NCBI GenBank assembly: GCA_035627275.1
Contig: DASPMC010000057.1
Coordinates: 128,472 to 152,471, forward strand
DNA length: 24,000 bases
Source of the DNA: Noviherbaspirillum sp.
GTDB taxonomy: Bacteria; Pseudomonadota; Gammaproteobacteria; Burkholderiales; Burkholderiaceae_D
Reading direction: 5' to 3'
Below are positions 1 through 24,000 of this stretch, piece by piece (position 1 is the first letter of the stretch; each line of letters starts with the position of its first letter). The notes under the pieces are model-generated. The model had not been told where the DNA came from. It saw only the letters and a list, made by a program, of their open reading frames with translations, and did not search any database. The translations under genes were made by a program, and so were the position numbers.

Positions 1-623
1 TCCGGGCCTGTTTGCAGTTTCTTGCGCAGCTTGTAGACATGCTGCTCGATCGTGCGGCCGACGATATCTCCCTGCACGCCCCAGATCGCGTTACCGATCG
101 TCTGTCGTGACACGTACACACCGGGGGCGGAAAAGAACAGCCAGGCAATCGTGAACTCGCGTGCGGTCACGATGATCGGTTCGCCGCGATAGGTAATGCT
201 GCTTGCCTCCCTGTCGAGTACGTAGCCGCCGAGCTCGATCACCCGCTGCACGTTGCGGCGGTTGCAGCGGCGCATCAACGCATTGATGCGCGCGATCAGT
301 TCGGTGGGGTCGATGGATTTCGTGACGAATTCGTCTGCACCTGCTCCAAGCGTCATCGCCAGCAGGTCTGCGCTATAGACCGGAGAAAGGACGACTACCG
401 GGGTGCTGTCATCGGAACGGCAGTTCAGCCAGGTGAAGATGCTTTCCTGGTCTTGCAGGCCGGTGGCGATGTCGACGAGGATGGCGCCAAAACTGCGTTG
501 CTTGAGCGCGCGGAGCAATGCGGTATCCGAAGCAAAGCGATCACACTTCAGCCCGGTGCGCGCAAGGGTGCCCTGAACCTGCTCGTAAAGGCCATCATTG
601 CGGATGTGGCATGCGATATTCAT
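1..623 (-). CDS. OmpR/PhoB-family response regulator (receiver + winged helix); C-terminus cut by the window edge
   Basis: Absent from the ORF track because it runs off the window. My minus-strand translation from the ATG at 623-621 gives MNIACHIRNDGLYEQ..AILVDIATG..VVVLSP..DEFVTKS, a receiver domain with the phospho-acceptor Asp, S/T and Lys present. It continues REFTIAWLFFSAPGVYVSRQTIGNAIWG..GRTIEQHVYKLRKKLQTGP, an OmpR-type wHTH. Confidence 0.85.
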   Translation of the reverse strand, partial: MNIACHIRNDGLYEQVQGTLARTGLKCDRFASDTALLRALKQRSFGAILVDIATGLQDQESIFTWLNCRSDDSTPVVVLSPVYSADLLAMTLGAGADEFVTKSIDPTELIARINALMRRCNRRNVQRVIELGGYVLDREASSITYRGEPIIVTAREFTIAWLFFSAPGVYVSRQTIGNAIWGVQGDIVGRTIEQHVYKLRKKLQTGP

Positions 624-768
624 GTGTAGCTCGGTATAAACCGCCGGGTTCAACAGCTTGCACGGCAGTTTGTTCGTTCCTTGTCATCCGGTCGTTTGAC
701 GGCCGGATGACTGAAGCGTGCAGCAGGATCACTGCCACATGCTCCCCCCAGTGGTACTTTGTTGTTAT

Positions 769-1533
769 CTACGTCAGCTGGCTCGCAAACAGCTTGCCGA
801 TTGACTGTGCTGCCGCCGTACCAGCGGTCAGCCTGGTTTGTTCCGCCTGTACCTCCGTCCCGAGGTAATAGCCTTGTGCGAAGTGGAATCCGAACGACCG
901 GATATCTTCCAGGTCATTTGCCGATTCCACGCCTTCGCCGATCAATGGAACCTGTCTTGCGTCGGCGAGGCTGCGCAGCGCACGGCGTTCGCGTGCAGGC
1001 ATTGCACGCCATCCGCCGCGTCCCGTCTTCGCAACCTTGATGAAGTTCGGTTGCAGCAGCAGGAAGCGCGATGCATCGCAGAAGCCGTTGCCGTAATCGT
1101 CCAGCGCAATCGCCATGCCCGCCGCCCGCGCGCTCATCGCAAATCCGGCCACGTAGTGAGGTTCCAGGATCGGAGCGGTTTCGGTGATCTCGATAACCAG
1201 GCGTGCCGGTCTCGCACGGAAGTGATCGATGATGTCGAGCAGTTCGTTGTAATAGCGTTCAATGGTCACCGGCGAGATGTTGACGGCCAGCCGCCTGTCG
1301 TCCGCGGAACGGGCAAGCGTCGACTCCGCTTCGCGCAGCATCCACAGATCGATTTCATGGATCGTGCGGCTGTCTTCTTTCTGCATCACGGTGTGCTGCA
1401 CATTGCGGCCATCGGCGAAACGTACAAGCATTTCCATGTACAGCGGTGCCCCGGACGCCACGTCGACGATCGGTTGCAGTGCATACGACTGACCTTGGTG
1501 CCTCGTCATATCTATTCTCACTCTGCATGGCAT
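769..1533 (-). CDS. Stand-alone EAL-domain c-di-GMP phosphodiesterase
   Basis: EAL-domain motifs appear in order: YALQPIVD, EMLVR (EAL position), AVNIS, EITE, DDYGNGF, FIKVAK, EGVE, QGYYLG. An alternative ATG at 1509 has a better purine-rich SD (GAGTGAG). Confidence 0.9.
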   Translation of the reverse strand: MPCRVRIDMTRHQGQSYALQPIVDVASGAPLYMEMLVRFADGRNVQHTVMQKEDSRTIHEIDLWMLREAESTLARSADDRRLAVNISPVTIERYYNELLDIIDHFRARPARLVIEITETAPILEPHYVAGFAMSARAAGMAIALDDYGNGFCDASRFLLLQPNFIKVAKTGRGGWRAMPARERRALRSLADARQVPLIGEGVESANDLEDIRSFGFHFAQGYYLGTEVQAEQTRLTAGTAAAQSIGKLFASQLT

Positions 1534-1858
1534 GCGATAGCCGGCTGGGGACAGGCAGAAACGGAGGACTCCTCATGCTCCGTTTTCAACCGCCTCACAA
1601 CTGAAGCCGCTGCTGATTCGCACGCTGTTCCATGGCGCCAGATCGATCGCCTTCACACGCCAGGATCCAAACTCGACTCGTCCTGGTGATGCTTCCTGGA
1701 AACGATTATGGGAAGCCGTGTTGTTGCTGTAAATAAGGCACACATTTGTGACCCGGGAACAGTTGTTATACCCGTGCAACTCCATTCAAGACCACTTCGA
1801 CTGCAAAATGACACCGATGCCTCGTCATCCGCATAGCCTCCGCCATGCCTAACTGGCA

Positions 1859-2494
1859 TCAGAAACGCCTTGCCATGCGGGTAGCGTCGATCGCAAGCTG
1901 ATCGTGGAATGCGCGATCGATCGCTTCGCCGTACAGCGTCTTTTCAATCACCAGCGCCTGTACATCTTCGACGCCGACAAAATTCAACCACTTTTCAAAA
2001 AATGGACTCTGGTGGTCGTAAGCAGATGCAGGCGTAGCGGACAGCGGCGAAAAATCGAGGCCGCGCGCATACGTCACGAATGCCTTCTTGTTGCGCAGCA
2101 GGCCGCTGAATCCGTGCTTCGGGTCGAAGGAAAACAGGATGCCTTTCTGCGACACCAGGTCAATGAAATGCTTCAGCTTGTAGGGAATGCTGAAATTCCA
2201 CATCGGGATGGAGAACACGAGGACATCGGCTGCGTGCAGGAAGCCGGCCAGTTCGCGCAGCTGATCCCAGGCCTCCTCTTGTGCTTCGGTGAGGGGCATT
2301 CCGCACAGGTCGGCATACTTTGCGTCCATCGTCTGCTTGCAGAATTCGGGGAGCGGCGTGGTCCAAAGGTCAAGCGTCATGACCTGGGTTCCCGGGTGTG
2401 CGTCTATATAGGCGTTGATGAACACCTGGGCGATCTCGCGGGAAGCGGAGCGCTGTTTGCGTGGTGAAGCTTCAACATGAAGAATCGAAGGCAT
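1859..2494 (-). CDS. Flavodoxin-like-fold FMN-dependent NAD(P)H oxidoreductase (azoreductase/AzoR-like)
   Basis: 211 aa. The N-terminus MPSILHVEASPRKQRSASREIA, the IPMWNFSIPYKLKHFIDLV segment and the overall length are typical of AzoR/acyl-carrier phosphodiesterase-type flavoproteins. Confidence 0.8.
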   Translation of the reverse strand: MPSILHVEASPRKQRSASREIAQVFINAYIDAHPGTQVMTLDLWTTPLPEFCKQTMDAKYADLCGMPLTEAQEEAWDQLRELAGFLHAADVLVFSIPMWNFSIPYKLKHFIDLVSQKGILFSFDPKHGFSGLLRNKKAFVTYARGLDFSPLSATPASAYDHQSPFFEKWLNFVGVEDVQALVIEKTLYGEAIDRAFHDQLAIDATRMARRF

Positions 2495-2892
2495 GTTTGT
2501 ATTCCGTAGTCTTTGTGTCGATTCAATTCATCACATTCGGGCGACGGGAATAGACAATATGTTTCAGTCCTGTCTATCTTGAATTGGAATGGATCGGTTT
2601 TCTTTGCCCCTGTACCTCGCGTTTGCGGGGGAAACCGATGCCACCGTTCGCCGCTTCTTCCCGGTTCATTCCTGTGTTGATGATGCTGGTCCGGGTGAAT
2701 TAAATATGCGCCGGAAAGGAATGTGGCACATCACCAAATCTGGTGAATCGATGGTGAAAATTCAGGTGTTTTCGTAGTGAGCCGCGAAGTGATGGCCGCC
2801 ATGGTGAGGAGGGTGTGCGGGCATCACCGTGCCTGCACGTCGATGTGATGCAAAAATTGAAACGTGACAGTCGGCTTGAGCGGTGACAGGCC

Positions 2893-5631
2893 CTACTCGG
2901 ACAACCCAAGATGGCGCAGGCGCTCGATGGCCTGCAGGCGGGAGTTCACGCCCAGTTTCGCGTAGATATTCTTCATGTGCGAATTGAGCGTATTGAGAGA
3001 GATGAAGAGGGCTTCGGCAATGTCACGGTTCGACGCGCCCTTGACGATATGGCTGGCGACGAGCAGTTCCTTCTTGCTGAAGAGCTGGGACAGCGAGGGA
3101 GAGGTCTGCGCCGCATCCTGTTGCGCATCGGGGCCGAAATGGCTGAGCAATGCATGCACGGGCGATTTGTAGTCGGCACCGCGCGCAAGCTTCTTGAGCA
3201 AGGCACTGATCGCGCTGCCTTCGTTGATGAACAGTCTCAGCAGATGCGTATTTTCTGCGAGATGGACTGCCTGTTGCAGCGCAGCGAGGGCATCGTCGGT
3301 GGCGCCATTCCCCTGCAGTGCAAGGGCCTTGAGAATCGATATCTCGACCATGGCCGTCAGGCGCTTGCCTTGTTCGGCGTCCGTCCACAAGCGAGCAAGC
3401 AGCTCCAGTGCTTTTTCCCGTTGTTCGGAAGCGATGAAAAAACGCGCCAGGACGATGTAGTCCGGCTCGCATCCGATCGCCAGCCGGTCGCCGAGCGACA
3501 GTTGCACGGTTTCGCTCCAGAGCCGCATGGTATCCATCCGGCCCTGACTCAACCATAGCCTGCCGAGCTCCGCAGGCAAGGACGGAAAGTCGAAGATGGA
3601 GCGCTCAAGATATTTCATCAAGGCCGCCTCACGGGCGGGCTCCAGTCCGGCGTCAATCGCGCCCAGGGCCAGCTTGGCGCGCGCCAGTACCACGCGTCCC
3701 CAGGCGTTATAGAACGGCATGCCCGCCGCAGTCATGTCCACCGCCAAGGTCAGATGTTGCACGGCAAGGGGGAGGTCGTTCATTTCATAGGCAACATGGC
3801 CCATGCCGATGTGCAGCAATCCGCAGGCGGGGAACTCCTGCCACCCCGCTTCCTTGCATTCCTGCAGCGCGCGTTCGAACACGCTCTTTGCATTCAGCAG
3901 GCGGCCGCGCGCAAGGTATACCAGGCCCAGGCCCAAGGTGGCGGCAACCGGAGCGAGCACGTCATACCTGACTTCGGAAATGGCGGAATTTTCTTCGAAC
4001 AGTGCTTGCGCCTTGTCCAATTCGCCCAGCCGGTAGTTCCCGACACCGAGGCAGGTGCCTGTAACGCGATACATGAGCTTGCCTGGCGGGAAAGCCGCAA
4101 GCGCATCCCGCTGGTTGGACATGGCGTCCTCCAGCCGGCCGTTATAGCCGTAGTAGCATCCGCGCAACAGCGCCACCTGGGCGCGTATTGCATTTGTTGC
4201 ACCGTCGCCTGAGGTGTTTGGTGAAGTGGCGAGAAATTTCTCGATGGCGCGTATATAGCGATCCATCTCCGCCGAGTTGTCGAGGTAGAAGTTCGCCCAT
4301 GCGCAGGTAATCGACAACCCGGGGCGCCTGGTCAGCAAGTCGGGCGGCATCTGGTTGGCCCAGGCAAGGGCGGTGTTGACCTGACCGTGCGAGAACAGGC
4401 TGCGATGCTTTTCCATCAGGTTAAGGGCGAACTCGTAGTCCGTGGCCTTGATCGCCTGGTTGATCGCTTCGGTAATGAAGTTGTTCTCGCTGAACCAGCG
4501 GCTAGCTCGCCGGTGCAAGGTCTGGATCAGGTCGGGGCTGACGTTGCGCAGGCGGTTCTGCAAAAGCGACGCGAAGAGGTGGTGATAACGGTACCAGACG
4601 CGCTGGTCATCGAGGCCGACGATGAACATGTTCGCCCGCTCCATTTCGTCGATCCGTTCGCGGCTGTCATTGGTTTCCATTACTGCGTCGCACAATGGTG
4701 CGCTGAAGCGATCGAGGATCGACGTCTGCAGCAGGAAATTCTGGATCTGGATGGAACGGCTGCGCAGGACTTCGTCCAGAAGGAAGTCGGTGATATGCCG
4801 GTTGTCGCCGGCGAAGTTCTGGATGAACGCCGTCTTGTCGGGATTGTTGCGCAGCGACAGCGCAGCCAGTTGCAGGCCGACGATCCATCCTTCGGTACGC
4901 GCCGTCAGCGTTTCGACCTGGGCTTGCGGCAGGCCGAACTGCATCACGTCGTTACAGAATTCCCTCGCTTCCTCAAGAGTGAATCGCAGGTCTTGTGTGC
5001 GGTACTCCAGCAAGCGGCGTTGCGCGCGGATGCGGGAGAGCGAAAAGGGCGGGTCGTTGCGGGTGGCGAAAATAAGCTCGACCTGCGGCGGCTGATGCTC
5101 CACGAGGAAGGCGATCGCGTCATGCACCGCCGTTTCCGTTACCGCATGCAGGTCGTCGAAGATGAGGCACAGGGATTCCGGCGACTCGCACAACTGATTG
5201 ACCAGCGTTCGCATCAAGCCTGCGATCGGCGGCGGCGGACTGGCCGTCATCATTTCCATTACCACGTTGCCGAAATCGGCAAAGCGCATCTGGATCGCGT
5301 GAATGAAATGCATGAGGAACCGGACCGGATCGTTGTCGCCCGCGTCGAGCGACAGCCAGGCAACCGACGCTTCCTTGGCCTTGGCCCAGGAAGCGATCAA
5401 TGTGGTTTTTCCGTAGCCTGCCGGCGCGCAGACCAGTTTGATGCGGGAGGATTCTTCCGATTGAAGCAGGCGCGGACGCGGCACCACTTTCCCGGAGCTG
5501 CTCGGGATGACAAATTTGGTTGCGAGGATATGATCGGACGCCGTCGGATTATGAGGTAAGGCTGACGCGTTCCGAGCACTAGGTAACTGGGTCATTTGAC
5601 CACTCTCTATGTTGCGGGGCCGAGGCAACAT
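2893..5631 (-). CDS. Large ATP-binding LuxR-family (LAL / MalT-like STAND) transcriptional regulator
   Basis: Walker A CAPAGYGKTTL and Walker B-like LIFDDLH near the N-terminus. A long helical/TPR-like middle region follows. The C-terminal LuxR HTH reads ELLVASHIVKGASNRDIAEALFISLNTLNSHMKNIYAKLGV. The start is ambiguous: TTG 5661, ATG 5631 (AGGAA upstream) or ATG 5595 (GAGAGTGG upstream). Confidence 0.9.
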   Translation of the reverse strand: MLPRPRNIESGQMTQLPSARNASALPHNPTASDHILATKFVIPSSSGKVVPRPRLLQSEESSRIKLVCAPAGYGKTTLIASWAKAKEASVAWLSLDAGDNDPVRFLMHFIHAIQMRFADFGNVVMEMMTASPPPPIAGLMRTLVNQLCESPESLCLIFDDLHAVTETAVHDAIAFLVEHQPPQVELIFATRNDPPFSLSRIRAQRRLLEYRTQDLRFTLEEAREFCNDVMQFGLPQAQVETLTARTEGWIVGLQLAALSLRNNPDKTAFIQNFAGDNRHITDFLLDEVLRSRSIQIQNFLLQTSILDRFSAPLCDAVMETNDSRERIDEMERANMFIVGLDDQRVWYRYHHLFASLLQNRLRNVSPDLIQTLHRRASRWFSENNFITEAINQAIKATDYEFALNLMEKHRSLFSHGQVNTALAWANQMPPDLLTRRPGLSITCAWANFYLDNSAEMDRYIRAIEKFLATSPNTSGDGATNAIRAQVALLRGCYYGYNGRLEDAMSNQRDALAAFPPGKLMYRVTGTCLGVGNYRLGELDKAQALFEENSAISEVRYDVLAPVAATLGLGLVYLARGRLLNAKSVFERALQECKEAGWQEFPACGLLHIGMGHVAYEMNDLPLAVQHLTLAVDMTAAGMPFYNAWGRVVLARAKLALGAIDAGLEPAREAALMKYLERSIFDFPSLPAELGRLWLSQGRMDTMRLWSETVQLSLGDRLAIGCEPDYIVLARFFIASEQREKALELLARLWTDAEQGKRLTAMVEISILKALALQGNGATDDALAALQQAVHLAENTHLLRLFINEGSAISALLKKLARGADYKSPVHALLSHFGPDAQQDAAQTSPSLSQLFSKKELLVASHIVKGASNRDIAEALFISLNTLNSHMKNIYAKLGVNSRLQAIERLRHLGLSE

Positions 5632-5988
5632 CGGTTCCTGCCATGGCGAGGTTGCGGACAAGACGAAATACGCCGCTCTTCACCCCGCCCGTCGGATTTT
5701 CATACTAATAGCAAATCGGTTCTATTGCCAATTCAATACAAGTCTATGCTGAACAAGCTGCCGATTTTCCACCCTCATCGCTTACTTTATCAGCGCTGCC
5801 TTACTAGATCCTTGCGAACCGGTGCCGCCGAGGCCCGGATTCAAGCTGCGAAGATTAGCGAGGAGTTCCTGACAGCATTATGTCAGGAGCTTGGTGGTTG
5901 TAGCATTTCGGTCAATGAGCTTGGCGCGAAATCTTCTTTCGCCCCCCTGAAGGAGTGGGTGAGGATATTTCACCACAATCTTTCCGTA

Positions 5989-6023
5989 GCGATAAATGAT
6001 ATATTTTGCGGACCATTTATCGC
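5989..6023. promoter_or_regulatory. 9-bp inverted repeat GCGATAAAT-N17-ATTTATCGC immediately upstream of the LysR gene; candidate operator
   Basis: The perfect inverted repeat was read directly. It ends 19 nt before the LysR start at 6042, in the divergent LAL/LysR intergenic region. Confidence 0.35.
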
Positions 6024-6041
6024 GCATTGAAATAGATATCA

Positions 6042-6914
6042 GTGTTTGATTCCCTGTTACTTCGCAGCTTTGTTGCGGTCGTCGAGGAGGGCGGCTTCAC
6101 GCGGGCAGCCAACCGCCTGCATCTGACGCAATCCGCAGTGAGCGGACATCTCCGCAAGCTGGAGGGGGAAATCGGCAAGCCGTTGTTGCTGCGCACAACG
6201 CGCTCGATGGAGCTGACGCCGGACGGGGAAATCCTCATCGGATACGCGCGTGCGATCCTCAAGCTGAACCAGGACGTGAAAGGACAACTGGTCCGGGCAC
6301 GCTACGAGGGCATCATCCGCATCGGCGTTTCGGAAGATTTTGCCCAGGCCCATGTATTGCAGTTGCTCAAGGATTTTGCGGCGCAGCACGAAGAAACGCA
6401 GTTCTATGTGCACGTCGGCATACCGGGCATGCTGTTGCCTGCGCTCGAGCACGGCGACCTCGACATGGTGATCGGGCCGCAATGCGAATCGCGCGCCGGC
6501 GGCATCCTGCTGTGGCGCGAACCCCTGGTATGGGCTGTATCCGCGCAGTCGACCAATGCTCTGCCCAACCCGGTGCCGATGGCATTCTTTCCCGAGCCCT
6601 GTCCCTATCGCGAGGCCGCGCTGGTCCGCCTGACGAAAGAGGGTATTGAACAGCGAACTGCCATGCTGTGTGCAAGTGGCGCCAGCTTGCGCGCGGCGGT
6701 TGTGACCGGCTTCGCGGTGACACCGCTTCCGCTCAGTCAGATCGGAGACGGCATGCGCGTTCTGGAAGAGGGGCTGCCCAACTTGCCGGATGTACAGTTC
6801 ATGCTCTTTGTCGGCACCACGGTCCGGCACCCGGGCGTCAGCAAGCTGGCCGGCGCATTGATCGCGCGCTGCAAGGAACTCGCTGCGGTCTCTCCGCCGC
6901 AATCGGTTTCATAA
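6042..6914 (+). CDS. LysR-family transcriptional regulator
   Basis: The N-terminal HTH is LRSFVAVVEEGGFTRAANRLHLTQSAVSGHLRKLEGEIGKPLLLRTTRSMELTPDGE. A LysR substrate-binding-type C-terminal domain follows. GTG start. Confidence 0.9.
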   Translation: MFDSLLLRSFVAVVEEGGFTRAANRLHLTQSAVSGHLRKLEGEIGKPLLLRTTRSMELTPDGEILIGYARAILKLNQDVKGQLVRARYEGIIRIGVSEDFAQAHVLQLLKDFAAQHEETQFYVHVGIPGMLLPALEHGDLDMVIGPQCESRAGGILLWREPLVWAVSAQSTNALPNPVPMAFFPEPCPYREAALVRLTKEGIEQRTAMLCASGASLRAAVVTGFAVTPLPLSQIGDGMRVLEEGLPNLPDVQFMLFVGTTVRHPGVSKLAGALIARCKELAAVSPPQSVS

Positions 6915-6975
6915 CGCGTCAAATTTGCTCTCCGCTATGGGCTGACCCACGGTCCTGCCGATGCGTCCACAGTTT

Positions 6976-8244
6976 TCAGTAGTAGCCATAGATCAGCTTG
7001 TAGGCTGCATCAGGCACGAAGCTTCCAGCGGGAGCGAGGCAGCCGTCCGCCTCGCCCGGCATCTTGATCCAAAGCGTCATTTCCGGCTGGCTGCCGTCGG
7101 TATGCTGTCGTGAAGTCGCGCCGAGTTTGCGACCGGGCGGGTCGCACCATTGCGATCCGTACGGACCGTTTCCATTGCGGCTGGTGTCGATCACAAACGA
7201 TTTCGAGAAGCCCCTTTGCCGCATCAATTCCGCGTTGACGGCATTACCATACGCAGCGTTATCGCCTGTAGTTTGATAGTTGGACACGTTCAGCGAGAAG
7301 CCCCGGACAGTGGCGACGCCGGCCGCGATCAGTCGGCTGGCGATGACGGATGCCGGCAGCCAGGTGCTGTTGCCAGCGTCGAGATACAGCAGGGCATTGG
7401 GCGCTTTTGAACTGAACTGTTCGACGGCATATCGGAACAGCTGGAGCCGTTCAGCCCGTGCTTCATCGTTCAGGCAGTCGAGTTGGGGCAAGGCATCCGG
7501 TTCCAGGATGACGACCGCCTTTCGTACACCGATCGCGGCGGCGAATGCACTAATCCAGGACTGGTACTCGTCGGCTGCGTTGGCGCCTCCGGCGCTGTAC
7601 TGTCCGCAATCCCTGCCGGGGATGTTGTATGCAACCAGGATAGGCATTTTCTTGAGAGCGGCTGCGGCGCCCACGTATTGGTCGACTGCGGTAGAGATAT
7701 TGCCGCTCCATCCACCAAACCATTTTCCTGCCGGATTGGCAGCAACCTGTTCCCGGATCGCCGTCGCGCGGTAATCCGATGGGTTGTTCCGCACCCATAC
7801 GGCGGCGTTCGAATCCGGATCCGTGTAGAACGAGATCGGGGTGGCTGCTGCGGACAAGCAGCCTTCTCCGCTAACCGTGATGTCTGACGGCTGCGGCTTG
7901 ACACGGCCTGAGTAAGTGAGTGCCATGCCGAAGCTGATTTTTCCGCCCGGCGCGATGCTCGGGTTCCAGCCGTTATCCGTAACAACGACGCTTCCGCCCG
8001 AGATCCGGACAGTTGCTCCCCACGGCGGATTGGTCAGCTTGACCGGGCTGTCGTAGCTCCAGCTGACTTTCCATCCGCGCACCGGCGTTGCTCCGGAATT
8101 GGTGAGGACGACATCCACAACAAAGCCAGTGGCCCAGTCGTTGCGGGTGGCATACGTTGCGGTGCATGCCGACTCGGCGTTTGCCTCGCCGCCGAGAAGT
8201 GCCGCCAACAGGAACAGGAGAGTTTTAAAATTGAGGCGCTGCAT
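6976..8244 (-). CDS. Secreted endo-beta-1,4-glucanase: N-terminal CBM2 cellulose-binding module + GH6 catalytic domain
   Basis: Signal peptide MQRLNFKTLLFLLAALLGGEANA. The CBM2-like module CTATYATRNDWATGFVVDV..WNPSIAPGGKISFG..GEGC is bounded by two Cys. GH6 motifs are YNIPGRDCG, VILEPDALP and WIKMPGEADGC. The ATG at 8244 has GGAG upstream. The ORF-track start at 8262 is TTG. Confidence 0.9.
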   Translation of the reverse strand: MQRLNFKTLLFLLAALLGGEANAESACTATYATRNDWATGFVVDVVLTNSGATPVRGWKVSWSYDSPVKLTNPPWGATVRISGGSVVVTDNGWNPSIAPGGKISFGMALTYSGRVKPQPSDITVSGEGCLSAAATPISFYTDPDSNAAVWVRNNPSDYRATAIREQVAANPAGKWFGGWSGNISTAVDQYVGAAAALKKMPILVAYNIPGRDCGQYSAGGANAADEYQSWISAFAAAIGVRKAVVILEPDALPQLDCLNDEARAERLQLFRYAVEQFSSKAPNALLYLDAGNSTWLPASVIASRLIAAGVATVRGFSLNVSNYQTTGDNAAYGNAVNAELMRQRGFSKSFVIDTSRNGNGPYGSQWCDPPGRKLGATSRQHTDGSQPEMTLWIKMPGEADGCLAPAGSFVPDAAYKLIYGYY

Positions 8245-8420
8245 ACGAGCTCCGAAAAACAAGCGACAAACACGATGTCGCGGATAGCGGGCCGGTCACC
8301 GGCGTCGCAGGTCGATAGCCGAACATGTTCTTCAAGTTAGCCGTCGACGCGGCGTGCGACTACGGGGATGCTTCGTAGTGTCGGCAAGCAGGCGCACGAC
8401 ACCACTACGGAAAACAAATC

Positions 8421-8486
8421 GAGTGCGGTATTGCCCGCACTCGCATTTCAAAAAAAAGACGCCTTCCCGCGGATGCGGAAAGGCGT
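8421..8486 (-). terminator. Tandem rho-independent terminator-like hairpins downstream of the LuxR-solo gene
   Basis: Hairpin 8459-8486 (ACGCCTTCC...GGAAAGGCGT, one bulge) is followed on the minus strand by a T8 run (A8 on plus at 8450-8457). A second perfect hairpin, GAGTGCGG-tattgc-CCGCACTC (8421-8442), is followed on the minus strand by GATTTGTTTT. Confidence 0.55.
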
Positions 8487-8516
8487 TCAAGCCCAACTGA
8501 GGGGGAGGGCAGGAGA

Positions 8517-9332
8517 CTATACGATGGCCAGCCGGCCGGCGACGTAGGCCAGCTGGGCGCGATTCATGGCCTGGTACTTTCGGCGCAGCGCGCGAAGGTG
8601 ATAATCGATGTTGTGCACAGTCGTACGCAGACCTCGGGCAATTTCCTTGTCGCTCAACCCCTTCGATACACCTGCGAGCACATGCTTCTGCATATCGGAT
8701 AAATCATCGATTTCGGATCGCCGCATCAGGCCGGCCGTGCAGCCCTTGATGAACTCGTGTACGGAGAGTCCGAGGATGAGTGCCTGGCCCGCGATACTGG
8801 GAGCGATCCAATCCTTTGTCGTATTGGCCGAGTTGATGCAGATCGCGACCTGCATGGACGACAACGGAACCGTCAGGCTGAACGCGACTCCGCTATTCAT
8901 CCCGTGTTTCGCCAGGTCGTCGAGAAAGCTGCGCATGTGTGGACTAAGCATGTTTCCGGGTTGTGTACGAGCGAGGTAGCGCAGGTCCCAGATTAGTGGA
9001 ACCGGGCACGTCCGAATCGCTTCAAGGCGCGGATCCAGCGCATGGAAGCCTTGGCGGAAGTAGTCGGCGGTCCATTGTGCCGGCAAGTAGCTCTTGAGGA
9101 ACAAGGTCTTTTCTGTGCGCTCACCAGAAAGCTGCCGTACCTCATAGTGCAGGGAGTTGAAGCCCATGATCGACAGCATGCTGCGAATGTTCGTCATGCG
9201 CGCAGCGGGCGTCGACGCGGCTACGAGTTCGTTGGTGACGCGGAGGCGATTGTCGTAGGAGGCAGTGCCCTGGTCGAATGCGAGATCGTGCTCTTCAATG
9301 AACGTGACATCCTGGTCGTTGAAGTTCTGCAT
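8517..9332 (-). CDS. LuxR-family quorum-sensing-type regulator (autoinducer-binding domain + LuxR HTH), no cognate luxI in the window (solo)
   Basis: The autoinducer-binding signature W-x3-Y-x8-DP-x13-W (AQWTADYFRQGFHALDPRLEAIRTCPVPLIWD) has the same spacing as TraR W57/Y61/D70/P71/W85. The C-terminal HTH is LSDKEIARGLRTTVHNIDYHLRALRRKY. ATG at 9332. The ORF-track start at 9353 is TTG. Confidence 0.85.
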   Translation of the reverse strand: MQNFNDQDVTFIEEHDLAFDQGTASYDNRLRVTNELVAASTPAARMTNIRSMLSIMGFNSLHYEVRQLSGERTEKTLFLKSYLPAQWTADYFRQGFHALDPRLEAIRTCPVPLIWDLRYLARTQPGNMLSPHMRSFLDDLAKHGMNSGVAFSLTVPLSSMQVAICINSANTTKDWIAPSIAGQALILGLSVHEFIKGCTAGLMRRSEIDDLSDMQKHVLAGVSKGLSDKEIARGLRTTVHNIDYHLRALRRKYQAMNRAQLAYVAGRLAIV

Positions 9333-9550
9333 GGTCGTGGTCACTTTGCACAAGGGCGCATGGTCGGCGCCGGTTAGTCAAACAGGAAACAGGTTACTGC
9401 CGGCTTCGTACATCCGGTTGGATGCCTAAGGATGTGCGTGTCTTGGTAAAAAAGATAGCATCGGTAACGGGGCGGGAAATCGTCCCCGGTGACAATTCGT
9501 GAGACATTCACAGATATTGAGAATCCTCGGCAAGGCACGGAGAAGATAAT

Positions 9551-9577
9551 CGCCGCACGACCTCACGCGGTGCGGCG
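9551..9577 (-). terminator. Hairpin CGCCGCAC-N11-GTGCGGCG downstream of the PilT-like gene
   Basis: Perfect 8-bp GC-rich stem 28 nt after the stop at 9606. It is followed on the minus strand by ATTATCTTCTCC, only a moderately U-rich tract. Confidence 0.35.
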
Positions 9578-9605
9578 GATGCTTCTCTTGAGTGAGGGGT
9601 TTGCA

Positions 9606-10697
9606 TTACCGCTTGTTGAGCATTTCGTGCAGCTCGAGCCGGTTGTATGTGGCGCGCATGGCGTCCTTGGCAGTGATCGATTTCTTCGTTACCAGCTGCG
9701 CTAGTACCTCGTTAAGGCTTCTGGACATGTTGTCTTCCTTGCGGCGCATGAAATCGGCAAGCATATGCATCTTGGCCGGATCGGCGATGTAAGCCCCGAC
9801 CTGCTGGTTATGGTTGAAGACCATTTCACTGGCCAGCACGAACTCTTCCTCGTTTTCCGCCGGGAGCAGGCTCTGGAAAATGACGCCGATCAGCGAGTTG
9901 GCGAGCGTGATCGCGCGCTGGCTGCGCTGCTCTGCCGGAAAGAATCCGAGAAGCTTCGTGATCGCACTTGCTGCACTGTTGGTGTGCATCGTCGCCAGGA
10001 CAAGGTGCCCCGATTCGCCGGCATGCAGCACCGTGTCCGCGGTGTCGAAGTCGCGTATCTCTCCCACCATGAGCACATCCGGTTTCTGACGCATCGCCTC
10101 GCGCAAGCCGGAGGAAAAGCTCGCGGTGTCGGTCGGCACTTCCTTCTGGGAGATGATCGATTCCTTGCGTTCCAGCTCGTACTCGATCGGCTCTTCGATG
10201 GTGATGATATGGCTGGCGCGCGCAGCGTTGATGCTGTCGAGCATCGATGCAATGGTAGTGGTCTTCCCCGATCCGGTCGGCCCCGTGACAAGGATGATGC
10301 CCTTCGTGGCTTCAAGCATCGTCTTTACGTAATGCGGAAGTCCCGTTCTTTCGAGGGGGATTGGACGCAGGGGCAGACGCCTGATCGAAATCGTCACCTT
10401 GGAACCGCAAGACATGCGGTAGACATTGCAACGGAGGCGGCATGCAGTCAGGACGAACGGACGGTCGATGGCGCGGTCGACGATCTTGTCTTCCCAGTCT
10501 TCATCGATGGCCTTGAGCACCGGCACCATCTCCTCGAGCACCACCGGATCGTGGCCGGACTGGCGCCATCCGCGCGGAGTCTTGAGCATGAGCGGCGCAT
10601 CCTGTTCGATGTGGATGTCGGAGAAGGTTTGACCGGAATTGACCAGGGCGATGATTTCGCCGAGAAGGTCGCGCGATAGTGAGGAGTAGTCGCTCAT
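9606..10697 (-). CDS. PilT/PilU-like secretion-superfamily hexameric ATPase (T2SS-E/PilT family), orphan
   Basis: Walker A GPTGSGKTTT, Asp box IITIEEPIEY, Walker B DVLMVGEIRD, His box GHLVLATMHTNSA. The SD AAGGTGA sits 4 nt before the ATG. I did not find the PilT-specific AIRNLIRE motif in the C-terminal region. Confidence 0.85.
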   Translation of the reverse strand: MSDYSSLSRDLLGEIIALVNSGQTFSDIHIEQDAPLMLKTPRGWRQSGHDPVVLEEMVPVLKAIDEDWEDKIVDRAIDRPFVLTACRLRCNVYRMSCGSKVTISIRRLPLRPIPLERTGLPHYVKTMLEATKGIILVTGPTGSGKTTTIASMLDSINAARASHIITIEEPIEYELERKESIISQKEVPTDTASFSSGLREAMRQKPDVLMVGEIRDFDTADTVLHAGESGHLVLATMHTNSAASAITKLLGFFPAEQRSQRAITLANSLIGVIFQSLLPAENEEEFVLASEMVFNHNQQVGAYIADPAKMHMLADFMRRKEDNMSRSLNEVLAQLVTKKSITAKDAMRATYNRLELHEMLNKR

Positions 10698-10854
10698 GAT
10701 TCACCTTGAGGAAAGGCGCCGGCGCTGTCGGCGCGGTTATGCCGATGCAGGACCGGTACTGCGGAAATGGGTATGTGGATGCACGAAACGGCCGCCGCCT
10801 TTCCCTTGCCATGGGCAAGGGAAAATGCGTTGTGCTGCGTGCCTGCCATCGTGT

Positions 10855-11340
10855 TCATGGGCAACCGGAAAATTCTTCAAGTGCACGGCCGGACATCTGA
10901 CGTCCAAGCAGTGCGTTCAGCGGCTTCATGCCGATCGAACGGTAGAACTGCGTCGCTCGCTCGTTCCAGTCCTGGACGCTCCACATCATGCGGCTGCAGC
11001 GCCTGGCGACCGCTATCCTCGCCAGGTGTTTCAACAGCGCTTCTCCTGCGCCCGTGTCCCTGTAAGGCGGAGAAACATACAAATCTTCCAGGCAGAGCCC
11101 ACGCGTACCTTGACGTGTGGTGAAATTGAAGAAGTAGACGGCAAATCCGGCATCGACACTATCCACGCGGCAGATTGCCGCCCCGGCCGTCGCATGTTCG
11201 CCGAACAGCGATTCCCGGAGATCGGCTTCCGTTGCGCTGACCGCGCCGGAGGCATGCTCGCTGGCGGCAAGCTCCTTGATCATTTTCAGGACCAGCGCCG
11301 CATCGTCGACAGTCGCATCCCGTATCTCTATTGCGCTCAC
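10855..11340 (-). CDS. GNAT-family N-acetyltransferase (spermidine/spermine-type, SSAT-like)
   Basis: IRDATVDDAALVLKMIKELAASEH, FNFTTRQGTRGLCLEDLYVSPPYRDTGAGEALLKHLARIA and WSVQDWNERATQFYRSIG match the GNAT A/B motifs. GTG start with GGAG upstream. Confidence 0.85.
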   Translation of the reverse strand: MSAIEIRDATVDDAALVLKMIKELAASEHASGAVSATEADLRESLFGEHATAGAAICRVDSVDAGFAVYFFNFTTRQGTRGLCLEDLYVSPPYRDTGAGEALLKHLARIAVARRCSRMMWSVQDWNERATQFYRSIGMKPLNALLGRQMSGRALEEFSGCP

Positions 11341-11471
11341 ACCGTGCTCCGTGCCGTTACTATTGATTGGCTTGCAGATGATTGTACAAAGTACGATCTG
11401 TGACGTCCCTCAAGAAATATTACAGGCCGCCGTATGGGAGATGCCCATTTCTCGGTTTCATTGCATTGAAC

Positions 11472-13082
11472 TCAATGCACCGGTACCGGGACGTTTGCGA
11501 GACCCTGCTTCGCCGGTTCCTTGACCCCGGAGGCAGCAGAGCGGTAACCGATACGGAAACCTCCCCAGTGCCGCCCTTTGACGTAAATCGGCACCGACAT
11601 GTCGTGCATGACTTCCCCGGTATCGCGCTTGTACGTTTGCAGCAGGAACGGCTTGGTATTGGAACCGCAACGGGATCCCGTTCGGTCGCTGAAAATGCGC
11701 TTGGTACGGTTGTTCACGAGATCGATGTCGTAATTCCCCGTCAGCGGCCTGGAGTACTTGGTGTTGTGCGTCGGAAAGTAGCCGTTGTTATCCACCGCCC
11801 CGGCATAGGCGAGATTCGGCATCTCGGTCAGCAGGCCGTCCTGGAGAGCCGGCAGGACACGATCCGTAAAATTGTCGAAACGCGTGGAATGTTTCGGCGG
11901 ATTGGTGTTCGGGATCGGGCGGTATTGACGGTCGAACAGGGCGTCGAGGGAGATCTGTCCTCCGTCGACTGCATCCGTGAAGATCCGCTCGACTTCCCTT
12001 GCCGCGCGGCTTGCTGCATCCCGGATTGCATCGTGCGGTGTTTCTGCGTCGGATTCCGCGAGCGCTTCGAAAATCGCTTCGGCACATTCGGCAAGCGCCA
12101 TTGCGGAATTCGTCGCGCGTGGAAGCTCCGCCTCCGTATGACGCATGCGGGTCCGAATCCGCGAAATCGCCGTGGTAATTGTTTGCGTCGCCTTTGCGTG
12201 GTCCCGCGATGCTTCTGCGATCTGCTGGATCTCGCTTTCCGAAACGCCGGCCGAACGTTCGATGTTGCCAAAGAATGCCTGCACGGACTCCGCGCTCGAT
12301 GCCGCCTGGCGGACTTTCTCTGTCAGTGCCTGCATTCCGGCAGCCGCCTGCTCGGCTTCTTCATTGATCTCGCGCACCATGTGGCCGATATCGTCGGTCG
12401 CCGATTTGGTACGCTGGGCGAGTTGTCGCACCTCACTCGCGACCACTGCAAATCCTCGACCATACTCGCCGGCCCGCGCTGCTTCGATGGCGGCGTTCAG
12501 TGCGAGGAGATTGGTACGCGCAGCAATCTCGTTGATCACGTCGGTGATGCCGTGGATGCGCCGCGACTTTTCCTGGAGCGCAGCCATTGTCGTGGAAGCT
12601 GCACCGGCATTGCGGCATGCGTCGCTGATCTGCTGGAGTCCTTGCATGACCTCGGTGCGCCCGGCCTGGCTTTCGTTACGCACTTCCGCGGCGATCTTCG
12701 ATGCCCTTTCTGCATTGCTGGCGATCTGGTCGATGGTACGCGCGCTGTGCTCCGAACCGGTCACGATTTCGTCGATCGTCCGCACGTCCTGCTCGATCTC
12801 CTTTTTCACTGAGTCGACGAAGTACGAGGTCTCCGCCGCGCCGATCATGACATCGTCGATGTCTCCGCCGACCTTGTCCGCGAAGCGTCGCTGGCCTGCA
12901 GCGGCCGGCATGGCGGACACGATAAAAGCTGTCACGCCTGCCGCCGTTGACCATCCGGCAAGCAATACGGGGGAAAAGACTGCACCGAAGAGTTCGTGCA
13001 ATACGTAGCCGAAGACAGTCCCGGCGGTGACCGCCGACAGCGCCGGAAGGACAATTCGAGGTAATGCGGCGTGCTTGATCAT
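11472..13082 (-). CDS. Methyl-accepting chemotaxis protein with an N-terminal TM pair and a C-terminal Cache-like sensor domain
   Basis: Two N-terminal hydrophobic helices with almost no periplasmic loop. The MCP hairpin tip reads [36 protein letters not shown]-terminal domain of about 170 aa follows ([76 protein letters not shown]). Confidence 0.9.
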
Positions 13083-13256
13083 GATTCACCTTTCAGGGGG
13101 GGGAGCGCCTACGCGTGAAGCAGTTCGATGACGCATCACAATGCGCATTCGACCAGATCGTTTTCCATGAAAAAGTGTAGTAGATGATCGGAGGAAAGAC
13201 CCTCAAGAATCATTACAATCGCCGCCTCCATGCGGAGGGAGGGGCGTCGGTTCGCC

Positions 13257-13676
13257 TTACCAGGGTTTGTTCCGGAAATACCCGGCCGGGGGCTGAGGTT
13301 CGCTGGCTTCATCAAAACGGCCGCGGGCGACACCGATATCACGCCAATGCTGCTCGCTCCAGCGGAGCAGGGGAGTAGCAGCGTCGAGGAGGGAGCGGCC
13401 GAGTTCCGTGAGTGCGTATTCGACCTGAAGGGGGCGGACTGCGTAGACGCGGCGCAATACCAGACCATCGCGCTCAAGGCCGCGCAGCGTCAGCGTGAGC
13501 ATACGTTGGGAGATGCCATTCAATCCGCGCCGGATTTCATTGAAACGCTGCGGGGGGCCGCTGAGGAAATCCATTACCTGCAGGCTCCACCTGTCCCCCA
13601 GCCGTGCGGTGACTTCGCGCGCTGCCACGTACTTCTCATCGGGGTCTTCGATCGAGTTGCTGTCGAACAGTGGCAT
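13257..13676 (-). CDS. HxlR-family winged-helix transcriptional regulator
   Basis: RFNEIRRGLNGISQRMLTLTLRGLERDGLVLRRVYAVRPLQVEYALTELGRSLL is a classic HxlR core. The ATG at 13676 has AGGAA upstream. The longer ORF-track start at 13766 is TTG. Confidence 0.85.
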   Translation of the reverse strand: MPLFDSNSIEDPDEKYVAAREVTARLGDRWSLQVMDFLSGPPQRFNEIRRGLNGISQRMLTLTLRGLERDGLVLRRVYAVRPLQVEYALTELGRSLLDAATPLLRWSEQHWRDIGVARGRFDEASEPQPPAGYFRNKPW

Positions 13677-13851
13677 TTGTGCGGTTCCTGACGCAATCCG
13701 CTCCAACTGCCGCACGGGACGGACGGCTAGTCGAGGGCTGTAAAGTATATGTTGCACGTTCTGCAACTGCTACTAGACGTTTTCGTAGTCTTTATCATTT
13801 TGCAAGAGTGAAAATACGGAGTGTCGTACCGGTCCAGGTATTACGCCAGCC

Positions 13852-14373
13852 TTAGCGGCGACCATATTGCTCCAGGCATTTCGATAGCACTTCACGCTCA
13901 TCGGAGAGGAACAGCTTTCCTTCGAGCCGGGCGACTTCAGCGCACTTTTCCGCAAGTGCGGGATTGACGCAGCTCATGGAGCCGGCCTGCCTGTCTCCAT
14001 CGAACAGGAAAGCATGGCAGGCCGCTGCTGCCACGACCACCGTGACGGTGCCCGCACCGACGCATAGTATGCGGACAGGGTCCTGTTTGATGCTTTGCGA
14101 GAATCGCTGCCACCGCCCTTGAGTGGCGTCGTCCGGATTTTTCGCAAACAGGGATCCGGTCACCCAGGTAAACAGTAGGGCGAATACAGTGCCGGACGCG
14201 AGAACGAGAAGCGCGGCCATCATCAGCAGACGATGGCCGGTGTCGTCATATGTTATTCGCCACGCAAACATTGCAGCGATGGTGTCGATGCCTATCCAGA
14301 ACGACACCAGGATGGTTTTCAGCAGGAAGGCCGTCGTTTCATGTGGTGCGTACAGTCCGAATCCCTTGCGCAT
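13852..14373 (-). CDS. Uncharacterised 3-TM membrane protein, predicted HrpL-regulon member
   Basis: Three hydrophobic segments (FLLKTILVSFWIGIDTIAAMFAW, LLMMAALLVLASGTVFALLFTWV, ILCVGAGTVTVVVAAAACHAFLF) and a Cys-containing soluble tail of about 45 aa. I recognise no family. I chose the start at 14373 (MRKGFG) because the ORF-track start at 14454 lies inside or upstream of the hrp-box promoter at 14441-14469. Confidence 0.6.
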   Translation of the reverse strand: MRKGFGLYAPHETTAFLLKTILVSFWIGIDTIAAMFAWRITYDDTGHRLLMMAALLVLASGTVFALLFTWVTGSLFAKNPDDATQGRWQRFSQSIKQDPVRILCVGAGTVTVVVAAAACHAFLFDGDRQAGSMSCVNPALAEKCAEVARLEGKLFLSDEREVLSKCLEQYGRR

Positions 14374-14440
14374 GACACTCTCTTGGCGAAATTGCGACTC
14401 CGAGAACGCGCGCCTTGCTTGAAACAGCGCACTTCCGCCA

Positions 14441-14469
14441 TGAGTGGCATGCAATGCCGCGGCGGTTCC
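14441..14469 (-). promoter_or_regulatory. hrp box (HrpL-type ECF sigma promoter), perfect consensus
   Basis: The minus strand reads GGAACC-GCCGCGGCATTGCATG-CCACTCA. That is GGAACC-N16-CCACNNA with 11 of 11 specified positions matching, about 70 nt upstream of the ATG at 14373. Confidence 0.6.
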
Positions 14470-14504
14470 ATTGCGCCCGTTGCTTCTCTATCAACCCCGT
14501 CCGT

Positions 14505-14532
14505 GGAACTGACCGGACCCTGCCGCCACTTA
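14505..14532 (+). promoter_or_regulatory. hrp box (HrpL-type promoter) for the sctI-sctL operon
   Basis: The plus strand reads GGAACT-GACCGGACCCTGCCG-CCACTTA (N15, 10 of 11 specified positions). It is divergent from, and 36 bp away from, the minus-strand box. It lies 50 nt upstream of the ATG at 14583. Confidence 0.6.
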
Positions 14533-14582
14533 TCGACAACATCTCACGCCGCGACAACCTTGCCGGCAGATAGGAGGAAACC

Positions 14583-14795
14583 ATGCAGTCCAGGACAACA
14601 TCGACAGATAAACCGCGCATCGCTCCACGCGACCGCTATCTCTTGAGCGGAGGAGCGTTCCAGCAGGCGGTCCCCCAGGAGGGGCAGGACGTCGTTCGTG
14701 CAGCTTGTCTGCAGGCGATGGCGACCGATAGGGGCACAGGCATCGATGAATTCAATCCTTGCCTGTCTCGCCGGCGGCTACCGAGGAAGGGGTAA
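14583..14795 (+). CDS. Hypothetical 70-aa protein, first ORF after the hrp box (positional equivalent of hrpA)
   Basis: A consensus SD AGGAGG (14572-14577) sits 5 nt before the ATG. It lies directly downstream of the hrp box and upstream of sctI. The sequence MQSRTTSTDKPRIAPRD... resembles no family I recognise, and it is basic and contains 2 Cys. Confidence 0.4.
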   Translation: MQSRTTSTDKPRIAPRDRYLLSGGAFQQAVPQEGQDVVRAACLQAMATDRGTGIDEFNPCLSRRRLPRKG

Positions 14796-14867
14796 GGCGG
14801 GTCGGATTTCCTGAAAGCCCGATCCTGTATCTACCGCAGTGCAAGCAAAAACCTGAAGGGGGCCAAC

Positions 14868-15284
14868 GTGAACGAAATCACCTCAGTACCTGACCTAGCA
14901 ACAGCGTCCGCAAGCGGCATGGGCCGCACCGGCCAGCTCAGGCTGGAAATCGTGGGGGCGGAGCCGGGTGACGGCGCACAGTTCCGCGGCGCGCTCGAGC
15001 GTCACATGCAGTCCGTCCAGGGCGCGGGCGCGGTGCCCGGCGGCGGCAACAATGCTTCGCTCGGAGAGAAGATCATGGCCCGCGCCACCAACCTGGCGAG
15101 CGAAATGAAAAGTGGTGAGCAGCATGTCTCGAAGATGCTCGAGCAAGCGACCCGAAGTGCAGACCCGATGCACATGATGAAAGCGATGCTCGCGCTGAAT
15201 GATTACCAGATGCGTGTTCAGTTCGTTTCCAAAACGGCGTCGAAAGCCGCATCCTCCATCGACCAGTTGACGAAGCTGCAATAA
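14868..15284 (+). CDS. sctI: T3SS inner-rod protein SctI (HrpB/YscI/PrgJ family)
   Basis: 138 aa, GTG start with GAAGGGGG upstream. The C-terminus ALNDYQMRVQFVSKTASKAASSIDQLTKLQ aligns by eye with the PrgJ/YscI C-terminal helix (..SDYNLYVSMVSTLTRKGVGAVETLL..). It lies immediately upstream of sctJ, as hrpB does. Confidence 0.7.
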   Translation: MNEITSVPDLATASASGMGRTGQLRLEIVGAEPGDGAQFRGALERHMQSVQGAGAVPGGGNNASLGEKIMARATNLASEMKSGEQHVSKMLEQATRSADPMHMMKAMLALNDYQMRVQFVSKTASKAASSIDQLTKLQ

Positions 15285-15288
15285 GCTT

Positions 15289-16164
15289 ATGAGCGCGAAC
15301 CTTCTCGACTATCAGCATTCGCATGCCGCCTCGCTTACCGCGTCGCAGTGGCAGCGCGTGCAGACGATGCTGCTGCGGCTGTGTGTGTTCTGTCTGTTCC
15401 TCTTCCTGTGTGGTTGTTCCGAAACGACCAACCTGCAGGCAGGACTTAACGACGCCGACGCCAACGAAATCGTGTCGGTGCTGAACCGTCATGGCATCAC
15501 GGCGCAGAAGCGCACTACCAAGGAGGGCGTGACGCTCACCGTCAAGATGTCGGATATCTCACGCGCCACCGAAGTGATGCACGCTGCCGGCCTGCCAAGG
15601 CGAACCCGCACCAATCTTGGGCAGGTATTCAAGAAGGAAGGGATGATCTCCACTCCGCTCGAGGAGCGAGTGCGCTACATCCACGGGCTGTCGGAGGAGC
15701 TGGAATTCACGCTCCAACAGTTTGACAACGTGGTATCGGCGCGTGTGCACGTGGTCCTGCCGGAGCGAATTGCGCCGGGCGAACCGATCCAGCCTTCATC
15801 CGCTGCGGTATTCGTCAAGTATCGTCCGCCTTTCGACGAAGACACGGCCATTCCGCGCATCCGCAACCTGGTTGCGTCGAGCATCCCCGGGCTGTCGGGC
15901 GAAAGCGGGCATGACAAGGTATCGGTTGTGCTGGCGCCAAGCGAAGCTACCGCACCCAGGGTCGAGTGGACCCAGGTGGGGCCATTCATCGTACAGGCCG
16001 AATCGGCGGGTGGCTTGATCGCTACCCTGTTGCTGATGGCGGGCGTGGTTGCCGCGAGCCTGTTCTATGCCTTTATAGCGGGCGGCCGCCGGCAAGTGCT
16101 GGGCAACTGGGCCAGGAAACACTTCGGCAAGTCGCCCGCATTCAATGCGGGCGACGAGGGATAG
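15289..16164 (+). CDS. sctJ: T3SS inner-membrane ring lipoprotein SctJ (HrcJ/YscJ family)
   Basis: The lipobox LFLCGC is followed by LQAGLNDADANEIVSVLNRHGITAQK..GVTLTV...ATEVMHAAGLPR, then ARVHVVLPE and a C-terminal TM helix LIATLLLMAGVVAASLFYAFIAG. This is the classic YscJ/HrcJ/FliF-like architecture. Confidence 0.92.
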   Translation: MSANLLDYQHSHAASLTASQWQRVQTMLLRLCVFCLFLFLCGCSETTNLQAGLNDADANEIVSVLNRHGITAQKRTTKEGVTLTVKMSDISRATEVMHAAGLPRRTRTNLGQVFKKEGMISTPLEERVRYIHGLSEELEFTLQQFDNVVSARVHVVLPERIAPGEPIQPSSAAVFVKYRPPFDEDTAIPRIRNLVASSIPGLSGESGHDKVSVVLAPSEATAPRVEWTQVGPFIVQAESAGGLIATLLLMAGVVAASLFYAFIAGGRRQVLGNWARKHFGKSPAFNAGDEG

Positions 16165-16178
16165 CGGGGCAGTTTGCC

Positions 16179-16790
16179 ATGCTGACAGACGCATTCCTCG
16201 ATTGGTGGTTCGCGCCATGGGCATATGCGGCGCGTCCTTCAGCCTCCCTGTCCGCGCCGGATTGCCTGGGGCAGAGGGACGCCTATCGCTTGTGGTGCGA
16301 AGAAGCTCGGCTTAGACCCGACCTGCCGGAACGCTGCGATCCCGCATGGAGCTTCGCCGCCCTTTATGACGGCAGAGTACTGCTTTCCACGGCAAGGCTG
16401 TTTGCCGGACTGATGGCTGCACGTCGGCACGACCGCACGGGACTCGATGCACTTACGATCGACGATAGGAAATGGTGCGCCAGCATCTCCGCCACCCAGC
16501 CGCTGCAAAGTTTCCACACGATGCGCGTCGCATCGCCCCAGCAGGTCGAGATATGGGGACTGGTCGAGCTCGCCGTACGGCTGGAGCACGGATTTCCCGG
16601 CATGTGGTCGCGCTTGCGTTTGCTGCTTCCATCAGACATGTCGCGGGACGTGGACGGATTGTTGCGATCCGGAACCGGTGCGGGCGCCCACGTGAGCACG
16701 CCGGACCGCCGCGCGCAACGCTGCTGGCGCTTGTGCCTTGAACGTGTCGCGGATGCGGCACGGATCACGAAGGAAGGAGTGCTTCAATGA
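16179..16790 (+). CDS. HrpD-position protein, putative sorting-platform component (SctK-like)
   Basis: 203 aa starting MLTDAFLDWWFAPW. It sits between sctJ and sctL, exactly where hrpD/sctK lies in Hrp1 clusters. Its stop overlaps the sctL start (ATGA at 16787-16790). The assignment is positional. I see no diagnostic motif. Confidence 0.5.
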   Translation: MLTDAFLDWWFAPWAYAARPSASLSAPDCLGQRDAYRLWCEEARLRPDLPERCDPAWSFAALYDGRVLLSTARLFAGLMAARRHDRTGLDALTIDDRKWCASISATQPLQSFHTMRVASPQQVEIWGLVELAVRLEHGFPGMWSRLRLLLPSDMSRDVDGLLRSGTGAGAHVSTPDRRAQRCWRLCLERVADAARITKEGVLQ

Positions 16791-17425
16791 CAGGATTCTG
16801 TGTCGAGAAAATCCAGTGCGATCCGCAACTGCGCGGAGAGCATGGCGTATTGCGGGTTGCGGCGATCGCGGTGACGGCCGACGCACGCCAGGCAGCAGCC
16901 AGGATTATGCGACAGGCGCAAGATGAAGCCGATGCGCTGCTGCGGCGCGCGCATGAAGAAGCAAGCGAAGTCGTGCGGGAGGCAGAGCAGCAGACACTGG
17001 CGCGTGCGAGCGCACTATTGCAATCCCTGGAGGAAGCCAACACCAGCCTGGTGAAGCGTTCTCAAGACATCGTCATTTCGCTGGCGCAGGGCGTATTCGA
17101 TCGGCTCGTGAGTGACACCACACCGAGGGAACGTGTGGAGGCAGTCCTCAAGCGGGTGCTGCAGGAAGCGCAGCCGGGCCTGTCGCATCCCTTGCTGCGT
17201 CTGCATCCGGAGGATGTCGAACTGGCGCCGGCGGTGGAATGGGAGATCAAGCCGGACGCTTCCCTGCCGCGCGGCACATGCCGCCTCGAAGCGTCTACCG
17301 GCGAATGGGGCGCGGATTTTTGCGCAGCGGTGACCTCCCTGAAGACTGCCTTGATGCGCACGACGTCGAATACCGGCATGGACGATGGCGAATCCGACGC
17401 CTCGATTGTTCAACACAAAAACTGA
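16787..17425 (+). CDS. sctL: T3SS stator protein SctL (HrpE/YscL/FliH family)
   Basis: An N-terminal charged coiled-coil ARQAAARIMRQAQDEADALLRRAHEEASEVVREAEQQTLARA is followed by LLRLHPEDVELA and GTCRLEASTGEWGADFCAAVTSL, which is typical of the FliH/YscL C-terminal domain. Confidence 0.8.
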   Translation: MTGFCVEKIQCDPQLRGEHGVLRVAAIAVTADARQAAARIMRQAQDEADALLRRAHEEASEVVREAEQQTLARASALLQSLEEANTSLVKRSQDIVISLAQGVFDRLVSDTTPRERVEAVLKRVLQEAQPGLSHPLLRLHPEDVELAPAVEWEIKPDASLPRGTCRLEASTGEWGADFCAAVTSLKTALMRTTSNTGMDDGESDASIVQHKN

Positions 17426-17440
17426 CAAAACGGATGTCAC

Positions 17441-18268
17441 ATGAACGTTCTTTCTCATACCCCACGATTAGCCCTGCCGCCGGGCGACTCCGATTCCGTG
17501 GTAAGCATTACAGCGGTTCCTCCGCGCCCAGGACAAGGTACGGCATCCACTTCCACTCCCGCATCATCGGGACATGGCGGAGGACGCATTGGTGCGTCGG
17601 GAGATGCCCGGACGCGCGCGCGGCTGCAGGGAACGATGCGACGTCCTGCAGCGGCAGGATCGACCGGCCCGGACGCCGGAAACGTAAGGAATCTTGACGA
17701 GGGCGTTGCCCACGCCGCGAATGCCGCCCGCAAGGAAGGCTTGCTGGACGAGGAAGACGAGCGGCAAATGGCCTCACAGACGCCCTCGGAGCAGTTGCAT
17801 ACCCTCGTGGAGGCGCTCCGGCGGGCGATCAAACATCTGGCCGACGATCTGAAGGAGCAGCCTGAGGCATCGAGGGACTCGGCGGACGAAGCGCGCTTGT
17901 ATACACAGCAGGAAACGCTTGAAGCACTGTTGAAAGTCATGCAAGGGCTTGAAAGCGGGACAGCGGCATCGCCGAGGCCGGCCACCGGCAGCGGCGGCAC
18001 TGGCGATCCCGGCGGCCCTGGGGGCACCGGTGGGCCAGCAGGCGCTGCGGACGCCGAGGGCGACCACAAGGCGCACGCATCGAAGGAAGAAAAGCCACGT
18101 GCAGAGCGTGATCCCGGCAATCTTCAGGACATGATGTCGGAGTTCATGAAGATGCAGGAAATGCTCAGTACCGTCCAGGGAATGATCATCGACACCTTCC
18201 TTTCCCAGCTCAAGATGCTGACGGAAATGATCAAGAAAATCAATGAGATAGCTACCAGCGCGATCTGA
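17441..18268 (+). CDS. Novel 275-aa cysteine-free, Gly/Pro/Ser-rich acidic protein; harpin-like / T3SS-substrate candidate
   Basis: It starts 15 nt after the sctL stop. The N-terminal part (about 100 aa) is Pro/Gly/Ser/Thr/Arg-rich. A helical acidic core (LHTLVEALRRAIKHLADDLKE) follows, then the Gly-X-Y-like run GGTGDPGGPGGTGGP, then a Met-rich amphipathic C-terminus DMMSEFMKMQEMLSTVQGMIIDTFLSQLKMLTEMIKKINEIATSAI. It contains no Cys. The opposite-strand ORFs (17455..18120, 17774..18421) have R/C/H-rich shadow composition. Confidence 0.6.
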   Translation: MNVLSHTPRLALPPGDSDSVVSITAVPPRPGQGTASTSTPASSGHGGGRIGASGDARTRARLQGTMRRPAAAGSTGPDAGNVRNLDEGVAHAANAARKEGLLDEEDERQMASQTPSEQLHTLVEALRRAIKHLADDLKEQPEASRDSADEARLYTQQETLEALLKVMQGLESGTAASPRPATGSGGTGDPGGPGGTGGPAGAADAEGDHKAHASKEEKPRAERDPGNLQDMMSEFMKMQEMLSTVQGMIIDTFLSQLKMLTEMIKKINEIATSAI

Positions 18269-18293
18269 GCGATTCACAGCCGGGGACGGGAAT

Positions 18294-18323
18294 GCATGCA
18301 TGGGGCATATGCCCCATGCATGC
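18294..18323. repeat. Perfect 30-bp palindrome GCATGCATGGGGCAT|ATGCCCCATGCATGC
   Basis: Read directly: 15+15 nt with no mismatch. It lies 26 nt after the stop at 18268 and 42 nt upstream of the -35 element of the hrp box at 18365. No U-tract follows. Confidence 0.9.
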
Positions 18324-18364
18324 CGTGCTGTACGCACCCGGTAATGAAACTTGAGTAATTCAAG

Positions 18365-18392
18365 CGAACCGTCCACCCACTCCTGCCACTTA
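18365..18392 (+). promoter_or_regulatory. hrp box (HrpL-type promoter) for the sctF-like/chaperone/sctC operon
   Basis: CGAACC-GTCCACCCACTCCTG-CCACTTA (N15, 10 of 11 specified positions). It shares the -10 context TGCCACTTAT with the box at 14505. It lies 50 nt upstream of the ATG at 18443. Confidence 0.5.
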
Positions 18393-18442
18393 TACTGGGA
18401 TGCCGACACTTTCGACATCACCTCAACAGGGAAGGAGCCATC

Positions 18443-18682
18443 ATGTCAAACAGTCTCAGCACGGCCCACACCATGTCCGCTTTGCGTCGTCTGACTAACA
18501 GGTTCGATGCCGCCGGCGATCAGATCAATGACTTCGCCCACCGCCAAGCGCAAGGGGAAAACCCCGATCCCGCCGAATTCATGAAATTGCTTGAACAGCG
18601 TTCAGTAACCGGGCAGGCCATGCAAGCCCAGTTCAAGCTTCGCGAAAAACCACTGAAGACCGTCCTCAACGAAACGCGATAA
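18443..18682 (+). CDS. sctF: T3SS needle-filament-type protein (SctF/PrgI/MxiH/YscF-like), in the hrpF position
   Basis: 79 aa, no Cys, SD AAGGAG 5 nt before the ATG. By eye, RFDAAGDQI matches PrgI KFDTGVDNL. The central loop NPDPAEF matches the needle P-(S/D)-(D/N)-P turn (PrgI KPSDPALL). The C-terminus ..VLNETR compares with PrgI ..IIQNFR. Confidence 0.65.
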   Translation: MSNSLSTAHTMSALRRLTNRFDAAGDQINDFAHRQAQGENPDPAEFMKLLEQRSVTGQAMQAQFKLREKPLKTVLNETR

Positions 18683-18687
18683 GCAGC

Positions 18688-19104
18688 ATGGATGTTTACG
18701 GCGATCTGGAACGGTGGCTCGACAGCCTGCCGCTGGACGAGGCCGTGGAGATTGACGGCGAAACAGTCTTCCTGAAGATCCATGCAGCCGGCGCGGAACT
18801 CGGTGTTTGCCTGCTCCGCACCTGCACACAGACCCAGATTCAGGATGCCTTGCGAATGGGCTTTGCAAGTGCCATCACCCATGACGCCGGGTTGGGGTTG
18901 TCTGCCGACGGCAAGGACCTGCTGCTTACCCAGTGGTTGCCACAGGCAAAACGATGGACACAGGCGGCGAAGGCACTGGAAAACCTGTTGAACCAGACCG
19001 CCACCTGGCGCGCTGCGCTCGCGCCACGGGCCGCCGAATCTGTGGGCGTCGCCGACCGACACGAGCGGCGTCTGCGCACATTGCTGGCAGGGGGGAAACG
19101 ATGA
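18688..19104 (+). CDS. Putative T3SS chaperone-like protein (hrpG position)
   Basis: 138 aa and acidic, MDVYGDLERWLDSLPLDEAVEIDGETVFLKIH... has the size and N-terminal pattern of CesT/SycE-type class I chaperones. It lies between the needle-like gene and sctC, and its stop overlaps the sctC start (ATGA at 19101-19104). The call is mostly positional. Confidence 0.45.
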   Translation: MDVYGDLERWLDSLPLDEAVEIDGETVFLKIHAAGAELGVCLLRTCTQTQIQDALRMGFASAITHDAGLGLSADGKDLLLTQWLPQAKRWTQAAKALENLLNQTATWRAALAPRAAESVGVADRHERRLRTLLAGGKR

Positions 19105-20915
19105 AATTCTTGAACATCAAGCGTTGTCTGGCCGTGATGATGATTGGCGCAGGCCTGCTCTGGTCGTCGTCCGCGCAAGCCGCCACGCCGGACAGCTGGA
19201 AGGACAGCGGGTTTTCCATCAATGCCTCGGGCATGCCTTTGCGCGATGTCATGCAAGAGTTCGGTAATGCCTTCGGCGTGCGCGTGTCCTACAGCCTTAA
19301 AGAGAGCCACGTGCTGAAAAGCCGACTGAAAGCCGATAGCGGCATCGAGTTCCTGGACAGGCTGACGCATTCGTACAAGTTCCGCTGGTTCGTTTACAAC
19401 GGCACTTTGTATATCGTACCCAGCAACGACAATGTCTCGGTGCGTCTTGAAGTCGGCGAGGATGCGGTACAGGACGCCAAGTCCGCTCTCGTTGGCCTGG
19501 GCCTGTTCGACAACCGCTTTGGCTGGGGCGAGCTGCCCGACGAAGGTGTGGTGATGGTCAGCGGCCCGCGTGAATACATCAACCTTGCGCGCGAAATCCT
19601 GCTTCCCGAAAACCGGGCGTCCGCACCCAAGGGCAAGCAACTCATGGTCTTCCGGCTCAAGTACGCCAGCGCGACCGACCGTGTGATAAACACGCGTGGC
19701 CAGAAGGAAACCATCCCCGGCATCAAGACCATCCTTGCAGGCCTGCTCAACCCTGACCGGCCTGCCGCCGGGCATGGCGGGCGCGACGATGTCGATGTAT
19801 CGAGCAGTAAGCGTTCGCTCAAGGGAAAGTACGGACGAGGAGACGCCTCAGAATCGGGCGCGCGCACGGCTGGCGGGCGGTTGCAGCAAGAGATCGAGGA
19901 CGAGGACGATCAGGACGCGAGGCGGTCGCGCCGGGCGAAGGAAACGCAGCGCTCCACGGGACCGCGGATCGACGCGGACGCCTCGCTGAACGCCATCATC
20001 ATCTACGACCATGCCAGCAAGCGCCAGATGTACCAGTCGCTGATTGCCGAGCTGGATGTCGAGCCGCAGCAGATCGAGATCGAGGCGCTCATCGTCGATA
20101 TCGATCGCAGCAGGCTGGCAGAATTGGGCGTTGAATGGGGCGCGCGTAACGGCAATACCAACCTGCGCGTCAATGCCACCTCCCGGGATTCGCAAGGCGA
20201 CGACCTGCCGATTCCAGGTGCGACGCTCCTGATCAGCAATGCGGCCCGCTTCTACGCGCGGCTCAAGGCGCTCGAAGGAACGGGCGAGGCCAATGTGCTG
20301 GCCAAGCCGACGGTCCTGACACTGGACAACGTCGCTGCCGTGCTCGACCTGAGCCAGACGTCCTACCTGCCGCTCGTCGGCGAGCGTGTTGCCGATCTTG
20401 CCAATGTCACCGCCGGTACCATGTTGCGGGTCGTGCCGCGCATCGTGAAAGAGAATACCGGCACCCGGGTACGGCTTGAAGTCGACATCGAAGACGGTTC
20501 CCTGGGCGATCCCAACCAGAAGAACACGGTAGCGACGCGTTCGACCATCAGCACCCAGGCAATCGTCGACTTGCAGCAAACCCTGATGATCGGCGGCTAC
20601 CACGCGGAGTCGAGGACGATCAACAAGCAGAAAGTGCCGGTGCTGGGCGATATGCCGCTGTTAGGCGGACTGTTCCGCAGCGAAAACGAGCAGCATAACA
20701 ATCGCGAGCGCTTGTTCCTTATCACGCCGCGTGTCCGGACAGCAGCGGGCATGCCCGCACCGGAGCGCTCGAAGCTTGGCGGCATTGCACAGGGGATCGC
20801 GGCGGCGGAGCAGGCCATGGCAGCGGCTGTGGACGGGACAGGTGCAGCACCCGCGCCGAAGCGGAAGCTGAAATGCGCCCGGCCGAAACCGGGGTTTCAG
20901 TCGGCGTTGCAGTAG
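19101..20915 (+). CDS. sctC: T3SS outer-membrane secretin SctC (HrcC/YscC/InvG family)
   Basis: Signal peptide MKFLNIKRCLAVMMIGAGLLWSSSAQA. The N-domain reads GMPLRDVMQEFGNAFGVRVSYS..FRWFVYNGTLYIVP. The secretin core reads NVLAKPTVLTLDNVAAVLDLSQTSYLPL.. and VPVLGDMPLLGGLFRSENEQHNNRERLFLITPRV. The ORF-track start at 18933 is an out-of-context extension that overlaps the upstream gene. Confidence 0.92.
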   Translation: MKFLNIKRCLAVMMIGAGLLWSSSAQAATPDSWKDSGFSINASGMPLRDVMQEFGNAFGVRVSYSLKESHVLKSRLKADSGIEFLDRLTHSYKFRWFVYNGTLYIVPSNDNVSVRLEVGEDAVQDAKSALVGLGLFDNRFGWGELPDEGVVMVSGPREYINLAREILLPENRASAPKGKQLMVFRLKYASATDRVINTRGQKETIPGIKTILAGLLNPDRPAAGHGGRDDVDVSSSKRSLKGKYGRGDASESGARTAGGRLQQEIEDEDDQDARRSRRAKETQRSTGPRIDADASLNAIIIYDHASKRQMYQSLIAELDVEPQQIEIEALIVDIDRSRLAELGVEWGARNGNTNLRVNATSRDSQGDDLPIPGATLLISNAARFYARLKALEGTGEANVLAKPTVLTLDNVAAVLDLSQTSYLPLVGERVADLANVTAGTMLRVVPRIVKENTGTRVRLEVDIEDGSLGDPNQKNTVATRSTISTQAIVDLQQTLMIGGYHAESRTINKQKVPVLGDMPLLGGLFRSENEQHNNRERLFLITPRVRTAAGMPAPERSKLGGIAQGIAAAEQAMAAAVDGTGAAPAPKRKLKCARPKPGFQSALQ

Positions 20916-20927
20916 CACGCGGCGGGT

Positions 20928-21500
20928 CTACTCTCGATCGAATTCCAGATCGCCTGAGGGCGGCGCGATCGAGGCGTGAGATGCCAGCTCCAGCAATTCA
21001 TCGACACTCCAGTGATCGTCGGCATGTCTGCCATAGTGGGCCGCAATGACAGTACCGTCCGGTCCGACAAGTACATCCGCGGGCAGGCCTGTTATGCCAT
21101 TTTCGGCTTTCTTGTAGAACTTCCCGGTGGCCAGGATGCCACGCAGTCCATTCCAGAAGACCGCAGGGTGAAGAATCGACAGCAATGAGGTCTCGACCCC
21201 GAATTGCCTGTAGATCTTCTTGCCGGGATCGGCAACGCAGTCGAAGGGCAGTTGGGCCTGGTACTTGAGCATTTCCTCTCGCGAGGAGTGAAAGAAGACG
21301 ATTTCGCGAATCCCTGCCGCTTCAATTTCCGACTGACGCTTGCGCATTATATGCAGATGAAAATTGCAGACCGGGCAACCGGCAAACCGGCGGAACTGCA
21401 GGTGAATGTAGCGGGCGCCTGGAGCGGGAATGCTGACGGCCTTTCCGTCAATGGTGGTCGTCGAAATTGTTGGAGCAGTCGAACCGGGTACGAGCCTCAT
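20928..21500 (-). CDS. AhpC/TSA (redoxin)-family thiol peroxidase-like protein
   Basis: FRRFAGCPVCNFHLHIMRKRQSEIEAAGIREIVFFHSS is a thioredoxin-fold CxxC (CPVC) redoxin pattern. The ATG at 21500 is preceded by AAGGAG. The longer ORF-track N-terminus (to 21776) would overlap the divergent TetR gene. Confidence 0.75.
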   Translation of the reverse strand: MRLVPGSTAPTISTTTIDGKAVSIPAPGARYIHLQFRRFAGCPVCNFHLHIMRKRQSEIEAAGIREIVFFHSSREEMLKYQAQLPFDCVADPGKKIYRQFGVETSLLSILHPAVFWNGLRGILATGKFYKKAENGITGLPADVLVGPDGTVIAAHYGRHADDHWSVDELLELASHASIAPPSGDLEFDRE

Positions 21501-21594
21501 CTGTTTCTTCTCCTTGCCTTCCTTGAATTGCGCGTTATCGCGACAGTCCGCATCGCATCCGATGAACCAGGCATCCGACATCGCTGATTGAAAT

Positions 21595-21609
21595 ACGTAC
21601 GATGTACGT
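21595..21609. promoter_or_regulatory. Inverted repeat ACGTAC-gat-GTACGT in the redoxin/TetR divergent intergenic region; candidate TetR operator
   Basis: Perfect 6-3-6 dyad read directly, 43 nt upstream of the TetR ATG at 21652. Confidence 0.35.
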
Positions 21610-21651
21610 TTACAATAAGCGTTCAGGCAAACATCGTCAAGGACATCATCA

Positions 21652-22293
21652 ATGGGACGCCCCGCAAAGTTTTCACGGGAGCAGCTGCAGGCTGCGGCCC
21701 TTGCCCTGGTGGATGAACACGGCCTCGCGGGTCTGTCGATGCGTGCACTCGCCAATGCGCTCGGCACGGGGGCCATGACGCTCTACAACTATGTTACGGA
21801 ACGCGAGGATCTCGACATCCTGGTTGTTGAAGCGGTGATCGCCGAGGCACGATGGTCGCCTGGCAGGAATAGAGATTGGCGCGAAGACGTGCGGCTCATT
21901 TCGACCGCGCTGTGGAAAGCAGTGCGTGCGCATCCCCACGCCATCCCCCTGATCCTCACTCGCCGCAGCCGGTCGCCGGCGGTGTTCGGCGTGTCCGAAG
22001 CCTTGCTCGATGCGCTGTCGCGCGGTGGAAAATCGGGACAGGAATTGCTGGTCGCTTTTCGTTCCGTATCGGCACTGGTGATGGGCTTTGCGCAAGCCGA
22101 GCTGGCCGGACCGCTGGCGGTGAAGGCAGGGGAGACGGCGAATGCCACGATTGCGCGCTTTCGCGCGCTTCCCGCCGAGCGCTATCGATGCCTGATCGAG
22201 ATCGCCACTGCTGCGGAATCCAGCGCGCCCGAGGCCGAGTTCCGGGCAGCGCTCGACTTGCTGCTGAAGGGGATGTCAGCGGGCGGGGATTGA
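21652..22293 (+). CDS. TetR-family transcriptional regulator
   Basis: The N-terminal HTH is REQLQAAALALVDEHGLAGLSMRALANALGTGAMTLYNYV. A helical ligand-binding domain follows. It is divergent from the redoxin gene. Confidence 0.9.
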   Translation: MGRPAKFSREQLQAAALALVDEHGLAGLSMRALANALGTGAMTLYNYVTEREDLDILVVEAVIAEARWSPGRNRDWREDVRLISTALWKAVRAHPHAIPLILTRRSRSPAVFGVSEALLDALSRGGKSGQELLVAFRSVSALVMGFAQAELAGPLAVKAGETANATIARFRALPAERYRCLIEIATAAESSAPEAEFRAALDLLLKGMSAGGD

Positions 22294-22743
22294 CGCGGCC
22301 GTGTCACTGCCTGCGTTCAATGGAACCGGTTTTGCTGCTTGCGTGACTCATTGGCATTCATTCTGTCTCGGTCACTATTCGAGACCGGCGCGTCGCGGAC
22401 CTGACAGGTTGCGCGTCATCATTCGGGCGAGATGAGCCGGCCGGCAATGCCGGAACGCCCGCCTGGCTCGATGACATGTGCGATCCGATGCGCGCTCACA
22501 ACAAGACGCTCCACAAGCCGGATGAGCCGCAGTCATTCGGGAGTGCGGATGTCCGAACTCATCGATGTCTATCGCGGCCGCAGGCCGAACTCCTTCCAGT
22601 CGATCGGAGTTTGTGGAGTACCGGCGCTGGTCTATCGATAAGGACAAGCGCTTTCGATGGTTGATTTGCCGTCAGGGGGCTAGAAGGGGGACGCGAATCG
22701 GCGCCCGTCCAGGCGCGGAGGAAGGCGAGGGGAGCGGCGGTAT

Positions 22744-22777
22744 CCGGGAAGGAGGAATTCCTCCTGTCATTTCCCGG
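22744..22777 (-). terminator. Nested hairpin CCGGGAA-GGAGGAATTCCTCC-tgtca-TTCCCGG just after the 67-aa ORF stop
   Basis: A perfect 14-bp palindrome GGAGGAATTCCTCC is flanked by the 7-bp inverted repeat CCGGGAA/TTCCCGG. It lies 8 nt downstream (minus strand) of the stop at 22785-22787. There is no clear U-tract. Confidence 0.35.
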
Positions 22778-22784
22778 ATTGCAC

Positions 22785-22988
22785 TTACTGTTGATCGTTG
22801 ACCTGCTTCGCCATCGCGTGAAAGATCTTCAGTTTCGACAGGGCGAGGGCTTGTGCGTTAGCCCACTGCGTGAGTTCGATCGTTTCCTGGCTCACTTGGC
22901 CGGAGTGTGCTTGACGTTTGTTGCCAGCGGCGGTGCGCGACGGGGTGGAATGCCAAAGTCCGTTGGACCAGTCGGATTGCGTATTCAT
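22785..22988 (-). CDS. Hypothetical 67-aa cysteine-free protein
   Basis: MNTQSDWSNGLWHSTPSRTAAGNKRQAHSGQVSQETIELTQWANAQALALSKLKIFHAMAKQVNDQQ. The ATG at 22988 has GAGAGG upstream. The N-terminal half is Ser/Thr/Gln-rich and the C-terminal part looks helical. The longer GTG start at 23063 would lie inside a hairpin. Confidence 0.45.
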   Translation of the reverse strand: MNTQSDWSNGLWHSTPSRTAAGNKRQAHSGQVSQETIELTQWANAQALALSKLKIFHAMAKQVNDQQ

Positions 22989-23044
22989 ACCATGCCTCTC
23001 GTGGTGATCGTGTCGATGGAAAGACGTGTGTACTTCTGAATAGT

Positions 23045-23075
23045 GCGCAGGGCCCTGATCCACCAGGCCCTGCGC
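23045..23075 (-). terminator. 10-bp perfect-stem hairpin GCGCAGGGCC-N11-GGCCCTGCGC between the 50-aa and 67-aa ORFs
   Basis: Read directly. It lies 40 nt downstream of the 50-aa ORF stop and upstream of the 67-aa ORF SD. The trailing sequence on the minus strand is ACTATTCAGAAG, a weak U-tract. It may be an attenuator or partial terminator. Confidence 0.4.
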
Positions 23076-23114
23076 GTACCGGAACGGGGGATGCTCCGGT
23101 CGAGCTGTGACGAC

Positions 23115-23267
23115 TTAGATCGCCGCTTCAGCGATCTGACGGCCTTTCTGTGCGGCTTGAGTTTTCAGCTTCAGCGCCGTGAGGCCTTCAGCGAGTGCGT
23201 TTCCGATTGCTGCATTACCAAGTGCGCTTGAAAAACCAGCGGCAGCACCAGCGGCAGGAATAAGCAT
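23115..23267 (-). CDS. Hypothetical 50-aa Ala/Gly-rich cysteine-free peptide
   Basis: MLIPAAGAAAGFSSALGNAAIGNALAEGLTALKLKTQAAQKGRQIAEAAI. A near-consensus SD AAGGAGG sits 5 nt before the ATG at 23267 (minus strand reads caAGGAGGttattATG). The ORF-track 123-aa version extends upstream without support. Confidence 0.55.
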   Translation of the reverse strand: MLIPAAGAAAGFSSALGNAAIGNALAEGLTALKLKTQAAQKGRQIAEAAI

Positions 23268-23329
23268 AATAACCTCCTTGAATGTGAGTGAATTTCGATT
23301 CAACCGGTGTTGCATCGTCCGGTCATATA

Positions 23330-23358
23330 TGAGTTGCATGGCGGGGAGGGGGAGTTCC
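23330..23358 (-). promoter_or_regulatory. Degenerate hrp-box-like motif upstream of the 50-aa ORF
   Basis: The minus strand reads GGAACT-N16-CAACTCA (9 of 11 specified positions, with the -10 reading CAAC instead of CCAC). On the plus strand its -10 region TGAGTTGCATG differs at one base from TGAGTGGCATG in the perfect box at 14441. It ends about 60 nt upstream of the ATG at 23267. Confidence 0.3.
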
Positions 23359-23628
23359 ATGCGTAAGTGCAAATTCATTGTTTGATTTTCCACGGCGCGG
23401 GCGGTGTTCTTCTTATCGTGCTGCCGCAAGGCGTCAAAGTTGATGCGACTTTTCTCCGCGGGTAAGTGAAATCGGCGTCGAAGCAAAAGCCAAGGATCGG
23501 CTCAATGATTGACTCTCGTTTCTCATCCTGGAAACAGAAGTTTGGATTGAACTGCAACTATTCGAACATCGCCAACACTCATGAATGCAGTTCCCCTTTA
23601 AACACTTTTTCCGAAAAGGAGTACAAAC

Positions 23629-24000
23629 ATGGGATTCGATCTAGGTACTGCTATCTTCAACCCCATCCAATCGTACAAGTACGGCACTGATACGGTGAAA
23701 AAAGCGGAGCAAGCCGGCATCAGTGACGATAAGCTCGACGAGCTCGAGGATGCAGGCGCAAGCGATGGCGAAATCAATAAAGCCGTCGGCAAAGCGCAAG
23801 AAAGGAATAAAAATGCGCTGCTTGCGGAAGTCAGCGGCGATGCTCCATCTGGACAAGGCTTCGACATCGGAGCGTCTTCAACGAGAGGCAGCGCTCAGTC
23901 AGGTCAAGATCTGAACGCATTACTGACAACGTTGACAACGCTTACCGCACTGAAGACGTTGACCGATATGGGCACCCAAAAGGACCACGAGCTCATCTGA
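23629..24000 (+). CDS. Hypothetical 123-aa acidic, cysteine-free Gly/Ser/Thr-rich protein
   Basis: SD AAGGAG 7 nt before the ATG. The stop TGA falls exactly at 23998-24000. There is an internal repeat GFDLGTA (residues 2-8) / GFDIGAS (near residue 87) and a C-terminal LLTTLTTLTALKTLTD. I see no signal peptide and recognise no family. Confidence 0.6.
   Translation: MGFDLGTAIFNPIQSYKYGTDTVKKAEQAGISDDKLDELEDAGASDGEINKAVGKAQERNKNALLAEVSGDAPSGQGFDIGASSTRGSAQSGQDLNALLTTLTTLTALKTLTDMGTQKDHELI

Follow-up and report, generated by a model that had tools for sequence, protein, structure and literature searches.

Control of T3SS genes by HrpL and hrp boxes is classically a gammaproteobacterial trait. 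Promoters of the HrpL regulon in Pseudomonas syringae, Erwinia and Dickeya conform to GGAACC-N15/16-CCACNNA, and transcription from hrp promoters begins a few bases 3' of the -10 element. Among the Oxalobacteraceae, such regulation had earlier been predicted for Herbaspirillum only. According to the available excerpts of two reports (PMC3487950, PMC3093359), Herbaspirillum carries an Hrp1-like cluster flanked on one side by hrpL, and hrp-box-like sequences precede six of its operons, that of hrpB included; these boxes, published in 2012, are sequence predictions, and the excerpts mention no transcript mapping. A literature search found no paper on T3SS regulation in Noviherbaspirillum.

Here, we analyzed a 24-kb stretch of DNA (hereafter, the window) from Noviherbaspirillum sp., a soil betaproteobacterium, located at 128472-152471 on contig C57 of a 5.47-Mb draft assembly (G000) comprising 122 contigs and rated 73.7% complete. 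Insofar as the excerpts describe them, Herbaspirillum rubrisubalbicans and H. seropedicae share with the window their affiliation with the Oxalobacteraceae, a gene order of hrpB-hrcJ-hrpD-hrpE followed by a second operon ending in hrcC, and a GGAACC-N15-CCACTCA-type motif, predicted in both, ahead of hrpB as well as of the hrcC operon. Unlike them, the window pairs its hrpB-side box with a second box belonging to a membrane-protein gene, which was not seen in the corresponding place in any of the Herbaspirillum loci examined. It also has a 70-aa open reading frame (ORF) between box and sctI, and its cluster is split from the hrpJ-hrcU half. While hrpL lies at the cluster end in the Herbaspirillum excerpts, none was found in the G000 assembly. 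The systems of P. syringae, Erwinia and Dickeya are similar in their bipartite consensus, its spacing, the T3SS operons and effector candidates downstream and a regulon comprising some dozen sites or more. They differ from the window in that its host is betaproteobacterial; the Oxalobacteraceae sigma factor is a putative counterpart of gammaproteobacterial HrpL. From these comparisons and the data below, we read the 92-bp stretch at 14441-14532 as two separate, back-to-back promoters for an HrpL-type ECF sigma factor, the plus-strand one probably serving the sctI operon and the minus-strand one the membrane-protein gene; we put the probability of this reading at roughly 80%.

Divergent boxes within an Hrp1-type cluster

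The minus-strand box at 14441-14469 (GGAACCGCCGCGGCATTGCATGCCACTCA on that strand) reads GGAACC-N16-CCACTCA, with the -35 element GGAACC at 14464-14469, a 16-nt spacer and the -10 element CCACTCA at 14441-14447. Its plus-strand counterpart at 14505-14532 (GGAACTGACCGGACCCTGCCGCCACTTA) reads GGAACT-N15-CCACTTA and consists of a -35 element GGAACT at 14505-14510, a 15-nt spacer and a -10 element CCACTTA at 14526-14532. Both match the hrp-box pattern exactly, and the two are mutual inverted repeats (TGAGTGG...GGTTCC / GGAAC...CCACTTA). Relative to GGAACC...CCACTCA, the minus box scores 11 of 11 specified positions and the plus box 10 of 11, the values that a preliminary description of this DNA had given, and both motifs are present where it had placed them. 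Its gap of 36 bp needs a small correction, as we counted 35 nt between the -35 hexamers (14470-14504, not assigned to either strand). The description had also placed the boxes in the correct orientation 50-70 nt before the start codons, which agrees with the 50 nt found from the end of the plus box to the ATG at 14583 and the 67 nt from the end of the minus box to the ATG at 14373. A search for sigma-70-like promoters in 13700-15000 found none.

Across the window, the pattern GGAACY-N15,16-CCACNNA matched at these two sites and nowhere else, compared to an expectation of 0.05 from shuffled sequence. None of 100 shuffles of the window contained two or more matches, in line with the earlier statement that such a pair is very unlikely to arise by chance.

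The first gene after the plus box is the 70-aa ORF (14583-14795, plus strand), which is preceded by an AGGAGG ribosome-binding site and belongs to no Pfam or NCBIfam family. It is followed on the same strand by sctI (hrpB-type inner rod, 14868-15284; PF17001, 7e-18), sctJ (hrcJ, 15289-16164; TIGR02544, 6e-62, exceeding the curated cut-off), a gene without family assignment at the hrpD position (16179-16790, with its start inferred from the 203-aa gene called in the related metagenome contig L105), sctL (hrpE, 16787-17425; PF06188 and TIGR02499), a 275-aa gene, a 79-aa sctF-like gene, a chaperone gene and sctC. The interval from the 70-aa ORF to sctI contained no significant hairpin (z = +1.6) and no terminator. 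A further contig, C100, carries hrpJ-like, sctV, sctD and sctN genes, genes at the sctO/P positions and sctQRSTU, with box-like sites before hrpJ and before one later gene, so the T3SS is complete but split over two contigs. Taken together, the window and C100 show the Hrp1-organized (group I) order, with hrpB-hrcJ-hrpD-hrpE and an hrpF-position gene ... hrcC plus hrpJ-hrcV-hrpQ-hrcN...hrcQRSTU, and are collinear with the cluster of the nearly closed genome G010 from the same genus. All T3SS core genes looked at are full-length ORFs, and relatives of the SctJ protein belong to the Oxalobacteraceae genera Noviherbaspirillum, Herbaspirillum, Massilia and Duganella. G000 also contains a second, unrelated T3SS on C120 (20987-37782) with SctV, SctN and SctJ (41% identity). 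An RpoS/RpoD-like sigma gene directly adjoins sctV of that system, and a paralogous sigma gene is located at C28:16047-16697.

A third, variant box, CGAACC-N15-CCACTTA, is located inside the cluster at 18365-18392 on the plus strand and ends 50 nt before the sctF-like gene (18443-18682, plus strand), after which follow the chaperone gene and sctC (19101-20915, plus strand). The stretch at 14441-14532 is, therefore, not the sole hrp promoter region of these genes. Of 15 relatives examined, 12 had a CGAAC-type or TGAAC-type box at this sctF-side position, among them Massilia and Duganella, in which no canonical GGAAC boxes occur near the variant one. In P. syringae, any change in GGAAC was reported to abolish activity (PMC5263251), whereas here a CGAAC -35 element is kept across genera at the sctF-side promoter.

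Conservation of the pair and of its flanking genes

Homologues of the membrane protein with 54-86% identity were identified on five metagenome contigs (L105-L109), and in all five the gene diverges from sctI-sctJ. We aligned the intergenic region of the window with those of these relatives, giving six lineages. In the minus box, the -35 element is GGAACC in four lineages, GGAACT in one and GGAACA in one; the spacer measures 16 nt in all six; and the -10 element is CCACTCA in the window, L105 and L109, TCACTCA in two lineages and CGACTCA in one. The plus box is GGAACT-N15-CCACTTA in the window, L105, L106, L107 and L109 and GGAACC-N15-ACATTCA in L108, the most distant lineage, in which the -10 elements of both boxes are degenerate. 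The gap between the boxes amounts to 35, 45, 69, 35, 35 and 26 nt, and the inserted sequence is unrelated. Since each box is kept while the distance between them varies, the individual box is constrained as a unit and the distance is free. Fixed spacing or phasing between the promoters was not found, with 26-69 nt across the six lineages and ~17 kb in G010. As judged from these alignments, the pair is made up of two independent, conserved putative promoters with no fixed bidirectional module. Of the compact bidirectional HrpL-dependent control region proposed in the preliminary description, the two divergent HrpL-type promoters are well supported by the enrichment of the motif at HrpL spacing, the retention of both boxes in five related lineages and the published Herbaspirillum box before hrpB, but the attribute 'compact' does not hold for relatives with gaps of 26-69 bp.

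In G010, ~16 kb separates the membrane-protein gene from sctI, and the boxes, 17 kb apart, read GGAACC-N15-TTACTCA, with a degenerate -10 element, before the membrane-protein gene and GGAACT-N15-CCACCCA before sctI. The intervening DNA (C3:555200-571800 of G010) contains a box-preceded 1,293-aa ORF, a transposase-like ORF and several large ORFs whose third codon positions are very rich in GC, and it looks like mobile DNA inserted into an ancestral divergent arrangement. Within the minus-box spacer of the window (14448-14463), which is made of two short palindromes, GCCGCGGC and GCATGC, a 13-nt core, CGCGGCATTGCAT, is present in reverse complement in G010 (C3, about 555300), with the orientation of the -35 and -10 elements unchanged; comparison of the two sequences gives the appearance of a small inversion inside the promoter spacer. 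Another genome, G022, has GGAACT-N15-CCACACA 5' of its copy of the membrane-protein gene. Boxes directly before sctI also occur in more distant Herbaspirillum, Noviherbaspirillum and Janthinobacterium-like loci. The Burkholderiales metagenome-assembled genome L038, closest by SctI, has a divergent pair of its own at 9321-9468, with -35 hexamers 92 bp apart: GGAACC-N15-CCACCTA on the minus strand before a 107-aa ORF and GGAACT-N15-CGACTCA on the plus strand ~40 nt before sctI.

The target of the minus box encodes a 173-aa predicted three-helix membrane protein (13852-14373, minus strand) without Pfam or NCBIfam family. A search of 5.8 billion proteins recovered eight homologues and no more. The alignment of homologues fixes its start codon and shows that the N-terminus, MRKGFGLYAPHE, does not vary and that three cysteines of the C-terminal part are likewise invariant. 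Values of dN/dS were 0.23-0.32; structure prediction gave a low-quality model (pLDDT 61, pTM 0.29). A box-like element was present 5' of each gene of this family whose upstream DNA was readable. In view of its strict T3SS linkage and the upstream box, we consider the protein a probable non-effector member of the regulon. In the window as well as in L105 and L106, the 70-aa ORF on the other side is intact with exactly 70 codons (dN/dS 0.38-0.54); it is truncated in L109 and cleanly absent from L107 and L108. No homologue was found in the other relatives searched, and the ORF is probably a fast-evolving accessory gene.

Candidate regulon and search for the sigma factor

A genome-wide scan with the hrp-box pattern, as proposed in the preliminary description, returned 23 matches to the loose pattern GGAACY-N15,16-CCACNNA, versus a mean of 7 for composition-matched control patterns. 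The strict pattern GGAACY-N15,16-CCACTYA gave 12 matches, versus a control mean of 0.7 and maximum of 5; the reversed-pattern control gave 0. When the spacer of the strict motif was varied, six matches each were obtained at N15 and N16, one at N17 and none at N10-14 or N18-22. All strict sites but one precede a long ORF on the same strand, at a distance of 30-241 nt, and outside the pair the bipartite unit stands singly, before genes, at ten further loci of the genome. The ORFs behind strict sites mostly lack a Pfam family; several box-preceded ORFs have polar, Ser/Pro-rich N-termini, and some look effector-like. Other box-preceded products include a 1,447-aa HAD and NUDIX protein (C41:8362-12702) and an 879-aa protein with an alpha-amylase catalytic domain (C51:52271-54907). 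At C109:6213-7452, a box precedes a small ORF with a KAS III-like gene behind it, a pair that suggests a small-molecule pathway within the regulon.

Across the genus, strict-motif counts fall mostly into two groups, with 0-2 in most genomes lacking HrpL and a mean of ~12 in those containing it. One genome of the genus, G037, rated 100% complete, has ten strict matches (control 2) without an HrpL orthologue or the SctJ type studied here; this count may be an effect of GC composition.

In relatives, one ECF sigma gene is located 12-16 kb from sctJ on the same contig, and its products form a tight family corresponding to the 'HrpL' of the Herbaspirillum literature. G010 carries two tandem hrpL copies with 97% identity, each with an upstream region, between hrcC and hrpJ (C3:582358-584358). 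Orthologues were identified in 13 of 42 other genomes of the genus, often in two to three copies. Among the nine genomes with the SctJ type studied here, six contain HrpL (six of eight when G000 is left out), the three others being G000, G009 (~73% complete) and G021 (rated 100% complete, with the cluster cut at a contig end). Metagenome contigs scanned with an HrpL alignment yielded two true orthologues from unrelated samples, the remainder being generic ECF sigma factors.

In the 73.7% complete G000 assembly, neither an HrpL orthologue nor a fragment was detected by protein search or by tblastn with HrpL from five relatives and G010 up to E = 50. The best G000 match to the relatives' HrpL was the housekeeping RpoE (35-36% identity), and other matches were housekeeping ECF sigma factors. 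NCBIfam scans of all ECF-class candidates in G000 returned generic or unrelated ECF families only; the relatives' HrpL itself fits only the generic ECF model, so no model in this library identifies HrpL. Mapping the neighbors of the G010 hrpL genes onto the G000 assembly gave no useful match, and none of the other G000 ECF sigma genes lies near T3SS genes. The preliminary description had named the lack of an HrpL-type ECF sigma gene in the genome as an outcome that would refute it. Formally, this is what the assembly presents; however, given its limited completeness and the repeats at the ends of some of its T3SS and box contigs, the missing hrpL is not decisive. The right ends of C57 and C18 and the left ends of C100 and C36 carry a ~140-bp repeat that is 99-100% identical to many contig ends and probably represents the termini of multi-copy insertion elements fragmenting the assembly around T3SS regions. 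Contig-end overlaps provided no link for the T3SS contigs. C100 stops 1.6 kb 5' of hrpJ, and the smallest contig kept measures 2.2 kb. Most likely, the G000 sigma gene resides in the unassembled part of the genome. If hrpL were duplicated, its copies could have collapsed into a short contig that was then discarded, which would account for both its absence and the contig ends.

Proposed transcription, alternatives and implications

If the boxes act as we propose, an HrpL-type holoenzyme would start transcription from the plus box near 14539, generating a transcript of sctI-sctJ-hrpD-like-sctL and the 275-aa gene that begins with the 70-aa ORF in lineages having it, while the third box at 18365 would serve the sctF-like, chaperone and sctC genes. 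From the minus box, transcription would start near 14434 and express the 173-aa membrane protein that travels with the T3SS. By analogy to described hrp promoters, an HrpL-type sigma factor most likely reads both boxes, with starts a few bases 3' of each -10 element. With no hairpin before sctI in the window and with the box directly before sctI in L107 and L108, the plus promoter is expected to serve the sctI operon in all lineages.

The best model for the implications of the 35-nt gap is, by analogy, the hrpL-hrpJ region of P. syringae DC3000, in which an HrpL-dependent promoter likewise lies beside a divergent promoter and bound RNAP-HrpL interferes with its neighbor: when the hrpJ box is occupied, the divergent hrpL promoter next to it is repressed (PMC5263251). 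There, the neighbor is the sigma-54 promoter of hrpL itself, resulting in negative autoregulation, whereas in the window both promoters have hrp boxes and neither gene encodes the sigma factor. The reported RNAP-HrpL footprint extends >130 nt upstream, and RNAP-sigmaE covers DNA up to -60 (PMC5263251). Each -35 element of the pair is located ~70-76 nt 5' of the predicted start of the opposite promoter. Because this distance lies within the reported reach of RNAP-HrpL, simultaneous occupation of both sites would probably lead to mutual hindrance of the polymerases; since relatives differ in gap length, precise geometry or phasing would not be required.

Other readings of the boxes were weighed against that of two HrpL-type promoters. 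A chance origin of either match, or of both, in GC-rich intergenic DNA is extremely improbable. A background of ~7 loose matches per genome makes single spurious sites conceivable, but the window shuffles, the excess of strict matches (12 versus 0.7) at the right spacing only and the retention of both boxes in related lineages led us to reject it. The inverted symmetry of the boxes could also point to a single large palindromic operator for a dimeric regulator. We regard this as highly improbable and likewise rejected it, since the distance between the arms ranges from 26 to 69 bp in relatives while the spacers inside the boxes stay at 16 and 15 nt, the bipartite unit stands alone at the ten other loci, and 17 kb separates the boxes in G010.

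More weight, although it is still unlikely, is due to the possibility that the boxes are real but read by a sigma factor not orthologous to HrpL of Herbaspirillum and G010, or that hrpL was lost and the regulon is silent or decaying. Consistent with this, G000, G009 and G021 have this T3SS and raised box counts, yet no HrpL orthologue was found in any of them, and G037 has its boxes with neither HrpL nor this SctJ type. Against it, G000 and G009 are only ~73% complete, some of the T3SS and box contigs of G000 end in the shared repeat, and hrpL is often duplicated in the genus, a feature that breaks short-read assemblies. The full-length core genes and conserved boxes argue against decay, and none of the other G000 ECF sigma genes is located close to T3SS genes. 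A further, rather speculative idea is that the 173-aa protein might be a lineage-restricted accessory or feedback component of the T3SS, its level coupled to machine synthesis by competing HrpL polymerases; alternatively, the boxes in genomes without hrpL might be read by a sigma factor not orthologous to HrpL.

As this type of regulation is already predicted in Herbaspirillum, the window is a further example. It leaves current understanding unchanged and is, thus, a solid but ordinary addition, extending HrpL/hrp-box regulation of T3SSs to another Oxalobacteraceae group, the genus of Noviherbaspirillum sp. Root189. Its modest additions are a divergent pairing, conserved among relatives, with the gene of a new membrane-protein family, the conserved variant CGAAC -35 element at the sctF-side promoter and the finding that several assemblies lack hrpL. 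The data also provide a regulon map for an environmental T3SS that had not been studied, with about a dozen genes preceded by boxes, most of them orphan effector candidates, and flag one uncharacterized membrane-protein family as a conserved, probably non-effector regulon member. The close divergent pair itself would lend itself well to studying how two ECF-sigma promoters interfere with each other.

Follow-up and report, generated by a model that had tools for sequence, protein, structure and literature searches.

The window analysed here is a stretch of 24,000 nt of contig C57, and its right end lies 462 bp before the end of that contig. The source is an Oxalobacteraceae bin from a metagenome, which is 74% complete, consists of 122 contigs and has a contamination of 1.42%. 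The following features were assigned:

1-653, minus strand: 5' part of the gene for an OmpR-family response regulator (HrpG-like), full gene C57:128339-129124
9606-10697, minus strand: PilT-family ATPase (TIGR01420, E 3e-87, under the cut-off)
13852-14373, minus strand: 173-aa membrane protein with at least two hydrophobic stretches, behind a divergent hrp box
14441-14469, minus strand: perfect hrp box, GGAACC-N16-CCACTCA, divergent, 67 nt before the ATG of 13852-14373
14505-14532, plus strand: perfect hrp box, GGAACT-N15-CCACTTA, heading the sctI-J-K-L operon
14583-14795, plus strand: 70-aa ORF with a strong ribosome site, between hrp box and sctI
14868-15284, plus strand: sctI (hrpB), inner rod (PF17001 over the cut-off, E 7e-18)
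15289-16164, plus strand: sctJ (hrcJ), inner-membrane ring lipoprotein (TIGR02544, 208.8 bits, cut-off 162)
16179-16790, plus strand: sctK (hrpD-like), sorting-platform adaptor (profile match to Hrp1 HrpD)
16787-17425, plus strand: sctL (hrpE), stator (PF06188 over the cut-off, TIGR02499 under it)
17441-18268, plus strand: 275-aa low-complexity ORF, co-oriented with sctL
18365-18392, plus strand: variant hrp box with one mismatch, CGAACC-N15-CCACTTA, heading the hrpF-hrpG-hrcC operon
18443-18682, plus strand: HrpF-like or needle-like helical hairpin of 79 aa, on weaker evidence than the HrpD and HrpG calls
18688-19104, plus strand: HrpG-type (CesT-like) chaperone of the gatekeeper complex (NF041550, E 1.5e-11, under the cut-off)
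19101-20915, plus strand: sctC (hrcC), secretin (TIGR02516, 407.9 bits, cut-off 238)
20928-22293, divergent pair: redoxin and TetR genes (PF13911, PF02909)
22785-22988, minus strand: conserved tiny gene of 67 aa, behind the hrp-box-like site
23115-23267, minus strand: tiny gene of 50 aa, first behind the box, with a ribosome site
23330-23358, minus strand: hrp-box-like site with one mismatch, heading the tiny genes
23629-24000, plus strand: 123-aa ORF, 462 bp before the contig end

The SctI, SctJ, SctL and SctC calls of a preliminary description of this locus were all matched by profiles over the cut-off, and SctJ is 48-50% identical to two Hrp1 SctJ proteins. Its hrpD-like and hrpG-like calls are supported by profile-profile matches, with a probability of 87.5 (E 3.6e-6) for sctK against two Hrp1 HrpD proteins and of 91.8 (E 7.4e-7) for 18688-19104 against Hrp1 HrpG in hhalign. 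Homologues of SctK number 146, and none of the 120 listed has a Pfam domain; those of Collimonas are 47-48% identical. The ATGA overlaps of sctK and sctL at 16787 and of hrpG and sctC at 19101, as well as the 12 nt between the sctC stop and the redoxin stop, had been given exactly.

The sctF-like call at 18443-18682 has weaker support. The ORF scores 0.93 to needle_F and HrpF clusters in the ESM Atlas, has a Collimonas homologue of 74% identity and is modelled as a hairpin (pLDDT 80), a fold search with the model being uninformative. Its hhalign match to P. stewartii HrpF is collinear and weak (E 0.008-0.012, probability <5), and a second HrpF used alone gave nothing. Among the HrpF-like and tiny-ORF candidates no SctF (needle/pilus subunit) family match exceeded the cut-off.

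Homologues of the window ORFs were sought in 96 loci. Neither the 275-aa ORF after sctL nor the 70-aa ORF before sctI has a family match or a homologue there. In relatives the slot after sctL holds other, unrelated ORFs; the 275-aa product is likely a secreted substrate, and the 70-aa ORF is perhaps a remnant.

Of the promoters that had been described as conserved hrp boxes, the two perfect ones hold up (0.05 expected in the window; two reached in none of 100 shuffles), and relatives likewise have a box before sctI. The one-mismatch boxes alone are not above chance, with 8 and 10 of 100 shuffles reaching two. A (C/T)GAAC(C/T) hexamer at N15-16 spacing is found 52-102 nt upstream of hrpF-hrpG-hrcC in 28 of 31 homologue rows, which include some genomes fetched twice, and tiny-gene arrays in three other loci (L029, L031, L061) are headed by perfect boxes. 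In the genome as a whole, spacing 15/16 gives 23 strict boxes and nine other spacing pairs give 4-10, an excess that points to a live regulon.

A pilL-N-O... type IV pilus cluster lies directly beyond the OmpR-family regulator, outside the window start, and the two together span C57:117.6-129.1 kb. Homologues of this regulator (49-56%) are found beside the same T3SS type in L030, L031, L042 and L061 and beside the T3SS in five of seven mapped relatives; it is 53% identical to a regulator 10 kb past sctC in the closed relative G078. Homologues of the PilT-family ATPase (68-82%) adjoin the T3SS in G005, G004, G001, G078, G220, G237, G213 and G321, and the ATPase travels with the island. The flanking membrane protein had been noted before, its place behind a divergent hrp box had been overlooked; it has no Pfam match and one homologue in the 96 loci (G005, 44%). 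The redoxin/TetR pair, with a homologue outside its own genome in 0 of 96 loci, is cargo inserted after sctC and outside the machine. The 123-aa ORF is without a family and without a homologue in the same loci.

Both tiny ORFs sit 1.9 kb past sctC. The 67-aa gene has homologues in six loci of other genomes, and in L031, L041 and L042 these lie just upstream of sctI, the hrpA position. The ESM Atlas gives a lead to HrpE-like (0.90) and HrpA_pilin (0.86) clusters, and hhalign against two HrpA proteins gave no match. This gene is a candidate for the Hrp pilin (SctF) or a pilin-like substrate. The 50-aa gene does not match HrpA; its ribosome site and position match the relatives' box-led arrays of 2-4 tiny genes, which makes it a pilin-like candidate. 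Two HrpA queries find nothing in the whole genome. The preliminary description mentioned neither these ORFs nor the regulator abutting the pil cluster.

The profile scan of 25 window proteins found no sctN, V, R, S, T, U, Q or D and no ECF sigma, as had been reported, and tblastn with the export genes of contig C100 gave no match inside the window. That contig of the same bin carries sctW-V-D-N-(O-P)-Q-R-S-T-U, preceded by a perfect hrp box. SctV, R, S, T, U, Q and D are each over the NCBIfam cut-off. SctN reaches 578 bits against an equivalog cut-off of 605, its NF-T3SS models outscore the FliI models, and its closest plasmid matches are Hrp1 (54-59%). SctW is a weak, HrpJ-like match, and SctO and SctP were called by position only. 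SctC and SctJ are absent from C100. The nine core genes of one lineage are divided, with C and J in the window and N, Q, R, S, T, U and V on C100, which by gene content is the exact complement of the window.

In trees of SctV and SctC, C100 and the window fall among the same relatives in mirrored subgroups, and in a small tree SctV is sister to two Hrp1 SctV (98/98). The second T3SS of the genome, on C120, lies on long separate branches in both trees. It includes C, J, L, N, Q, R, S, D and V itself; these are 31-49% identical, and no strict hrp box was found on C120.

Of hrpL, the bin itself contains no more than the first 17 codons, and the best other match in it is 33%. A separate locus, L096, encodes an ECF sigma of 187 aa, which shares 67.6% identity with the sigma linked to the T3SS in G017 and 38.6% with the one that P. 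stewartii has in the hrpL position. The last 141 nt of C100 and the first 141 nt of C18 are identical to L096, where they lie 830 nt apart. In run X1, which is possibly the source sample and therefore not independent, a 1,112-nt contig with a depth of 29.8 against 16.4 overlaps the left end of C18. These overlaps support the view that a repeat of 1,112 nt, at roughly twofold depth, contains HrpL and was lost from the bin between C100 and C18; the pairing of these contigs assumes that L096 took the other two flanks. The genome probably has two copies of hrpL. The right ends of C57 and C18 are two sides of one multi-copy repeat, C18 being one of seven contig ends on the matching side, and no contig or read covers the span from C57 to C18. 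C18 abuts hrpL, and one of its genes is the one that comes after sctC in G005 and G017.

A survey of 300 family genomes found the system in 34. Of these carriers of a window-type SctK, 30 have a C100-type SctV, 31 SctU, 32 SctC and 32 a HrpL-like sigma. In eight of the ten carriers assembled in at most eight contigs, the five markers all fall inside a span of 19-38 kb, and the order I-J-K-L, F-G-C and then W-V 2.6-10 kb further on occurs in G005, G220, G321, L031 and L042. The two exceptions to clustering are both of genus g51. In closed G075 the positions are 2.89-2.90 Mb for V/U/hrpL, 3.58 Mb for I-J-K-L and 3.89 Mb for F-G-C, and in G163 the system is on three contigs, two of them more than 550 kb from an end. 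Isolated F-G-C operons retain a variant box. Relatives of the same genus also differ in operon order, with the system spread over about 50 kb in G010 and about 58 kb in G308.

We consider it likely that the module is the ring, rod, stator and secretin half of a complete non-flagellar T3SS of the Herbaspirillum/Collimonas type (Hrp1-like hybrid), forming a single island that repeats interrupt. Its isolated look would then come from assembly breaks at two repeats, which are the most likely cause of the split. The claim that it stands alone does not survive, since the remaining parts of the system occur elsewhere in this genome (C100, C18 and the hrpL repeat) and the window stops just short of the contig end. 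The proposal of one half of a split T3SS under HrpL was essentially right, and the outcome that the preliminary description had named as reducing the case to an ordinary split cluster was obtained, with the remaining core genes at a second locus, C100, and hrpL in L096 and the C100-C18 gap. A complete but dispersed system, with the window operons far from the export and ATPase operons and HrpL coordinating them in trans via the box that each carries, is rather unlikely. Such a layout is real in G075 and G163, the isolated operons keep their box, operon order varies within a genus, and six other contig ends could come after C57. Against this, most near-closed carriers are clustered, both exceptions belong to another genus, and C18, with its sctC-following gene and its place next to hrpL, ends in the terminal repeat of C57.

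The lack of export genes in the window and the presence of a second T3SS would also suit a reduced secretin/ring/needle module with another role, as had been considered, or one borrowing the C120 export apparatus. We regard this as very improbable, because all the missing core genes are on C100, which itself lacks rings, while C120 has its own set of diverged components without strict boxes and the trees pair the window with C100. Slightly less credible still is that the halves come from different organisms or that the system is decaying. The genome is a metagenome bin, and repeats and cargo break up the island; four of the 34 carriers lack a C100-type SctV match and two have a split sctC match, so decay does occur in the lineage. 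Contamination is low, however, C100 ranks 43 of 115 by tetranucleotide profile, which is typical for this bin, the core T3SS ORFs are all open and full length on both contigs, and the excess of strict boxes at 15/16 spacing speaks against decay.

For the single broken island, the order would be pil cluster, HrpG-like regulator, cargo, box, sctI-J-K-L-orf, box and hrpF-hrpG-sctC, followed by redoxin/TetR, the tiny genes with their box, an IS-like repeat and C18, and then by a conserved 170-aa gene, hrpL, a box and the sctW-..-V-D-N-O-P-Q-R-S-T-U genes of C100. Established knowledge of T3SS parts, laid on the profile-supported calls, predicts a basal body of SctC, J, D, I and the HrpF-like protein, a sorting platform of K-Q-L-N-O, an export gate of R-S-T-U-V and a substrate switch of W with the HrpG chaperone. 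The tiny genes would probably supply the pilus, which is a lead only, and box-led orphan ORFs on other contigs are likely substrates, perhaps delivered into plant or fungal cells. The HrpL sigma would turn on each operon via its own hrp box; boxes and sigma gene are present, and the reading of these boxes by this sigma is presumed. The OmpR-type regulator probably acts upstream, by analogy with PMC3093359.

The preliminary description took the Hrp1 group of P. syringae and Erwinia as its model. Operon contents and order do agree with canonical Hrp1 (P. syringae, Erwinia, Pantoea), as do the HrpD, HrpG, HrpF and HrpL counterparts, but the Herbaspirillum/Collimonas variant is the right comparison. 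Unlike canonical Hrp1, the present locus lacks hrpT-hrpV after hrcC, with the redoxin stop in their place, has no recognisable HrpA or HrpZ, carries extra genes between sctW and sctV and has an OmpR-type regulator with pil genes. Within the window, no hrpA/hrpZ or sigma-54 activator HrpS/HrpRS was found before sctI. In five genomes of the variant the HrpT model was never over the cut-off; the HrpV model matched in none of the five either and gave no signal in any positive control, and the 112-aa gene after sctW gives no more than a faint HrpV lead.

PMC3093359 and PMC3487950 describe for the hybrid T3SS of H. seropedicae SmR1 and H. rubrisubalbicans M1 the same hrpB-hrcJ-hrpD-hrpE operon and separate operon ending at hrcC, a hrp box on each operon, and HrpL with an OmpR-type HrpG; hrpG and pil genes adjoin the cluster of H. 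seropedicae (PMC3093359), and mutants of H. rubrisubalbicans showed effector secretion into plant cells (PMC3487950). This layout recurs in G078, whose proteins share 39-79% identity with the present ones. We infer the Herbaspirillum-type kinship from that layout and from the names among the homologues (Collimonas, Herbaspirillum sp., Noviherbaspirillum, Rugamonas). In contrast to the Herbaspirillum hybrid, the I-J-K-L/F-G-C block here would precede W-V instead of following sctU; it is broken up by cargo and repeats, some 14 kb separate it from the regulator and the pil genes, and hrpL is apparently duplicated. As in the three Collimonas strains with a hrp-hrc1 cluster and a second T3SS (PMC4690342), the present genome has a second system.

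With the present T3SS, a known lineage of such systems gains a member from a soil Oxalobacteraceae bin. The case illustrates how collapse of a two-copy hrpL, together with an IS-like repeat, can leave a complete system looking like an orphan. A wider reading is that in this lineage a duplicated HrpL governs a T3SS made up of portable operons with one box each, a regulated injectisome that can be scattered over a megabase in a free-living betaproteobacterium, as observed in G075, with the present genome as such a case and an unnamed family of box-driven pilins of 50-70 aa as its pilus; as a whole we hold this to be rather unlikely. The box-led tiny-gene arrays are concrete candidates for a pilin that standard profiles do not recognise in this lineage. 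Core genes spread over several loci, as in G075, G163 and possibly here, are known from the scattered NF-T3SSs of Chlamydiales, Hamiltonella defensa and pYPTS01, where scattering has been linked to a lack of specific regulation (PMC3459982). The scattered operons of the present lineage differ in keeping HrpL-type boxes and the sigma, and the g51 relatives, with three distant loci and HrpL and hrp boxes retained, do not fit that link.

The eight module ORFs listed in the preliminary description were found in the sequence where it had placed them, and every one is open. The main features of the window are as follows (window positions).

Features of the window
6976-9353, CBM2-GH6 cellulase, adjoining a LuxR-family regulator with an autoinducer-binding domain
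9606-10697, PilT-like gene
13852-14373, membrane-protein gene behind a divergent hrp box
14441-14532, two perfect hrp boxes, divergent
14583-14795, 70-aa ORF lying between hrp box and sctI; strong ribosome site, no homologue found
14868-17425, sctI-J-K-L operon
18443-20915, F-G-C operon (HrpF-like, HrpG-type, sctC)
22785-23267, two tiny genes after a one-mismatch hrp box (site to 23358)

The SctI, SctJ, SctL and SctC calls stand, with family matches for all four and with SctJ and SctC above the NCBIfam cut-offs. The three module calls lacking an above-cut-off family were examined by profile comparison. The 203-aa ORF matched HrpD of Pantoea stewartii and Pseudomonas antarctica (probability 87.5, with 36 of 146 homologues aligned), and the 138-aa ORF matched the HrpG chaperones of the same two species (probability 91.8, profile of 9 sequences). 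For the 79-aa ORF, the alignment with P. stewartii HrpF was end-to-end but weak (E 0.008, probability 4.8, 15 of 16 homologues aligned), and profile comparison with a second HrpF on its own gave no alignment. Its nearest ESM Atlas clusters are needle_F and HrpF (0.93); it is modelled as a plain hairpin, for which fold and PDB sequence searches returned generic hairpins only. Since SctF of Hrp1 is HrpA in the Sct table contained in the available part of PMC3574062, 'HrpF-like' is the safer name. A sctD-like fragment occupies in the relative G017 a slot similar to that of the 70-aa ORF.

The preliminary description called this module stand-alone and took it for either one half of a split T3SS or a reduced module; the stand-alone or reduced reading is rejected, as the missing genes are carried by another contig, C100. 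The bin consists of 122 contigs at 73.7% completeness; the window corresponds to C57:128472-152471, and C57 stops 462 bp beyond it. C100 (20.9 kb) is a second locus with all the remaining core genes; a pair of small genes separates sctW from sctV, after which come D, N, O, P, Q, R, S, T and U. On the terms of the preliminary description itself, such a locus makes the module part of an ordinary split cluster. Seven of the C100 proteins (V, D, Q, R, S, T, U) score above cut-offs, SctN scores 578 against a cut-off of 605 bits, SctW has a weak HrpJ-like match only, and sctO and sctP are positional calls. Both sctC and sctJ were sought on C100 and are absent. A perfect hrp box precedes sctW, and C100 has a composition typical for its bin, ranking 43 of 115.

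There are four SctV/FlhA genes in the bin: two flagellar, one in a T3SS on contig C120 and the one on C100. Trees of 14 SctV and 15 SctC sequences mirror each other in the groups (G005, G017), (G004, G010, G001) and (L031, L041, L042), made up of family genomes and fetched loci; C100 SctV and the window SctC fall among these mirrored groups, while C120 lies far off. The root of the SctC tree is unreliable because the outgroup branch is very long, and the groupings alone were used. Pairing of the module with the C120 T3SS, or with the flagellar systems, is rejected on identity and trees. The C120 system (7.1-38.2 kb; L013, L014) is a second, unrelated T3SS comprising C, I, J, L, N, O, P, Q, R, S, D and V. 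It has a pil cluster and an OmpR regulator of its own, and an RpoS-like sigma precedes sctV; strict hrp boxes are absent from C120. The one genome also holds two flagellar export systems, on C57 (59-78 kb) and C42; C72 additionally encodes R-S-T-U, and C6 has a U-like gene.

The preliminary description also had no hrpL within reach. In relatives an ECF sigma, with 38% identity to the sigma at the P. stewartii hrpL position, lies beside sctW, and the bin's best match to it, at just 33%, spoke for absence. This claim was later overturned by evidence from contig ends and metagenomes. C100 terminates in a ribosome site and 17 codons oriented away from sctW, and the small contig C18 starts within a gene whose counterpart in relatives converges with hrpL. 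When metagenomes were scanned with the C100 end, two loci were returned: L095, identical to C100, and L096, on a 5.75-kb contig, with flanks that are absent from the bin. L096 encodes a 187-aa sigma which starts with the 17 codons of C100 and has 67.6% identity to the G017 sigma. Two 141-nt stretches of L096, separated by 830 nt, are identical to the end of C100 and the start of C18 (141 + 830 + 141 = 1,112 nt). Sequencing run X1, possibly the source sample, contains a 1,112-nt contig at depth 29.8, whose overlap with C18 (depth 16.4) takes in the initial 141 nt of the latter. A second run, X2, gives no evidence: its shared word fraction is only 0.13, and it covers just 5 of the 30 bins. From the X1 depth, the L096 identity and the 1,112-nt arithmetic we infer that hrpL probably lies in a two-copy repeat that is below the length of the shortest contig of the bin (2,165 nt), with one copy bridging C100 and C18 and the other in L096. 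Two hrpL-like genes are present in 12 of 34 relatives.

At its right end C57 has 139 nt in common with five other contig ends, and the right end of C18 has 140 nt in common with six others. The two classes have a 28-nt terminus in common, as expected for the two sides of an IS-like repeat; no transposase was identified. Because the repeat ends are common to several contigs, C57-C18 is one of seven possible joins. Scanning metagenomes for a pattern taken from the right end of the window found nothing, and contigs placed on C18 yielded neither a joint nor a piece that crosses the right-hand repeat. Synteny favours the C57-C18 join: in G005, G220, G321, L031 and L042, I-J-K-L and F-G-C are followed by W-V within 2.6-10 kb. 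Tiny genes, a conserved 170-aa gene and hrpL lie in the interval or immediately upstream. We consider it most likely that the system is one island cut by assembly repeats.

A SctK profile was searched against 300 family genomes that are at least 90% complete and matched 34, which are kin and not independent. These carriers have C100-type SctV in 30 of 34, SctC in 32, the sigma in 32 and SctU in 31. Ten are assembled in at most eight contigs, and in eight of the ten all markers lie within 19-38 kb. The layout of G078 is the one described for H. rubrisubalbicans, with hrpL at one end, U then I-J-K-L, an operon behind its own box that ends with sctC, pil genes, and the regulator 10 kb beyond sctC (PMC3487950, PMC3093359). 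The other two of the ten, G163 and the closed genome G075, both of genus g51, have three loci hundreds of kilobases apart.

Scattered T3SS loci
G075, C1, 2.89-2.90 Mb, 3.58 Mb and 3.887 Mb (L065-L068)
G163 (L079-L082)

The scattered system comes with two hrpL-like genes, and each locus has a box or variant box; its F-G-C operon is flanked by a transposase fragment, rRNA-like sequence and a housekeeping gene. In L033, L034 and L039, too, the retrieved flanks of F-G-C contain no further core gene. That the system of the bin is dispersed is possible but improbable, and one island remains the preferred reading. Scattered NF-T3SSs are known (21 of 216) from Chlamydiales, Hamiltonella and one plasmid, according to the accessible part of PMC3459982; titles and abstract starts, most subscription papers being uncovered, gave no dispersed T3SS in Noviherbaspirillum, Oxalobacteraceae or Actimicrobium. 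The HrpL-boxed yet scattered G075 system is the more interesting object and lies outside the window.

The HrpT model had no above-cut-off match in any of five genomes searched, and HrpT and HrpV queries had no match in seven relatives mapped, so that having no HrpT/HrpV after sctC appears to be a lineage trait. The gene after sctC in G005 and G017 is not HrpV-like. A 112-aa gene after sctW (L012:17576-17914) is conserved across the lineage and bears only a faint resemblance to HrpV (E 0.07; one of seven members reaching E 0.027); if it were HrpV, the HrpV partner would stand beside the gatekeeper and not behind hrcC. In two relatives, L029 (1905-3458) and L042 (12280-13890), the gene after sctC encodes a related protein of some 520-540 aa, and a similar ORF occupies this place in G005 and G017.

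The hrp boxes of the preliminary description were confirmed: the two perfect boxes compare with 0.05 expected. One-mismatch boxes lie upstream of the 79-aa ORF and of the tiny-ORF pair near the window's right end, and in the form of a variant box the F-G-C promoter persists throughout (28 of 31 rows of homologues, duplicates among them). Across the genome, strict boxes at spacing 15/16 number 23, compared with 4-10 for nine other spacing pairs. Many precede family-less ORFs, which are likely T3SS substrates; 7 of 11 box-led ORFs scanned had no Pfam match.

Box-led ORFs behind strict hrp boxes
C18, C22, C36, C41, C51, C86, C109, C111 and C119 (L085-L094)

These likely T3SS substrates include a J-domain protein, an alpha-amylase-domain protein, a 1,447-aa HAD and NUDIX protein and a number of long orphans. 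On C100, a GGDEF gene likewise lies behind an hrp box.

Our observations comprise gene content, boxes, the sigma gene and co-occurrence. HrpL would turn on each operon, perhaps itself under an OmpR-type regulator as proposed for H. seropedicae (available text of PMC3093359); the operon products would assemble a standard injectisome, and effectors would be delivered into plant or fungal cells. In H. rubrisubalbicans, mutants of the same T3SS kind were affected in disease and endophytic growth (part of PMC3487950), and a role on fungi has been suggested for the Collimonas T3SS (part of PMC4690342).

The window starts inside an OmpR-family regulator adjoining a pil cluster, and homologues of the regulator and of the PilT-like gene lie beside the same T3SS in most relatives mapped. 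The GH6-CBM2 cellulase and the LuxR-family regulator could form a plant-signal-responsive pair; no autoinducer synthase was seen adjacent to the regulator. The X1 record is soil, and with the cellulase it is compatible with plant contact but proves nothing.

Box-led arrays of two to four tiny genes (47-77 aa, helical C-termini) are also present in relatives.

Box-led tiny-gene arrays of relatives
L031:4670-5487
L042:4506-5222
L061:5900-7028
L029:4114-4778

In L031, L041 and L042 the arrays directly precede sctI, the hrpA position of Hrp1 islands. No tiny gene aligned with two HrpA proteins. The 67-aa tiny protein has a conserved C-terminal helix, and its ESM Atlas leads point to HrpE-like proteins (0.90, making up 55% of their cluster) and to HrpA pilins (0.86). 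The tiny genes are no more than candidate pilins, in a lineage without a recognised HrpA. Elsewhere on C57, at 80742-99122, a 6,126-aa ORF lies upstream of a sox-like gene set.

Follow-up and report, generated by a model that had tools for sequence, protein, structure and literature searches.

The stretch of Noviherbaspirillum sp. [quoted passage not shown] Between sctL (hrpE, 16787–17425) and the gene in the hrpF position (18443–18682) we found a 275-aa open reading frame (ORF) on the plus strand (17441–18268), exactly as a preliminary description of this DNA had reported; we call it X275. The features of the locus are as follows.

14506–14529, plus strand: hrp-box-like promoter (GAACT-N15-CCAC, motif match) ahead of the sctI-sctL-X275 operon
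14868–15284, plus strand: sctI (hrpB), inner rod (Pfam T3SS_basalb_I, E = 7e-18)
15289–16164, plus strand: sctJ (hrcJ) (Pfam YscJ_FliF, E = 2e-26)
16179–16790, plus strand: hrpD-position gene (sctK-like), assigned by position, a syntenic 203-aa gene in metagenome contig L001 and tblastn matches across relatives
16787–17425, plus strand: sctL (hrpE) (Pfam HrpE, E = 2e-9; FliH, E = 1e-8)
17441–18268, plus strand: X275, 275 aa, ATG start, Cys-free, predicted last gene of the operon
18279–18342, plus strand: GC-rich hairpin formed around a 30-bp palindrome; it lies 3′ of the X275 stop and 5′ of the next hrp box
18366–18389, plus strand: hrp-box-like promoter of the hrpF-position operon (motif match; kept in contigs L001 and L002)
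18443–18682, plus strand: 79-aa gene in the hrpF position; no other gene of the locus is as conserved
18688–19104, plus strand: hrpG-position gene, CesT-like T3SS chaperone (NCBIfam CesT_sub, E = 1.5e-11, below the curated cut-off)
19101–20915, plus strand: sctC (hrcC), secretin (Pfam Secretin, E = 3e-34; Secretin_N, E = 2e-17)

The genes upstream of X275 are tightly packed: the hrpD-position gene, for which no Pfam match was found, overlaps the sctL start by 4 nt, and X275 starts 15 nt 3′ of sctL. The hrp-box-like motif matches four times in the window against 1.1 matches expected by chance, the box at 14506 is the last one before X275, and a motif scan of the window found none between sctL and X275. 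The hairpin 3′ of X275 folds as RNA at −42.8 kcal/mol (z = −4.2), and its 30-bp palindrome is largely kept in L001 and L002; the second hrp box and, after it, a strong ribosome-binding site for the 79-aa gene are kept in both contigs. Because hrp boxes are located at 14506 and 18366 with none between sctL and X275, and because the hairpin follows the stop, X275 is predicted to be the terminal gene of an HrpL-type (hrp-box) operon, sctI-sctJ-hrpD-sctL-X275, with no promoter of its own. The split of operons at X275 corresponds to the separate hrpB-hrpE and orf10-hrcC operons of Herbaspirillum rubrisubalbicans (PMC3487950).

X275 is a genuine protein-coding gene. No frame other than its plus-strand one is open in each of the three close sequences (the window, L001 and L002), and pS exceeds pN in every segment, the first 65 codons included; the frame is therefore real. 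An opposite-strand ORF, raised earlier as a possible expressed product, was ruled out by stops at inconsistent places in the minus-strand frames. The ATG at 17441 and the 20 nt preceding it are kept in the close homologues. In the annotation of the genome itself the gene begins at Met66 (position 17636; P0001, 210 aa), which is preceded by a better Shine-Dalgarno-like sequence than the ATG at 17441. Conservation favours the long form, and a shorter isoform may start from Met66.

The protein contains no Cys, 11.3% Gly and 6.5% Pro, and has a pI of 5.33. Its N-terminus is rich in Ser/Thr/Pro, with Val-Leu at residues 3–4 and no Asp/Glu among residues 1–12, and X275 and its two close homologues satisfy simple P. 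syringae N-terminal T3 signal rules. The lack of Cys, the acidity, the Gly run and the Ser/Thr/Pro-rich N-terminus stated in the preliminary description are thus all present, as is the Met-rich C-terminal helix, in whose heptad pattern hydrophobic residues take 11 of 15 core positions. As regards a role as a translocator, no transmembrane segment was found in X275 (maximum 19-residue Kyte-Doolittle mean, 0.9). The claimed A/T enrichment of third codon positions turned out to be marginal when we ran the GC3 check, since GC3 is 0.66 in X275 versus 0.65–0.76 in the neighbouring genes.

The T3SS cluster of this genome is split, and its remainder lies on contig C100, which carries hrpJ-like, sctV, sctD, sctN, sctQ, sctR, sctS, sctT and sctU genes and a Cys-rich ORF with a conserved motif. 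The break between C100 and the window falls exactly where canonical clusters join onto sctI. Another contig, C120, was ruled out as the missing half because it holds a separate, complete injectisome of another type. On C100, a 167-aa ORF directly follows sctN in the sctO position, and the sctP position, flanked by that ORF and sctQ, holds a Pro-rich ORF of 201 aa. Because these positions are filled, and because X275 follows sctL, is mostly disordered and ends in a single helix without a globular domain, it is unlikely to be the SctO stalk or the ruler SctP, although a ruler-type substrate had been among the initial suggestions. No hrpA-like gene was recognised elsewhere in the split cluster (the window plus C100).

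Homology searches with X275 returned very few sequences. A phmmer search against 1.8 billion representatives gave only the two close homologues (62–64% identity, 262 aa, on the Logan metagenome contigs L001 and L002 with the same neighbour genes) and a distant full-length one, P0005 (28% identity, E = 4e-4); two further matches were low-complexity. With tblastn no match was found in 72,556 plasmids, and word-indexed searches with the single protein, the full alignment or the core alignment returned only “hypothetical proteins”. A PDB sequence profile search gave only generic coiled coils. Neither Pfam nor NCBIfam yielded a match above noise for X275 or any of the 10 family members, and Pfam gave none to the SctF needle family (PF09392). 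The 79-aa hrpF-position protein likewise had no Pfam or PDB sequence match, solved needle proteins included.

The slot between sctL and the hrpF-position gene was surveyed in 301 genomes of the taxonomic family by anchoring on sctL, and a second time with the 79-aa hrpF-like gene or its alignment as the anchor in the genome collection. A minority of the surveyed loci carry a gene after sctL, and many of these genes share an extreme C-terminal motif, K(K/R)xNxIA(T/A)SA(I/L), despite differing lengths; the module of X275 ends in KKxNEIATSAI. Only the last ~50–75 residues align across members. A profile of the last 75 residues recovered members at E values of 1e-18 to 1e-30 and nothing else in the loci, and the core profile matched 9 of 401 sampled genomes, the window's own among them. 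The carriers are G137, G153, G321, G312, G369, Massilia atriviolacea, M. aquatica, Duganella sp. CT11-25 and metagenome contigs, and the family's genera are Massilia, Duganella, Undibacterium and uncultured relatives; Undibacterium sp. TS12 gave a weak full-length match. Every member lies directly downstream of sctL, and all those in public sources are annotated as “hypothetical protein”.

The members differ greatly in length: 78 aa in both M. aquatica and M. violaceinigra, 185 aa in G321, 215 aa in G312, 262 aa in each of L001 and L002, 263 aa for P0005, 275 aa in the window, 311 aa in M. atriviolacea, at most 320 aa in Duganella sp. CT11-25 (ORF from the first in-frame ATG, inside the sctL end), 341 aa in G137 and 560 aa in G153. 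The region ahead of the module, which is disordered, low-complexity and Cys-free, ranges from 0 to about 480 residues. All core members have no Cys and no transmembrane segment, and several members have acidic residues within the first 12 positions. The family core and the hrpF-position family are not paralogues, because hhalign aligned them with a probability of only 0.8%. The X275 family is new and unnamed and, as far as sampled, confined to one sub-lineage of Hrp1-organised T3SS clusters of soil Oxalobacteraceae.

The family comparison bears directly on the harpin-like character attributed to X275 in the preliminary description. One possible interpretation is that X275 is a helper or accessory translocation factor of the HrpZ/HrpN kind, which would act at the host wall or membrane and would not polymerise. 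The hrpZ gene of P. syringae sits in the same operon as hrpB-hrpE, as X275 does here, and X275 is Cys-free, acidic and fast-evolving, with 11% Gly, a Gly/Pro linker and amphipathic helices. Across the family, however, Gly ranges from 2.6 to 12.5% and pI from 5.3 to 9.3, the 78-aa members have no Gly-rich region, and even the nearest homologues, L001 and L002, have an 11-residue deletion at the Gly run. In addition, neither Pfam nor NCBIfam gave a harpin-family match for X275 and 10 members, and the conserved part is one terminal helix, which is no known harpin hallmark. The traits first described are real properties of X275, but neither the Gly run nor the acidity is a conserved trait of the family, and for this reason the harpin interpretation is weak and we consider it unlikely.

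Canonical Hrp1 clusters had been said to have nothing between hrpE and hrpF, and our survey agrees: in 19 named loci from Oxalobacteraceae, sctL and the hrpF-position gene are separated by 138–281 bp of empty sequence, consistent with the operons of H. rubrisubalbicans, hrpB-hrpE and orf10-hrcC (PMC3487950). These loci include Herbaspirillum sp. SJZ106, LeCh32-8, CF444, YR522 and RV1423, several Duganella and Pseudoduganella, and one Collimonas MAG; in them sctU and the Cys-rich ORF lie directly upstream of sctI, making one contiguous cluster. In G103, whose canonical cluster is complete, nothing recognisable as a counterpart of X275 was found. The sctL and hrpF operons run divergently in Massilia and some Duganella, and there the X275-family gene remains with sctL. 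Two Herbaspirillum genomes of the same genus, G005 and G017, have a 231–262-aa protein in the slot that is laid out like X275: its N-terminus is disordered and its middle helical, and a poly-Pro linker precedes a helix at the C-terminus. Homology of this protein to the X275 family was not detectable.

In a midpoint-rooted FastTree tree of concatenated sctJ and sctL, the loci were separated into two sub-lineages. One contains all family members, the look-alikes of G005 and G017, and a few loci with other content after sctL, and the other contains all the canonical contiguous clusters with the empty slot. No homologue of X275 was detectable in this canonical sister sub-lineage, including the functional H. 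rubrisubalbicans type, so that the protein is not a universal core part. Because the tree puts all carriers in one sub-lineage, the X275 gene is ancestral to that T3SS sub-lineage and highly divergent rather than a recent insertion, and recent insertion or horizontal acquisition in this genome is ruled out by the tree and the synteny. To call the gene “inserted”, as was done at first, is accordingly misleading, and the suggested separate acquisition is not supported, the gene being common to the whole T3SS sub-lineage.

Fast evolution, the other explanation offered for the unusual composition, is supported. The dN/dS of X275 is 0.26–0.46 (0.32–0.46 in the N-terminal segment of 65 codons) versus 0.09 for sctL, 0.03 for the hrpF-like gene and 0.19 for the hrpG-like gene, and its amino-acid identity to L001 is 62% versus 84–95% for sctL, the chaperone-like gene and the 79-aa gene, the last of which reaches 95%. 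This rate is relevant to the possibility that X275 is not secreted and serves the sorting platform or ATPase complex in the cytoplasm as an accessory, for instance as a coiled-coil protein that pairs with SctL and is translated together with it. Such a role would suit a gene placed immediately after sctL, whose call in L001 overlaps the sctL stop, and a helical, coiled-coil-like product that matches only generic coiled coils. However, X275 has a dN/dS 3–10 times that of sctL and the hrpF-like gene, and a stoichiometric cytoplasmic part would not typically range from 78 to 560 aa or have a disordered, low-complexity N-terminus. The family is also absent from the sister sub-lineage that has the same sctL, and C100 already has ORFs in the SctO and SctP positions; we regard a cytoplasmic accessory as rather improbable.

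The structure of X275 was predicted by AlphaFold2 (AF2) with a 10-sequence alignment, giving a mean pLDDT of 59. Together with the alignments, the prediction divides the protein into four regions.

17441–17680, plus strand: residues 1–80, disordered and rich in Ser/Thr/Pro/Gly/Ala; candidate secretion signal and variable region
17693–17965, plus strand: residues 85–175, helical region with helices at 85–98, 104–111, 115–139 and 147–175 (AF2 block with pLDDT 69–92)
17966–18112, plus strand: residues 176–224, disordered Gly/Pro-rich linker with the Gly run, 11 residues of which are missing in the closest homologues
18113–18265, plus strand: residues 225–275, long amphipathic heptad helix, the conserved family module (alignment and AF2)

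Residues 1–77 and 174–222 had pLDDT below 50, as disordered segments do, and the C-terminus was modelled as one long helix from 225 to 274, the core aligning as a continuous helix and not as a hairpin. The 78-aa member was predicted with a pLDDT of 88.9 and a pTM of 0.69 as helix 2–29, a loop and helix 36–77, and the 78-aa Massilia members are thus confidently predicted to be the bare family core in the form of an alpha-hairpin. Both models contain helices and disordered segments only. Foldseek searches of the PDB with the two models gave only generic helical bundles and hairpins (best E = 1.6 and 0.23), and T3SS needle proteins were absent from the top 50 matches of the 78-aa model. The predicted fold is compatible with a needle- or pilin-type protomer, without specific support for one.

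The disordered, signal-like N-terminus could also belong to an effector or a secreted regulator. X275 would then be a client of the neighbouring CesT-like chaperone in the hrpG position, whose gene is two genes downstream; its N-terminus would comprise the signal and a chaperone-binding region, and its C-terminal helix would bind a target or regulator. The high variability of the family in length and sequence is common for effectors. A gene fixed at one operon position within machinery genes across genera is, however, unusual for an effector, the 78-aa members are too small for a chaperone-binding region plus an effector domain, and the chaperone gene is equally present in clusters without X275. 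An effector or regulator thus seems to us quite improbable.

The general idea that X275 is a probable T3SS substrate fits, because the gene is the apparent last one in an hrp-box operon, the protein is Cys-free with a disordered N-terminus that satisfies the signal rules, and it evolves fast; by these features X275 would be a lineage-specific substrate. As only the C-terminal helix is conserved, X275 is probably a secreted surface part of the machine, and it is compatible with a protein of the needle-tip or filament type. Known Hrp pilins are 63–113 aa long (PMC3973906), alpha-helical except for the N-terminus and non-homologous between taxa; their exposed N-terminus varies, and their polymerisation domain, at the C-terminus, is conserved (PMC3973906; PMC5217246). 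We tentatively prefer to see X275 as a secreted subunit of a pilus or filament, or one associated with a pilus, whose variable N-terminus is exposed on the surface, although we would put its chances at somewhat below even. We infer the secretion, extracellular location, polymerisation and partners of X275 as follows. The protein would be exported by the T3SS and act outside the cell, where it would either be a subunit of a pilus or filament or dock onto the pilus. Assembly or docking would depend on its conserved C-terminal helix; its N-terminal part, which varies, would be exposed on the surface and free to diverge. The HrpF-like and HrpG-like (CesT-type) neighbours are the obvious candidate partners, because in P. 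syringae the pilin HrpA1 is bound and stabilised by HrpF, which also binds HrpG (PMC8228185), and here a CesT-type gene is next to the hrpF-position gene.

The pilus interpretation is kept tentative because searches of Pfam, NCBIfam, PDB sequences and plasmids, and with Foldseek, connected X275 by neither sequence nor fold to a known pilin, needle, tip or filament protein, because X275 is far longer than 63–113 aa, because the sister sub-lineage does not have the family, and because secretion is predicted from the sequence. The continuous helix of the X275 core and the acidic residues near the N-terminus of several members also count against it, and the 79-aa hrpF-position protein could itself be the needle. 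On that basis one can imagine a more specific and, in our view, doubtful arrangement, in which the X275 family would make up T3SS filament subunits of a new class: a hairpin of the 78-aa type would polymerise on a needle made of the 79-aa hrpF-position protein, and in many lineages, that of the window among them, a long disordered N-terminal extension (up to ~480 residues) would coat the pilus and diversify under host or environmental pressure. Such a filament on the hrpF-position needle would be analogous to EscF/EspA; to our knowledge, a “decorated” Hrp pilus of this kind has not been described so far.

Oxalobacteraceae with an Hrp1-type T3SS (for example Herbaspirillum, Massilia, Duganella and Collimonas) include plant endophytes, fungus-associated bacteria and soil bacteria. 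We know of no extracellular part of their Hrp1-type T3SS identified so far, and the only functional study of the cluster reportedly lists eleven “hypothetical” genes. The X275 family, which is syntenic, hypervariable and Cys-free with one conserved terminal helix, is a concrete candidate for such a part and also marks one of the two cluster sub-lineages. Massilia aquatica, M. atriviolacea, M. violaceinigra and Duganella sp. CT11-25 are cultivable carriers in which secretion and appendages can be tested.

Several known T3SS proteins resemble X275 in part. The harpins HrpZ, HrpN and HrpW are likewise Cys-free, acidic, moderately Gly-rich, helical and encoded in hrp clusters, but these traits are not family-wide for X275, and X275 has no pectate-lyase or other second domain. 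The SctP/HrpP rulers share with it the hypervariable length, the Pro-rich disordered region and a conserved C-terminal module; this module is, however, a globular T3S4 domain and not a single helix or hairpin, and the gene is located between sctO and sctQ instead of after sctL. The SctO stalk is a two-helix coiled coil of about 150 aa encoded after sctN, whereas X275 comes after sctL. For the SctF needle, an alpha-hairpin of ~80 aa, the comparison is mixed: the 78-aa member is predicted to be a hairpin, but its Foldseek matches are generic and its top 50 include no needle proteins, and the core of X275 is predicted to be one long helix.

The EspA-type filament and SctA tip proteins (EspA, Bsp22, LcrV and IpaD) are similar in having a coiled coil of a middle helix and a long C-terminal helix, with a critical C-terminus, and like them X275 could extend or cap a short needle made of another small protein. 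They differ in that no sequence or Foldseek similarity connects them to X275, and in that tip proteins are globular and not hypervariable in length, whereas the 78-aa members of the X275 family are a predicted hairpin only.

The comparison with Hrp pilins (HrpA of P. syringae and Erwinia, HrpY of Ralstonia, HrpE of Xanthomonas and NopA of rhizobia) is two-sided. Their 63–113 aa contrast with the 275 aa of X275 and up to 560 aa of its relatives, and only the 78-aa Massilia members reach the pilin size range; hrpA is at the 5′ end of its operon whereas X275 is at the 3′ end, and X275 gave no pilin-family match in Pfam or NCBIfam. Sequence similarity between Hrp pilins is not expected across taxa. 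On the other hand, Hrp pilins are also encoded in an hrp-box operon of an Hrp-type cluster, are alpha-helical besides a disordered N-terminus, and combine a variable N-terminus with a conserved C-terminus, and next to X275 lies the hrpF-position gene, the counterpart of which has a pilin-stabilising role in P. syringae. Should X275 indeed prove to be a subunit of the pilus, Hrp pilins would span a wider range of sizes and architectures than is known at present.

The gene call made for the X275 locus in the window's own genome (P0001, 210 aa) begins at window 17636, which is Met66 of the 275-aa X275, and AGGGAA, a Shine-Dalgarno-like sequence, precedes this Met66 start. The ATG further upstream, at 17441, is kept in homologues, but its Shine-Dalgarno sequence is weak. 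One possible interpretation is that X275 has two isoforms, starting at 17441 and 17636. After the X275 stop and before the next hrp box, a 30-bp perfect palindrome is predicted to form a hairpin (window 18279-18342) of very high stability (-42.8 kcal/mol, z -4.2) and without a U-tract. The palindrome is mostly kept, with some changes in the stem, in L001 and L002, the metagenome contigs with the closest X275 homologues.

The slot between sctL and the hrpF-position gene also holds other proteins. In Paraherbaspirillum soli (L042), it is occupied by two Cys-containing ORFs with high GC3:

L042:3261-4724 (-), 487-aa ORF (3878-5341 once the locus is reverse-complemented)
L042:2439-3179 (-), 246-aa ORF (5423-6163 once the locus is reverse-complemented)

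Neither resembles the X275 family, and they may represent unrelated cargo that entered between the two operons. In two same-genus genomes, the slot contains a look-alike (L040:3749-4537 in G005; L041:3721-4416 in G017, Herbaspirillum sp. CPCC 101687) without detectable homology to the X275 family. Its N-terminus is disordered and its middle helical, and a poly-Pro linker then leads to a C-terminal helix terminating in ..MIEDWGRIGN. The ORF in the ~590 bp 3' of this look-alike looks non-coding, judged by codon-position GC. The loci of one genus, g64 (L049, L052 and L054-L056), represent a third cluster arrangement, in which what comes after sctL is not the hrpF/hrpG/sctC operon but a conserved Cys-containing ORF of 161-177 aa and an ORF of 294 aa. 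A 713-aa Cys-free protein of genome G103, encoded a few kb off a canonical T3SS cluster (45-2186 on the reverse-complemented join of L107 and L108), is built with repeats of ..QDGLLGQ.. units and is possibly a secreted substrate.

Upstream of the T3SS half-cluster, the window encodes three proteins that fit a plant- or fungus-associated lifestyle:

2893-5661 (-), MalT-like LuxR-family regulator
6976-8262 (-), GH6 cellulase with a CBM2 domain
8517-9353 (-), LuxR-type autoinducer-binding regulator

The window's genome, G000, contains four SctN/SctV-type pairs in total, on contigs C42, C57, C100 and C120. C120 carries a self-contained injectisome that is distinct from the window's and of a different type; a second secretin and PilO-like genes adjoin it.

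Genes of the C120 injectisome (L095:1838-14001)
sctJ, YscK-like, sctL, sctN, HpaP-like, sctQ, sctR
SLT transglycosylase
secretin with a TcpQ domain at its C-terminal end

The second half of the window's Hrp1-type T3SS was found on C100.

Genes of the C100 half-cluster (L097:6334-19191, minus strand)
hrpJ-like, sctV, sctD, sctN
167-aa ORF at the sctO position
201-aa Pro-rich ORF at the sctP position
sctQ, R, S, T, U
166-aa ORF with a Cys-rich motif at its end

In canonical clusters the Cys-rich ORF lies immediately 5' of sctI; the G000 cluster, with this ORF on C100, is therefore broken exactly at this junction.
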